From Alphaproteobacteria bacterium (GTDB lineage: Bacteria > Pseudomonadota > Alphaproteobacteria > UBA2966): 64,000 bases of DNA. The position numbers and the translations under genes were made by a program. The notes beneath the pieces are model-generated. The model did no database searches, was not told the origin of the DNA, and saw only the letters and a list, made by a program, of their open reading frames with translations. Positions 1-64,000 of this stretch are shown in pieces. The stretch is taken from the NCBI GenBank assembly GCA_964291395.2, contig OZ219856.1:576001-640000 (forward strand), written 5' to 3'. How positions within the stretch are numbered: the first letter of the stretch is position 1; each line of letters opens with the position of its first letter.

Positions 1-386
1 AAGGTCATCCCCTTCCTGAGCGGCGTCCTGAGTCCCAGCAGCATGATATGCAGGCCGCCGGGCTCGAGCACGACCGTTCCGCCGGCCGGAATCTCGACGG
101 CCTCGACGGGACGCATCTTCATCACGTCTCCCTTCATCTCGTGGGTGTGAAGCTCGGCGCGGTCCGCGATGTAGGTCGACGCGCCGATCAAACGGTCGGT
201 TCGAGACCCGGAGTTGTACACCGTGACGTAGCTCACTCCGTTTCGCGCCTTCAGCGACAGCGAGGCACGCGCCCACGGATGGGTGATCCTGATGTCGCCG
301 GCCGTGATCTCGTGTCCCAGAGAAGCGGGGCTCTGCACCGAGCAGACGGTCAGTATCAGGACGGCGAGGAGAAGGCTGCGACTCAT
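1..386 (-). CDS. Periplasmic copper chaperone PCu(A)C family (partial, runs off window start)
   Basis: Not in the ORF track. Hand translation from ATG at 386: MSRSLLLAVLILTVC..HPWARAS..ELHTHEMKGDVMKMRPV..LEPGGLHIMLLGL, i.e. signal peptide plus the His/Met Cu(I) motif. Confidence 0.9.
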   Translation of the reverse strand, partial: MSRSLLLAVLILTVCSVQSPASLGHEITAGDIRITHPWARASLSLKARNGVSYVTVYNSGSRTDRLIGASTYIADRAELHTHEMKGDVMKMRPVEAVEIPAGGTVVLEPGGLHIMLLGLRTPLRKGMT

Positions 387-535
387 ATCGGTCTCGGGAG
401 ACTGGTGCCGGCGAGCGAGATTATCTCGACGGCGGCCCGCGGTGTCCATGACAGCCGATGATGTCCTCAATATGATACCGCTCGAATCCTTCTCGCTCGG
501 ACGAGCGAGGACGAAAGCAATTGGAAGGGATGGAC

Positions 536-1342
536 ATGGCCCAGGCGTTCTCGATGATCCCGTTACCCCCGGAACGCAGCACGACGAAGCCGCGCATCAA
601 GGGGCGAACGATGATGATGGATTGGGGCATGCCCCTTCGCGAACAGGAAGACCTCTTGAGCCTGATCGCGCCTTACGTGGATATCGCCAAGTTCGTCGTC
701 GGCACGGCCCGCCTCTATGAGGAGGAGTATCTGAGAACGAAGATCGGGGTCTACGAGGACCACCAGATAGAACCCTTTCTCGGCGGCCAGTTCTTCGAGT
801 TCGTGTTCGGCACCCAGGGCGTCGAAGGGGTGAAGCCCTACTGTGAAGAGGCCAAACGCCTGGGTATCGGCGCCATCGAGATTTCGGACAACGTGGTGCC
901 GCTTTCGAGCCGGGATCGCCACGAAATCACGGAGATTGCCGTTGACTGCGGGCTGCACGTCCACGGAGAGGTCGGGTCCAAGCACGACGTGACGACGGCC
1001 GAGACCCTGATCGAGCAGGCGAACGAGTTCTTTGACGCCGGCGCGGACGTCGTTCTCGTCGAGGCTGCCGAACTGGTCGAGGACGGGGAGCCCAACAAGC
1101 CGTTGATCGGCGATCTGGCGAGCGGACTGGACGTCGCCAAGGTGTTCTTCGAGCTCCCCGGAGCATGGATCAAGGGAACCACGACGACCGAGGTGATCTA
1201 TCTCAAGAAGTTCCTGATCGACGAGTTCGGGCCCGACGTCAACATCGCCAACGTGCTGCCGGGCAACGTGTTCGAGACCGAGGCGCTGCGCTCGCATCTG
1301 AGCTTCGCCGGGCCCCGGCAGATGAACCGGGCAGCCGAATAG
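536..1342 (+). CDS. comA: Phosphosulfolactate synthase (ComA) family protein
   Basis: Motifs MMDWG, YVDIAKFVVGT, GGQFFE, EISDN, GEVGSK, FGPDVNIAN, ETEALR. GGAAGG RBS precedes ATG 536. Confidence 0.8.
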   Translation: MAQAFSMIPLPPERSTTKPRIKGRTMMMDWGMPLREQEDLLSLIAPYVDIAKFVVGTARLYEEEYLRTKIGVYEDHQIEPFLGGQFFEFVFGTQGVEGVKPYCEEAKRLGIGAIEISDNVVPLSSRDRHEITEIAVDCGLHVHGEVGSKHDVTTAETLIEQANEFFDAGADVVLVEAAELVEDGEPNKPLIGDLASGLDVAKVFFELPGAWIKGTTTTEVIYLKKFLIDEFGPDVNIANVLPGNVFETEALRSHLSFAGPRQMNRAAE

Positions 1343-1372
1343 GCGGACCCCCCAATTCATGGGGAGCATGGC

Positions 1373-2284
1373 ATGAGGGAACGGCTGGGTTTCGTCGGAT
1401 TGGGCAGCATGGGCGGTCCCATGTGCCTCAACCTTCTCAAGGCCGGATTCGAAGCCACAGTCTTCGACGTCGCCGAAGGCGCCGCGGACCGGCATCTGGA
1501 GGCGGGGGCGAAGCAGGGACAGGGCCTGGGCGACGTGGCGAGAAACAGCGATGTCGTCGTGACCATGCTGCCGAACTCGGGTGACGTGGAAGACGTCGTC
1601 CTGGGTGAGGACGGCGTTTCGGCGCACGCGCGGGAGGGCATGCTCGTCATCGACATGAGTACGATCTTCCCGGAGATGTCGATCAGGGTCGCCGGGGAGC
1701 TCCGGGAGAAGGGCGTCGGCTTCCTCGACGCGGCGGTGGGCCGCACGGCGATGCATGCCGCGGCGGGCACGTCGATGTTCATGGTGGGTGGCTCGACGGA
1801 GGATCTCGAACGCGCGCGGCCCATTCTGGAGGCCATGGGCGATACGATCCATCACTGCGGGCCCGCGGGCAGCGGCGTGCAAACCAAACTGGTCAACAAC
1901 TACATGACCGCGAGTCAGGCCGTAATCACCTCGGAGGCCTTGTCGCTGGCGCGGAAGCTCGGTCTCGATCCCGAGCGGACGGTGGAGATCATGTCCAGCA
2001 CGATGGCGTCGAACGCGCTGGTCTCGTTCTATTTCCCGAGAAAGGCGCTGGCCGGCAACGTCGATCCCGGATTCGCGTTGATGCATGCCCGGAAGGACCT
2101 GACGCTGGCGGTCCGGCTCGGCGAGCAGCAGGATGTCGCTATGGCTACGGGCGCGGCGGCCTTGGACACGTACGACCGCCTCTTCGACGAAGGTCACGGT
2201 CAACGGGACTTCTCATACACGTTGATGGGTGCCTGCGAGGCCGCAGGTGTCGAACCTCCCCGCATCGAGGCGCCCGAGGATTAG
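1373..2284 (+). CDS. NAD(P)-dependent beta-hydroxyacid dehydrogenase, sulfolactaldehyde reductase (YihU)-like
   Basis: GFVGLGSMG Rossmann motif, DMSTI, DAAVGRTAMHAAAG, catalytic KLVNNYM, ARKDL. Confidence 0.85.
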   Translation: MRERLGFVGLGSMGGPMCLNLLKAGFEATVFDVAEGAADRHLEAGAKQGQGLGDVARNSDVVVTMLPNSGDVEDVVLGEDGVSAHAREGMLVIDMSTIFPEMSIRVAGELREKGVGFLDAAVGRTAMHAAAGTSMFMVGGSTEDLERARPILEAMGDTIHHCGPAGSGVQTKLVNNYMTASQAVITSEALSLARKLGLDPERTVEIMSSTMASNALVSFYFPRKALAGNVDPGFALMHARKDLTLAVRLGEQQDVAMATGAAALDTYDRLFDEGHGQRDFSYTLMGACEAAGVEPPRIEAPED

Positions 2285-3426
2285 CTCTGCAGGACCGCGT
2301 CGCTCTTTATCAGCGCCGAGATCTCCGAAGCGTCGAAGCCCCAGTCACGCAGGATTTCTTCGCTGTGCTCGCCCCGCGCGGGCGGCGGGCCGGCAATCTC
2401 CGCCTCGGTGCGGCTGAACCTGGGTGCGGGCGCGGGCTGGTCGACGCCGTCGACGTTCGCGACGGTCTGGCGAGCGGCGATATGCGGATGATCGGCCACT
2501 TCGGATAGCGAGAGGACGGGTGCGACGCAGACTTCCTCGCCGTCGAAGATCCGCGTCCATTCGTCCCGCGTTTTCCGACGGACGACCGCCGCCACCGTTT
2601 CCTTCGTCTTCGGCCAGGCGCCGCGGTCGTGCTGGGGCGGCATTCGCTTGATATCGAGACCGAGGAGGCGCCACGTCCGCTCCCAGAATTTCGCTTCCAC
2701 GGAGCCGATCGCGATCCATTTGCCGTCCCTGGTCTCGTAGGTGTCGTAGAACGGCGAGCCCGTATCGAGGTAGTTGCTCCCGCGCGCGTCAACCCAGTAG
2801 CCGCCGGCGTGAAAGCCGAAGAAGTACGCCATCATCGACGCTGCGGCGTCGATCATGGCGGCGTCGACGATCTGTCCCGTTCCCGACTCCCGTGCTTCGA
2901 GTATGGCGGCCAAAAGCCCCATCGCGAGGTAGGCGCCGCCGCCAAAGTCGCCCACGAGATTGAGCGGCGGTGTCGGCGGCCCGCCCGTGCGGCCGATCGC
3001 GTGCAGAGTCCCGGTCAAGGCGATGTAGTTGATGTCGTGGCCGGGTGCGGAGGCGAGGGGTCCGTCCTGTCCCCAGCCCGTCATGCGGCCGTAGACCAGG
3101 CGGGGATTCCTCTCCATGCAGACGTCCGGACCAAACCCGAGCCGCTCCATGACGCCGGGACGGTAGCCTTCGATCAGCGCGTCGGCCCGATCGACGAGGC
3201 GAAGGACGGCGACTTGGCCGGCCGGGTTCTTGAGATCGACCGCGATGGATCGCCGCCCCCGGTTCATGATCTGCGTCCTGGGATCGTGATCGATGCGCCC
3301 GGCGATCGCCTGCTGCCGGTCGATCCTGATTATCTCGGCGCCCAGATCCGCGAGCAGCATGGCACAGAACGGCGCCGGCCCCAGACCCGCGAACTCGACG
3401 ATCCTGATCCCTTTGAGAGGCCCCAT
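2281..3426 (-). CDS. CaiB/BaiF family III CoA-transferase / alpha-methylacyl-CoA racemase
   Basis: GPLKGIRIVEFAGLGPAPF, GHDINY, GDFGGG, PAPAPRFSRT; start trimmed to MGPLKG. Confidence 0.9.
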   Translation of the reverse strand: MGPLKGIRIVEFAGLGPAPFCAMLLADLGAEIIRIDRQQAIAGRIDHDPRTQIMNRGRRSIAVDLKNPAGQVAVLRLVDRADALIEGYRPGVMERLGFGPDVCMERNPRLVYGRMTGWGQDGPLASAPGHDINYIALTGTLHAIGRTGGPPTPPLNLVGDFGGGAYLAMGLLAAILEARESGTGQIVDAAMIDAAASMMAYFFGFHAGGYWVDARGSNYLDTGSPFYDTYETRDGKWIAIGSVEAKFWERTWRLLGLDIKRMPPQHDRGAWPKTKETVAAVVRRKTRDEWTRIFDGEEVCVAPVLSLSEVADHPHIAARQTVANVDGVDQPAPAPRFSRTEAEIAGPPPARGEHSEEILRDWGFDASEISALIKSDAVLQS

Positions 3427-3739
3427 TGCCTTCCCCCGTACCGCATGTCCCATCGATCGGAGCCGGAACGTTCCTGAGCGAAGCCCGCTCCCGGTTTTGC
3501 AGCGACCTGGCGCTCTCGTCCCAGTGTTGCAAGGCAACGCAGCCTTTCGCAAGTGAGCATCGCTCCGGAACACTTCGGCTTCCCGGGGATGTCGAACCGG
3601 AGCGCTTGAATCCGAGGATCTTCTTGGAGACCGCCTTCAGGCAGGTGGGATCAGGGCAAGCTGGCCGGTGAGTTTCTCCGTCAGATTGGCGTTCGGTGTC
3701 GCGGCGGCCCGTCTCGCCAAGTCGGAACCGCCGAGAATA

Positions 3740-3797
3740 TACTACCAAGTGGTTGAACATCGGATGAGATGCCCTTATATTCAACCGTATGGTTGAA
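3740..3797 (+). promoter_or_regulatory. Putative ArsR autoregulatory operator (two palindromic boxes)
   Basis: Perfect TTCAACC-GTAT-GGTTGAA at 3780-3797 covering the ArsR start codon; imperfect TACTACC-AAGT-GGTTGAA at 3740-3757. Confidence 0.7.
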
Positions 3798-4130
3798 CAG
3801 AACCTCAATCTCGTCTTCCATGCACTTGCAGATCCCACCCGCCGAGCCATCCTCGATCGCCTGGCGGTGGGGGAGGAGACCGTCGGCAGCCTCTCCGAGC
3901 CCTTTTCCATTTCCTTCGCCGCGGTGTCCAAACACCTCGGCGTGCTCGAGCGCGCCGGCCTGGTGACGCGCGAAGCGCGCGGCCGGGAACGGGTGTGCCG
4001 GATCAATCCGGCCGCACTCGAGGACGCCCGCGCCTGGCTCGAATTCCACGAGCGCTTCTGGACTGAACGCTTGGATGCGCTCGACGACTTGATCAACACC
4101 ACCTTCGGCCAGTCGGGCACATCGCGATGA
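3789..4130 (+). CDS. ArsR/SmtB family transcriptional regulator
   Basis: VFHALADPTRRAIL..AVSKHLGVLERAGLV..GRER winged HTH. Confidence 0.92.
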   Translation: MVEQNLNLVFHALADPTRRAILDRLAVGEETVGSLSEPFSISFAAVSKHLGVLERAGLVTREARGRERVCRINPAALEDARAWLEFHERFWTERLDALDDLINTTFGQSGTSR

Positions 4131-4187
4131 CCGTATCCAGACCCACGAGCGCGGACCGCCGCACGGGCCCCCACAGGAGCTGCTGAC

Positions 4188-4637
4188 ATGGCACAGCATC
4201 AGCCGGACGAACGGGAGATCTACCTGACGCTGCATCGCACCCTCGATGCGCCGGTCGAGGCGGTGTACGCCGCGTGGACGGATCCGAAGCTGATGCAGCG
4301 ATGGTTTGCGCCCGGCGATCTCGTGGTGGCCCGGGCGATTGCCCAGGTCGAGGTTGGGGGGACGTTTCTCATCGAGATGCGCGGGGCCGACGGTGAGAAC
4401 CACGTCACCCGCGGCGTCTATCGGGACGTGGTGCCTAACCGTCGCCTGGTGCACACCTGGCGCTGGGAAGGAAGCGATGTGGAATCGCTGGTCACCGTCG
4501 AACTCGAGCCGGAGTCGGCCGGGAGGACGCGCCTTACGCTCACGCATTCCCGATTTGCGAGCGTCGAGGCCCGCGACCAGCATGAGAGAGGCTGGGCGGG
4601 TTGCCTCGCCAAGCTCGAGGCACTCTACGCCGGCTGA
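4188..4637 (+). CDS. SRPBCC (AHSA1-like) domain protein
   Basis: LDAPVEAVYAAWTDP..RLVHTWRW..TRLTLTH..HERGW; usual partner of this ArsR type. Confidence 0.88.
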   Translation: MAQHQPDEREIYLTLHRTLDAPVEAVYAAWTDPKLMQRWFAPGDLVVARAIAQVEVGGTFLIEMRGADGENHVTRGVYRDVVPNRRLVHTWRWEGSDVESLVTVELEPESAGRTRLTLTHSRFASVEARDQHERGWAGCLAKLEALYAG

Positions 4638-4687
4638 GGCGTCCGTGGCGGCCACGGCCCATTTCAAGCAATCAAGGAGACACCCCT

Positions 4688-5335
4688 GTGAAACTTTACT
4701 ACTTCCCGCTGTCCACCTACTCGCAGAAGGTGCTTATCGCGTTGTTCGAGAAAGAGGCCGAGTTCGAGTCCGAGCAGGTGAAGCTGTTCGACGAGGCGGT
4801 ACGCGAGCGCTATCGCAGCGAGATCTATCCGTTGGGGCGCATTCCTCTGCTGGTGCTCGACGACGGCCACCTCATTCCCGAATCCTCGATCATTATCGAA
4901 TATCTCGATGCCAGCTTCGACAATGCGCCGCGGTTGATTCCGGCCGCGCCCGACGAGGCACGCCAGACCCGGTTTCACGACCGCATGCTGGACCTCTACC
5001 TCAACGACTCGATCGCCTCGCTGCTGTTCCAGAGTTGGAAGCCGGAGGAGGCGCGCGACCGGGAGTTGATCGATCGCAGCCGCTTTCGTGCCGGTGTGAT
5101 GTACGACTTCCTGGAGCACCGGCTCGACGGGCGCACCTGGCTGATGGGCGAGGACTTCACCATGGCGGACTGCGCCGCCGGACCGGCGCTGCTCTACGCC
5201 GGGGATATGTTCCCGTTTGCCGAACGTCCGGCGATCGCGGCCTACTGGGAGCGGCTGCGCACGCGCCCGTCCTATGCTCGGGTGCTGGAGGAAGCCGAGC
5301 CTCACCTGCGCGAATTGCGGGAGCGCGCCGCCTGA
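4688..5335 (+). CDS. Glutathione S-transferase family protein
   Basis: GTG start after AAGGAG. KLYYFPLSTYSQKV, PLGRIPLL, ESSIIIEYL, GEDFTMAD, RLRTRPS. Confidence 0.9.
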   Translation: MKLYYFPLSTYSQKVLIALFEKEAEFESEQVKLFDEAVRERYRSEIYPLGRIPLLVLDDGHLIPESSIIIEYLDASFDNAPRLIPAAPDEARQTRFHDRMLDLYLNDSIASLLFQSWKPEEARDRELIDRSRFRAGVMYDFLEHRLDGRTWLMGEDFTMADCAAGPALLYAGDMFPFAERPAIAAYWERLRTRPSYARVLEEAEPHLRELRERAA

Positions 5336-5527
5336 GCGTACGTCCGTACATCGGACGCCCATCGGTATCCGGGTTTCGGGGCTTGACGCCGGACAGGACG
5401 CCGGGTGGCGTGGCCGGGCGAGGGACGCGAGGGGCTGGAGTTTCAGTTCAACTGGAACCACTCTAGATTCCGTCTCGGAATTTGGGTGCGTCCGCGAGCG
5501 CCCGACTTGGGGTACACTGGGCGCCAA

Positions 5528-6211
5528 ATGCTGCGCTTGGTCCTGGGATTCATATTTCTCCTGGCGGCAACCCCACCGGCGTCGGCCAACTACGCGTTGG
5601 GCACCATCGCGTATGAGCGGGGGGACTATGCGGCGGCCTACGAGAACTGGCGGCCCCTGGCGGATCAGGGGAGCCTGGCCGCCCAGTTCAATATCGGTCA
5701 TCTCTACCACCGGGGCCTGGGCGTGGCGCAGGACCTGGACGCCGCCAGGGAATGGTACCTGAAAGCCGCGAACCAGGGAGACAGCAACGCCCAGTACGAA
5801 CTGGGCGCGATGCACGCGCAAGGCGACGGCGTTCCCAGGGATTACGCCGCCGCGATCGGCTGGTACCGGCAGGCCGCCGAAGCGGGCCACTCCAAGGCCA
5901 GCATGAAACTGGGGAACCTGTACCGGGACGGCCGGGGCGTGCCGCAGGATGACGAAAAGGCGGCGCACTGGATCGTGAAGGCGGCCGACCAGGGCGAGAA
6001 ATCGGCGCAGATCGCCGCCAGCGTGATCTTCAGCGAGGGACTGGGCGTGCCGAAGGACCTCGTCGAGGCCTACATGTGGGCGTCCATCGCGGCGAGCAGG
6101 GGCGAGATCTTCGCGCACGCGTTCGTGCGTGCCTTCGAGCGCAGGATGACGCCGGCCCAGATCCAGGAGGGGCGGGAGCGGGCGAAGACCTGGTCGCCCA
6201 GGCTGTACTAG
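5528..6211 (+). CDS. Secreted Sel1-repeat (SLR/TPR) protein
   Basis: Signal peptide MLRLVLGFIFLLAA, then repeats of AQFNIGHLYHRGLGVAQD..WYLKAANQG. Confidence 0.9.
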   Translation: MLRLVLGFIFLLAATPPASANYALGTIAYERGDYAAAYENWRPLADQGSLAAQFNIGHLYHRGLGVAQDLDAAREWYLKAANQGDSNAQYELGAMHAQGDGVPRDYAAAIGWYRQAAEAGHSKASMKLGNLYRDGRGVPQDDEKAAHWIVKAADQGEKSAQIAASVIFSEGLGVPKDLVEAYMWASIAASRGEIFAHAFVRAFERRMTPAQIQEGRERAKTWSPRLY

Positions 6212-6287
6212 TTGACCGACGTGCAGGGAAAGCCGCGCCGTGCGGCCCCTGTGTGGGCGCCCCGGTAAGGGTGGGTGAAGGTCGACC

Positions 6288-6954
6288 ATGCGATGGGCAC
6301 TCCCGTTCATCGCTCTGGTGGCTGCCGCGGTCGCCGCCAACACCGCGGCGCAGGCCGATCTCGACGCCGCGCGCGAAGCCGCCCGCAGGGGAGACCATGC
6401 CCGGGCCTATCGGGAACTCGTGCCCCTGGCACGAGGACGTCGATGCCCAGTACTATCTGGGCGGCCTCTACTACAAGGGTGAAGGCGTCGAGCAGGATTA
6501 CGGGAAGGCCGGGGACGCGATGGTACTATCTGGCCTCTACTACAAGGGTGAAGGCGTCGAGCAGGATTACGGGAAGGCCGCGGAATGGTTCGGGAGATCC
6601 GCGAACCGGGGAAACGCCAAGGCGCAGACGGACCTCGCCCAGTGCTACCTTTTCGGCTTTGGCGTCGAGAAGGATTCGGAGACCGCGGTGACGTGGTATC
6701 GGCGCGCCGCGGCCCAAGGGTATGCGCCCGCCGCCCTCAACCTCGCGACGCTCGTGTTCAGCGGCACGGGAACCGAAAGGGACCTCGTCGAGGCCCATGT
6801 GTGGGCGACGATCGCCATGTCCAAGTTCGGCGGCGAGGACTACGAGTCCGCGGTCAGGATCCGGGCGTCGACGGCGCGGTTGCTGCCGCCGGCCGAGCTA
6901 GAGGACGCGCACAGGCGGGTGCGCGAGTGGCGCCCCGTTCCGGAAAAACCTTGA
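6288..6954 (+). CDS. Second secreted Sel1-repeat protein, frameshifted near 6430 and containing an internal duplication
   Basis: Signal peptide in the 6288 frame; SLR repeats (AQYYLGGLYYKGEGVEQDY..) in the 6076 frame. Confidence 0.8.
6463..6580 (+). repeat. Perfect 49-bp direct repeat (6463-6511 and 6532-6580), period 69 bp
   Basis: GGCCTCTACTACAAGGGTGAAGGCGTCGAGCAGGATTACGGGAAGGCCG occurs twice. Confidence 0.95.
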
Positions 6955-7014
6955 GCGCGCGTCCCTTGTCACGGGGGTGGCCGCATGGCAGTTTCGCGGC
7001 GGGAGGAGCAGCGA

Positions 7015-7752
7015 TTGAGCGGTCAGGAGTCCCTCGCATCGGAGTTCGTGGTCGAAATCTGGCGCGGCCGGGAGTCGGGGAAGTTCGTCTCCTATCGTGT
7101 GCCCCAGCGGGAGAGCCAGACGATCCTGGATGTCGTCTCCCACGTCCAGCGCCGAATCGATCCCACCCTGTCGTACCGGTTCGCGTGCCGGGTCGGCATG
7201 TGCGGCTCGTGCGCCATGACGGTCAACGGCGTTCCCCGCTGGACCTGTCGTACACACGTGGATCGCGTGGCCAAGGACGGGCATATCCGGATCGAGCCGC
7301 TTCGTAATTTGCCGGTCATCCGCGACTTGGCGGTCGACATGGCGCCATTCTTCGACAAATGGCAGCGCGCGACCGGCCGGTTCGTGCCGTCGGACAAGGA
7401 CAACAGGCAAACGTTTGCCCGCGTGCCGCCCGATTCACGGGAGCGGCGGGCGGCCGATGCCGGCATCGAATGCATCGGCTGCGGCGTGTGCTATTCGGCC
7501 TGCGATGTCGTTGCGTGGAATGCGGACTATCTGGGCCCTGCCGCGCTCAACCGCGTATGGACCCTCGTCAACGATTCGCGTGACGGCGGTCGGCGTGAGC
7601 ACCTGGCGGCCGTGGCGGGAGACGCGGGCTGTCATCAGTGCCACAGTCACCAGGCCTGCATGTCGTATTGTCCGAAGGACCTGAACCCGACGGCCGCCAT
7701 CGCCGGGCTGAAACGCGAGACGGTCAAGTCCTTGCTGCGAGGTGAACTGTGA
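7015..7752 (+). CDS. Succinate dehydrogenase/fumarate reductase-like iron-sulfur subunit
   Basis: CRVGMCGSC..C (2Fe-2S), CIGCGVCYSAC, CHSHQACMSYCP, YLGPAAL. TTG start after GGAGGAG; alternative ATG at 6985. Confidence 0.92.
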   Translation: MSGQESLASEFVVEIWRGRESGKFVSYRVPQRESQTILDVVSHVQRRIDPTLSYRFACRVGMCGSCAMTVNGVPRWTCRTHVDRVAKDGHIRIEPLRNLPVIRDLAVDMAPFFDKWQRATGRFVPSDKDNRQTFARVPPDSRERRAADAGIECIGCGVCYSACDVVAWNADYLGPAALNRVWTLVNDSRDGGRREHLAAVAGDAGCHQCHSHQACMSYCPKDLNPTAAIAGLKRETVKSLLRGEL

Positions 7753-8084
7753 CCGGCAGGTTGGAGGTCTGGCTGTACGTCGCGCAGCGGGGGAGCGCGT
7801 TCGTGCTCGCCCCGCTCGTGATCATCCACCTTGCGACCATGATCTACGCCATTCAGGGCGGGTTGTCGGCGGAGGAGATTCTTTCCCGGACCGAGGGGAG
7901 CGCGGTTTGGGGAACCGTGTACGGCCTCTTCGTGGCTGCCGCGGCCGTTCATGCACCGATCGGCGTCCGATCGATCATCAGAGAAATGACTCCCTGGAAG
8001 GGCAGGATGCTTGATTTCGCGGCGCTCCTGTTCGGCACCCTCATCGTCGTTCTGGGCATTCGCGCCGTGGGGGCATTGGTATGA
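7749..8084 (+). CDS. SDH/FRD-like membrane anchor subunit
   Basis: Three hydrophobic segments, QRGSA..IIHL and VHAPIGVR His motifs; translationally coupled to neighbours. Confidence 0.85.
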   Translation: MTGRLEVWLYVAQRGSAFVLAPLVIIHLATMIYAIQGGLSAEEILSRTEGSAVWGTVYGLFVAAAAVHAPIGVRSIIREMTPWKGRMLDFAALLFGTLIVVLGIRAVGALV

Positions 8085-8428
8085 AATACGCCGTCGCATT
8101 GCGCAATCACCCGACCTATTGGGCCTTCGTACTTCACCGGGTATCGGGGTTGGCGCTGGCCGTGTTCGTTCCCGTACATCTCTACACGCTCTCGCTGGCG
8201 GTCCAGGAAGCCGCGCGTTTCGATGCCTTCCTCGAATGGACCGAGGCTCCGGCCGTCAAGGCGGGAGAGGCCCTGCTCGTCCTGTTGCTTGCGGGACACC
8301 TGGTGGGAGGCTTGCGTCTGCTGGCGCTTGAATTCCTGGAATGGCGCGACTGGCAGAAGTCGGTGGTCGCGATCACCGCGGGTGTTGCGGTCGCTTGCGG
8401 GCTGCTGTTTCTTATGAACGCATTTTGA
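8081..8428 (+). CDS. SDH/FRD-like cytochrome b556 membrane subunit
   Basis: LHRVSGLAL..PVHL, GHLVGGLRLL as in SdhC-type anchors. Confidence 0.85.
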   Translation: MKYAVALRNHPTYWAFVLHRVSGLALAVFVPVHLYTLSLAVQEAARFDAFLEWTEAPAVKAGEALLVLLLAGHLVGGLRLLALEFLEWRDWQKSVVAITAGVAVACGLLFLMNAF

Positions 8429-8459
8429 TCGGCTCGCTACCCGAAGACGGACGTCTGAA

Positions 8460-10208
8460 ATGACCGAACATGCCGTTGCCCGTCACAAGACCGACATTCT
8501 GATTCTGGGAAGCGGCGGTGCCGGGCTGTTCGCGGCGCTCCACGCCCATAAGGCGGCGCCGGATCTGGATATCACCGTGGCGGTCAAGGGTCTGCTCGGG
8601 AAGTGCGGTTGCACGCGGATGGTGCAGGGCGGCTACAACGTCGCGATCGGGGCCGGCGACTCGGTCGAGCGTCATTTCATGGACACGATCGAAGGCGGAA
8701 AGTGGCTCAACAACCAGGAACTCGCCTGGACCCTGATCACGACGGCCGTCGAGCGCATACACGAACTCGAGAACGAACTCGGATGTTTCTTCGACCGCAA
8801 TGCGGACGGCTCGATCCATCTGAAGGCGTTTGCGGGGCAGACCTACGATCGGACGGTGCACAAAGGCGACCTCACGGGCATCGAGATCATCAACCGGCTG
8901 GCCGAGCAGGTGTGGGCCCGGCGCATCAACCGAATGGAGGAACATCGCGCCATCGCACTGGTTCCGGCGGACGATGGCAGCCGGATCTCCGGCGTGCTCC
9001 TGATCGATGTCCGGGACGGCCGTTTCCACTTCGTTCAGGCGAAGGCCGTGCTGCTCGCGGCGGGTGGGGGGCCGACGATGTACCGGTACCACACGCCGTC
9101 CGGCGACAAGACCTGTGACGGGATGGCGATGGCGCTGCGCGCGGGATTGGCGCTTCGCGACATGGAAATGATTCAGTTCCATCCGACCGGTCTGATCGCG
9201 GGCCGGGAAACCCGGATCACGGGAACCATCATCGAGGAAGGGCTGCGCGGCGCCGGCGGTCATCTGCTGAACGGGGACCACGACCGTTTCATGGAAAACT
9301 ACGATCCCCGAGGCGAGCGCGCGACCAGGGATATCGTCAGTCGCGCCATGTTCGAGGAAATGCGGCAGGGACGGACAGGACCCAATGACGGTCTGTTCAT
9401 CACGATGCGCCACCTGGACCGCGACCTCGTGCGCCGGCAGTTCAAGGGCATGGTCGAGCGCTGCGCCGACTGCGGGTTCGACCTCGTGGGCGGCCTCGTG
9501 GAAGTCGTTCCGACGGCGCACTACATCATGGGTGGAGTCGAGTTCGATACCTCGTGTCGAACGTCCCTGGAGGGGCTTTTCGCCGCGGGCGAGGACACCG
9601 GCGGCGTTCACGGCGCCAACCGGCTCGGCGGCAACGGCGTTGCAAACTCGACCGTATTCGGCGGCATCGCCGGCGACGTGATGGGGCCTTGGGTCATGAA
9701 GGAGGGGGCGTTCGTCGATCCGGACCGGTCCGTGATCGACGCCGCGGTCGGGTACAGTTTGCATCCGTTCGCCAAACCCCAAGGCGACCTGCTCGACATG
9801 CGGGAGCGACTCGAAGACATCATGTGGGACGACGTGGGAATCATTCGTGATCCGGAACGCCTACGCCGTGCGCGCCGGTCCCTGGCCGAGCTCAGAGAGG
9901 AACTCTCGGAAACCGGCGTGGCGGCGTCGGATCCTGCGTTCAACCTGACGTGGCACGACTGGCTGAACCTGGACAGCCTCATTCTCGTGAGCCAGGCCAT
10001 CACCGAAGCCGCCTTGGCGCGGGAGAACTCGCGCGGCGCCCATTTCCGCGAGGACTTTCCGGAGGAGGGCGACTTCGCGGCGTCGTATTTCACCACCGCA
10101 CGATTGGACGGTGAGGGCATCGATGTCGAAACTGCCCCGGTCGAATTTTCTCGAGTCGAGCCGGGAGAAACGCTGATACGTGAAGAAGCGGAAACGGCCG
10201 CAGCATAG
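8460..10208 (+). CDS. SDH/FRD/L-aspartate oxidase family flavoprotein subunit (atypical)
   Basis: LGSGGAG, QFHPTG, TRDIVSRA, HYIMGG, HGANRLGGN, RENSRGAHFREDFP. Confidence 0.92.
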   Translation: MTEHAVARHKTDILILGSGGAGLFAALHAHKAAPDLDITVAVKGLLGKCGCTRMVQGGYNVAIGAGDSVERHFMDTIEGGKWLNNQELAWTLITTAVERIHELENELGCFFDRNADGSIHLKAFAGQTYDRTVHKGDLTGIEIINRLAEQVWARRINRMEEHRAIALVPADDGSRISGVLLIDVRDGRFHFVQAKAVLLAAGGGPTMYRYHTPSGDKTCDGMAMALRAGLALRDMEMIQFHPTGLIAGRETRITGTIIEEGLRGAGGHLLNGDHDRFMENYDPRGERATRDIVSRAMFEEMRQGRTGPNDGLFITMRHLDRDLVRRQFKGMVERCADCGFDLVGGLVEVVPTAHYIMGGVEFDTSCRTSLEGLFAAGEDTGGVHGANRLGGNGVANSTVFGGIAGDVMGPWVMKEGAFVDPDRSVIDAAVGYSLHPFAKPQGDLLDMRERLEDIMWDDVGIIRDPERLRRARRSLAELREELSETGVAASDPAFNLTWHDWLNLDSLILVSQAITEAALARENSRGAHFREDFPEEGDFAASYFTTARLDGEGIDVETAPVEFSRVEPGETLIREEAETAAA

Positions 10209-10253
10209 GCACGCCCGGCGGGGGCCTCCGGCCGGGCGCGATTGAGGTTGAGA

Positions 10254-11225
10254 ATGATCAAACAGGATGCCATTGGCGAAGCCGCGCAGGAGATCATGCG
10301 CCGGGCCGCCATCGTGATCCCCGAGGACTACAAGTCCGGGATCCGAAAAATGGTCAAGGAAGAGGAAAACGAGCTTAGCCGGTTCGTCCTGGAGGCGATG
10401 TGCGAGAACTGGGACGTCGCCGAAGAGGACCGCCGAGCCATGTGCGCCGACACCGGGTTGCCGCGCTACTACGTGAAAGTCGGGAACGAGGCGCGGGTCG
10501 AAGGCGGGATGGTCGCGCTCGAGCGGACATTGCGCCGAGCGACGGCGCAGGCCACTCGGGACATCCCGCTCCGGCCCAATCGCGTCCATCCGCTATCCCG
10601 GGTCGATCACAACAACAACGTCGGCATCCTGGCGCCCGAGATCGAATACTCCTTCGAGCCCGGCGCCGACTGGATCGACATAACGTCGGTGCACAAAGGG
10701 GGCTTGTTCGGCAGCGACTACCGTATGCTCTTTCCGGGTGACGGCATCGACGGGATCAAGAGGTTCTTCCTCGACGTGATGCTCGAATTCGGGCGCCGGG
10801 GCCTCGCCTGCCAGCCGGCCATCGTCGGGGTGGGTCTCGGGGGCAGCAAGGACACGGCGATGACGATCGGAAAGCAGGCGGCGTGCCTGCGGGTCGTGGG
10901 CGATCGCAGCCCGGACCCCGAGATCGCGGCGCTGGAGGAAGAGCTGATGGAGATGGGCAACAACATCGGCATGGGACCCATGGGATTCGTCGGGAAGTCC
11001 ATGGTGGTCGACTGCCACGTCGAGGTCGCGTACACCCATACCGGCGGCATGCCGATGAGCGTGCACAGCTTCTGCCTGTCGTCCCGCCGCGCCGTCGCGC
11101 GCATCGGCGCGGGCGGTGAAGTCGGCTACCGAACCGATCCGCAGTGGTTCACCCCGTACCACCGGCGAAGCGGCGTAGAATGGGAGGGTGAAACGCCCGG
11201 CCTTGATCAGGCGGTGGCGCAGTGA
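10254..11225 (+). CDS. Class I Fe-S hydro-lyase (fumarate/tartrate family) alpha subunit
   Basis: MCADTG, LRPN, KGG, ACQPAIVGVGLGG, IGMGPMG, C-terminal CLSSRR; three cluster Cys. Confidence 0.88.
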   Translation: MIKQDAIGEAAQEIMRRAAIVIPEDYKSGIRKMVKEEENELSRFVLEAMCENWDVAEEDRRAMCADTGLPRYYVKVGNEARVEGGMVALERTLRRATAQATRDIPLRPNRVHPLSRVDHNNNVGILAPEIEYSFEPGADWIDITSVHKGGLFGSDYRMLFPGDGIDGIKRFFLDVMLEFGRRGLACQPAIVGVGLGGSKDTAMTIGKQAACLRVVGDRSPDPEIAALEEELMEMGNNIGMGPMGFVGKSMVVDCHVEVAYTHTGGMPMSVHSFCLSSRRAVARIGAGGEVGYRTDPQWFTPYHRRSGVEWEGETPGLDQAVAQ

Positions 11226-11881
11226 AGACCAAACGGATCACACTTCCACTGACCGACGAGGCTCTGGACGGGCTCGAGCTGGGCACGGCGGTCTATCTCG
11301 ACGGTGTCGTCTACACGGGTCGCGAGGGTCTCTACAAACGGGTCCTGGATCAGGGAGTGGAACCGCCCGTACCTTTCGATTCACTCGGCAATGCGAACTT
11401 CCACTGCTCCCCCGCCGCGTCGGTCAACGACGACGGCACCTACAACCTGGGCGCGGTGACGGCGACGGCCAGCTTTCGTTTCGCTCGATGGCTTTCACAA
11501 TGGTTCGAGGCGTCGGGTTGCCGGGTCATCATCGGCAAGGGAGGCATGACGGAGGAGGACTACCGCACGCACTTCGTTCCAAACCGGGCGATCTACCTGT
11601 CCACGGTCGGTTACGGGACTGGCGCCCTGCTGGGCCGGGGCATCAAGCGGGTCATCGACGTGCACTGGCTGGAAGAGCTGGGTATCGCGCAGGCGATGTG
11701 GGTGCTCGACGTGGAGAATTTCGGCCCATTCCTCGTCGAAAGTGATTCCCGGGGCAACAGCTTGTTCGAACGCGAGGGCCGGGCCATCAATCAGCGGGTT
11801 GATGGTCTCTACGACGGGTTGAGGCAGCCGGCCCTCAAACGCTATGGCGAGACGACCTCACGTTCCGACGAGGTCGTGTGA
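11222..11881 (+). CDS. Class I Fe-S hydro-lyase beta subunit (FumA C-term/TtdB-like)
   Basis: LDGVVYTGRE, FHCSP, TATASFRF, IIGKGGM, WLEELG, FGPFLVESDSRGNSLF. Confidence 0.88.
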   Translation: MKTKRITLPLTDEALDGLELGTAVYLDGVVYTGREGLYKRVLDQGVEPPVPFDSLGNANFHCSPAASVNDDGTYNLGAVTATASFRFARWLSQWFEASGCRVIIGKGGMTEEDYRTHFVPNRAIYLSTVGYGTGALLGRGIKRVIDVHWLEELGIAQAMWVLDVENFGPFLVESDSRGNSLFEREGRAINQRVDGLYDGLRQPALKRYGETTSRSDEVV

Positions 11882-12017
11882 CGAGCCGAACCGGCTCGAC
11901 AAGCGATCGCAAGCGTGCCCATGGTGCCGCCGCACCTTCCGTTTCGAACCGTTGCGTTCTGAGAACGCATTCATCGGGGTTGGGCGGAGAACGGGGATGG
12001 CTGACCCGTTTGCCGGC

Positions 12018-13853
12018 CTAAAGTTCGAAGATCGTTATGTCGGAGTCGAGTCCGCGTAGAGTTCGCGTGCCGATCTCGCTTCCCGTTATCGAGCCGGAAG
12101 CGCGTTTCATCGTGTCGGCGCTGACCAGGATGGCGACCGTCTCCGAAGACTCGGTCCTTTCTCGCCCCAGTTGCTCGATGCGGTTGGCGACGTTTACGGC
12201 GTCTCCGACGATCGTGTAGTTGACCCGCCCGGGCGCGCCGATGTTTCCGACGACCACTTCTCCCGTGTGAATTCCGATTCGAAGCCGAACCGGCGGGAGT
12301 CCTTGTTTCCGTCGTCGGGTGTTCTCCGTCTCGAGGGCCTCGCGGATCACAAGCGCCGCTCGGCAGGCGCGGACCGCGTGATCGGGCTGATCTTCCGGCG
12401 CGTTCCAGAATGCCATGAGGGCATCGCCGATGAACTTGTCGATCGTGCCGCCCTCCGCCTCGACCGCCGCTCCCACCATCTCGAAATGATCGTTGAGGAA
12501 TTCGGCCGTATCTTCCCCCGACATTGCCGATGACATCGCGGTAAATCCGACGATGTCCGTGAACATCACGGTCACGTCCCGCTGCCGGGATTGCGTGATG
12601 CCGGAGTCGCCGGCGTGGACCAGTTGTTGAACCAGTGTCCGGGGAAGGTAGAGCTCGAACCATCTCAGGCCCACGATCATCGAGTTGAACGCCTCGGACG
12701 CCGACGAGATTTCGCGAAACAGGCTGGTGCTGAGCGGGGCAACGCCCTTGAGTGAGAGTTCGCGCACGCGCTCCGCCGCTGCAGCGAGCCTGTCGATGGG
12801 CGCGCTCAGATACCGCGCCAGCAGGTAGGCCAGAGCGAGCGCGGCCGCGAGGACGAGTAATCCGGCGATCGCCGCCCATCTCAGGCGCCGGAATTCCTCG
12901 TCGATGTCAGCAGCCGGGAATGCGACGACGATCTGCCAAGGACTCGTCCCGAACCGGTCGACATCGCTCGACACGATCGCCCAATTTGCTTTCGGGGTGG
13001 CAACCATACGGATTCCCGTCGCCTCTTCTAGGAGCTGTTCCCGGCGGCTCTGGGCCTCCCGTTTGTTGACGGCCGCGGTGAGGGGGTCGGCGACCTGGTC
13101 GAGGGTGGGCAACACCTGTCCTTCTTCCAAGTTCGAAATGCCGGAAGTGAGAGTCGGGTGCGCCAGGACGTATCGATTGTCGTAGAGCACGAAGGCGTGT
13201 CCGCCGAGGGTTTTCGCCGTCGCCTCGAGGATCTTCGAGAGTTGATCGATCTGTACGGTCGCGGCCAGGACGCCTATGGAACCATCCGCATGCAGAACCG
13301 GATATCGGGCATTGAGAAGCGTCGCGGAAGCCGTTTCCGGACGAATGATCTCACCCCAGAAAACGTCGACCTCGTTCCGGGCCTCTTCCACCGCGTTCAG
13401 GATGACCGGCATTTCGCTGACATCGATAACGTCCAGCTCGACGCCTCGTTCCCGTCTCAGGGCGATCACCATGCGGGCGTTCTCGCCGATGTAGACCATG
13501 GAGCGGACCTGGGGCGTCGCGGCCAGGGATCCGGACAGGTACTGCCCCACTTCGGTCTCGTTCGAAACGTCGATGCTGCCATCCTGCATCTGCAGGCCAA
13601 GATGCCGAAGCGCGTCCTCCGCTGGGGTCAGGTGCTGCTCCAGGCGGGCGAAGACGATCTCCGTCGTGGCGTGCGACCTGTCGGAGAGCAGATCAAACGT
13701 GTTCTGACGGGCACTCCACATGCCGAGGCCAAGGACGACCAAGACAGCAAGCAACACCAAGCCGCCGAAACTCGCCAGCAGTCCATAAGCGATCCGGATT
13801 TGAAACCTGGGTCGGCTGCTGCGGTCCGCGTTGACGCCCGAGGGGAGGGCCAT
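12018..13853 (-). CDS. Membrane-bound class III adenylate/guanylate cyclase with periplasmic sensor and HAMP domain
   Basis: Two TM helices, HAMP, VMFTDIVGFT, DKFIGDALMAFW, RIGIHTG, YTIVGDAVNVANRIE. Confidence 0.93.
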   Translation of the reverse strand: MALPSGVNADRSSRPRFQIRIAYGLLASFGGLVLLAVLVVLGLGMWSARQNTFDLLSDRSHATTEIVFARLEQHLTPAEDALRHLGLQMQDGSIDVSNETEVGQYLSGSLAATPQVRSMVYIGENARMVIALRRERGVELDVIDVSEMPVILNAVEEARNEVDVFWGEIIRPETASATLLNARYPVLHADGSIGVLAATVQIDQLSKILEATAKTLGGHAFVLYDNRYVLAHPTLTSGISNLEEGQVLPTLDQVADPLTAAVNKREAQSRREQLLEEATGIRMVATPKANWAIVSSDVDRFGTSPWQIVVAFPAADIDEEFRRLRWAAIAGLLVLAAALALAYLLARYLSAPIDRLAAAAERVRELSLKGVAPLSTSLFREISSASEAFNSMIVGLRWFELYLPRTLVQQLVHAGDSGITQSRQRDVTVMFTDIVGFTAMSSAMSGEDTAEFLNDHFEMVGAAVEAEGGTIDKFIGDALMAFWNAPEDQPDHAVRACRAALVIREALETENTRRRKQGLPPVRLRIGIHTGEVVVGNIGAPGRVNYTIVGDAVNVANRIEQLGRERTESSETVAILVSADTMKRASGSITGSEIGTRTLRGLDSDITIFEL

Positions 13854-14213
13854 GGGTTCAGCTACGTGGGTGGTTGTCGGAATGCACGCGTCTTGTAACG
13901 GGAACCACCCGCGCTCGGCACCCGACTTCGAAGTCTGGTGTTCCTCGGCGAAAACTCATGTATGCGGACTCGCGATTGAACGGCGCGTAAGCCGTGCCGC
14001 CGTCAGGATAATCCGTCCGCCGATATGGAGCGGTATTGCCGATGCTCTTGGCCGACGAAACCTTTCTCAGGATACTATACGCGTTTGGTCCGGGGATACA
14101 TTGCGGGCTCTGAAGAGCGGTACGGAATGCCGGGGTGGAACGGCACGCCGGAGTCTCGCGGACTGTTCCGATGTTCCCGACGACGATCGAACCGACGTGG
14201 ATGAGGGTGTCCG

Positions 14214-15062
14214 GTGGCTTTGAAAATCAGCCAGCTATCGCCGGTATTGGGGGCGGAGGCGACCGACGTCAAACTCGCCGCGGGGATTTCCGGGGCAGAG
14301 TTCGAGGTCCTGTTTCAGGCTTGGCTCGACCACAACGGCATTCTGGTCATACGGGACCAGGAACTGACGCACGATCAGCACATCGAGTTCAGCCGGCGGT
14401 TCGGGGAACTCGACCGTCACGTGGTCACCCAATTCGTGCCTGACGGTTATCCGGAGCTGTACCGGGTTTCGAACCAGGAGGACGAGCAAGGCAGATACCT
14501 GGGCAACCCGCAGGCTGGAAATCACTGGCATACGGACAATTCCTATCTCGATCCGCCGGCCAAGGCGTCACTGCTCCATGCGGTCGAGGTTCCTCCGGTC
14601 GGCGGCGACACAATGTTCACGAGCATGTACCGGGCGTACGAATCCCTGTCTCCGGCGATGCGGGAAATGCTTTCCGGCCTGAGCGCCGAGCATTGCTTCG
14701 AACATACGCTTTCGAATTTTTCGACCTTCAAGGCGACGGACCGTCAGATCGAAATCACGCCGCCCGTCAGGCACCCGGTGGTGTCCACGCACCCGGACAC
14801 CGGGCGCAAATCCCTCTACGTGAATCCCGGCTTCACGACCCGCATCATCGGGATGAATGCCGACGAGAGCGAAGCTCTTCTGACCTTTTTGTTCACGCAC
14901 GCGACGCAACCGCAGTTCATTTATCGGCATCGCTGGCGCAAGCATGACCTCGTCATTTGGGACAACCGTTGCACGATGCATTACGCCGTTCAGGACTTTT
15001 ACGATCAGGGGGTGCGCGACCTGTACCGCACCACCGTCAAGGGTGAAAAGGCGGCTGCATAA
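14214..15062 (+). CDS. TauD/TfdA family Fe(II)/2-oxoglutarate dioxygenase
   Basis: WHTD, GGDTMF, HPVVSTHPDTGRKSLYVN, WDNRCTMH, RDLYRTTV. Confidence 0.93.
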   Translation: MALKISQLSPVLGAEATDVKLAAGISGAEFEVLFQAWLDHNGILVIRDQELTHDQHIEFSRRFGELDRHVVTQFVPDGYPELYRVSNQEDEQGRYLGNPQAGNHWHTDNSYLDPPAKASLLHAVEVPPVGGDTMFTSMYRAYESLSPAMREMLSGLSAEHCFEHTLSNFSTFKATDRQIEITPPVRHPVVSTHPDTGRKSLYVNPGFTTRIIGMNADESEALLTFLFTHATQPQFIYRHRWRKHDLVIWDNRCTMHYAVQDFYDQGVRDLYRTTVKGEKAAA

Positions 15063-15223
15063 CGGATGGCTCTCGCTCTCCCCGACCTCGCCGCGATGGG
15101 ACCACGTCGGAACGGAGCTCGGCACCCTTGTCACGGTGGCCGCGCGTCGGCTAGACCATGATCCACCGTCGGTGTCGCTACCGACCGTCGATATCACCCG
15201 ATGCTCGAGGAGTTGCCGCCAGA

Positions 15224-16069
15224 ATGGGCTTCACGATCAATTCGCTCTCACCGGTTCTCGGCGCCGAGGTCGTCGGCCTCGATCTGTCGTCACCGATTTC
15301 CGATGCCGAATTCACGGAGCTCAACCAGGCCTGGCTTGATCACAACGGCGTGCTCGTCATCCGTGACCAAACCCTGACGCCGGATGAGCACGTCGCGTTC
15401 AGCAAACGTCTGGGAGAACTGGAAGTGCACGTGGTCGGGCAGTTCCTGCTTGATGGTTACCCGGAGATCTATCGCGTTTCAACCAAGGTAGACGACGACG
15501 GAAGGCCGATGGGCAATCCGGAGTCGGGGCGATACTGGCACTCCGATCTTTCGTACTTGGAACGGCCGTCCAAGGCGTCGCTCCTTTACGCGCTGGAACT
15601 GCCGCCGAGCGGTGGCGATACCATGCTGGCCAGCATGTATGCCGCCTATGACTCGTTGTCGCCGACCATGAAGGAAATGCTCGAGGGCCTGACCGCCGTC
15701 CACGACCTCGGACACGTGGGCAGGCTGTTCTCCACGGGGGGTCCGAACCAGGAGCAAACGGCGAAGACCCCGCCCGTCGAGCACCCCATCGTGAGGACTC
15801 ATCCGGAAACGGGAAGAAAGGCGTTGTTCGTCAATCCTGGCTTCACGACGCACATCGTCCAATTGGCGAGGTCGGAGAGCGGCGCCTTGCTCGAGTTCCT
15901 GTTCGCTCACGCCACGAAGCCGGAATTCGTCTACCGGCACAGGTGGCGGCTGAACGATCTTTTGGTGTGGGACAACCGTTGCACGGTGCATCACGCCGTC
16001 CACGACTTTCACGGCACCGGCCATCGCCACATGCACCGGACGACCGTTCTCGGCGAGGCGGCCCTTTAG
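15224..16069 (+). CDS. TauD/TfdA family dioxygenase (tandem paralogue)
   Basis: WHSD, HPIVRTHPETGRKALFVN, WDNRCTVHHA, RHMHRTTV. Confidence 0.93.
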   Translation: MGFTINSLSPVLGAEVVGLDLSSPISDAEFTELNQAWLDHNGVLVIRDQTLTPDEHVAFSKRLGELEVHVVGQFLLDGYPEIYRVSTKVDDDGRPMGNPESGRYWHSDLSYLERPSKASLLYALELPPSGGDTMLASMYAAYDSLSPTMKEMLEGLTAVHDLGHVGRLFSTGGPNQEQTAKTPPVEHPIVRTHPETGRKALFVNPGFTTHIVQLARSESGALLEFLFAHATKPEFVYRHRWRLNDLLVWDNRCTVHHAVHDFHGTGHRHMHRTTVLGEAAL

Positions 16070-16522
16070 GGGTCCGCGGGGCGACCGGCGCTGAATATCA
16101 AAAGAGCGCCTGGCGAACTGCCGGACCGTCGGTACCCCTGACGGGGCGTCAGCTGGATTTATTCCCGTCTAAATGCACAGCGTGCCGGAACTCATCGCGT
16201 CGATGAATGCGATGAAGTGGGCGTCAAACGCGTACTGCGCAGCGCGCAAAACCGAGCCTCACCACTCCACGGGCGCAGCCACGGTCGCGACGCCGGATAC
16301 GCCGCCGAGTACGTAGGCAGCTTTCAACGTGTTGCCGAGCTTATCGAAACGCCCATGAGTTCTCGATCCGCGGCAGGTGGACCGCGGCGCAAGCGGAAAA
16401 GAACACGGCCGGGCCTTTTTGTGCTTTCGGGTCGCGCGGCGGGCTGTGCATATGCGAGGATGTCGGCGGGATCAACTCGGCAGTGTGGCCGTCGGGCCGA
16501 TGATCGTTGAAGGGGAGCCTAA

Positions 16523-16978
16523 ATGTCGGAAGTCAAGGTGCTGGGAAGCAATCACACGAGCTTCACCGTATCCGATATCGAGCGGTCGATTTCGTACTTT
16601 ACCGAAGTTCTGGGATTTCGGGTGACGTCCCACGAACCGAGAGACCCCGCCATGATCCAGGCGCTCACCGGGATCGACGGGGCCGACATCGACGTCGCTT
16701 ATCTTCAGATGCCGGGACACGCGCTCGAACTCATCGAATACAAGGGCCCGGATGATCGCGGGAGAGTGGACTGCCGAGTGTGTGACGTCGGCGCCGCACA
16801 TATCGCCTTCGACGTCGAAGATCTTCAGGCAGTCGTCGATCTGAGCCTGCGGAACGGCGCCGAGTTGATGGGGGAGATACTGGAAATCACCGGTGGGCCC
16901 AACAAGGGCAAGCGGGTCGCCTACATACGTGATCCCGACGGCGTCACCATGGAGTTCATCCAGCGCGGCGCCGGATGA
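16523..16978 (+). CDS. VOC/glyoxalase family protein
   Basis: NHTSFTVSDIERS, LELIEY, HIAFDVEDL, YIRDPDGVTMEF (H/E/H/E metal ligands). Confidence 0.9.
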   Translation: MSEVKVLGSNHTSFTVSDIERSISYFTEVLGFRVTSHEPRDPAMIQALTGIDGADIDVAYLQMPGHALELIEYKGPDDRGRVDCRVCDVGAAHIAFDVEDLQAVVDLSLRNGAELMGEILEITGGPNKGKRVAYIRDPDGVTMEFIQRGAG

Positions 16979-17057
16979 CTCGTGAGATGGCGCGCCGGGC
17001 GCGGCCCGCGGTAGACGTGGAGTCCATCGGCAGCTCGCACCGAATCGGTCGCCTCGC

Positions 17058-18203
17058 TCACGCAGCCCTGCGGTAGTTCGTCACGGCGATTTGCCCTGGT
17101 TTGCGGTCCATGTGGATGGCGGCGAAATCCCCCTCGCACGGCGGGCCCGAGCAGAAGTGCAGAACCCGGTCCGTCAGGTCCATGATGATGCAGCCCAACG
17201 TCTCGATGCCTCGGCCTTCTCCGGCGTTCGGATTGGGGTGCCGGCAGATCGAGTCCGGATAGTTGAAATGATCGCTCATGGCGTGCGCGAGCACACCGAG
17301 ATCGATGCGGCCGTGCCGGCCGCTCAGAAGATCGTGGAGCCGGACATCGCGTAAGAGGGTGTCGGGGAAGATGTTGCGGCCGATGTCCTCGCGGTCCGCC
17401 CGTGTGACCTGGAAATGGTTGGCGTGGGTGATCAAGCCGTCCTTGGCGTGGATGATGTCGAGCCCGCCGGGCCATGCTTCCAGCGCGACGCCGGCACCGT
17501 CGACGTGGCCCATCATGTAGTTGGCGGCGAGCGAGCGTTCGGAGTTGAGAACGGCGCCGATGGCGTCGCTCAGGATCCGCGCGGTGAGGGCTTTGCGGCG
17601 GATGACGTGGACCGGCATGCCGAAACGCCGCTTGTCCGACAGCATGAAGTTGTTGCACAGGCCGATCCCGTCCTCATTCAGGCCGTGCTTGCCTACGAGG
17701 CCGGCCTCGGTGAGGGTCAGGATCCGGGGATCCCCCTCGCGCCGGATGTCGAGCACGACGGCGTTGGGCTTCATGGCCGGATTCCAGTCCCAGTTTTGGC
17801 CCACGTAGGTGTGGCCGTCGGCCGTTGCTTCGCCGAACACGACGAACGAGGTGCAGCCGTCGTCGAGTTGCGCCTTGAGGCCGTGGACGAGCTCGCTCCG
17901 CGCATTGATGGTCAGGACGGCTTCGAGGGGCGCGTCGGCGCCTTCGGCGATGCCCTTGATCTCTTCCATCGTGGCAGGGTCGAACTCTGCGATCACCGGC
18001 TCGAATTTCCGCGCCAGCTCGAAAATGTCGTCTCGCTCCAGTCCATGCAGAACGCGAAAGGACTCGAGGTAGGCCCTGAGCGATCCGTGGATGAGATCGG
18101 CCGCGGCGCGGCCGTACTGGACGCCGCACTCCCGCGGCGAGCCCTTCATCGCGATGACCGGAATCTCGTGACCGTTGGTGGCGAACGTCTCCAGGTTCGT
18201 CAT
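17058..18203 (-). CDS. C45 family Ntn-hydrolase (isopenicillin-N acyltransferase-like)
   Basis: GSPRECGVQYG, EEIKGIAEG, INARSE, autoprocessing DGCTS, GQNWDW, GLNEDG, HANHF. Confidence 0.88.
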   Translation of the reverse strand: MTNLETFATNGHEIPVIAMKGSPRECGVQYGRAAADLIHGSLRAYLESFRVLHGLERDDIFELARKFEPVIAEFDPATMEEIKGIAEGADAPLEAVLTINARSELVHGLKAQLDDGCTSFVVFGEATADGHTYVGQNWDWNPAMKPNAVVLDIRREGDPRILTLTEAGLVGKHGLNEDGIGLCNNFMLSDKRRFGMPVHVIRRKALTARILSDAIGAVLNSERSLAANYMMGHVDGAGVALEAWPGGLDIIHAKDGLITHANHFQVTRADREDIGRNIFPDTLLRDVRLHDLLSGRHGRIDLGVLAHAMSDHFNYPDSICRHPNPNAGEGRGIETLGCIIMDLTDRVLHFCSGPPCEGDFAAIHMDRKPGQIAVTNYRRAA

Positions 18204-18428
18204 CGTGTCCTCCCGAGCGGATTCATGGCGAACTCTATCAGAAATCGCCGGTCGCGACGCCTGTTCGGATCGGGGAGGGCATACCGTGTTTTTTCGGCGG
18301 CTTGTGTGGAATGACGACACGGCGGAACGCCTCGCCCGGTATCGTGCGAATTGGGCGGTACGCCGCGGCAAGGATCCGCGTCCCGGCGAATGCGAGTCCC
18401 GTCCGGTTTCGTCGGGGGTGTTCGCCGC

Positions 18429-19598
18429 CTAAGCCAGGGCCGACTTCAACGGGTCCACGAGATCGAGACGCTCCCAGGAAAATCCGCCGTCGGGCTCGGG
18501 CGCGCGGCCGAAGTGGCCATAAGCGGCCGTACGCTCGTAGATCGGCTTGTCGAGCTCGAGTCGTTCGCGAATACCTCTCGGGCTGAGGTCCATGACGTCC
18601 GCCAGCGCCTTCTCCAGCCTTTTCTGGTCGACTTTGCCGGTGTCGTAGAGATCCACGTAGACGGCGAGGGGCCGCGCGACGCCGATGGCGTAGGCGACCT
18701 GGATGCCGCAGCGGTCCGCGAGTCCGGCGCCCACGACATTCTTGGCCAGATACCGGGCGGCGTAGGCGCCCGACCGGTCGACCTTGCTGGGATCCTTGCC
18801 CGAAAACGCGCCGCCGCCGTGGAGGGCCGCGCCGCCATACGTGTCGACGATGATCTTGCGTCCGGTCAGGCCGCAATCGCCGTCGGGTCCGCCGATGACG
18901 AACCGGCCCGTCGGATTGACGTAGAACCGGTCCTCTTCGCACATCCAGCCGTCGGGCAGCGTGTCCAGGACATAGGGGCGGACGATGTCCCGAACTTCGT
19001 CCTGATCGATGTCGTCGCTGTGCTGGGTGGAGACGACCACGCACGTCGCCCGCACGGGCATACCGTTCTCGTATTGCAACGTGATTTGGCTCTTGGAATC
19101 GGGGCCCAGCTTGGGTTCTTTGCCCGCGTGCCGCGCGGCGGCCATGGCGCGCAGGATGTTATGGGAGTAGTAGATTGGCGCGGGCATCAATTCGTCGGTC
19201 TCGCGGCAAGCGTAACCGAACATCATTCCCTGATCGCCCGCGCCTTCGTCTTTGTTGCCGCGGGCATCGACGCCCTGCGCGATATCGGTCGACTGCTCGT
19301 GGATGAAATTGCGGATGTCCGCCTTCTCCCAGTGGAAGCCATCCTGTTCATAGCCGATTTCGCGGACACAGTTGCGGGCCAGTTCGACCATGCGGTCCTT
19401 GGTCACCGAGGCGGGGCCGCGTACCTCGCCGGCCATGACGATCTGGTTCGTGGTGGCCATGGTTTCGACGCCACAACGGCTGTCCGGATCCTCGGCCATG
19501 AAGGCGTCGACGATGGCATCCGAGATCCGATCGCAGACCTTGTCGGGATGTCCTTCCGAGACGGACTCGCTCGTGAACAGGTAGGTTGCATGTGTCAA
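18429..19598 (-). CDS. metK: S-adenosylmethionine synthetase
   Basis: [59 protein letters not shown]. Likely TTG start after GGAGGAG. Confidence 0.97.
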
Positions 19599-19667
19599 TT
19601 GTGGCTCCTCCGGCACGGCCCGGAGCCTCTGTTCCCGGACCGGACAGGCTTGTTCGCGCTTTTCGCC

Positions 19668-20660
19668 TCACATGGTCAGAATGATTTTTCCGATGTGCGT
19701 CCCTTCGTCGATCCGCTCGTGGGCCTTGGCGGCGTCCGCAAGGGGGAAGGTCGAGTCGACGACGGGCTTGATCCGGCCGTTCTCGACCAGCGGCCAGACC
19801 TTTTCCTTCAACGAGTTCGCGATGTCCGCCTTCGCCTCGATGCTCTGGGACCTGAGCGTCGAGCCCAGAATGGACAGGCGCTTGAGCATCGTCGACATCA
19901 GATTGAGCTCGACCTTGTGACCGCCGAGAAAGGCAATGTGCACCAGTCGTCCCTCGGGCCGCAGCAGCGAAATGTTCTTCTGGACGTAGTCTCCCGCCAC
20001 CATGTCGAGAATGACGTCCATGCCGCCGGTCGGTTCCTTGAGCGCCTCGAGGAAGTCCTCCTCGCGGTAGTTGACGGCCCGTTCGGCACCGAGTTCCATG
20101 CAGGCGTCGCATTTCTCCTTGGATCCGGCGGTCGCGAAAACACGGGCCCCGAGCTGGCTCGCCATCTGGATGGCCGTAGTCCCGATGCCCGAGGATCCGC
20201 CATGCACGAGCAGTTTCTCGCCCGCCCGAAGGCCCGCCCGGTCGAAGACGTTTGTCCATACCGTAAAGAACGTTTCCGGCACCCCGCCGGCATGCTCCAG
20301 GCTGACCCCCTTCGGCACGGGCAGGACTTGAGGTGCGGGCGCCGGACAATATTCGGCATAGCCGCCGCCGGTCACCAGCGCACAGACCTCGTCGCCTTCC
20401 TGCCATTCGGAAACGCCGGTTCCAACCTTGACCACGGTCCCGGCGATCTCCAGTCCGGGGATGTCCGAGGCTCCCGGCGGCGGCGGATAGCTGCCTTGGC
20501 GCTGCATTACGTCCGGGCGGTTGACTCCCGCGGAGGCCACTTTCACCAGGACTTCCCCATGCGCCGGTTCGGGTACGGGCCGGGCGCCGGGCGTCAGGGC
20601 GTCGGGACCTCCCGGCTCGGGGACTTCAATACAATTCATGGTCTCCGGAATCGTGGCCAT
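19668..20660 (-). CDS. NAD(P)H-quinone oxidoreductase, PIG3 family (MDR)
   Basis: AGVNRPDVMQRQGSYPPPPGAS, PETFFTVWTN, VHGGSSGIGT, GSTLR, HIGKIIL. Confidence 0.92.
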   Translation of the reverse strand: MATIPETMNCIEVPEPGGPDALTPGARPVPEPAHGEVLVKVASAGVNRPDVMQRQGSYPPPPGASDIPGLEIAGTVVKVGTGVSEWQEGDEVCALVTGGGYAEYCPAPAPQVLPVPKGVSLEHAGGVPETFFTVWTNVFDRAGLRAGEKLLVHGGSSGIGTTAIQMASQLGARVFATAGSKEKCDACMELGAERAVNYREEDFLEALKEPTGGMDVILDMVAGDYVQKNISLLRPEGRLVHIAFLGGHKVELNLMSTMLKRLSILGSTLRSQSIEAKADIANSLKEKVWPLVENGRIKPVVDSTFPLADAAKAHERIDEGTHIGKIILTM

Positions 20661-20862
20661 TGGACTGTCTCGTCTGAGGGGATTCGGCGGGTGGGATGCG
20701 GCTGTTTACCCCGAAACCCGGCTTGGTGCAAACGGCGTCCATTCTCGGCGCCGCAGCGCCCGGGGCCCGCGTTGCGGCTCTCCGGTCCGGCACCTACCAT
20801 GACGCGATCCTCGCCCGTTTGAAGCGCAGCCGCGTTGGTTACCGCACGACAGGGGAAGCCCG

Positions 20863-21729
20863 ATGTCCAATCCCAGAATTCCGTTCCAGCTCTCCGCGAA
20901 CCGCCCCGAGCTGCCTCCCCCGAACGGCAAACCGACGATCGTTCAGATCACCGTCGCTGTGGAGTATTGGCCGTTCGACGAACCGGTGCCGCGCAAGATC
21001 GTCTCCGGGACACACGGTCAGGACCATCTCCCCGACGTCGCGAACTATTCCTGGAAGGAGTACGGACTGCGATGCGGATTTCCGCGCATCCTGAAGGTTC
21101 TGCAGGACAGGGGCATTCGGGCCAACGCCTGTATGAGTGCCGGGATCATCGATCTCTACCCGGAAGTGGCCGAGGCGTGCCTGGAGGCCGGGTGGGAGTT
21201 CCAGGGACATTGCATCCGTCAGAAGGGTCTGACCGCGGAGGACGAGGCCGAGGTCATCGCCGAATCCCGTGATCGGATCGAAGCGTTCGCGGGTGCTCCG
21301 CCGCGGGGTTGGATCGGCCCCGGGTTTCGCGAGACGTTCGATACCCCGGACATCCTGAAGGCCGCCGGATACGACTACGTATCGGAATGGATGCTCGACG
21401 ACTTGCCATGCTGGATGGAGACGCGACATGGTCCCTTGGTGGCCGTGCCCTATACCGTCGATCTCAACGACAGCATGATCTATGTCGTCGATCGTCATTC
21501 GTCTTCCGAACAATACGACCGGCTGATGCACAGTCTGGACGCGATCGACGCCGGGCTCGACGCCGGCCCGCGCGTCATCACGCTGCCGTTTCACGAACAC
21601 ATCATGGGCGTGCTTCACCGCATCGGTTTCGTGGCGAAAATGCTCGACGCGCTTCTCGTCCGCGACGACGTGATATTCATGACCGGCGGGGAAATCTGCG
21701 ATTGGTTTACCGAAGCGCAGGCGGCGTGA
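20863..21729 (+). CDS. Polysaccharide deacetylase-fold amidohydrolase (PuuE-like)
   Basis: NYSWKEYGLRCG, WEFQGH, PRGWIGPG, DDLP, VPYTVDLND, LPFHEHIMG. Confidence 0.85.
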   Translation: MSNPRIPFQLSANRPELPPPNGKPTIVQITVAVEYWPFDEPVPRKIVSGTHGQDHLPDVANYSWKEYGLRCGFPRILKVLQDRGIRANACMSAGIIDLYPEVAEACLEAGWEFQGHCIRQKGLTAEDEAEVIAESRDRIEAFAGAPPRGWIGPGFRETFDTPDILKAAGYDYVSEWMLDDLPCWMETRHGPLVAVPYTVDLNDSMIYVVDRHSSSEQYDRLMHSLDAIDAGLDAGPRVITLPFHEHIMGVLHRIGFVAKMLDALLVRDDVIFMTGGEICDWFTEAQAA

Positions 21730-21758
21730 ACGTGGTGGAGTCGGAACAGGGGAGAGGC

Positions 21759-21953
21759 ATGAGGATCGACGGTAAGCTCATTCGGGAGGAGGCCCGACAA
21801 AAGCACGGTATTGATCTCGACACCGATCGGGCGGACGAACTCGCCCGGGAAGTCGACCGCCTCAACACGGCCACGGCGGAGGCGGCCAAGTCGATCGACC
21901 TCAACGACGATCCGACCGTGTTTACCGCGGTGCTTCGCAGACTGCGGCGGTAG
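21759..21953 (+). CDS. Small (64 aa) protein, putative AtzG/GatC-like amidase accessory subunit
   Basis: ATG after GGAGAGG. MRIDGKLIREEARQKHGIDLDTDRADELAREVDRL..DLNDDPTVF, directly upstream of the amidases. Confidence 0.65.
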   Translation: MRIDGKLIREEARQKHGIDLDTDRADELAREVDRLNTATAEAAKSIDLNDDPTVFTAVLRRLRR

Positions 21954-21965
21954 AGGAGTCACATT

Positions 21966-23396
21966 GTGACCGACGACATCACCGGGATGTCGCTCAACGA
22001 CGTGTCTGCGGCGCTTCGGCGAGGCGCGGTCTCTTCAACGGAAGTGACTCGGGCTTGCCTCGCGCGGATCGAGAGCCAACAGCCGCGTATCAATTGTTTC
22101 GCATCGATCGATGCCGACGGCGCCCTATCCGCCGCTGCCCGCGCCGATGAGGAGATTGCGGCCGGCGGGTGGCGGGGCCCGCTGCACGGCGTGCCGCTCG
22201 CCCACAAGGACATGTTCTATCGGGCGGGCGAGGTCAGCGGCTTCGGCTCCAAGATCTGCCGGGGCTACGTGGCCGACGACACGTCCGCAGTCATGGCGCG
22301 CGTCGACGGGGGCGGAGCGATAGACCTGGGGCCCCTCCACATGACGGAGTTCGCCGTAGGCCATACGGGCGCTCACGAGCACCTTGGCACCTGTCGTAAC
22401 CCTTGGAACACGGAACACATCCCGGGCGGATCGTCCAGTGGTTCCGGCGCGTCGGTCGCGTCGAGGTTGGTCTACGGATCGGTGGCCTCGGATACGGGCG
22501 GTTCGTGCCGCCTTCCGGCCGCCATGTGCGGTGTCGTCGGCATCAAGCCCACTTTCGGCTTGGTGAGCCGTCACGGGGGCATGCCGCGCGCTTGGTCCCT
22601 TGATGTGTTCGGCGTTTATGCAAGGAGCGCGGACGACGCCGCGACATTGCTCGACGTCATTTCCGGCGGGGACGAACGGGATCCGACGACGCTCGATGCG
22701 CCCCGGTTCAAGAACGATGGAGGCTCGGCACCGGATGTCCGCGGACTCAGGATCGGGGTGCCGGTCGGAGAAGCGATATTCGAGGCCGAGCCGCCCCTGA
22801 AGCCCGCGTTGAAAGCGGCGCTGGAGCAGTTCGAGTCCTTGGGCTGCGAAATCGTGGAGGTCACGTTGCCCGATTTGCAGACGATCGGAGCGTTGTCCGG
22901 TACGATTCTGCTCGCCGAAGCGGCGGCCATCCATGATCAATGGACACGCGAGATTCCGGATCAGTACGCGGAGGCCGTGGTGTGGCGGTTGCAGCAGGGA
23001 CGTCATATCCCGGCGACGCGCTACCTGCAGGCGCTTCGGTTGCGGCCCAGGATCACGGAGTCATTCGTATCCGAGGTCTTCGCGACCGTCGACGCCGTCT
23101 TCACGCCAACCATCACGATGCCGGTTCCGGACTTCAGCAGTGCCCAGGCCTTCACCTCCGCCGAAGCGCCTTCGGCCATATTCGAGACCACGAAGTGCAC
23201 CGTATGGGCGAACTATCTGGGCCTGCCGGCGATCTCGATCCCCTGTGGGTTCACGGACGGCAATCTGCCCGTCGGCTGTCAACTGGCGGCGCGTCCGTTC
23301 GATGAGAGCACGCTTCTCGCGTTGGGACGTGCCTACCAGGCCTGCACCGGCTGGCACATAGAGCGCCCGCCCGACTCCGACGAGGCGGCGGCGTGA
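21966..23396 (+). CDS. Amidase-signature family enzyme (GatA/AtzE-like)
   Basis: GPLHGVPLAHKD, GGSSSGSG, ASDTGGSCR, GLPAISIPCG. Confidence 0.93.
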   Translation: MTDDITGMSLNDVSAALRRGAVSSTEVTRACLARIESQQPRINCFASIDADGALSAAARADEEIAAGGWRGPLHGVPLAHKDMFYRAGEVSGFGSKICRGYVADDTSAVMARVDGGGAIDLGPLHMTEFAVGHTGAHEHLGTCRNPWNTEHIPGGSSSGSGASVASRLVYGSVASDTGGSCRLPAAMCGVVGIKPTFGLVSRHGGMPRAWSLDVFGVYARSADDAATLLDVISGGDERDPTTLDAPRFKNDGGSAPDVRGLRIGVPVGEAIFEAEPPLKPALKAALEQFESLGCEIVEVTLPDLQTIGALSGTILLAEAAAIHDQWTREIPDQYAEAVVWRLQQGRHIPATRYLQALRLRPRITESFVSEVFATVDAVFTPTITMPVPDFSSAQAFTSAEAPSAIFETTKCTVWANYLGLPAISIPCGFTDGNLPVGCQLAARPFDESTLLALGRAYQACTGWHIERPPDSDEAAA

Positions 23397-24805
23397 GCCA
23401 CGCGCTGACCGATATGACGTTGGCCGAGGCATCCCAAGCGCTGCGCAGGCGCAGAGTGTCGTCCGTGGAGCTCGTCGGGGCGTGCCTGGCGCGCGCCGAA
23501 CGGGTTCAGTCGCTGCTCAATTGCTTCATCTCGATCGAGTCCGGGGAGGCCGTGGCCGCCGCCGAACGGGCGGATGCCGCGATCGCGCGGGGCGACTGGC
23601 GCGGTCCGCTGCACGGCATTCCGCTGGCCCACAAGGACATGTTCTACCGCGCCGGCAGGGTCGGCACTTTCGGCTCCAAGATTCTCCGAGACTATGCCCC
23701 GGATTACACCTCGACGGTCATGACGCGGTTGGCGGAGACCGGCGCCGTTTACCTCGGCAGCCTCAACATGGCGGAGTTTGCCACGGGGCCGGTGGGCCAG
23801 AACGATCACTTCGGCCAGACCCGCAATCCGTGGAACACCGACCACATTTCGGGAGGATCGTCGAGCGGATCGGGCGCGGCCCTCGCCGCCCGGGCGTGCT
23901 TCGGGTCGCTGGGCTCGGACACCGGTGGATCCTGCCGACTGCCGGCCGGCATGTGCGGTGTGGTGGGTTTGAAGCCCACCTACGGCCTGGTCAGCCGTCA
24001 CGGCGGGCTGGCGCGCTGTTGGAGTCTCGACTGCTTCGGTCCGTTGGCGCGAACCGCCCGCGATGTCGCCATGATCCTGCAGGTGATCGCGGGCCACGAC
24101 GAAAATGATCCGACGACCACGCGAGACGACGTTCCCGACTACCTTGCCGGGCTCGAAGGCGACCTGGACGGATTGAGAGTCGGGGTTCCCGGCAATCACC
24201 TCTACCCGGACGTAGACCTTGAGCTGAAGCCGATGCTGGAGGCGGCGCTGTCGGCACTTGAGGATCTCGGCTGCGAGCTGGTCGAGCTCGAGATGCCCGA
24301 CCCGGAACGGATCCACACGCTCGCCAATGTTATCAACAAGTCCGAGGCCGCAGCATTGCACGACGAGTGGATCCGCACGCGCCCGCAGGACTACTCGATC
24401 TCGGTCCGCTCCCGTCTGGAGGCGGGGTACTTCCTGCCGGCGACTCGGTACATCCAGGCTCAGCGGCTGAGACCGAGGGTGTTGTCCGCGTTCGATGAGG
24501 CGGTGTTCGCCCGTGCCGATGTTCTGTTCACGCCGGTCACGTCGATTCCCGTGCCACGGATCGAAGACGCCGGCATCAGCCGTTCCGCAGACGCGCCTCG
24601 CATCGTCGATGCGATTACCCGGTGTACGCGCTGGGTCAGCTATCTCGGGCTTCCGGCCCTCTCGGTCCCGTGCGGATTTACAGAGAAGGGACTTCCCGTT
24701 GGTTTTCAGGTCGTCGGCAAGCCTTTCGACGAATCCCTGTTGCTGAAAATCGCGAATTCGTACCAGTCGGGAACCGACTGGCATACCCGAACGCCGCCGC
24801 TTTAG
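23393..24805 (+). CDS. Amidase-signature family enzyme (tandem paralogue)
   Basis: GPLHGIPLAHKD, GGSSSGSG, GSDTGGSCR, GLKPTYGLVSR; 4-bp overlap with the previous gene. Confidence 0.93.
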   Translation: MSHALTDMTLAEASQALRRRRVSSVELVGACLARAERVQSLLNCFISIESGEAVAAAERADAAIARGDWRGPLHGIPLAHKDMFYRAGRVGTFGSKILRDYAPDYTSTVMTRLAETGAVYLGSLNMAEFATGPVGQNDHFGQTRNPWNTDHISGGSSSGSGAALAARACFGSLGSDTGGSCRLPAGMCGVVGLKPTYGLVSRHGGLARCWSLDCFGPLARTARDVAMILQVIAGHDENDPTTTRDDVPDYLAGLEGDLDGLRVGVPGNHLYPDVDLELKPMLEAALSALEDLGCELVELEMPDPERIHTLANVINKSEAAALHDEWIRTRPQDYSISVRSRLEAGYFLPATRYIQAQRLRPRVLSAFDEAVFARADVLFTPVTSIPVPRIEDAGISRSADAPRIVDAITRCTRWVSYLGLPALSVPCGFTEKGLPVGFQVVGKPFDESLLLKIANSYQSGTDWHTRTPPL

Positions 24806-24868
24806 CCCCTCGCTCTCCGGCGTAGCCGGGCAGGAGGAGCACCGGGCGTCATTCGCCGTTTTCGACGG

Positions 24869-25447
24869 CTATTTTTCGAGCATCTCCACATTCAAGCGGA
24901 TAGAGATGGCGCCGATATTGTACTTGCCGCCGGAATGGGGGACCGGGAGGCTCAATCGGCTTTGAAGTTCTCCGCTGGAGTTGTCATTTTCCAGATCGCC
25001 GATGAGAATTGATTTCGGACCTTTGCGATAGGTCTTTTCCCAGATGTCCTTCCGGCCGTGCCAGTAGTCCTCGGTCACGTCGCTCAAGCCCGCGCTGATG
25101 CCCCGTTCATCTATGACGATGATCTCCGCGTAGAGGCCTTGGCTTTCTTCCTTCTTCTTCTTGAGAAAGGCGGAGAGGCGGTTGCCCATCACCTCCGAAA
25201 TGATGGGCTGGGCCTCCCTTTCGAGCTCCTTCTTCCACTTCCTGTCCATCACCATGAGGGATCGGGTGTGTTCACCCGCGTGTTTGTCGTTCTGCACCTT
25301 CAACGTCGACTGGATGACGTCGGCCGTGAGCCAGGCTTTGACGGTTTCGGCATGCGCTTTGATGGCATGGGCGTATTCGTTCGCGGCTGCGGGGGATGCA
25401 TAAACGGCCAGCCAAACGGCGACCGCCAGGTATTGGGTGAAGCGCAT
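24869..25447 (-). CDS. Secreted hypothetical protein, possible stand-alone PDC/Cache-like domain
   Basis: Signal peptide MRFTQYLAVAVWLAVYASPAAA; DRKWK, EIIVIDERG..SDVTEDYW, IGAISI. Confidence 0.65.
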   Translation of the reverse strand: MRFTQYLAVAVWLAVYASPAAANEYAHAIKAHAETVKAWLTADVIQSTLKVQNDKHAGEHTRSLMVMDRKWKKELEREAQPIISEVMGNRLSAFLKKKKEESQGLYAEIIVIDERGISAGLSDVTEDYWHGRKDIWEKTYRKGPKSILIGDLENDNSSGELQSRLSLPVPHSGGKYNIGAISIRLNVEMLEK

Positions 25448-25646
25448 CTCGGACGACCTCCCTGTGTTCACCCGGTTCTTGCGACCGGTTGATTGGCTAG
25501 GTTCCGGAGCATGGCACCAGGTAACCGACATTTCACCACGCATGCACCGGGGAATCCAAGATGATCTGGAATATTCCGGCAATTCCCGTTTGGGTTTTTG
25601 GGGGGTAGGCATCGGACCCGTCGCCCGGCCGAAGAAAACGACACAT

Positions 25647-25738
25647 CCCCCTCCCGGCTTCCTCCCTTCAATGGGGGAGGAGCGCGAACAGGCGTCGGAC
25701 GGTCTACAACGATCTCCTTCTCCCTCGGAAGGGGGGAG
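25647..25738. repeat. Pair of C/G-rich REP-like palindromes
   Basis: CCCCCTCCCGGCTTCCTCCCTTCAATGGGGGAGGAG and CTCCTTCTCCCTCGGAAGGGGGGAG in intergenic DNA. Confidence 0.5.
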
Positions 25739-25859
25739 TGGACCCCGGTCCCTCCTCGACGAAACCCCTTGTGCCGTATTGAGCATGTCCTTGGCGCAGG
25801 GAAAGCTCCGGGACGCCCAACGGGTGTTGTCTCACCCACGAGGGTGCTGCCTTGATATC

Positions 25860-27095
25860 CTATTCCGCCGTCTTGGCCAGGTATTCAACGACGGTGTCCC
25901 GATCCCAGCCCAGCCATTCCTGCAGCGTTTCCTCGGTGTGCTGACCGAGCAGGGGCGGCGGCGCCATCTCGGCCTGCGCGCCCGACATGAGCCAGGGCGG
26001 ACCCACGACCCGAATCTTGCCGGACGCCGGATGGTCCAGCGTGCGGACCAAACCACGAAAACCGACCTGCTCGTCCTCGAGCGCTTCGAGATAGGTGTTC
26101 ACGCGGGCGTACGGCAGCTTCTCTTCCTCCAGAACCTTGACGCACTCGTCATAGGTGAGCTCCGCGACGCGCCGGGCGGTCCGCTCGTCGAGAAATTCCC
26201 GCGCGGCGACGCGGTCCGCGCCGCCGGCATACCGCGGATCGTCCAGAAGATCGACGAAGCCCATGGCCGTGCAGAAACGGGTCCAGTGCCGGTCGTTCTG
26301 GACGATCAGCGAAATGTAAACGCCGTCTTTGGTCAAGTAGGTGTTGGCGGGTACGCGCATCGGATTCTGATTGCCGTGGCGGCCGGGGTTGCGGCCGGCT
26401 TGCAGGGGCTCGCCCATGCGGGGGCCGAGCGCCGAGAGCGTCGCGTCCTGCATGGAGACGTCGATGTGCCGTCCCTTGCCGCTGCGTTCCACGGCATGAA
26501 GGGCGCTGACGATGGCGTATGCCGCGAACATGCCGGCCATGACGTCGGACAGGGGCGCGCCTACCATCGTTGGCGGGGAGTCGGGCTCGCCGTTGACCGT
26601 CATCAAGCCCGTGACCGCCTGGATCATGGGATCGAGAGCGTAGCGGTCCCGCGACGGTCCGGTCTGGCCGAAGCCCGCAAGGCTGCAGTAAACCAGTTTG
26701 GGGTTGAGTGGCCTCAGATCCTCCCAGCCCATGCCGAGGCGGTGGGCCGTTCCCGGGGAGAAGTTCTCCACCACGACGTCGGCGACTTTGGCGAGGTCCT
26801 GCCCGATGGCGCGGTCGCCCGGGTTCTTGAGGTCGAGAGCGATGCTCTTCTTCGAGCGGTTGGTGGCGTAGAAATAGTCCTCGTGGCCTTCGCGGCCGGG
26901 ATAGCGTCCCACGGACCGCAAATCGTCGCCGTGTCCGGGTCGTTCGATTTTGAGGACCTCGGCCCCGAGATCCGCCAGCATCAGCGTCGCGTAAGGGCCG
27001 GCGATGACTTGCGTCAGGTCGACGACGCGGAACCCGGCGAGGGGCGGAAGATCGTCCGGGCCTTCCGCCGCGCCGGTCAAGTCCTCTTCGGACAC
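25860..27095 (-). CDS. CaiB/BaiF family III CoA-transferase
   Basis: PLAGFRVVDLTQVIAGPYAT, NRSKKSIALDLK, ENFSPG, SDVMAG, PPPLLGQHT. Confidence 0.92.
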   Translation of the reverse strand: MSEEDLTGAAEGPDDLPPLAGFRVVDLTQVIAGPYATLMLADLGAEVLKIERPGHGDDLRSVGRYPGREGHEDYFYATNRSKKSIALDLKNPGDRAIGQDLAKVADVVVENFSPGTAHRLGMGWEDLRPLNPKLVYCSLAGFGQTGPSRDRYALDPMIQAVTGLMTVNGEPDSPPTMVGAPLSDVMAGMFAAYAIVSALHAVERSGKGRHIDVSMQDATLSALGPRMGEPLQAGRNPGRHGNQNPMRVPANTYLTKDGVYISLIVQNDRHWTRFCTAMGFVDLLDDPRYAGGADRVAAREFLDERTARRVAELTYDECVKVLEEEKLPYARVNTYLEALEDEQVGFRGLVRTLDHPASGKIRVVGPPWLMSGAQAEMAPPPLLGQHTEETLQEWLGWDRDTVVEYLAKTAE

Positions 27096-27107
27096 GGCGC
27101 CCCGGCG

Positions 27108-27896
27108 CTATTTGCCTTGCCAGACGGGATCGCGCTTCTCCCTGAAGGCCAGGATGCCTTCCTTGGAATCCTCGCTCTCCAGGACGCGGTCGGCGACTTG
27201 GCGGGCTAGCCGCAGGCGCGCCTCGAGCGGCAACTCCAGGCAACGGCGGGCGGCTTCCTTCAGGCCTTGCACGGCGAGCGGTGCGTTCGCGAGGATCTCG
27301 TCAGCCCAGCGCTCGGCCACCTCCAAGAGTTCGTCCTTGCCTCCCGTCACGACCTCGTTGCAGAGACCGAGCCGATAGGCTTCCTCGGCCGAAATTTGTT
27401 TACCTCTCAGCATGTAGCCCATGGCCGTCGGCCAGACCATTGCGTGGGCCCCCTGCGTCGGACCCGACACGGACGAGATGCCGCGTTTCACCTGGGGCCA
27501 GCCGATGCTGGCGTTCTCCGTCATCAGCACGATGTCGGAGCTCAGCGCGAAGCCCGCGCCTTGCGCCATACAGGCGCCCTGAAGCGCCACGATAATCGGT
27601 TTGTAGACCGTCCGCATGTACACGAAGAGCTCGTCGTTGGAATAGACGGTACCGTCATCGGCGTCGGGGTCCACCTGCTCCAGGAGGTCCTTTCCGGCGC
27701 AGAAGACCTTGCCTTCGGCATCGATGATCGCGAGCCAGATGTCCGGATTCGTCTTGATGTCGAACAGGGCGTTCTGGATCTCCCTGCGCATCTGGCGGGT
27801 GAGGGCGTTCGCCTTTTCCGGACGCTTCAGCGTGATGCGCGCGACGTGGTTCTCGACCTCATAGCTCGTTTGTTCGCGGTTGATGATGAGTGCCAT
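27108..27896 (-). CDS. Enoyl-CoA hydratase/crotonase-fold protein (atypical active site)
   Basis: ITLKRPEKANAL, FCAGKDL, KPIIVALQG, EGILAFREKRDPVWQG. Confidence 0.88.
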   Translation of the reverse strand: MALIINREQTSYEVENHVARITLKRPEKANALTRQMRREIQNALFDIKTNPDIWLAIIDAEGKVFCAGKDLLEQVDPDADDGTVYSNDELFVYMRTVYKPIIVALQGACMAQGAGFALSSDIVLMTENASIGWPQVKRGISSVSGPTQGAHAMVWPTAMGYMLRGKQISAEEAYRLGLCNEVVTGGKDELLEVAERWADEILANAPLAVQGLKEAARRCLELPLEARLRLARQVADRVLESEDSKEGILAFREKRDPVWQGK

Positions 27897-28005
27897 GCTT
27901 CGTCCTTTCCATTGCCGCGCGCTGGCGTCGTGCGAACCCGTCACGTCGCTGGAGACCCGACACGGACTCCTGCCGCCCCGTGGCGCCGGGGGCCGAAATT
28001 GAAAG

Positions 28006-28034
28006 CGGGAGGTGCGCGCTTTGCGCACCTCCCG
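28006..28034 (-). terminator. Rho-independent terminator downstream of dctP
   Basis: 12-bp perfect stem CGGGAGGTGCGC/GCGCACCTCCCG with 5-nt loop, followed by CTTTCAATTT on the minus strand. Confidence 0.7.
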
Positions 28035-28063
28035 TACCGGGGTGACCGGACTACGTCAAGTCC

Positions 28064-29113
28064 TTACAAGACTCCGGCCTTCTTCATCTTGTCGATGATG
28101 TCGTTCATGCCCTGGTCGGCGAGCACGCGCTCGGCCTCCTTCGGGTCGAACGTACCCTTGAGGCTCTGCCAGGCTTTGACGGCGCCGTCGCGCCACAGCT
28201 TGGCTTCGTCCTCCGTCGGCTCGTACATGTTGACGCCTTTGGCTTCGAGCTCTTTCCAGGAGCTCACTTCCCAGGCCTTGTCGGCTTCGAAGATAACTTC
28301 CGTCATGTGCTGGCCGACCTTGTCCGTGGCTTCCTGGGCCCACTTGGGCAGGTCCAGGTAGCGCGCCCGGTCCATCACCATCACGTTGCCGCCCCACAGG
28401 CCGCCGGTCTTGGTGAAATGGGTGATGACTTCGTACATCTTGACTTGGTAGAGCCAAGGCCACGGAATGTACATGCCGTTCACGACCTTGTTCTGCAGGC
28501 CTTCCCACATCTGCGCCCAATCGTAAGGCGTGGCTATCGCGCCCCAGGCCTTTACGATGCTGAATTCCGCCGGGCTCTTGGTCGTGCGGATCTTGATGCC
28601 CTTGAGGTCGGACGGCACCTTGATCTGCTTGATGTTGTTGTTGAGGCCGCGGAAGCCGCCGGACGGGAAGATCGCCATCGTCTGGACCTTCTCCTCCTGT
28701 TGGGCTCGCTCGACGAGTCTCTTCGCCAGCCAGCCGTCCAGAACCTTCCTGGCGCCTTCCGAGTCCTTGAAGATATAGGGGAGTTCGGTGAAGTTCATCG
28801 TCAGGCCGAACGCCCCCATGTTGCCGGTCGACAGGATCGTCGTATCCACCGAGCGGATGCGTGCGTATTCGACGCATTGGTGTTCGACGCAGAGGTCGCC
28901 GGTCAGGTGGAACTTCACCTTGATCTTGCCGTCCGTGAGCTCGTCGTATTTGTTCTGGAAGTCCCGGAGCACCATTCTGCGGGACGCCACGGTCTCCGGT
29001 CCCGTCGCCGCGAATACGAGGTCTATGGTCTCCTCGGCCGTCGCGGTCCCGATGCTCGTCGTGGCCATAAGGGCGGCCGCACCCGCAATCGTTGAAATGT
29101 TGGCTATTCGCAT
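28064..29113 (-). CDS. dctP: TRAP transporter substrate-binding protein
   Basis: Signal peptide, ELPYIF, GGFR, PSDLKGIKIRT, EGLQNKVVNG. Confidence 0.88.
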   Translation of the reverse strand: MRIANISTIAGAAALMATTSIGTATAEETIDLVFAATGPETVASRRMVLRDFQNKYDELTDGKIKVKFHLTGDLCVEHQCVEYARIRSVDTTILSTGNMGAFGLTMNFTELPYIFKDSEGARKVLDGWLAKRLVERAQQEEKVQTMAIFPSGGFRGLNNNIKQIKVPSDLKGIKIRTTKSPAEFSIVKAWGAIATPYDWAQMWEGLQNKVVNGMYIPWPWLYQVKMYEVITHFTKTGGLWGGNVMVMDRARYLDLPKWAQEATDKVGQHMTEVIFEADKAWEVSSWKELEAKGVNMYEPTEDEAKLWRDGAVKAWQSLKGTFDPKEAERVLADQGMNDIIDKMKKAGVL

Positions 29114-29845
29114 ACCTGTCCTCCTGTGGGTTGCATGCGCCAGACGCGTTGCCGCCGAGGACAGCGCGCCGAACCGACTGTTACCACGCCACCTGAAGTT
29201 CATGGTAAACCCAGGTCGCCCGGCTTCCTAGAAGAAAACCTGACCGGAATACCGATGTAAGCCTTTGTCAAAAAGCGCTTCGCTTTCTCGGCAGGCCTTG
29301 AGTGGGCGGCGGCGCTGTGTATCGCGAACCGGCCGCTCATCTCGTGTTCCCGATGCGGGGCCTGAGCCGAGGCGGCCGCGGGCTCCGCCGGTGGGAGACA
29401 GGGTTATAGAATTTACTCATATGAATCAGAAGAAAACGGTATTTGATCTCATGTATGAGCACCGTCATGATCCAGGATGATTCTGGTGGGTGGTAAGCAC
29501 GCGGCAACGCCGTCGGCCGCCGGACGGGGAAGGAGATCAGAAAACCCCGTCCGGTGGCCTGGGCACCCTCAGGCGGCCTCCCGGTTCGCCCTCGGGTGCG
29601 GTCCGTGTCCGCCTCCCTTTCGTCCTCGACGACTGACCCTCTTCCCCTGCAGGCAACAGAAACGGCACTGATTGCCCACTCGCAAGAGCAAGCCGGCGCC
29701 GAGGCGTGGGGGATTGGCCACGGACCGAAAGCTTACCATTTCCTCCCGCAGGCGGAAGGCTGATTCGCCACGGGCGCCTGCGGGCTGCCGATTCCTGAGG
29801 AACCGCCGCTTGGCCTTTTCGGCACCGAGGCGGTAAACCCACGTT

Positions 29846-31297
29846 CTAGTTCAGGTGGCTGAGGACGGTCTGGACGCTTTCCTTGGCGTCGCCGAAGAGC
29901 ATGCGGGCATTCTCCTTGAAGAACAGCGGGTTTTCGACCCCGGCATAGCCCGTCGCCAGGCTGCGCTTGAGCACCACCACCGTGCGCGCGTTCCACACCT
30001 CCAGCACCGGCATGCCCGAGATCGGGCTGTTCGGGTCCTCCGCCGCCGCCGGGTTCACGATGTCGTTGGCGCCGATCACCAGCACCGCGTCCGTCTCCGG
30101 GAAGTCCTCGTTGATGTCGTCCATCTCCAGCACGATGTCGTAGGGTACCTTGGCGTCCGCCAGCAGCACGTTCATGTGACCGGGCAGTCGTCCCGCCACC
30201 GGGTGGATCCCGAAGCGCACGTTCGCGCCCTTCGTCCTGAGCTTCTCCACCACGTCGCTCACCGAGTTCTGCGCCTGCGCCACCGCCATGCCGTAACCGG
30301 GCACGATGATCACGTTCCTGGCGCCCTCGAGAAGCTCCGCCGTCTCCTCGTGCGTGATCGACACCGCATCGCCGTGCGCGCCCGCGCTGACCGTACCCCC
30401 TTCCGTGCCGAAGCCGCCGAGAATGACGCTGACGAAGTTCCGGTTCATCGCCCGGCACATGATGTAGCTGAGGATCGCTCCGCTCGAGCCCACCAACGCG
30501 CCCGTGACGATCAACAGGTCGTTCCCCAGCATGAACCCCGTCGCCGCCGCCGCCCAGCCCGAGTAGCTGTTCAGCACCGAGACCACCACCGGCATGTCGG
30601 CGCCGCCGATGGCCAGCACGAAGTGGATGCCGAGCATGCCCCCCAGCACGATCACGGCCAGCAGCAGCAGCAACCCGACCGACCCCATGGGCAGATATGC
30701 GGGGTCGAGGTGCAACGGCGCCAGCAGCGAGGGCCCGGGCACGCCCCCGCTGCCTGCCAGCAGGAACTCGTAGCCGAGCCAGAGCAGCGCGACGGCGATA
30801 CCCAAGTTGAGCCAGTTGCGGCCGGGCAGAAGCACCGGGCGGCCCGAGATCAACGCCTGCAGCTTGGCGAACGCGATCATCGAGCCCGTGAACGTCACGA
30901 TGCCGATGAGCGCGCTCAAGTAGATCTCCACGTCAAGGATGATCAGTTCCGCCCGCGTGAGATTCGTCGACGGGTTCAGGTGGCTCGCGACCGCCACCAG
31001 CACCGCCGCCAGCCCCACCAGGCTGTTCAGCACCGCCACGAGTTGCGGCATCTGCGTCATCTCGACCTTGAGGGCAACGGTCACCCCCAGGAGGCCCCCG
31101 ATCGCCACCGCGGGGATCAGAACGGCGTAGTTCGTAACGGTGCCCGTCATCGCGGTCGCCGCGACGGCGATGATCATGCCGAGAACGCCGTAGACGTTCC
31201 CGCGCCGGGCGGTCTCCTGATGGCTGAGCCCGCCCAGACTCAATATGAACAGGATGCTCGCCCCGATGTAGGAAACCGCCAGAAGTCCGCTGGTCAC
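29846..31297 (-). CDS. pntB: NAD(P) transhydrogenase beta subunit
   Basis: [61 protein letters not shown]. Confidence 0.97.
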
Positions 31298-31307
31298 GAC
31301 GCTTCGC

Positions 31308-32867
31308 TCAGCTCTTGCGGAACATCTGCAGCATGCGCTGGGTCACCACGAACCCGCCGGCGATGTTGATGGTCGCGATCACCACCGCCGCGGCCGCCAG
31401 GATCACGATCAGGGTCGAGGAGTTCGACACCATCAGGAGCGGCCCGACGATGACGATCCCGCTGATCGCGTTGGTCACGCTCATCAGAGGCGTATGGAGC
31501 GCCGGTGTGACGTTCCAGATCACCTGCCATCCGACGAAGCACGAGAGGACGAAGATGGTGAAGTGCACCATGAACGAGGTCGGCGCATAGAGGCCGACCC
31601 CATAGAGGATCGAGCCTCCGATCAGCATGGTGATCACCGACTTGATGCCGTCGTTCAGGCCCTTCTCCGGCGGTTCCTCTCCCGGTTCTTCGGTCGCGGG
31701 CGGCGGCGCCGCGCTCGGGGCCGCCGCCGGCGCCGGCGGCGGCCATGTCACTTCGCCGCCTTTGAGCACCGTAGCGCCCCGGATCAGGTCGTCCTCCATG
31801 TCGACGACGATGCGACCGTCCTGGCCGGGTGTCAGATCGTCCATCAGGTGATAGAGGTTCCTGGCATAGAGCTCGCTCGACTGGGTCGCCATGCGGCTCG
31901 GCAGATCCGTAAAGCCGATGATCGAAACACCGTGCTGCACCGTCACCTCCCCCGGCCGGGTCAGCTCGCAGTTGCCGCCCTGTTCGGCAGCCAGATCGAC
32001 GATCACGGAGCCCTCTCGCATGCTCTCGACCATACCCGCCGTGATCAGGCGGGGTGCCGGCTTGCCCGGTATCAGCGCCGTGGTGACGATGACATCCACT
32101 TCCATGGCCTGGTGGGCGAAGAGGTCCATCTCCGCCCGGACGAACTCCTCGCTCATCACCTTGGCGTAGCCTCCCTCGCCGGTTCCGTCCTCGTCGAGGG
32201 ACAGCTCGAGGAAGTCCGCCCCCAGGCTCTCGACCTGCTGGCGCACCTCGGGACGGGTGTCGAAGGCGCGCACGATGGCGCCCAGGCGCACCGCGCCACC
32301 GGTCGCCGACAATCCGGCCACGCCCGCGCCGATTACCAGGACCTTGGCCGGCGGCACGCTCCCTGCCGCCGTCGTCTGCCCGCCGAAAAAGCGGCCGAAA
32401 TGGTTCGTCGCCTCCACCACCGCCCGGTAGCCGGCGATGTTCGCCATCGAGCTCAGGGCATCGCACTTCTGTGCCCGCGAGATGCGCGGGATCGCATCCA
32501 TCGCCAGCACCGTTGCGTTGCGCGCCCGAAGCCTCTCCATCAGGTCTTCGTTCTGCGCGGGCCAGATGAAGCTGATCAGGTGGCCGCCCTCGCGCATCAT
32601 GTCCGCTTCGTGCAGTCCCAGCGCCGGATGCGGCTCCGGTCCCCGCACCTTCAGCACGAGCTCCGCACTGCCCCACAGCTCGTGACGCCGCTCCACGATC
32701 CGCGCACCCGCCTCCTGGTAGGCTTCGTCCGTGAACGCCGCCTCCGTCCCGGCGCCGGCCTCGACCATGACCACGTGGCCAAGCTTCTGCAGGCGCTCGA
32801 CGCTCGAAGGCGTGGCCGCCACGCGGCGTTCCTCGCGATGCACCTCCTTCGGTACCCCTATCAGCAT
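31308..32867 (-). CDS. pntA: NAD(P) transhydrogenase alpha subunit (fused dI + TM)
   Basis: [59 protein letters not shown]. Confidence 0.97.
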
Positions 32868-33161
32868 GGCCGTTTAATGCCCCGTTTCCATGGTTCCTGC
32901 AGGTATTCGGCGTGTTGAGCGGTTTCGAGCGTTCTCTAACAGAAGCGTCCGGTAGAGGCGAGCATGTCGTTGGCGGATTTGTGCCGAGGGAAGGGTTTCG
33001 GGCTCCGGTCGACGGTGCCGATGCACCTGAGCAGCGCCCGTTGCGGTTCGGCGGAGGACCGGTGAACGCTCTGCCCTGACCGCTTCCCGGTCAACCCGGC
33101 GAGGAAGCCTCCCCGATTGAGCCGGGATACCGATGCGTGGGGTGAGTTCACTTGCTGCGCC

Positions 33162-33190
33162 TTGATTGCATCGCAATCGATGTGTAGATT
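33162..33190 (+). promoter_or_regulatory. Sigma70-like promoter with overlapping palindromic operator for the TA operon
   Basis: TTGATT-N17-TAGATT; palindrome GATTGC-ATC-GCAATC at 33164-33178. Confidence 0.6.
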
Positions 33191-33221
33191 GGACTCCCGA
33201 GGGCGAACGGAGACCAGGACC

Positions 33222-33464
33222 ATGGCGAGCATCACGATCCGCAACCTCGACGACGACGTGAAGACACGCCTGCGGGTGCGCGCTGCGGAACATCACCGCT
33301 CCATGGAAGAGGAGGCGCGGCTGATCCTGCGCGACGCGGTTGGGCGCAAGCCGAGTTCCCGGAACCTTGTCGAGGCTATACGCGCCCGGATCGCGCCGCT
33401 TGGCGGCGTGGACTTGGAGTTGCCGCCGCGCGAGCCCGGGCGCGAGCCGCCGTCCTTCGACTGA
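33222..33464 (+). CDS. FitA/StbC-like ribbon-helix-helix antitoxin
   Basis: MASITIRNLDDDVKTRLRVRAAEHHRSMEEEARLIL..GGVDLELPPR. Confidence 0.9.
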   Translation: MASITIRNLDDDVKTRLRVRAAEHHRSMEEEARLILRDAVGRKPSSRNLVEAIRARIAPLGGVDLELPPREPGREPPSFD

Positions 33465-33473
33465 GCCTGCGTC

Positions 33474-33898
33474 ATGTCCGTGCTGCTGGACACGAACGTG
33501 GTGTCCGAACTGCTGCGCCCGTCGCCCAGCGCGGCGGTGGAGAACTGGGTCGTGGAACGCCCGGCAACCGACCTGTATTTCTCGGCGGTCGGCGAAGCGG
33601 AGCTGCGCTACGGCGTCGCGATTCTGCCTGCGGGCCGACGCCGAGATGCGCTTGCCGCGGCGATCGAGGCAATCTTGCGAGAGGATTTCAACGACCGGAT
33701 TCTGCCGTTCGACAGCGAGGCGGCCCGCGCTTATGCCGACATCGCCGCCGCGCGCCGTTCCTCCGGACGGCCCGTTCCACCGGCGGACTGCCAGATCGCG
33801 GCGATCGCCCGGTCCCGCGACATGGTGTTGGCGACGCGCAACGTCGGGACTTCGAAGATATCGACATCGAGGTCGTCGATCCCTGGGTGGCCGCATGA
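33474..33898 (+). CDS. vapC: VapC/FitB PIN-domain toxin (1-bp frameshift near 33845)
   Basis: LLDTNVVSELLRP, ELRYG, ILPFD, ADCQIAAIA, LATRNV, then DFEDIDIEVVDPWVAA* in the shifted frame. Confidence 0.88.
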
Positions 33899-33973
33899 GC
33901 GGCACGACCGAAGCCTTCGCTCACGTCAAGATCGTCTCCCCCGGATCTCCGTTCGATCCGGAAAGCGAGCGGC

Positions 33974-34402
33974 TTAGGCCGCCTTCGGCCCGCCTTCCGG
34001 CATCTCCGGGAACGCCGGCAGGGCCGGATCCATATGGTCCCAGGACGGTGCGCGGCTGGTGTAGACGATCATCTGCGGTGCGGCGACTTCGGGATCGTCG
34101 AGGCTGGAAGCCCTCGGGAACACCATTCCGGGCATCCCGGAGTTCCGCGAATAGACCGCGCATCCGCAGTTGGGGCAGAACCCGCGGCTGACCATGTTGC
34201 CGCTGTCGGCCGGACGGTCGTAGAACGTCACCGTGCCCGAGATCGAGAACGCGGTCGCGGGAATGATGACGTGGGTGCAGTGCCCGGTGCCGCTGGACTT
34301 GCGGCAATCCACGCAATGGCAATGGCCGACCAATTGCGGGGCGGCGGAGCTTTCGTAACGCACGGCGCCGCAGAGGCAGCCGCCTGAGAATCCCTCGGAC
34401 AT
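33974..34402 (-). CDS. GFA/CENP-V family aldehyde-activating protein
   Basis: GGCLCGAVRY, HCHCVDCRK, RGFCPNCG. Confidence 0.92.
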   Translation of the reverse strand: MSEGFSGGCLCGAVRYESSAAPQLVGHCHCVDCRKSSGTGHCTHVIIPATAFSISGTVTFYDRPADSGNMVSRGFCPNCGCAVYSRNSGMPGMVFPRASSLDDPEVAAPQMIVYTSRAPSWDHMDPALPAFPEMPEGGPKAA

Positions 34403-34631
34403 CGCGTCCTCCCTTGGGTTTGACTTGTTTCGGGCGATAGCCTAAGCCGGATTATTCATGGCGGGTCTGACTTGTTGTGGCGGACGTAGCGTAAGCCGTT
34501 GCCATCGGGTGGAAATTCGTTGTCGAAGCGTCTTTCTTCCCGAGCGACGAAAGCGCCACGCCCACCATGACCGACGATAGGCTTCTTCTCTTCCACCTGC
34601 CAGCCGGTCGGGAACGGTTCGATCCTGCGAA

Positions 34632-35675
34632 CTATCGCCGTTCGACGGGCCATTCATAGGGCTCGGAAAAGGTCTCGCGGAAGACGGCTTCGCAAAGGTA
34701 GCGCGCGACCCGCGTACTGTTCGTTCGGGAGTGGGCGATACGCCAGCCGGTTTCGCCGATCCGCCGCCGCTTGACGTCGTCGCGCCAGAGGTCGGCCATC
34801 GCCGCCGCGCATTCGGCGCGGGAGGCGAACTCGACGACGCCGTCGTCGTAGAGCGTGGACTGCCGGGCGGAGGCCGGAGTCAACGCCACGACACCCTGGC
34901 CCAGAAGTTGCGCCATGCGATCGGAGGAATAGAGAAACGGCACCGGCGCGCCGTCGTCGATCGGGATACTCGGCGACATGGCGCCGTTCGCCAGCGTTTC
35001 GAGAAACTCCAGAGACGAGAGCCTGCGCGTGTCGAAGGCCCCGCCCTCGACGTGAAATCGAAAGCCTTCCGGCAACTCCCCTTTTATTTGCGCCAGTTGT
35101 TCCTCGCGGTTTCCATCCCCGTTGCCGAGAAAAACGGCGTCCCACGGAAGGTCGGAGGCCGGGACATCGAACACGCGCGCGGTCTCGACGGACGGATCGA
35201 CGGGGTTCGGCAGAAAGGCGATCGACCCCTCGCGGGGCGCTAGGCGCCGCAGCGCCTCGGAATCGGCGGTGGTCATGAAGGAGATGTCCACATGGGCGGC
35301 GCGGGCCGAGAAGGCGGCCATGGTTGCCGGCCGTTCCACCGAATCGACGCAGACTTGCGTCAGGCGAGTGCCGGGCGACGCCTCGCGGAGCGCGTCATAG
35401 GTATCCGTGGCGATCAGGTCGGCGTGGTGGAACAGGATCAATTGCGGGCGAAAATGACGGGCGGTTTCGACAAGCCGCTCGTTCATTCGCTTCGCGCCGA
35501 TTTTCTGGGAGGCGATGAGGGTCGCACCGCGCGCCTCGTCGCGGTCGCTGAAGCGGAGGACGAAATGGCCGGCGCGGGCAAGCCCTTGAGCCAGCTTGTG
35601 CTCCGTATTGAACCAACGTCGCTGCAGCCGTTTGCGATCGAGATAGCCGACCTGGAGTATACGGAGGGGCCTCAT
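34632..35675 (-). CDS. Glycosyltransferase (CgeB/GT-B-like)
   Basis: KLAQGLARAGH..FSDRD, FLPNPVD, LYSSDRMAQLLGQG, RRRIGETG. Confidence 0.75.
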   Translation of the reverse strand: MRPLRILQVGYLDRKRLQRRWFNTEHKLAQGLARAGHFVLRFSDRDEARGATLIASQKIGAKRMNERLVETARHFRPQLILFHHADLIATDTYDALREASPGTRLTQVCVDSVERPATMAAFSARAAHVDISFMTTADSEALRRLAPREGSIAFLPNPVDPSVETARVFDVPASDLPWDAVFLGNGDGNREEQLAQIKGELPEGFRFHVEGGAFDTRRLSSLEFLETLANGAMSPSIPIDDGAPVPFLYSSDRMAQLLGQGVVALTPASARQSTLYDDGVVEFASRAECAAAMADLWRDDVKRRRIGETGWRIAHSRTNSTRVARYLCEAVFRETFSEPYEWPVERR

Positions 35676-35826
35676 GCGACTGACTGCTCCGGCCGGCGGA
35701 TGCTCTTGGCGGCTACTTTACAAGTAACTATATGTTTCGGATTGAGTAGAGTCTTCCGACTTCAACTTCCGGAATGTTGTCCAGTCCGGTGCTGTTCGTC
35801 CTGGTCGTGGTGTCGGCGGCGTTTTT

Positions 35827-36550
35827 CTAACGGAATTTCCTAGTTGAAGGTCTTGTTGACGGCAGGAAAATCCAGTTGCTTAGTGGCGTGCGGCTGAGAT
35901 CAACTGAGTGCGCATCGGTAAGCACGCCGCCCGCGAGCGCATAGCAGGCATAGCCGAGCGCCTCGATCCGCACGATCGTTTCCTGTGGTGGTCGTCTGGT
36001 ATGAAGCTCTTCGATTCAGCATGATCGGGCGGCAGCGGGAGATGGTCTCGCGGGCACCTTCGATCACTTGGGTCTCGAAGCCCTCCACGTCGATCTTGAT
36101 GAAGCCGATATCGCCAAGATCGAGACTATCCAGCGAGTGCACCGCAACCTTGCGGTCCGTAAAGCCGTTCAGGACGGGCTTGGTGCGCGCCAGTGTGCCC
36201 TGATTATGTGCAGCCCTGCCGCCTCGACCGTTCGGAATCCTCAAGATCGCTTCGCCGTCGTGGTCGCCTAGCGCGACGGAATGAACGGTCAGTCGGGATG
36301 ACGTGAGGCGGGAGAGCCAAGGAATGTTTGCTGGATTAGGTTCGAAGGCATGGACCGATTGCGCTAGACGAAGCAGTTCCCAGGAATACACGCCCTTGTT
36401 GGCGCCGACATCCAGCGCGACACGATCCGGTGCCACTAGGATGGGAAGATAGTTGAACTCCGGCTCGCGCTGGCGATGCCTTCGCCGCTTGTTAGCCAAG
36501 TGCCAGCTCGTCGGCACCAGATGGAACTTGATTCGATCTCGAATTAGCAC
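35827..36550 (-). CDS. FkbM family methyltransferase (frameshift near 36015)
   Basis: LDVGANKG, HAFEPNP, FIKIDVEGFE. C-terminus IEELH..ALGY..NWIFLP continues in another frame to a stop at 35827. Confidence 0.82.
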
Positions 36551-36613
36551 GGTGCACTTCCCTTGTTGGGGCGACGCAAACTACCCATCTAGACACCCGC
36601 CTTCCAGCTAAAT

Positions 36614-36856
36614 TTATAATTCTTTCTTGTATTCCGGTGTTTTGTTTCTCCCGGAAAAGTCGTGGTTCCGTTCGGCTAACACGAAACACTCATCGGATTT
36701 TATGGCTTTAATGCGTGTCTTCGCATCACCCGAGAGATTCAAATCGATCACGTTCACATCGAAATCAGCCGGTTTTCTGCCAAGAGAGCGGAGCATCCCT
36801 TCGAATGAAGAGAGGTATTTGTCTTCGGATGCGGAAACAATGAAAACACCGCTCAT
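36614..36856 (-). pseudogene. N-terminal fragment of a GT-A fold glycosyltransferase-like gene
   Basis: VFIVSASEDKY..MLRSL..VNVIDLNLS then an early stop; lies between saccharide genes. Confidence 0.4.
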
Positions 36857-36964
36857 CGTGAGCTCCTTTGAACCAACATCAATACCTACGTAGCATCGAA
36901 GAAAGCCGAACCGTTCGTAACGTGAAACGGGATCAAGAAACCAGCCAAAGATTCATGGAGAAAT

Positions 36965-38095
36965 CTAAGAACGGAGATATGCGGCCAAATTATCGCAAAT
37001 ACGCGAAGATGCATTACCGTCGCCATAAGGGTTTTGCGCAGAGGCAATACGGGACCACGCCTTCGCGTCGGTCAGCAGATTTTCACATGCTTCAACGATC
37101 ATTGCGCGGTCAGTTCCGACCTTTACAAGGCAGCCCGCGTCGATCCCTTCAGTCCGTTCGGTTCGGTCACGCAGTACCAGGACCGGGCGGTCCAGAGAGG
37201 GCGCTTCTTCTTGAACACCTCCTGAGTCGGTCAGGATCAGGCGCGCGCCGGCCATCAAACCGACGAAGGTGCGATAAGGTTGAGGCGGAATGATTTTCAG
37301 GTTGTGATTTGCTGCGACGGCAACCTCTTCAATTGCCGTCAGAACATTGGGATTAGGGTGGGAAAGCAGTACCACGTCGATATCCGGGTGGCGGTTGGCG
37401 ATATCGACAAGCGCGAACATCATATCTCGGATAATTTCACCGAACGCTTCACGCCGGTGCAGAGTTACCAGCACATACTCTCGATCAGATTTTCGGCGAG
37501 GCCAAAGCGCAGTTATGGCGTTGAATCCTTCGGCGTCGTTGCGCGCGACGGTGTAAAGCAGCGCATCAATCACCGTGTTACCGGTTACGATGATATGGTC
37601 ATTGGCTAAATTTTCGGTACGCAGCACGTTCGCCGCCCGCTCAGTCGGGGCGAAATGGAGATTGGCGAGCCTGGAGATTATTTGGCGATTGCCTTCCTCT
37701 GGAAATGGGGCTGACAAGGCGCCCGTACGCAATCCGGCCTCGATGTGGCCAATAGCTGTCTGATGATAATAACCCAAGAGTGCCCCAATCAAACTACTGG
37801 TGGTATCACCCTGAACGATCACCGCTTCTGGCCGAACGCGTTCGAAGACAGGTGCGAGTCCGTCGAATAGCGCTGCGCTCAGCGCCCCAAGTGACTGGTT
37901 CGGCCGCATCGCTTCCAGGTGTATCTCGGGTTCGATGGAAAAAAAATCCAGGATCGGATCGACCATTTCCCTACCGTGCTGCCCCGTGAAACAGACCGTT
38001 GGCGTAAGATTCGGGTGAGCGCGTAATCGGGTAATAACGGGGGCGAGTTTGATCGCTTCCGGGCGCGTCCCGAAGATAACGAGAACTCGCTTCAC
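36965..38095 (-). CDS. wecB: UDP-N-acetylglucosamine 2-epimerase (non-hydrolysing)
   Basis: IFGTRPEAIKLAP, TGQH, VQGDT, HIEAGLRT, PFPEEGNR, TLHRRE, TDSGGVQEEAP, NPYGDG. Confidence 0.95.
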   Translation of the reverse strand: MKRVLVIFGTRPEAIKLAPVITRLRAHPNLTPTVCFTGQHGREMVDPILDFFSIEPEIHLEAMRPNQSLGALSAALFDGLAPVFERVRPEAVIVQGDTTSSLIGALLGYYHQTAIGHIEAGLRTGALSAPFPEEGNRQIISRLANLHFAPTERAANVLRTENLANDHIIVTGNTVIDALLYTVARNDAEGFNAITALWPRRKSDREYVLVTLHRREAFGEIIRDMMFALVDIANRHPDIDVVLLSHPNPNVLTAIEEVAVAANHNLKIIPPQPYRTFVGLMAGARLILTDSGGVQEEAPSLDRPVLVLRDRTERTEGIDAGCLVKVGTDRAMIVEACENLLTDAKAWSRIASAQNPYGDGNASSRICDNLAAYLRS

Positions 38096-39207
38096 CGGGC
38101 TGCCACACCGCGCAGGATTTCAAGCGTGCTTTCGGCAATCGCCGGCCAGGAGAACTCGGTAACAGCTTTTTGGCGAGCTGCCGCCCCGAATGCCCGACGG
38201 CACCCCGGTGCCTCTATCAACTTGCGAAGCGCCTTTCCCAGCGCCTCCGGGGCCCGGGGAGGCACCAACAATCCCGTCGAGCCGTTCTCGATCAGATCGG
38301 GGATGCCGCCCACCGTGGTGCCCACCATGCTCAGCCCACACGCCATCGCCTCAAGACCGGCAATGCTTGTCGCCTCCATGTGAGACGGCAGCACCGCGAG
38401 ATCGGCGGCACTGTAAATGCCTGCCATCTCGGTATTGGGCACCAAACCCAAGAACCGTATTCGATCGGACAGGCCGAGACCATCGAAGGTCGCCTCCATT
38501 ACCGGCCGTTCTGGGCCTTCGCCCGCAATGACCACCCGGACGCTCGTTTCCGATAGCGCACCGCAGGCTTGGGCGAAGTCATGAACGCCGTTCTTGTCCA
38601 CCAGGCGGCGGGCAAGCAGAATTACAGGCTCATCGGCACCGATGTCCCAAGACATCCGTATCCGGGCACGTGCCTCGGCGTCATGTCTAAATTTATCGGT
38701 GTCGACCCCATTGGGAATGTAGTGGACAGGACCGGTATACCCGATCTCACTCGTGGCAGCGAGCAACTCTCGGCTCGGTGCGATTATCGTGGCCAAATGC
38801 TGGAGCAGCCGCACGGTCCGAGCTCTACGACGGGGCGAAGCCGCTGAACGCTTCAGGAAGCCTGAGGAATGATTGGTGAATATGACCGGTACATCCACGC
38901 AGTTACGGGTGGCCGCCAGAGGTTTCATACCGTGCACGTGAACAACGTCCGGCCGCGCCGTAGACAAATAGCGGCGCAGCCAAGCTGTAAGTCGAAAATC
39001 GTAGAACGGCTTGCCGGATAACCAAAACCGTTCCCGGAGGATCACGGCAGTGTGTGGCGGTTCAACCATACCGTCGCGATCTTCGTCATGCGCGAAAACC
39101 GTTACGTCGTTGTTCAAGAGAGCAAGATGACGCGACAGTTCGTAAACATGGTTCGCAATGCCGCCCACGTACGGCGGGAATTCACTCGTTAGAAAAAGAA
39201 TGCGCAT
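38092..39207 (-). CDS. Glycosyltransferase family 4
   Basis: EFPPYVGG, IPNGVD, RRLVDKNG, PSHMEATSIAGLEAMACG, FSW. Confidence 0.92.
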   Translation of the reverse strand: MRILFLTSEFPPYVGGIANHVYELSRHLALLNNDVTVFAHDEDRDGMVEPPHTAVILRERFWLSGKPFYDFRLTAWLRRYLSTARPDVVHVHGMKPLAATRNCVDVPVIFTNHSSGFLKRSAASPRRRARTVRLLQHLATIIAPSRELLAATSEIGYTGPVHYIPNGVDTDKFRHDAEARARIRMSWDIGADEPVILLARRLVDKNGVHDFAQACGALSETSVRVVIAGEGPERPVMEATFDGLGLSDRIRFLGLVPNTEMAGIYSAADLAVLPSHMEATSIAGLEAMACGLSMVGTTVGGIPDLIENGSTGLLVPPRAPEALGKALRKLIEAPGCRRAFGAAARQKAVTEFSWPAIAESTLEILRGVAAR

Positions 39208-39277
39208 GGATCGTCATTGAGGTGTGTGCTCATCGCATTGGCCAAAGCCACTCGTGCCATTCGTACCGTGTTCAGAG

Positions 39278-39580
39278 TCAACCGACCTTCGTCGAACGGA
39301 GGAGAGGCGGCGCCCTAGTCTCCAGCGTCGACTGGTCGAAGCGGCTGGAAGCATGATCGATATCGAAGCCGATCACCTCGCTGCCGGTGTCCGGATCGAC
39401 ATTGAGCCCATCCGACACCTCCCGGATCTCTTGACGCAAGCTGGAGGTATCGTCGGTAAGGCAAACGAAGCGAAACGGCAGAGATAGATGCCGGATGGTC
39501 ATCCCGCACAATCGGTTGACGTAGTGAGGACCGTACAGCGTTCCCCACTTCATGCAAATGACGTTCACCGGTGAAGGCAT
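39278..39580 (-). pseudogene. Truncated glycosyltransferase (ICMKWG family)
   Basis: VNVICMKWGTLYGPHYVNRL..RHLSLPFRFVCLTDD, after which similarity is lost. Confidence 0.65.
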
Positions 39581-39876
39581 GCGCACGAATCTACAGGACC
39601 GGCGGCGCCCTTCGCGCCGGGTTCGTTCCAACGCTTGTCCGGCCGCATCGAGACCATAGGGATACGGCAGCGTGCGTGCCCGTGAGCCAGAGGCGCCGCT
39701 GATCCCCGAAACGCTGCGGCGTGCAGTCGGCGACCGGCTCAACGGGCCTCAGCGTCGTGTCCCGCAACCGCTGCCTGATTGTCGTCGCCAGTTGTTGTCC
39801 GCAACTCCCCTCGGAAGTACAGTGATGTCCCGACGACACACACACGCTTGCATGGTCAAGCGAACAGGAGGACGGA

Positions 39877-40932
39877 ATGATGAGTACCATCAAGGCACTC
39901 TTGGTCCGGTTTTGCTGTGTGGTGTTTTCATCTCTATTCGTCGTGACGGCATCCACCGCCCAGGACGAGAGGCTGTTCACCCTGGGCACCGGAAATCCCG
40001 AGGGTACGGCACTGACGAACGTCACCGTTCAAGTTTTTCAGCCGTCGTTGCGCAAGCATTCAAATGGCAATTTGGACGTGAAGGTCTTCTTCAACGGATC
40101 ACAGTGCAGTGAACAGGCCTGCGGTGAGCACGTGCGTCTGGGTCAGCTCGATATCGGCCAGGTATCGTCCGGCAACATGGGGGCGTTTGGATCGACGTTC
40201 AACATGGTAGTGCTGCCCTACTTGTTCAAAGACAGGCCCTCGGCAAGCCGGGTTCTGAATGATTGGTTGGTAAAGGAAATGCGCAAGCGTGTGGAGGGTG
40301 AAATGGGTTTCTACCTCCTGGCGTTGACGCCTGCGGGCGGTTTCCGGCACCTCGACAATTCGGCGCGGGAGGTCCGTGTCCCCGCCGACCTCAGGGGCAT
40401 AAAGATCCGCGTCACCAAGAGCCCCACGGAATTCAGCCTGATCAAATCCTGGGGCGCTACAGCCGTGCCTTACGACTGGCCTCAGCTCTATCACGGGTTG
40501 CAGACCGGGGTGGTCGAAGGGATGTATATCCCCGATCCGTACTTCTACAACATGAAGTTCCACGAGGTTGTTGGCCACATCACCCACACGGGTGGCGCCA
40601 TCGTGGTCTACTCCCACATCATGGATGCCAAGAGGTTCCGGGCCCTGCCGGAGGCATCCCAGAAAGCCATCAACATGGCTGCGGACGATATGCAGCGCGA
40701 GAGCTTTGCCATCGATGCCGCGTGGATCAAGAAGAAAGAATCGGAGGTGCCGCCAGGTCGTGTCGCAGTGTACAAGCCGACGCCGGACGAGATGAAGCTC
40801 TGGTACAAAGGTGCGACGGACGCTTGGCTCGCGGTCAAGGGATCGTTCGACACTGCGCTCGCTCGCCGGATTCTTGAGGATCAAGGCCAGACCGGGTTGA
40901 TCGAAAATCTCGAGGAGGCCGGGGCTTTGTGA
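39877..40932 (+). CDS. dctP: TRAP transporter substrate-binding protein (paralogue of 28064-29113)
   Basis: Signal peptide, VLPYLF, GGFRH, PADLRGIKIRVTKSP, GLQTGVVEG. Confidence 0.88.
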   Translation: MMSTIKALLVRFCCVVFSSLFVVTASTAQDERLFTLGTGNPEGTALTNVTVQVFQPSLRKHSNGNLDVKVFFNGSQCSEQACGEHVRLGQLDIGQVSSGNMGAFGSTFNMVVLPYLFKDRPSASRVLNDWLVKEMRKRVEGEMGFYLLALTPAGGFRHLDNSAREVRVPADLRGIKIRVTKSPTEFSLIKSWGATAVPYDWPQLYHGLQTGVVEGMYIPDPYFYNMKFHEVVGHITHTGGAIVVYSHIMDAKRFRALPEASQKAINMAADDMQRESFAIDAAWIKKKESEVPPGRVAVYKPTPDEMKLWYKGATDAWLAVKGSFDTALARRILEDQGQTGLIENLEEAGAL

Positions 40933-41225
40933 CGTCCTCCAAATGGGATCGCTGAAGCTGGCCGAGCGGGACAGGAAGCCGGCAAGCGCAATAGGCAGTT
41001 GCCGACTTCCTGTCCATGCTTGGTTTCGAAGGCGATACCTTCGATCTCATGATGGTTCAGGCTCAAGTCCAGTGACCTGAACCCCTTGGCTTCCGCATTC
41101 ATGAGGAGGTCCTGGTTCTGCATAGCGCATTGTCGATGGATACGCACGCGCGCGGCACCTGGCCCAACCAGGGGCCCGCCCCACTCCAACCGATAGGCTT
41201 TGCCACGAACTATGGGTTCAGATGA

Positions 41226-42821
41226 CTAGTCCGTGTCCTGAAGAATCAAGTCCGCCGCTTTCTCGCCAATCATGATCGAGGGCACATTGGTGTTGCTGGA
41301 GGTGTGGAAAGGCATCACGGAGGCGTCCGCCACACGCAGGCAGGCAATACCGTGAACACGAAGTTGCGGATCGACTACGGCATCCCGATCGGTGCCCATG
41401 CGGCAAGTGCCGATCGGATGATGCGAAGACTGTCCTGTCTCGAAAATGTAGTCCTTGAGCTCGTCGTCCGTCGCAACCTTCGGTCCGGGTCTGGTCTCAC
41501 GCACGATTACCGACCGGAAGGCTGACTGGCGGCTGATCCGGCGTGCCAGCTTTACCGCCTGAATGGTCTTGGTCAGGTCGGTCTCATCTGCCAGATAGTT
41601 GGCGCGCAGCGCCGGCGCCGTGTTCGGGTCCGGCGAAGTGAGGTGTACGTATCCGCGCGAGGCGGGATAAAGAAAATAGGCGCCGAGCTGAAACCCGGAA
41701 AATGGGTCAAGATCCTTTCCCAGGTTGCGGACCGGCCCGCTGAACAACTGGCACTGGATGCGGATGTCGGGATAGGGTGCCGTGGCATTGCCGCGGGCGT
41801 ACGCCATGACCTTGAAACTATTGGTGATGAATAGACCGCGCCGGAAGAGCAGCCAGCGCACCATCTCACGTCCACCACGCCAGCGGCTCCGCAGCATGTC
41901 GTTCACCGTGACAGCCCGATCGGTTTCGAACGTGACGCGAGGATGCAGATGATCGCGCAGATTCTCGCCGACACCGGGTAGGTGCTTGACCACCGGGATA
42001 CCGAACTTGCCGAGAATCTCGCCGTTGCCGATTCCCGATAGCTCAAGCAGGTGAGGCGAATGATAGGTTCCGGCTGAAACGATCACCTCCCGCCGCGCCA
42101 CGGTGGTATGCTGCCGACCGTCCACCCTGAAGGCGATTCCCGTCGCCCGGTTGCCGTCAACAGTCACCCGGTCCACCGGCAGATCTAAGCGAACGGTAAG
42201 GTTGGCGCGTCCCTTCGCCGGACGGATGTACCCATCGACGACGCTGGAGCGCATGCCGCGGCGCGTATTCATCTGAATGCGGCAGACACCTTCGCTGAGC
42301 TGACCGTTGTAATCCGCGATTGCCGGCATGCCCATTTCCCTGCACGCCGCCACGAAGGCTTCGGAGATCGGGTCGTCGATATTGATCTCCGTGACGGGGG
42401 TGGGTCCGCCCCGTCCCCGCACGGCCGGATCACCGAACGGGCAGTCCTCCAACCGCTTGAAATACGGCAGGACATCGTAATAGCCCCAGCCCGGGCAACC
42501 GGCATCCCGCCATTCGTCATGGCGCCGTGGCTCGCCGCGGACATAGAGCATGCCGTTGACGGAGCTGGAACCGCCGAGCACGCGCCCATGCGGCCATTCG
42601 ATCGAACGGCCCCCGAGCTCGGGTTCTGACCAGTAGCGCCAGATCGCCCGGTCGATCATCAGCTTGCCGATGCCGAGGGGGACCTTGAACCAGTAACTGT
42701 CGGGCTTCCCGCCCGCTTCGACGAGCAGAACGCGAATGTCGGGTCGCTCGCTCAGGCGGTTGGCGACAGCGCATCCGGCCGAGCCCGCGCCCACCACGAT
42801 ATAGTCGTAGGTCTCATCCAT
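41226..42821 (-). CDS. GMC oxidoreductase (choline dehydrogenase-like)
   Basis: DYIVVGAGSAG, GRVLGGSSSVNGMLYVRG, GENLRDH, HPIGTCRMG, DASVMP..NTNVP. Confidence 0.93.
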   Translation of the reverse strand: MDETYDYIVVGAGSAGCAVANRLSERPDIRVLLVEAGGKPDSYWFKVPLGIGKLMIDRAIWRYWSEPELGGRSIEWPHGRVLGGSSSVNGMLYVRGEPRRHDEWRDAGCPGWGYYDVLPYFKRLEDCPFGDPAVRGRGGPTPVTEINIDDPISEAFVAACREMGMPAIADYNGQLSEGVCRIQMNTRRGMRSSVVDGYIRPAKGRANLTVRLDLPVDRVTVDGNRATGIAFRVDGRQHTTVARREVIVSAGTYHSPHLLELSGIGNGEILGKFGIPVVKHLPGVGENLRDHLHPRVTFETDRAVTVNDMLRSRWRGGREMVRWLLFRRGLFITNSFKVMAYARGNATAPYPDIRIQCQLFSGPVRNLGKDLDPFSGFQLGAYFLYPASRGYVHLTSPDPNTAPALRANYLADETDLTKTIQAVKLARRISRQSAFRSVIVRETRPGPKVATDDELKDYIFETGQSSHHPIGTCRMGTDRDAVVDPQLRVHGIACLRVADASVMPFHTSSNTNVPSIMIGEKAADLILQDTD

Positions 42822-43000
42822 GCCGGCCCGTCGTCCGTATCCCCGTCACCGAATCGAAGAAGTGCCCATCGATTCGAGAATTCTTCCGCAGGACAACTAT
42901 AGTTACATCGGTGAACAGTAGCCTGAAGTTGTGCAAGGAATACCGCGCCATGACGGAGCCCGGCGTACAGGGAAACGAACGCGAGAGTTGGCTTGCGGAA

Positions 43001-43957
43001 TCATCTCCGGCCGCATCGAGACCACAAGGATACGGCGGCGTCGCATACCGCGGCGACCGTGAGACTCCCCATCAGGCTGCCGGTGGTCCGACGATCGTAG
43101 CCCGGTCGGTTGATCAACTCGTCGCAGCTTTCCGGGGTGCGCACCACGCCGGCATGCGGCCCCCACGGCGCGTAATGCTCTTCCCGGCTTGGACCGAACA
43201 GGCCCAAGGTCGGGATTCCCGCCGCGGCGGCCATGTGCATCAAGCCGGAGTCGTTGCCGACAAACAGACTGCAATGGCGAAGAATCGCGAACGCGGTCAG
43301 CAGATCGGTTTTTCCGACCAGATCGATGCGTTGTCGGGCCGGAATTCGCCGGAGCGTGATGTCGGCGTGCTCACGCTCGCCCGCCGCGCCGAACACCGCG
43401 ACTTTGGCGTCGGGCAGAATCCCCTCGGGGTCTGTGAGAGCCTTCGCGACCTCCGCGAATCTTGCGGGATCCCACTGTTTACCGCGCCAGGTGGCGGTCG
43501 GCGCCAAGGCGAGGACGTGTCCGTCCGGCGGCAAGTGGCGCCGCGCCCGCGCGTCATGGTCTTCGGTGATCCACAGCCGCGGCGCCGGCGGCGGCGTCAG
43601 GTTCAAGAACGTTGCCAAGCGCTCGACACGATGCATGTCGTTGCCGCCCCGACCCAGCACGCGGCGTTCGCGGGCCCACACCAGGCGTGACACCAGTGAA
43701 TTGCGCAGGTCGACGACCAGGTCCCAACGGGTCCGAAGGCACTTGCGCCACAACGACCACCAGTGCATCGCCGCGGGACGCTTCTTCAGGACGATCACAT
43801 GATGGATCCGTGACACCGTTTCGAACAGCGGCGCCGCGGCAGGTCCGCAAGCTATGGAAATCTCGGCTTGCGGGTGATCGTCCAGCAAAGCGCCCAGAAT
43901 TCCCGTCGAAAGGACCGCATCGCCGATCCGCGTGTTGGTGATGAACAGAATCTTCAT
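43001..43957 (-). CDS. Glycosyltransferase family 9 (heptosyltransferase-like)
   Basis: RIGDAVLST, KQW, DLVGKTDL, GNDSGLMHMAAA, LGLFGP. Confidence 0.92.
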   Translation of the reverse strand: MKILFITNTRIGDAVLSTGILGALLDDHPQAEISIACGPAAAPLFETVSRIHHVIVLKKRPAAMHWWSLWRKCLRTRWDLVVDLRNSLVSRLVWARERRVLGRGGNDMHRVERLATFLNLTPPPAPRLWITEDHDARARRHLPPDGHVLALAPTATWRGKQWDPARFAEVAKALTDPEGILPDAKVAVFGAAGEREHADITLRRIPARQRIDLVGKTDLLTAFAILRHCSLFVGNDSGLMHMAAAAGIPTLGLFGPSREEHYAPWGPHAGVVRTPESCDELINRPGYDRRTTGSLMGSLTVAAVCDAAVSLWSRCGRR

Positions 43958-44343
43958 TCAAGGACGACTTCGCGGTCGCAGGCGTGCATGCTGGCCAAGG
44001 GCGTCAGGCGTCCGGTACGCCGTAGTCGGGAATGGTGGCTATGCCGAGAGCGCTCGCTGCTTCGTGGACGCGTCGATCCAGCGTTGCGAGGGACGCTCCG
44101 ACGGCGTTGAGCAGGCCTGTGAGCGGCCCGTGGCTCGCCCGCTTTCCGGTCTCGCCGCCGGATGCGCCTACCCGCCCGGGGTCGGCGTAGTACGCTTCTA
44201 CTGCCGCCGCCGGTTTCGTGTCCGTGCCCGTCATCGCCTTTGTTGTGCCCCGGCATGGCGCGGTGCGCAAGCACCCGAGCGGATCGACAGCCTCCGGCGC
44301 TTCATACGGTTTCGGACCGGACCGAACCGGTGCGTCCGGGCGC

Positions 44344-45399
44344 CTAGCGGGCCGCACTCTTCGCGTTCCGAAGACGCCGCAACAGCTCACCGTGATCGGG
44401 GGGGATCCGGTAAGGCACACAGCGCGCGATATCTTCGTCCAGGCTCTCCCATTGGAGGATGTCGAGCTGGTCCGGCGTGAACCGGTCGAAGACGCGGGAA
44501 TCGCCCATCTGCGTGATCGGGTTGCAGGATCCGCGCGTGAAGGCCACCGCCGGCGCGATCTCGGGCGTGAGGATGTGCTCCAGAAACGCCAGTGCGGGAG
44601 CCGTATCGCCCCCGTGGTCGACGACCGACGTCACCTCCAGGAACACGATGGCGCCCCTGCCGCCGACCGGCCCCGAACGCGGGGTGACGGCGCGAACGTT
44701 GCGCTGGCCGTCGCGGCGGGCGGGAGAGGCGGTGTACATGCCGCCGGACAGATAGAAACCGATGGTCCCGTCGACGAGCGCTCGGTTCATCTCGATGTGA
44801 TCGGCGGTGATCAGCGCCGCTCCCGAGAACCATTGCCGGGCCTTGGCTTCGAAGGTGTCCAGCTGCTCCGCCGGGAGAGTGCCGAAGGGGTCGAGGCCGG
44901 CGGCGAAACAGACGTGGAAGATGTTGAAGTCGTCATACTCGAGGACTCCGTACCGTCCCCTATTGACCGGGTCGTCCGCCAGCAGAAATCCTTCGGACTC
45001 CGCCGTATCCCGCGCGATGCTGTCCTCGTTGATCACCATGTTGAACGGGCCGAAGCGCTGGCAGACGCCGATGACGTCGCTTCCATCCCGGCTGCGGGTC
45101 CACCGGTAGAGGTGATCGAACTGCGGCAGCAGGCGCCCGTATTCGGCCGCGAACCGGTCTTGGGGGAGCGCCCGGATCGCACCCGCCGGGTAAAGCACTT
45201 CGCGCGCGAACGGGTTGTTCAGATTGACGACGTCCCAGGATGATCGCTCCGGCCCGACGACGCGGTCGGCCGTATCCGCGTCGGAAACGATGGTCTCGGC
45301 GTGCACGGAATACCCGTGCCGTCCGGTGAACGGTTCGACGACGTTCGGGTCCTCGTATCCTTCCCAGCAGAGGATGTTGAGATCGGCGCGTTCCGGCAT
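44344..45399 (-). CDS. PotD/PotF-like ABC solute-binding protein with no visible signal peptide
   Basis: LNILCWEGY..F, WDVVNLNNP, RFGPFNMVIN, ALVDGTI, FLEHIL. Confidence 0.72.
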   Translation of the reverse strand: MPERADLNILCWEGYEDPNVVEPFTGRHGYSVHAETIVSDADTADRVVGPERSSWDVVNLNNPFAREVLYPAGAIRALPQDRFAAEYGRLLPQFDHLYRWTRSRDGSDVIGVCQRFGPFNMVINEDSIARDTAESEGFLLADDPVNRGRYGVLEYDDFNIFHVCFAAGLDPFGTLPAEQLDTFEAKARQWFSGAALITADHIEMNRALVDGTIGFYLSGGMYTASPARRDGQRNVRAVTPRSGPVGGRGAIVFLEVTSVVDHGGDTAPALAFLEHILTPEIAPAVAFTRGSCNPITQMGDSRVFDRFTPDQLDILQWESLDEDIARCVPYRIPPDHGELLRRLRNAKSAAR

Positions 45400-45431
45400 C
45401 GGCGGGTCAGGCGTTCGTGGCGTCGGTATGT

Positions 45432-45638
45432 CTAGCGGGAACGGATGATGTCGAACCGCGCGCCGTGCCTTGGAACCAGGTCGCGAATGCGCAATTCGAG
45501 ATGGCTCAGCGGCCGGCAACTCGAAAAGAAAATGTGCCTTCGGCCGAAACTGCTCTGCTCGCGCACGTCCAGGAGCGCGAGTTCCCCGCCGTCGTTGATC
45601 TGCGCCTTGAGGTCGGGCGCGCTTGTGCTCTTGGGCAT
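45432..45638 (-). pseudogene. Truncated rhodanese-related sulfurtransferase (N-terminal fragment)
   Basis: DGGELALLDVREQSSFGRRHIFFSSCRPLSHLELRIRDLVPR then stop after 68 aa. Confidence 0.7.
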
Positions 45639-45676
45639 GGGTTCGGGGATTGAAGGAAGGGCGTGCGGTCGGGTCG

Positions 45677-46285
45677 CTATGCCGCGGCGCCGGACTTGTC
45701 GTCGTAGCGATCGACCGTGCCCGCTTCCAGATCGAAGCCGAGCCGATCGGTGACCGCGTCGAGGGACTTTCCGTACATGTGAAGGTGGAGTGTCGGCGTG
45801 TCGCCCACGACCGCGATGCTGTGGATGTCGTCCGGCATCATCGCCACGCCCACGCCCGGTCTGACCACGACTTCGTCGGTTTGCCGCAGGGCCGCCTTTC
45901 CGGGGTCGGAGCCGTCGTCCGTGCGCTCGTAGAACCGGTTGATCTCCTCGCCTTCGACCGCCGCAACGATCGCCCACGTCGTGTGGTTGTGCGGATCGGT
46001 GAGCTTTCCGGGCTTGATGGAGTTCATGTAAAGCGCGAAGCGCCTGTCCGAATCCTCCGACAGGAGGTAGCGGATGTTGGGGGTATCGCCTCCCGGCGGC
46101 GGAAAATCACTCTTCGGAAAGAGCTCCTTCCTCGCGGCGAGCTTGTAGAGTTCCTCGCGCATGTCGTTCAACGCCTCGCGTGTGACGCCCTGGGCTCTCT
46201 CGATTTCGCGAACGCGCGCCAGCATGTCCGCAACCGCGGCAGCCCGTTGGTCCGCGATCGAATTGCTCGCCTCGGCGACGGTCAT
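45677..46285 (-). CDS. Cysteine dioxygenase family thiol dioxygenase (cupin)
   Basis: PHNHTTWA..GEE, DDIHSI, LHLHMYG: 3-His Fe site plus HxY motif. Confidence 0.85.
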   Translation of the reverse strand: MTVAEASNSIADQRAAAVADMLARVREIERAQGVTREALNDMREELYKLAARKELFPKSDFPPPGGDTPNIRYLLSEDSDRRFALYMNSIKPGKLTDPHNHTTWAIVAAVEGEEINRFYERTDDGSDPGKAALRQTDEVVVRPGVGVAMMPDDIHSIAVVGDTPTLHLHMYGKSLDAVTDRLGFDLEAGTVDRYDDKSGAAA

Positions 46286-46481
46286 GGTCCACTCCCTGCA
46301 AAGGATCGTCGTTCGGGTCATTATACCGCAACGGAGCGGCTCGGGACCTTGCGGAAACTCGTTGATAGAGGTTGAAGAATCGGCATGAATTGGGTGTAAG
46401 AAGGGGCCGGTGGATGCGCAGGGCGCGGCGCGGCATCCGGTGACGACCGACACGTGAGGCGCGGCCGCGGAGGGACTCGGG

Positions 46482-46850
46482 ATGCCGATCGTACGCGTGG
46501 ATATTCCCCGGGGGTACACGGATGCCCACAAGGAACGGCTTCGTCGGGGCATCAGGCAGGCGGTCGACGAAGCGCTGGATCCCGCTCAAGAGGAGAGGTT
46601 CCCGGAAACGAGGAAATGGATCTACGTCTCCGTTCACGAAGCCTTCGGCGAAATCGGGGACGGACTGCCCACGGTGACCATCGACACCGGACCGGGCCGG
46701 TCCCGGGAACGGAAAGACCTGTGCGCCAAGCTGATCTGCGACGTATTCGAAACCTACATGAATACCCGGGACGTCTACGTCCTGCTGAGGACGACGGAAG
46801 CCGCGGATCATCTGACCGGAGCCGGCGCCCTTCCCGAATGGAATCCGTAG
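46482..46850 (+). CDS. Tautomerase superfamily protein (two fused beta-alpha-beta units)
   Basis: N-terminal catalytic Pro (MPIVRVDI), GRSRERKDL, DVYVLLR. Confidence 0.78.
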   Translation: MPIVRVDIPRGYTDAHKERLRRGIRQAVDEALDPAQEERFPETRKWIYVSVHEAFGEIGDGLPTVTIDTGPGRSRERKDLCAKLICDVFETYMNTRDVYVLLRTTEAADHLTGAGALPEWNP

Positions 46851-46906
46851 TCGCCTGAACCCGAAGATCCCGGCGCCCCTGCACCAATCCGACCGGAGAC
46901 GCAATC

Positions 46907-47812
46907 ATGTCCGACCTCGAGATCGTCGATCCGCACCATCACTTCTGGGATCTCGATGCTCTCCACTATCCGTGGCTGACGGATCAACCGCTGCCGAGCT
47001 TTCCGTTCGGCGATTACGACGTCCTGCGGCGCAACTATCTGCCCGAGGACTACCGGCGGGACGCGGAAGGGCACAACGTCGTCAAGACGGTCCATGTCGA
47101 AGCGGAACGGCACGTCGGCGACCCGCTGGATGAAACGAATTGGCTGACGCACCTCCATGAGAGAACCGGCGTGCCGAATGCGATCGTGGCGTGGGCGCCC
47201 CTGGTACGCCCCGACACGGAGGAGATCCTCGCCCGGCAGGCCGATAATCCGCTGGTCAGAGGCATTCGGACCAAACCCAAGGTCTCCGAATCGCCGGACG
47301 AGTCGGTCGCGGGAGACCCGGGCACCATGCAGGACGACCTCTGGCTCGGCGATCTGGCCCTCTTCGAGAAATACGGACTGTCCTGGGACATGCGGGTGCC
47401 GTATTGGCATCTCGGGGAAGCCGCCGAAGTCGCCCGCTCGCTGCCCGGCGTCCAGATCATCCTCAATCACGCGGGTCTTCCGTGGGACCGCAGCGACGAG
47501 GGCCTGGAGAGCTGGCGGCAAGGGATGGAAGCCGTCGCCGCGTGCCCGAACGTCACGACCAAGATTTCCTTCCTGTTGGTGCCGGACAGCGCCTGGAACG
47601 ATGATCAGAACGCGCGTGTTATCCGCGACGCCATCGAAGCCTTCGGCGTCGACCGCAGCATGTTCGCCAGCAACTACCCCGTCGACCGGATGCGGGCGTC
47701 GTTCGACACCATCTACTCGCTGTTCAAGCGGACGGCGGCCGACTTCGCCATCGAGGACCAGCGCAAGCTGTTCTCCGAGAACGCGATGCGGATATACAGG
47801 ATCGACGCCTGA
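46907..47812 (+). CDS. Amidohydrolase family protein (lactonase-like)
   Basis: IVDPHHHFWDL, YLPEDY, TVHVEA, ILNHAG, KIS, FGVDRSMFASNYPVD. Confidence 0.88.
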   Translation: MSDLEIVDPHHHFWDLDALHYPWLTDQPLPSFPFGDYDVLRRNYLPEDYRRDAEGHNVVKTVHVEAERHVGDPLDETNWLTHLHERTGVPNAIVAWAPLVRPDTEEILARQADNPLVRGIRTKPKVSESPDESVAGDPGTMQDDLWLGDLALFEKYGLSWDMRVPYWHLGEAAEVARSLPGVQIILNHAGLPWDRSDEGLESWRQGMEAVAACPNVTTKISFLLVPDSAWNDDQNARVIRDAIEAFGVDRSMFASNYPVDRMRASFDTIYSLFKRTAADFAIEDQRKLFSENAMRIYRIDA

Positions 47813-47911
47813 GGAGGCCCGGACGCCGCGAAAACCGGGTCCGATCTGGTTTTCCGAACGGTTTCAATTGGTTAAGAGATATCCGCGGCAAGCCAAGCGT
47901 GGCGGTCCTTG

Positions 47912-47966
47912 ATACTGGACAAATCTACTCTACTTTAATATATACCTGACGAAATCCCTCAGGATT
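47912..47966 (+). promoter_or_regulatory. Two tandem IscR/Rrf2-like operator boxes upstream of the suf operon
   Basis: AT-rich; ATACTGGACAAATCTACTCTACTTT (47912-47936) and ATACCTGACGAAATCCCTCAGGATT (47942-47966, CCTGA/TCAGG dyad) resemble the type-1 IscR motif. Confidence 0.6.
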
Positions 47967-47990
47967 AATCATCTGACTCGGGCACCCGCC

Positions 47991-48488
47991 ATGTTGAGAC
48001 TCGGACGAATGACGGATTGAGCACGGGGTAAGCGTCCTTCACGCCGTGATGGTGATGGGCCACATGGCCCATCGCCACGGCGAGCTGCAGACGACGTCGG
48101 ACGTCGTCCTGTCCACGGGTCTTCCCGTGCCGACCGTCGGCAAGCTGCTGCATCGTCTGGCGGAGCTGGAATTGCTCACGGCCATTCGCGGCCGGAACGG
48201 CGGTTACCGGATGGATCGTCTCACGACGGACATCTCCGTCGCCGAAATCATCGCCGGATTCGAAGGTCCCGTCGCCTTGACCGACTGTCTGCCCGCGGGG
48301 GGCGGGCTCTGTGATTTCGAGGACCGCTGCCAGGTCGGCGGCCGATGGACCACCGTGGCCGAGGCCGTCCAGCGGGTTCTCGACGACTTGACCCTGGCGG
48401 ACATGCTTGGCCGCGCGCCGCGTGGCGTCGGCGGACCGGTCGCGACGGGCGGCCGGGTCCCGATGCCCGGGCCTATCGGGTTCGGGCC

Positions 48489-48492
<4 letters not shown>
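47991..48492 (+). CDS. iscR: Rrf2/IscR-like SUF regulator interrupted by a 22-bp insertion (48019-48040)
   Basis: Deleting 48019-48040 restores [15 protein letters not shown]; RGRNGGY, ISVAEII, three Cys (TDC..LC..RC). Confidence 0.8.
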
Positions 48493-49949
<1,457 letters not shown>

Positions 49950-49983
49950 GCGCCGCGGTCCCTTGTACGGAACGGAAGAAGGA

Positions 49984-50736
49984 ATGCTGGAGATTCGAAA
50001 TCTGCATGCCCGCGTGGACGAACGGGCGGTCCTCAAGGGGATCGATCTGACGATCGCGCGAGGCGAAATCCACGCCGTCATGGGTCCGAACGGTTCCGGG
50101 AAGAGTACGCTCGCGTACGTGCTGGCGGGACGGGACGGATACGAGGTGACCGAAGGGACCGTTCATTACCAGGGCACCGACCTGCTGGACCTCTCGGTTG
50201 AGGAACGCGCGCGCGAGGGAGTCTTTCTCGCCTTCCAGTATCCGGTCGAGATCCCGGGAGTCGCGGGCACGACGTTCCTGCGTACGGCCGTGAACGCGCT
50301 GCGCAAGCATCGAGGCGAGAAAGAGCTCGATGCCATGCAGTTCGTGAAGTTCGTGCGGGAAAAACAGGCTGAGCTGAACATCTCGGACGACATGCTGAAG
50401 CGCCCGGTGAACGTCGGGTTCTCCGGCGGCGAGAAGAAGCGGAACGAGATTCTCCAGATGGCTCTGCTCGAGCCGAAGTTCGCGATGCTCGACGAGACCG
50501 ATTCGGGCCTCGATATCGATGCCCTGAAGACGGTTGCCGACGGTGTCAACGCCTTGCGGGACCCGGCCCGGTCGATGCTGGTGATCACGCACTACCAGCG
50601 CCTTCTCGACTACATCGTGCCCGATCGCGTGCATGTTCTCGCCCATGGCCGGATCGTCAAGTCCGGGGGCAAGGAACTGGCATTGGAACTGGAGAAGGAA
50701 GGATACGGCGCACTGGCGGGCGCCGAGGCCGCTTGA
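49984..50736 (+). CDS. sufC: Fe-S cluster assembly ATPase SufC
   Basis: MGPNGSGKST, AFQYPVEIPGV, GFSGGEKKRNE, LDETDSGLDIDAL, ITHYQRLL. Confidence 0.97.
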   Translation: MLEIRNLHARVDERAVLKGIDLTIARGEIHAVMGPNGSGKSTLAYVLAGRDGYEVTEGTVHYQGTDLLDLSVEERAREGVFLAFQYPVEIPGVAGTTFLRTAVNALRKHRGEKELDAMQFVKFVREKQAELNISDDMLKRPVNVGFSGGEKKRNEILQMALLEPKFAMLDETDSGLDIDALKTVADGVNALRDPARSMLVITHYQRLLDYIVPDRVHVLAHGRIVKSGGKELALELEKEGYGALAGAEAA

Positions 50737-50760
50737 GGCCATGGGATGAGAGTCCAGGAT

Positions 50761-52104
50761 ATGTCGCGTCGGATCACGGCCGAGTTCCCGTTCGTCGAGC
50801 GCTTCGACGAGGTGGCTGCGGGGCTGCCCGGCGCGGGGCTCCACTGGCTCGATGCGCTGCGCCGCGACTCCCTGGACGCGTTCAACCGGGTCGCCTTGCC
50901 GTCGACGCGCGTCGAGGCCTGGAAATACACCAACCTCAAGGACTTTGCGAAAACTCCGTTCGACATCGCCGTCTCGGGGGAAGGGGGCCCGTCGATCGAT
51001 CTCGATGCGGCCGGCGTGGGGGGACCGGACGCGGAGCATCGGCTGGTGTTCGTCAACGGCCGGTTCGACGCCGGCCGATCCCGTGCGGGGTCGGCACCCG
51101 GGGGCCTTACGGTGCTGAGCCTGGGTGAGGCGTTGAGATGCCAGGCCCGGGTCGTGCGGCCGCACATTGAACGCCTCTCTCCGTTGGAAGACGAGGCGCT
51201 GCTCGCCCTCAACACGGCGTTCATGATGGATGGTTGCGTGGTTGTCGTCGACGACGGGGCGACGGTCGACCGGCCGATCGAGTTGATTTTCGTGAGCGAT
51301 GCGCGGTCGCCGACCAGCGCCCATCCGCGGAACCTCGTTGTCGCCGGTGCCGGCAGCCGCGTGGCCTTGACCGAGACGCATGTCGGCATCGGGCCGTCGG
51401 AGTACTGGTCCAATCCGGTGACGGAGGTTGTCGTGGCCGCGGGCGCGTCCGTTGTCCACCGCAAGGTCCAACGCGAATCCCCGCGCGCCTATCACTTGGC
51501 GAACACCCGCGTGACGTTGGCGGAGCGGGGAACGTATCGCGCTTTTCTGATGTCGGTGGGAGCCGGCCTTTCCCGGTGCGAGATCGAAGCTAGGCTTGAG
51601 GGTGAAGGCGCCGATTGTCGGCTCGACGGGATCTACCTCGCGAGAGACCGCCAGCACACGGATATCACGACCCGCATCGTCCATGCCGAACCCGGAGGCA
51701 GCAGCCGGCAGCTGTTCAAGGGTGTGCTCGACGGTCGGAGCCACGGAGTCTTCCAGGGGCAGATCTCCGTCAGTCCGGACGCCCAGCGCACCGACGGTCA
51801 CCAGCTCAACAAGACCCTCCTGCTCTCGAACGAAGCGGAGATCGACACGAAGCCGGAACTGGAGATTTACGCCGACGACGTGAAATGCAGCCACGGCGCC
51901 GCGGCCGGTCAATTGGACGGGCTCGAGTTGTTCTACCTCCGCTCGCGCGGCCTCGACGCCGAAGAGGCGCGTCAGGTGCTGATCAGGGCCTTCATCGCCG
52001 AAGTCGTGGAGGCGGTGGAGGACGAACCGTTCCGGAACCATCTCAACGCATCGATCGACGGCTGGCTGTCGCACGAGGCCGCCGCCCGGGAGACGGGCAC
52101 ATGA
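50761..52104 (+). CDS. sufD: Fe-S cluster assembly protein SufD
   Basis: EAWKYTNL, LALNTAF, QLFKGVL, VFQGQI, TKPELEIYADDVKCSHGA, FYLRSRG; alternative start 50746. Confidence 0.95.
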   Translation: MSRRITAEFPFVERFDEVAAGLPGAGLHWLDALRRDSLDAFNRVALPSTRVEAWKYTNLKDFAKTPFDIAVSGEGGPSIDLDAAGVGGPDAEHRLVFVNGRFDAGRSRAGSAPGGLTVLSLGEALRCQARVVRPHIERLSPLEDEALLALNTAFMMDGCVVVVDDGATVDRPIELIFVSDARSPTSAHPRNLVVAGAGSRVALTETHVGIGPSEYWSNPVTEVVVAAGASVVHRKVQRESPRAYHLANTRVTLAERGTYRAFLMSVGAGLSRCEIEARLEGEGADCRLDGIYLARDRQHTDITTRIVHAEPGGSSRQLFKGVLDGRSHGVFQGQISVSPDAQRTDGHQLNKTLLLSNEAEIDTKPELEIYADDVKCSHGAAAGQLDGLELFYLRSRGLDAEEARQVLIRAFIAEVVEAVEDEPFRNHLNASIDGWLSHEAAARETGT

Positions 52105-53376
52105 GTCAGGCGGTTGCGGAAACGACACTGGACGGCGCAAACCGCGCGAACCTGCCGGCATACGATGTCGACGAGGTGCGGGCCGATTTCCCGATCCTGT
52201 CGCGGGAAGTGCACGGCAAGCCGCTGGTTTTTCTCGACAGCGGCGCCAGCGCTCAAAAGCCGCGCGCCGTGATCGACGCCGTCTCCGCCGTCTACGAGGG
52301 GGAATACGCCAATATCCACCGGGGCGTGCACTATCTCAGCGTGCGGGCGACGCAGCTCTATGACGAGTCCCGCGAGAAAGTTCGGGCGTACCTCAATGCG
52401 GCGAAGACCGGCGAGATCGTGTTCACCAGGAATACGACCGAGGCGATCAATCTCGTGGCCAGCAGCTTTACGGGCCGAGCGCCTTCGGGAGGGGGACGAG
52501 ATTCTGCTGACCGAGCTCGAGCACCACGCCAATATCGTGCCCTGGCAACTCGCGGCCGGACGTGCCGGCGCCGTGGTCCGGGCCGCGCCGGTGGATGACG
52601 ACGGCCTCGTCGATCTCGAGAAGTTCGAGGCGATGCTCACCCCGCGCACGAAGATGGTGGCGTTCACGCATACCTCCAACGTGCTGGGAGTCGTCACGCC
52701 GGCCAAGGAGATGACCCGTCTCGCGCACGAAAAGGGCATCCCCGTTCTCATCGACGGGGCGCAGAGCGCGGTACACCTCAGCGTCGACGTTCAGGATCTG
52801 GACTGCGATTTCTTCACCTTCACCGGCCACAAGCTCTATGGCCCGTCGGGCATCGGCGTGCTGTACGGCAAGTCGAACCACCTCGAGGCCATGCCGCCCT
52901 ACCAGGGCGGCGGCGACATGATCGAATACGTCACGTTCGAGAAAACGACGTTCGCCAGGCCGCCCGAACGGTTCGAGGCGGGGACGCCGCATATCTCGGG
53001 CGCGATCGGGCTCGGGGCGGCCATCGATTACGTCAATGCATTGGGGCGTGACGCCGTGGCGGCGCACGAGCACGGCCTGCTCCAGTACGCGACCGCGCGG
53101 CTTTCGGATATACCCGGTGTCAGGCTCTTCGGCGCCAAGGGCGAGAAGGCCAGCATCGTCTCCTTCCTGCAAGACGACGTGCATCCGCACGACGTGGGCA
53201 CGATTCTGGACCAGGCCGGTGTTGCGGTCCGCGTTGGCCACCACTGCGCGCAGCCGCTGATGGACAGGTTCGGCATTTCCGGCACCGTGCGTGCCTCGAT
53301 CGGTCTCTACAACACGCGCGAGGAAATCGACAAGCTCGCGGATTCGCTCCACCACGTGAAGGAGATTTTCGGCTGA
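52101..53376 (+). CDS. sufS: Cysteine desulfurase SufS (frameshift near 52470)
   Basis: RADFPIL, FLDSGASAQKP, ANIHRG in frame 1; EHHANIVPW, TGHKLYGP, RVGHHCAQP in frame 2. Confidence 0.93.
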
Positions 53377-53842
53377 TGCTGGACGACCTTCGGGAGCTCT
53401 ATCAGGAGGTCATCCTCGATCACGGCAAGAACCCGCGGAACTATGGGAAGCCGGACGAGGTGAGCCACCGTGCGGACGGACACAATCCGCTGTGCGGCGA
53501 TCGCATCTCCGTCTACCTCGATGTCGACGCGGAGGGCGTGGTGCGTAACGCCGCGTTCGACGGGCGCGGCTGTGCGATCTCGCAGGCCTCCGCGTCGCTG
53601 ATGACGGAAATCGTCTCCGGCAAGACGCTGGGGCAGGTCGATGCACGTTGTTCCGGAATTTCCACGAGATGTGTACGTCCGATGGCGACGTGGAGACGGA
53701 CGGGAGCCTCGCCGACGAGATGGATCGCCTTCAGGTGCTGTCCGGAGTGCGCCAGTACCCGATCCGGGTGAAGTGCGCGACCCTCGCCTGGCATACGATG
53801 AACGCCGCGCTCCAAGGCGAAGCCGAAGCGACGACCGAATAG
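53376..53842 (+). CDS. sufU: SUF system NifU-like protein SufU (frameshift near 53645)
   Basis: [23 protein letters not shown], then [13 protein letters not shown] in the other frame. Confidence 0.92.
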
Positions 53843-53846
53843 GCCC

Positions 53847-54278
53847 GTGATGCAGGAAGAGCCGGAACGGAGAGACCCTCACCACGGTCCGTCGCTCATG
53901 GACTTCATGCCGGAGCGGCCGGCACCGGGGTCGTTCGTCGCGCGGTCGGGGTCCCCGAGGTCCGAAGATGCGGGGCCGACTCCCGGCGAGGACGCTCTGA
54001 TCGAGGCGATGCAGACGGTCTACGACCCGGAGATCCCGGTCAATGTCTACGACCTCGGTCTCATCTACGGTTTGGCATTGGCGGAAAACGGCGATGTCGA
54101 CATCGAGATGACGTTGACGGCGCCCGGTTGTCCCGTGGCCGGCGTACTGCCGGGCTGGGTCGCCGACGCGGTGGCCGCGGTCGACGGAGTCGGGGAAGTC
54201 GAGGTGACACTGGTGTGGGATCCGCCGTGGACCCCGGATCGCATGTCGGACGATGCGAAACTCGCGCTGGATTTCTGA
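53847..54278 (+). CDS. sufT: SUF system Fe-S assembly protein (DUF59/SufT)
   Basis: VYDPEIPVNVYDLGLIY, MTLTAPGCPVAG, LVWDPPWTPDRMS. Confidence 0.9.
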   Translation: MMQEEPERRDPHHGPSLMDFMPERPAPGSFVARSGSPRSEDAGPTPGEDALIEAMQTVYDPEIPVNVYDLGLIYGLALAENGDVDIEMTLTAPGCPVAGVLPGWVADAVAAVDGVGEVEVTLVWDPPWTPDRMSDDAKLALDF

Positions 54279-54305
54279 GGGTTTGCTGGAATGGAGTCGA
54301 AGGGA

Positions 54306-54644
54306 ATGATGGGTCGGGAATTGTTCAAGCTGACGGATGCCGCGGCAGACCGGGTGAAGCACCTCATTGACGAGGGGGATGGCGCCGGCGCGGTGCTGCG
54401 CATCAGCGTGAAGACCCAGGGGTGCTCGGGCCTCGCGTACGCCATGGAATACACGGACGCGCCGCTTCCCATGGACGAGCTCGTCGAGGACAAGGGCGTG
54501 AGGATCTGCGTCGATCCTCTGGCCACGATGTATCTCGCCGGCACCGAGATGGATTACATCGAGGACAAGCTGAGCTCCGGCTTCGTATTCAACAACCCGA
54601 ACGAAAAGGGCCGTTGCGGCTGCGGCGAATCGTTCCACGTTTAG
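54306..54644 (+). CDS. sufA: A-type Fe-S carrier (SufA/IscA)
   Basis: LTDAAA, GCSGLAY, GTEMDY, FVFNNPN..CGCGESF. Confidence 0.93.
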   Translation: MMGRELFKLTDAAADRVKHLIDEGDGAGAVLRISVKTQGCSGLAYAMEYTDAPLPMDELVEDKGVRICVDPLATMYLAGTEMDYIEDKLSSGFVFNNPNEKGRCGCGESFHV

Positions 54645-54730
54645 CCGGCATCCGGCGGTTGCTCTGGACGTCTCCCCTTCCTGCGACACCCAGTCCCCCG
54701 ATACCGCTTTCCCACCCGTAGCCGGGTGTC

Positions 54731-57083
54731 ATGACCAACTTCCACATCGGACAGCCGCTGCGGCGGGTCGAAGACGGGCGCTTCCTCACCGGTGCCGGGA
54801 CCTACGTCGACGACATCGGTCTGCCGGACATGGCGCATGGCGCCGTGCTGCGGTCGCCCCACGCCCACGCACGGATTCTCTCTATCGACACGGCCCCGGC
54901 GCTCGCCGCGCCGGAGGTTCTCGCGGTCTATACCGCCGCCGATCTGATCGCGGCGGGTCTCGGTGCGATCGAAACGCGGACGGTGCTGAACAGCCGCGAC
55001 GGCACGCCGCTCGCCAAGCCGGCGCGGCCGATTCTGGCGGACGGCCGCGTGCGGTTCGCCGGTGACGCCGTCGCATTCGTCGTGGCCGAGAGCGTTGCGG
55101 CCGCTAGAGATGCCGTGGAGTCGATTGAGGTCGATTACGAACCGCTTCCCGCAACCACCGAGCCGCGTGCCGCGCTCGAGCCCGGGGCGCCACTGGTGTG
55201 GGATGAGGCGGAGGGAAACCTGTGCCTCGACTTTGAGGCGGGCGACCCGGAAGCGGTCGACGCGGCGTTCGCCGCCGCCGCGCACCTCACCCGCATCGAA
55301 ATCCTCAACCAGCGCGTGTCGGTCGTTCCTTTGGAGCCGCGCGGCGCCGTCGGCGAGTACGACTCCGCGACGGAGTCCTTTGACGCTCACGGCGTCGACT
55401 CAAAACGTGCACGTCCTCCGTGATCAGCTTGCCGCGGAAATATTCGACGTTCCCGCCGAGACCGTGCGCGTGAAGGCGGTGGATGTCGGCGGCGGGTTCG
55501 GCACCAAGAATTCCCTCTATCCGGAGTATCCGCTGGTGCTGTTCGCGGCGCGGGAGCTCGGGCGGCCGGTCAAATGGAGCGCCGATCGCTCCGAGAGTTT
55601 CCTGAGCGACAATGACGGCCGGGGTCAGTGGAGCGAGGTATCGCTCGCCCTCGACGAGGGGCACCGTTTCCTGGCCCTTCGCGTGCGCTCCGTGGGCGAG
55701 GCCGGCGCCTACCTCGCCGCCAACAGCGCGAGCATCGCCACCGCAGGCACGGTGCGGACGGTCGGCGGTCACTATCGGATCGGCGCGCGCCATTTTCGCT
55801 CGAAGGTCGCGTTCACCCACACCTCGCCGACGGACCCCTATCGCGGCGCGGGCCGGCCCGAGGCCACGTACCAGATCGAACGGGTCGTCGATGCGGCCGC
55901 CGACGAGCTCGGCATCGACCGTGTCGAGCTCCGGCGCCTGAATGTCGTCCGGCCCCGCGAGTTGCCCTACGACAACGGCCTCGGCCATACCTTCGATGCC
56001 GGCAACTTCCCTGAGGTCCTCGATCGCGCGCTGAAACTGACGGCGTGGCCGGAGGCGGGACGCGGCGCGGCGCCTGGCGAATCGGGGCCGCTCCGCGGCA
56101 TCGGCATGAGTTTCTGGCTGGCGCCCACCGGGGGACCGCCCAGGGAGTACGCGGCGCTCCGCTTCGCCGAAGACGGGTCCGTCGTGCTCGCGGTCGGAAG
56201 CCAGTCCACGGGCATGGGGCACGAGACGACGTTTCCTCAGCTCGTCGCGACGTGGCTCGGCATTCCCTACGACGCCATTGCCTATCGTCAGGGCGATACC
56301 GGCCTGACGCCCTTCGGCGGCGGACATTCCGGTTCGCGCACGCTCGGTATGACGGGGTCGGCCATCAGGGTCGTCGCGGACCGCGTCATCGAGAAGGCTA
56401 CGCTTGTCGCCGCCCACCTGCTGGAGGTGGCGCCGGCCGACGTGCGCTTCGCCGACGGCGAGTTCGTCGTCGCGGGGACCGACCGCCGCGTCACCATGAC
56501 GGACGTCATCCGGGTGTCTTTCGATTCCTCGCGGTGTCCGGACGGATTCGAGGGCCCGCTGGACGACGAGGAAATCTATGAACGGCCCTGGATCTCCTAT
56601 CCCAACGGCTGTCACGTCGCCGAGATCGAGATCGATCCGGACACCGGCGTGATCACGACCGTCGGTTACCATGCGGTCGAGGATGCGGGTCCGATCGTCA
56701 ATCCGATGACCGCGGAAGGCCAGATCATGGGGGGTGTCGCCCAAGGGATCGGACAGGCGGTCACGGAGGGCGTCGCCTACGAACCGGACAGCGGGCAGCT
56801 CCTGACCGGATCCCTGATGGATTACTGTCTGCCTCGCGCCGATGATCTTCCGAACATGCGGATCCGTTTCTTCGAGGATGCTCCCTCCACGAACAACCTG
56901 CTCGGCATCAAGGGCGTGGGGGAAGCGGGATGCGTCGGCGCGCCCCCGGCCGTGGTCAATGCCGTATTGGATGCCCTTCGTCCCTATGGCATACGCGGTC
57001 TCGACATGCCTCTGACGCCCGACAAGATCTGGCGTGCCATCCGCGCGGCGACGAGCGCGGACCGGAGAGGTCCGCAGTCCTGA
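54731..57083 (+). CDS. Xanthine dehydrogenase family molybdopterin-binding (CoxL-like) subunit, frameshift near 55380
   Basis: RRVEDGRFLTGAG, RSPHAHA, LEPRG in frame 1; DVGGGFGTK, YRGAGRPE, GMGHET, GQIMGG, KGVGEAG in frame 2. Confidence 0.9.
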
Positions 57084-57140
57084 GCGACGAGAACCGCCGG
57101 GGCGGTTTCGGTCGAGCCGGAAGCGCCGTAGATTGGGCCT

Positions 57141-58202
57141 ATGAAGCTCCTCGTTCTCCCCGGTGACGCCATCGGGCCCGAAATCGTCGGCGCCGCGCTC
57201 GATGTCCTGAAGGCCGCCGACAGCGCGTTCGGCCTCGGCCTCGAGCTCGAGGAAGCCCCGGTCGGTCTCGATGCCCTGGAGCGGCTGGGCACGACCCTTC
57301 CCGACGAAACTCTCGACCGCGTCTTCGCCAGCGACGGGGTGATCCTGGGGCCGCAGCACAATGTCGCCTACCCGCCGCCGGACAAGGGCGGGAGGAACGT
57401 TTCGGCGACGATCCGCAAGCGTCTCGACCTCTTCGCCAACGTCCGGCCGAGCCGCGGACGCCCCGGTGTGCCGGCGCCGGCGCCCGGCATCGACGTGGTC
57501 ATCGTGCGGGAGAATACCGAGGGCTTCTATGCGGATCGCTCGATGGCCCTGGGATCGGGCGAGTTCATGCCGACGGACGATGTGGCGCTGGCGGTCCGCA
57601 AGATCACCCGCGAAGGCTCGCGCCGTGTCGCCGAGGAGGCCTGCCGCATCGCCGCGTCGCGCAGCCGCAGGCTCGCGGTCGTGCACAAGGCGAACGTCCT
57701 GAGCCTGACCGACGGGTTGTTTCGGGACACGGCGTTTTCCGTGGCCGGGCAGCACGGCGGACTGGAGGTCGAGGAATACCTCGTCGATGCCATGGCGGCC
57801 CTTTTGGTTCGCCAACCCGATGCGTTCGATGTGATCGTGACGACCAACATGTTCGGGGACATCCTGTCCGATCTGACCGCTGAACTGTCGGGCGGCCTGG
57901 GACTGGGGCCATCGATCAACGCGGGCCGGGAACGTGCCATCGCCCAGGCGGCCCACGGCGCGGCGCCCGATATCGCCGGGCGGGGTGTCGCCAATCCGAC
58001 GGCCATGATTCTTTCGGTCGCCATGCTGTTGGACTGGCTGGGACTGAAACACGGTCGGGACGATTTGCGGCGGGCCGCCGGCGGCATGGACCGTGCGGTC
58101 GACGGGCAGCTCGCCGACCCGGAGGGCCGGACCGCCGATCTCGGCGGCCCGCTGGGGACCGCGGCCTTCGGATCCGGGGTCGCTTCGCGGATCAGCGCCT
58201 GA
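57141..58202 (+). CDS. Isocitrate/isopropylmalate/tartrate dehydrogenase family protein
   Basis: LPGDAIGPE, RKRLDLFANVRP, RENTEGFY, VHKANV, NMFGDILSD, HGAAPDIAG..ANP. Confidence 0.92.
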   Translation: MKLLVLPGDAIGPEIVGAALDVLKAADSAFGLGLELEEAPVGLDALERLGTTLPDETLDRVFASDGVILGPQHNVAYPPPDKGGRNVSATIRKRLDLFANVRPSRGRPGVPAPAPGIDVVIVRENTEGFYADRSMALGSGEFMPTDDVALAVRKITREGSRRVAEEACRIAASRSRRLAVVHKANVLSLTDGLFRDTAFSVAGQHGGLEVEEYLVDAMAALLVRQPDAFDVIVTTNMFGDILSDLTAELSGGLGLGPSINAGRERAIAQAAHGAAPDIAGRGVANPTAMILSVAMLLDWLGLKHGRDDLRRAAGGMDRAVDGQLADPEGRTADLGGPLGTAAFGSGVASRISA

Positions 58203-59823
58203 CGATCGGCGCCGGGTTCCCTTCGATCATCACGTTGATGCAGGCGGGCTTGCCGCTGGCGTGAGCCCGCGCCAGCGCTGCGGGGAGCTGTCCCGGCCGG
58301 GTCACGAGTTCTCCGTGCGCGCCGAGCGCCTCCGCGACCAAGTCGTATCGCGTCGGCAGCAGTTCGCAGCCGTGCACCCGATTTTCTCCGTAGTCGCGGA
58401 TCTGGATCTGATGTTCGGCGTTCCAGCGAGCGTCGTTGCCGACGACGGCGATCAGCGGGAGATCGCAGCGGATCGCGGTGTCTAGTTCGGCGAGGTGGTA
58501 CCCGAAGGCGCCGTCCCCCGAAATGGAGATGACCGGCGCCTCCCTCTCGACCGTGCAGGCCGCAAGGCCGAAGGGGATGGCGGAACCGATTGACCCCGCG
58601 ACGCCGTTGATGATGCGCCGTTCCGAGTCGAGCATGCTCTGCGACCACTGGCCGATCTCGCCTCCGTCGCACACGAGCACGGTGTCCGGATTCTCCGCCA
58701 TGAATTCCCGAACGCCGCGACAGAAATCGAGCGCGTGGAGCGCTCCGTCACCGTTTGCCGTCGTGGTCTCCCAGTCGGGAGGACGATAGTCCACGGCGGC
58801 GCGTACCTCGGCGCGCCAAGCGTCGTCGCCGCACGCCGAACCGAGCGCCGCGAGTTCCGCGGCCGCCGCCGAGGGGGTCGCCACGCCGCTCAGGATCAGG
58901 CGTTCGCCCATGTCCCGCGCCACGCGGCGGATCAGTTCGACATCCGCGTCGAGCATGATGAATTTGCAGGCCGGATCGAAGGCTGGCGCCTCGCCGAACC
59001 GAAGCGTGAAATCGAGGGGCTTGCCGAGCAGCACCAGGAGATCGGTCTGCCGGACGACCTCCGCGATGGCGCCGAGCGCGGGATCATTGAGCCCGCGCGG
59101 GCTCTCCATCCCGATCACGGGAACGTTCAGGGTGTCTTCCAGCTTCCGTGCCGCGGCCCGGCCCGGCCGGGAGCAGAGAGTCGGGCCGCCGACGATCACG
59201 GGGCGTTCCGCCGCGGCGATGGCGGAGAGCGCCGCGGACGCCGCCGTCTCGCCCAATGGAGAGGCCGCGGGTTCGAAGGCGGATCCTTCCGGCCACAGGG
59301 ACGGCTCGTCAGCGAGTTCCGCGTCGAGGACGTCGGATGGCAGGCTGAGGTGGACGGGTCCCGGGCGTCCCGAAGCGGCGGTCCGGGCGGCGCGCGCGAG
59401 ATCGTGGCCCAAGTCCGCCGCCCGCCCGACCGTCCAGGAGTCCTTGGCGACGGTCGCGGCCATCGCCGCCTGCGGCAGTTCCTGAAATCCGCCCCGGCCG
59501 ATCTCGTGGGTGGCGGCGTGCCCCGACAGCAGGATCATGGGGGTTTCCGAGGCCATGGGGGTGCAGAGAGCCGCGGCCGCGTTGGTATGACCCGGCCCGC
59601 CCGTGACGAGGGCGACACCGACTCTGCCGGTCAGACGGGCCCAGGCGCTTGCCATGAACACCGCGGCTGCCTCCTGGCGGACGTGAAGGAGCTCCAGCCT
59701 CGTGCCGATCGCGGCGTCGTAGATCGACATGATGTGGTTTCCCGACAGCGAGAAAATCGTATGCATTCCCGCTTTTTCGAGTGTCCGGGCCACGATGTCG
59801 GCTCCGCGCAGGGTCTTCGTCAT
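58192..59823 (-). CDS. Thiamine-diphosphate-dependent enzyme (ALS/2-hydroxyacyl-CoA lyase family)
   Basis: VRQEAAAVFMA, TGGPGHTN, FQE, GRPGPVHL, ThDP motif GDGAFG..GND. Confidence 0.9.
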   Translation of the reverse strand: MTKTLRGADIVARTLEKAGMHTIFSLSGNHIMSIYDAAIGTRLELLHVRQEAAAVFMASAWARLTGRVGVALVTGGPGHTNAAAALCTPMASETPMILLSGHAATHEIGRGGFQELPQAAMAATVAKDSWTVGRAADLGHDLARAARTAASGRPGPVHLSLPSDVLDAELADEPSLWPEGSAFEPAASPLGETAASAALSAIAAAERPVIVGGPTLCSRPGRAAARKLEDTLNVPVIGMESPRGLNDPALGAIAEVVRQTDLLVLLGKPLDFTLRFGEAPAFDPACKFIMLDADVELIRRVARDMGERLILSGVATPSAAAAELAALGSACGDDAWRAEVRAAVDYRPPDWETTTANGDGALHALDFCRGVREFMAENPDTVLVCDGGEIGQWSQSMLDSERRIINGVAGSIGSAIPFGLAACTVEREAPVISISGDGAFGYHLAELDTAIRCDLPLIAVVGNDARWNAEHQIQIRDYGENRVHGCELLPTRYDLVAEALGAHGELVTRPGQLPAALARAHASGKPACINVMIEGNPAPIVRR

Positions 59824-59967
59824 GATTGCTCCGTCAAGTGATCGTGGGGGCGCGAGCGGGCGACGGCGGACTCGGTCGCCCCCGTCCCTTATATCCCATC
59901 CTCGCTCCATTCATGCCATCCTTCAGCCCTTCAACGGATCGCTCGGCAACGGAGAGGGGACGTCGAC

Positions 59968-60732
59968 ATGGCGAAATTGGAAGGCAAGATGGTTCTCGTG
60001 AGCGGGGCCTCGCGCGGCATCGGCAAAGCGATCGCGCTCAAACTGGCGGAGGAGGGGGCGTCGCTCTACCTGGTCGCGGATGAGACGGAGGACGAGTTGC
60101 AGGCGGTCTGCGCGGAATGCGGCGACCTGCACGGTGCCGTGGACGTGCGCTACGGCATCATGGAGCTCTCGGAGGCGGACGCCGGCGTGCGTATGGTGAA
60201 GGCCTGCCTCGAGGAGTTCGGGCGCATCGACGTGCTCGTCAACAACGCCGGCGTGCGTCGGCGCGCACGTTTCGGCGAATTCACCCAGGACGACTATGAG
60301 TTCGTCCAGGCGGTCAACATCCGGACGCCTTTCTTCGCCAGCCAGACCGCGCTGCCGGCCATGCGGGAACAAGGCGGCGGCCGCATCATCAACATCACGA
60401 GCCAGATGGGATCGGTGGCCTTCGACGGACTCGCCCTCTACGGCATGAGCAAGGCGGCGCTCATCTATCTGACGCGCGCGATCTCTTTCGACTGGGCGCG
60501 GGACGGCATACAGGCGAATTGCGTCAGTCCGGGCCCCATCGCCACGCAGTACAACGTCGACCGACTCGAGGACGATCGGGCGATGTGGGACAAGCTCGAA
60601 CGCGGCACGACCATCGGCCGCTTCGGCAAACCCGAGGAGATCGCCGAGGCGGTCTGCTTTCTGGCCACGTGCGAGACCGAATTCATCCAGGGCCACGACC
60701 TGGTCGTCGACGGCGGCTGGACCAGCCATTGA
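59968..60732 (+). CDS. Short-chain dehydrogenase/reductase
   Basis: SGASRGIG, LVNNAG, YGMSK, GRFGKPEE, VDGGW. Confidence 0.93.
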   Translation: MAKLEGKMVLVSGASRGIGKAIALKLAEEGASLYLVADETEDELQAVCAECGDLHGAVDVRYGIMELSEADAGVRMVKACLEEFGRIDVLVNNAGVRRRARFGEFTQDDYEFVQAVNIRTPFFASQTALPAMREQGGGRIINITSQMGSVAFDGLALYGMSKAALIYLTRAISFDWARDGIQANCVSPGPIATQYNVDRLEDDRAMWDKLERGTTIGRFGKPEEIAEAVCFLATCETEFIQGHDLVVDGGWTSH

Positions 60733-60823
60733 CGCCCGGCGGCGTTTCGCGGTCGCCCGACGGTTGGTGTACATAGGGGTCGCGTACGTGGAGCGCGTAC
60801 CGGCGTCGCGAGGAGAGGTGGGT

Positions 60824-63505
<2,682 letters not shown>

Positions 63506-63507
63506 GG

Positions 63508-63556
63508 GCCGGGGGCGGAGAGCCGGGCTGAATCCGCCCGGCTCTCCGCGTCCGGC
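63508..63556. terminator. Strong hairpin between convergent genes (probable bidirectional terminator)
   Basis: 14-bp perfect stem GCGGAGAGCCGGGC/GCCCGGCTCTCCGC (63515-63549) with 7-nt loop. Confidence 0.7.
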
Positions 63557-64000
63557 TACGCCGGCACGAACGTTCCGTGAAATCCGAGGGGCAGCGGGTA
63601 GGGCAGGGCGGCCCAGGCCAGAGGCCCGTCGGCAAGACGTGAAGCGTCGAATACGGAAATCCGCGTCACCCGTTCCCTGAGATCGAGCGCCGTGCCGACG
63701 AGCCAGCCGTCGGTCTCGTCCACGGCGTCGCGACGCGGCACGAAGACATGCTCCTCCGCGATGAACCAGTCGCCGTAGTCGAACGAATCGGCGAGGCCCG
63801 CCTCGATGTCGATGCGGGCGACCCGGCCGAGGCCGCTGATCTCCGCGCCGCCGGTGAGGGCGTAGACCTGACGATAGCGCCGGCCGACCACGGCGGGGGC
63901 GACACGCGGAAATTCGGCGGAGACGCTGGAGATGTCCTGCACGGCATCGCCGCTTGCGTTCAGTGTCACCTGGGCGAAACGGGTCGGCTCGGTCGGCGCC
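63556..64000 (-). CDS. Carotenoid/stilbene cleavage oxygenase family (C-terminal part only)
   Basis: EFPRV, EEHVFVPR, DGWLVG, LPYPLPLGFHGTF. Confidence 0.88.
   Translation of the reverse strand, partial: APTEPTRFAQVTLNASGDAVQDISSVSAEFPRVAPAVVGRRYRQVYALTGGAEISGLGRVARIDIEAGLADSFDYGDWFIAEEHVFVPRRDAVDETDGWLVGTALDLRERVTRISVFDASRLADGPLAWAALPYPLPLGFHGTFVPA

Follow-up and report, generated by a model that had tools for sequence, protein, structure and literature searches.

What does a gene of the ComA family do beside a gene for a YihU-like dehydrogenase, and do the two form a module for C3 sulfonates, as an earlier note on this DNA proposed? C3 sulfonates (DHPS, sulfolactate, and 3-sulfopropanoate) account for much of the organic sulfur in the sea and in soils. 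To our knowledge, few enzymes that cleave their C-S bond have been described, namely SuyAB, CuyA, Xsc, glycyl-radical lyases, and oxygenases. Sequence comparisons and gene neighbourhoods suggest that the ComA-like protein belongs to a large, uncharacterised clade that probably serves sulfonate catabolism rather than phosphosulfolactate or coenzyme M synthesis.

The gene pair and its surroundings

The window, i.e., the whole stretch of DNA analysed (64,000 nucleotides), contains the pair close to its left end:

448..476, + strand: promoter-like site ATGACA-17-TATGAT, 5' of the ComA-like gene (10/12 matches; consensus match only)
536..1342, + strand: ComA-family protein of 268 aa, non-canonical clade (PF02679, TIGR03849 below cut-off, motifs, AF2 model, Foldseek)
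1343..1372, + strand: intergenic spacer of 30 bp, with a GGGGAG ribosome-binding site 6 nt before the ATG
1373..2284, + strand: YihU-like beta-hydroxyacid dehydrogenase of 303 aa (GRT motif, KLVNNYMT, NF012005, 6SM7, tree)
2281..3453, - strand: family III CoA-transferase (PF02515, 307.8 bits; start uncertain, 3453 or 3573)

According to the ORF listing, the two genes are co-directional and, because the ComA-like stop codon lies at 1340-1342 and the dehydrogenase ATG at 1373, they are separated by 30 bp, just as the earlier note described. The strings that it quoted (DAAVGRTAMHAAAG, KLVNNYM, GEVGSK, VEAAE, and HLSFAG) are all present in the translations. An alternative start of the ComA-like gene exists at 521; a GGAAGGG upstream of ATG 536 favours the latter. 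No terminator-like site was found in the 1343..1372 spacer, and six promoter-like sites were found in positions 1-7200 against a shuffled mean of 0.8. RNA-library contigs from four runs belonging to two studies cover parts of the ComA-like gene. One of them, X18, spans 1298-1506 and thus crosses the junction with the dehydrogenase gene; as such libraries can hold DNA and the contigs carry no transcript ends, it gives a weak hint of co-transcription. The two genes are probably co-transcribed. The CoA-transferase gene, which is present in 6/8 close loci, is convergent with the dehydrogenase gene and overlaps it by 4 bp; its product reaches none of the equivalog NCBIfam models.

The ComA-like protein

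The first gene encodes a member of the ComA family with altered Arg positions, as had been claimed. Its product matches PF02679 with 181.9 bits (E 1.8e-53) and scores 144.7 bits against the NCBIfam equivalog TIGR03849, below the cut-off of 280. The AF2 model (pLDDT 90.9) is matched by Foldseek to 1QWG (TM 0.80/0.85, E 4.8e-19, 28% identity) and to 1U83 (TM 0.75/0.88), and the predicted structure thus keeps the TIM barrel of the ComA fold.

Alignment to 1QWG, 1U83, and Xanthobacter XcbB (29-30% identity to the ComA-like protein) was used to compare the motifs. The protein shares with ComA, XcbB, and YitD (EC 4.4.1.19; 1QWG, 1U83) the Pfam family, the fold, the EISD motif, the EVGxK lysine, and the E..E pair. 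In particular, the catalytic Lys137 and residues E103, E133, E168, and E171 (M. jannaschii numbering, taken off the alignment) are kept, with EISD, GEVGSK, and VEAAE aligning, and, among 42 clade sequences, no variation occurs at E115, E145, K149, E176, or E179. The alignment also bears out that the protein, while retaining the EVGxK lysine, lacks conserved arginines. Arg170 is replaced by Ala (IEGRE / EARE / EARE in the references, VEAAE here, VEGAE in the clade consensus), the 6-7 residue Gly-rich loop that follows this motif is deleted, and Arg244 is replaced by Ser (GLR to HLS; clade consensus GLS). All three features are common to M. jannaschii ComA, B. subtilis YitD, and Xanthobacter XcbB, and their loss is clade-wide in alignments of 42 and 10 sequences. 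Moreover, the protein has an 11-residue insertion ahead of the FGP.VN.AN motif and a DKG to DWG change. Arg170 reportedly contacts the phosphate or anion.

The genomic setting differs as well, since the ComA-like protein is found in a catabolic sulfonate context and not among coenzyme M genes. No ComB/ComC or XcbC/D/E partner lies in the window, and no match to PF04029 (ComB) exists anywhere in the genome (98.1% completeness); Ldh_2 homologues are present elsewhere in the genome. Scanned against Pfam, the larger ORFs of the window agree with the earlier remark that it contains neither comB/comC nor sulfoglycolysis genes. Thus, judging by the TIGR03849 score, the motif losses, and the lack of ComB and of an XcbC-like neighbour, the protein is probably not a canonical phosphosulfolactate synthase. 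Phosphosulfolactate synthase is the default annotation throughout its clade, whose size in the database is 1206 proteins or more at E<=1e-10. ComA matches at E<=1e-20 occur in 6/401 genomes of the class, including the genome itself; because this sampling was too sparse, the loci compared below were taken from collection scans.

Sulfonate genes around the clade

Around ComA homologues of 49-65% identity in 83 distant loci, sulfatase genes were found in 23, TauD in 22, SsuA-type binding proteins in 21, DUF3604 in 16, SuyB in 10, and TauE in 7; MBL (12) and HAD (9) hydrolases, 2HADH (5), and ComC-like Ldh_2 (3) also occur. One or more of six families linked to sulfonates (sulfatase, TauD, SsuA-type binding protein, SuyB, TauE, ComC-like) is present in 43 of the 59 distant loci that have 4 kb or more of flanking sequence and, after dereplication, in 23/34 groups; the background is 15% of random 16.8-kb windows of the genome itself, which is sulfonate-rich. 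Within the available flank, the remaining 11/34 dereplicated groups have none of the six families. In about 12 loci, the ComA-like gene lies in strings of the order SuyA-SuyB-SdhBCD-TauE-ComA-(DUF3604 or sulfatase)-TctC-FumAB-SdhA(-Ldh_2), whose SuyB is 79% identical to its counterpart from the Cupriavidus pinatubonensis hpsN-hpsO cluster. SuyAB orthologues, TauE, and TctC-type binding proteins share operons with the ComA-like gene. SuyAB is absent from the available flank of many other loci (e.g., L087, L024-L034, and the group of the window), and no SuyAB, TauE, sulfatase, or aldehyde dehydrogenase gene was found near the pair in the window.

These strings resemble the sulfolactate/DHPS clusters of Chromohalobacter salexigens, C. 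pinatubonensis, and Paracoccus, in which SuyAB is likewise accompanied by a ComC-like Ldh_2, a binding protein of the TTT family, a sulfite exporter, and a GntR-/LacI-type regulator (PMC12421959). The literature searched names no ComA homologue, Sdh-like complex, class I fumarase-like enzyme, or DUF3604 protein in those clusters, unlike in the strings. More generally, the search, which reached few subscription journals and texts without supplements, returned no ComA homologue described in sulfonate degradation, no Sdh-like 3-sulfopropanoate dehydrogenase, and no function for DUF3604.

Not every neighbourhood points to sulfonates. A cultured carrier is known from a Chelativorans plasmid, whose ComA homologue (59% identity) lies in a locus with DUF3604, ABC transporter, lactonase, and dehydrogenase genes and with no annotated sulfatase, TauD, SuyAB, or TauE. 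In Arthrobacter, a CocE/NonD hydrolase gene adjoins the ComA-like gene, and remoter family members adjoin PrpD/PrpF or hydantoinase genes; therefore, the ComA family is not restricted to sulfonates.

The varied hydrolases bear on the possibility that the protein is, after all, a genuine phosphosulfolactate synthase that runs towards synthesis from PEP and sulfite, which we regard as very improbable. Such an enzyme would trap sulfite from TauD- or SuyAB-type enzymes or make sulfolactate or DHPS as an osmolyte; a sulfatase, DUF3604, or HAD protein would stand in for ComB, with the YihU-like enzyme reducing a downstream aldehyde. The PF02679 match, the ComA fold, the retained catalytic Lys and Glu residues, and the database annotation of the relatives fit this explanation, and the adjoining sulfatase, DUF3604, MBL, HAD, or CocE/NonD proteins could perform the phosphatase step. 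However, Arg170, the Gly-rich loop, and Arg244, present in all three reference synthases, are missing, the score is below the equivalog cut-off, and the genome has no ComB. Moreover, PEP would be spent in a futile cycle on re-making the substrate of SuyAB encoded in the same operon, and the genes for the sulfite exporter and for importers suit a catabolic role. With the phosphate-side motifs of ComA lost and sulfonate-degrading clusters around the wider family, the protein is therefore probably an uncharacterised sulfonate-catabolic enzyme and not a coenzyme M synthase. Of the C3-sulfonate route first proposed, the link to sulfonates is strongly upheld by the neighbourhood counts, whereas the "making" of sulfonates appears less likely than their catabolism.

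The YihU-like dehydrogenase

The second gene is indeed that of a YihU-like dehydrogenase. Its product matches PF03446 (147.9 bits) and PF14833 (92.1 bits), and its top NCBIfam model is NF012005 (252.6 bits, below the equivalog cut-off of 348), followed by the 2-hydroxy-3-oxopropionate reductase model (217.4 bits). The best solved match is E. coli YihU (EC 1.1.1.373; 6SM7) with 194 bits. As in YihU, the protein has GRT instead of the usual SGG, aligned with G122-R123-T124, and a KLxNNYM motif that includes the sulfonate-pocket Asn; the Lys of its KLVNNYMT aligns with the catalytic K171. It differs from YihU in a conservative change of Ser178 to Thr, so that, as far as the alignment indicates, the sulfonate pocket is nearly intact. 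In a quick maximum-likelihood tree of 31 rows with a small outgroup sample that left out MmsB, the dehydrogenase falls within a 28-row clade that includes E. coli YihU (SH-aLRT 98), with GarR and GlxR outside; the tree comparison suggested earlier thus places it with YihU.

The context is unlike that of YihU: no isomerase, kinase, aldolase, or sulfoquinovosidase gene of sulfoglycolysis was found in the window, which holds no yihS/T/V/Q-type genes. Furthermore, the counterpart of the dehydrogenase in locus L087 adjoins an aldehyde dehydrogenase gene. Unlike YihU, the enzyme likely works oxidatively or on another sulfonated alcohol. An assignment as (S)-sulfolactate dehydrogenase SlcC was dropped; according to PMC6303947, SlcC belongs to the D-2-hydroxyacid dehydrogenases and not to the beta-hydroxyacid dehydrogenases.

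Conservation of the pairing

Neighbourhood counts were based on tblastn because a GC3-based ORF caller missed ComA in 13/92 loci. The dehydrogenase gene adjoins the ComA-like gene in 5/8 close loci (5/7 of the informative ones; L002 and L003 are without it). Among the distant loci, it occurs in 1/83, and none of the 67 with at least 1 kb of downstream sequence has it within 1.5 kb downstream. The idea that the pair is a conserved module is therefore not sustained: the pairing is local, the partners conserved around the clade are other genes, and the YihU-like gene is an accessory gene of a genus-level lineage. The single distant case, L087, belongs to another ComA subclade and has the order ComA-SsuA-DUF3604-YihU-like-aldehyde dehydrogenase; its dehydrogenase carries the same GRT and KLVNNYLT motifs, and no SuyAB was found within the 11.8 kb available. 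This order is proposed to reflect an alcohol-aldehyde-acid route that would end in a sulfo-carboxylate. A 377-aa "fusion" of ComA and the dehydrogenase (P0145) was rejected, as it begins in the middle of ComA and ends out of frame, pointing to a poor assembly or gene call.

Such a distribution raises the question of whether the two genes just happen to lie side by side and share no pathway, which we consider unlikely. The ComA-like protein would then act on a non-sulfonate carboxylate, as its PrpD/PrpF- or hydantoinase-linked relatives may do, and the dehydrogenase would cooperate with the CoA-transferase, as an enzyme of the 4-hydroxybutyrate/succinic-semialdehyde type or as some other 3-hydroxyacid enzyme. 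The absence of the pairing from 2/7 informative close relatives and 82/83 distant loci and the tricarboxylate-type contexts of distant family members agree with this explanation. Likewise, JGI names for relatives include 4-hydroxybutyrate dehydrogenase, and as YihU-type enzymes also bear this name, the dehydrogenase could act on a carboxylate; another GR-motif dehydrogenase of the genome (L102) is also paired with a family III CoA-transferase. It is opposed by the 30-bp spacing with a ribosome-binding site and no terminator, the recurrence of the pairing and its motifs in L087, and the enrichment of sulfonate genes around the clade. In addition, a sulfite-oxidase-family gene lies directly 3' of ComA-YihU in the close relative L017, and other GR-motif dehydrogenases of the genome adjoin TauE or TauD genes.

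Proposed role of the ComA-like enzyme

We put at about even chances the reading that the ComA-like protein is a non-canonical member of its family that serves organosulfonate catabolism, probably as a lyase releasing sulfite, and to which the YihU-like enzyme is accessory. From the families, motifs, gene order, and neighbourhood statistics found, we infer its substrate, direction, and stereochemistry as follows. Because the barrel, the general acid Lys, and the acidic residues are kept, a C2 carbanion or enolate beside a carboxylate could still be stabilised. The substrate would be a non-phosphorylated 3-sulfo-carboxylate, most likely 3-sulfolactate or a near analogue, perhaps the S enantiomer, on which SuyAB does not act; a non-PEP substrate, as the earlier note had suggested, is plausible. 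The ComA reaction would run backwards, with abstraction of the alpha-proton followed by beta-elimination of sulfite to give pyruvate. The YihU-type enzyme might feed this route by interconverting a sulfonated alcohol and its aldehyde, either DHPS and sulfolactaldehyde or 3-hydroxypropanesulfonate and 3-sulfopropionaldehyde.

The proposed conversion of sulfolactate into pyruvate and sulfite is that of SuyAB (EC 4.4.1.24), which has an unrelated fold of the UxaA/altronate-dehydratase type. As several operons already contain SuyAB, a second sulfolactate lyase looks redundant unless its stereochemistry or substrate differs. The protein might instead act on sulfolactate or an analogue in the same pathways and leave the C-S bond uncleaved, an option that we hold to be quite unlikely. 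It could be a cofactor-free C2 racemase/epimerase that converts S-sulfolactate into the R form needed by SuyAB, or a hydratase/isomerase acting on sulfoacrylate. A racemase is suggested by the operons shared with SuyAB (10/83 loci) and by ComA chemistry, which is a proton transfer at the C2 of a carboxylate. Known sulfolactate racemisation requires two dehydrogenases, SlcC and ComC, according to PMC12421959, and such genes are mostly missing from the loci (Ldh_2 in 3/83, 2HADH in 5/83). Against a racemase, many loci lack SuyAB in the available flank, and a single general acid/base Lys is evident.

If the ComA-like enzyme desulfonates, "comA" matches in metagenomes are being misread as sulfonate or coenzyme M biosynthesis, and a missing route for sulfolactate enantiomers or 3-sulfopropanoate becomes testable. 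The test would be simple, the enzyme being small and soluble with cultured carriers such as that of the Chelativorans plasmid.

The Sdh-like/fumarase-like set and other genes of the window

Approximately 5 kb downstream of the pair, the window holds a second set of relevant genes, followed by genes of more general context:

6985..8428, + strand: SdhB-, SdhC-, and SdhD-like subunits of a non-housekeeping succinate dehydrogenase/fumarate reductase-type complex
8460..10208, + strand: SdhA-like flavoprotein (best NCBIfam model TfrA, below cut-off)
10242..11881, + strand: class I (Fe-S) fumarase/tartrate-dehydratase-type hydrolyase, alpha and beta subunits
14205..16069, + strand: two TauD-family dioxygenase genes (context; taurine dioxygenase model 244 and 266 bits, cut-off 313)
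58192..59910, - strand: TPP-dependent enzyme (distant context)

The Sdh-like/Fum-like set is present in 4/8 close loci, and its link with ComA occurs in two subclades that lie apart in the tree. In distant loci, SdhBCD orthologues flank the ComA-like gene, and class I fumarase-like genes are co-located with it in L067, L068, L075, L077, L086, and L092. The SdhA-like protein is 72-78% identical to those encoded in ComA/SuyAB/TauE operons and has Cys at the position of the covalent-FAD His45 and Glu at that of Thr254 (E. coli numbering); the genome carries two other SdhA/B sets.

In a broader view, the clade would form a new C-S lyase family that, by reverse ComA chemistry on a non-phosphorylated substrate, desulfonates sulfolactate (perhaps the S enantiomer) or a sister 3-sulfo-carboxylate, and the Sdh-like complex and the fumarase-like enzyme would constitute a sulfonate copy of the succinate-fumarate-malate sequence, converting 3-sulfopropanoate via sulfoacrylate into sulfolactate. 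As a whole, i.e., a metal-dependent C-S lyase clade together with an Sdh/Fum-type 3-sulfopropanoate branch and a YihU-like aldehyde step, this scheme is tentative and rather doubtful. Were it true, it would provide the first genetic basis of 3-sulfopropanoate/3-hydroxypropanesulfonate degradation; 3-sulfopropanoate degradation has been stated to be unpublished (PMC11489063). The TPP-dependent enzyme encoded far from the pair is 51% identical to a TPP enzyme in the SuyAB-Sdh-ComA operon of L067/L068.

The ComA-like protein and its dehydrogenase neighbour

The features discussed here are as follows:
448-476, promoter-like site (consensus match 10/12)
536-1342, + strand, ComA-like ORF, 268 aa (start ATG 536; TTG 521 also open)
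1373-2284, + strand, dehydrogenase ORF, 303 aa (ORF listing)
2281-3453, - strand, family III CoA-transferase gene
6985-11881, SdhBCDA-like and FumAB-like genes, orthologous to distant-locus sets

ORF coordinates and Pfam confirm the two co-directional ORFs 30 bp apart described in the earlier note, and every motif it quoted for the two proteins is present in the translations. The first ORF carries PF02679 (ComA; 181.9 bits) and the second PF03446 and PF14833, both beta-hydroxyacid dehydrogenase domains; a scan of the spacer found no terminator-like site, and GGGGAG lies 6 nt 5' of the dehydrogenase ATG. RNA-library contigs from two studies overlap parts of the ComA-like gene, and one contig bridges the junction (1298-1506), which is no proof of transcription. 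Sponge-metagenome-labelled runs contain at least half of the words sampled from this stretch, and the records of close relatives are of uncultured Alphaproteobacteria.

The AlphaFold model of the ComA-like protein (pLDDT 90.9) matches 1QWG (M. jannaschii ComA) at TM 0.80/0.85, and 1QWG and 1U83 (B. subtilis YitD) stand far above other barrels (~0.5). EISD, the EVGxK lysine, and the E..E pair are retained and are invariant across 42 sequences of its clade of non-canonical ComA family members. M. jannaschii ComA, YitD, and Xanthobacter XcbB, which makes phosphosulfolactate (PSL) according to PMC9457059, have in common an E-x-R-E motif with a Gly-rich loop behind it and G-L-R near the C-terminus. 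In contrast to these three references, the window protein and the whole clade have VEAAE/VEGAE and GLS/HLS at the two motifs, a deleted Gly-rich loop, and an added 11-residue insertion, which bears out the earlier impression that conserved Arg residues are missing. In ComA, Arg170 sits at the anion site. Moreover, the protein scores 144.7 bits against a ComA equivalog cut-off of 280, and no ComB domain was found in its own genome (98.1% complete). Given the motif losses, the sub-cut-off score, and the lack of a ComB match, the protein does not bear the marks of a PSL synthase, for all that it has the ComA fold; that it is a true PSL synthase, as the fold might suggest, is very improbable.

For the dehydrogenase, the top NCBIfam model is sulfolactaldehyde 3-reductase (NF012005; 252.6 bits, under the cut-off of 348), which outranks the tartronate-semialdehyde and 3-hydroxyisobutyrate models, and the best match among solved structures is E. 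coli YihU (6SM7; 194 bits). In a HMMER alignment, G-R-T occupies YihU positions 122-124 in place of the S-G-G of ordinary family members, and in KLVNNYMT (YihU 171-178) Lys and Asn are retained, whereas Ser is changed to Thr. A quick maximum-likelihood tree (31 rows, small outgroup sample) places the protein in a 28-row clade with YihU (SH-aLRT 98), outside which fall E. coli GarR and GlxR. Relatives at 44-80% identity carry the JGI name '4-hydroxybutyrate dehydrogenase/sulfolactaldehyde 3-reductase'. An identity with SlcC was ruled out, as SlcC belongs to a different family (PMC6303947).

Conservation of the gene pair

Window proteins were placed by tblastn on 11 genome loci and 80 metagenome loci (the best 80 of 228 confirmed relatives), which comprise eight close loci (ComA 88-91% identity) and 83 distant loci (49-65%). 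The conserved pairing sought by gene-neighbourhood analysis did not emerge. The dehydrogenase gene directly follows ComA in five of the eight close loci (L001, L004, L005, L016, L017); L002 and L003 are without it, the convergent CoA-transferase gene coming straight after ComA, and L015, which has no downstream DNA, is uninformative on pairing. A relative occurs in only one of the 83 distant loci, L087 (43% identity, 3.4 kb downstream of ComA, same strand, GRT and KLVNNYLT), and none was found within 1.5 kb in the 67 distant loci whose downstream sequence reaches 1 kb or more. Since the window group and L087 fall in separate, well-supported ComA-tree subclades, the association arose or survived twice, yet only 2 of the 34 dereplicated groups show it. 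At such rarity the two genes could be unrelated neighbours, or serve non-sulfonate chemistry, which is unlikely with the YihU-type motifs and the second association in view.

In the database protein P0145 (377 aa), a ComA-like C-terminal part continues in frame into a YihU-like sequence (79% identity), after which the frame is lost; an error of assembly or gene calling is the likeliest cause.

Neighbours of the ComA-like clade

Neighbour ORFs were clustered, and the clusters were named with Pfam and NCBIfam and counted by tblastn.

Table. Families near ComA-like genes (of 83 distant loci)
Sulfatase, often directly adjoining: 23
TauD family: 22
SsuA-type binding protein with ABC partners: 21
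DUF3604: 16
MBL-fold hydrolase: 12
SdhC/D-like: 12
SdhB-like: 11
SuyB: 10
TctC: 10
Type II HAD: 9
TauE: 7
ComC-like Ldh_2: 3

At least one of six sulfonate-linked families (SuyB, TauE, Ldh_2, sulfatase, TauD, SsuA-type binding protein) is present in 43 of 59 distant loci whose flank measures 4 kb or more and, with ComA grouped at 85% identity, in 23 of 34 groups, the other 11 having none in the available flank. The background is 15% of random 16.8-kb windows of the own genome, which abounds in such genes (tblastn gave 27 TauD-like, 8 sulfatase-like, 4 SsuA-like, 2 SuyB-like, and 5 sulfite-oxidase-family places). About 12 loci share a string of GntR, SuyA, SuyB, SdhB, SdhC, SdhD, TauE, ComA-like, DUF3604 or sulfatase, and TctC, continuing with optional ABC genes, FumA, FumB, SdhA, and optional TctC and Ldh_2. 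Its SuyB shares 79% identity with the UxaA-type gene located after hpsN and hpsO in the characterised DHPS/SuyAB cluster of Cupriavidus pinatubonensis. In L017, a sulfite-oxidase-family gene comes after the pair, and L087 reads ComA, SsuA-type binding protein, DUF3604, YihU-like, aldehyde dehydrogenase. No SuyAB, TauE, or aldehyde dehydrogenase was found close to the window's own pair.

DUF3604 (~750 aa, no known function) also stands beside a ComA-like gene on a Chelativorans plasmid (L106:23576-25915), and in the own-genome segment L099 (G000:C1:1593001-1608000), at 6630-11041, it adjoins genes for a TauE sulfite exporter, a Rieske protein, and a TauD-like protein. DUF3604 is a candidate enzyme for a sulfonate pathway.

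The Sdh-like and fumarase-like set also occurs in four of the eight close loci. The window SdhA-like protein (8460-10208) is 72-78% identical to distant-locus SdhA, and 49% and 33% to two other own-genome copies; its top NCBIfam model is thiol:fumarate reductase TfrA, under cut-off. It has Cys (KCGCTRM) where E. coli SdhA has the FAD-linking His45, as do L002, L068, L077, and the own paralogue L098:7703-9484, and it and its relatives have Glu (IIEEGL) at Thr254, while His242, Arg286, His354, and Arg399 are retained. The sequence points to flavin attachment by a residue other than His and to a changed substrate, and the protein may be something other than a simple succinate-type dehydrogenase. 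Elsewhere in the genome, L097 (G000:C3:675001-690000; 2877-9365) has a second class I fumarase-like alpha/beta pair adjoining, in divergent orientation, an SsuA-type ABC importer and TauD, another link between class I fumarase-like hydrolyase and sulfonate uptake. The third SdhA/SdhB-like pair, in L098 (G000:C1:1060001-1076000; 3708-11063), has no membrane subunits; its gene string also encodes a class III aminotransferase, an acyl-CoA synthetase, an enoyl-CoA hydratase, and a HIBADH-family protein.

A possible catabolic role

The contexts share routes whose expected end product is sulfolactate or a near analogue: alcohol to aldehyde to acid (L087), the Sdh-like/fumarase-like pair, sugar-acid dehydratase/aldolase sets near the ComA-like gene (L006-L011), and lactonase/dehydrogenase sets at the Chelativorans plasmid locus. 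The Sdh-like/fumarase-like pair could convert 3-sulfopropanoate via sulfoacrylate to sulfolactate, a conversion that, according to PMC11489063, is documented solely in a thesis. Loss of the phosphate-side residues from a ComA-type active site is compatible with abstraction of the alpha-proton and beta-elimination of sulfite from a substrate of this kind. According to PMC12421959, SuyAB is R-specific and the product of sulfoglycolysis is S-sulfolactate; hence, if the ComA-like protein were an S-specific lyase or a racemase, its presence alongside SuyAB would make sense. A racemase or isomerase is improbable. That the ComA-like protein is instead a catabolic, probably sulfite-releasing enzyme other than a PSL synthase is put at about an even chance. 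Judged from sequence, what appears new is a ComA-family clade with an altered active site and a catabolic context; searches of an incompletely covered literature found no report of a ComA homologue in sulfonate degradation, of an Sdh/Fum association with a ComA-like gene, or of a DUF3604 function.

Other family branches and neighbouring genes

More remote ComA-family members lie beside PrpD/PrpF genes or beside hydantoinase, FAD-enzyme, and racemase genes, and with the own second copy included, the family is therefore not confined to sulfonates. This second copy (G000:C1:2306848-2307564; L014:9816-10610; 33% identity), also without the Arg and the loop, adjoins hydantoinase A/B, two FAD_binding_2, two Asp/Glu-racemase-family, and one PEP-mutase/ICL-family protein, and groups with a Bradyrhizobium plasmid gene located after PrpD and PrpF genes. 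It belongs to a different branch, probably a non-sulfonate one.

In L102 (G000:C1:2175001-2189000; 2557-8716), genes for a family III CoA-transferase and another GR-motif dehydrogenase (DAAVGRL) form a pair, with TauE, radical SAM protein, and gamma-glutamyltranspeptidase genes alongside, so the window is not the only place in the genome with such a dehydrogenase/CoA-transferase pairing. Between the CoA-transferase gene and two Sel1-repeat genes, the window (3789-6954) holds genes for an ArsR-type regulator, an AHSA1/SRPBCC protein, and a GST, which tblastn found in none of the eight close loci and which therefore look like an insertion in the own genome.
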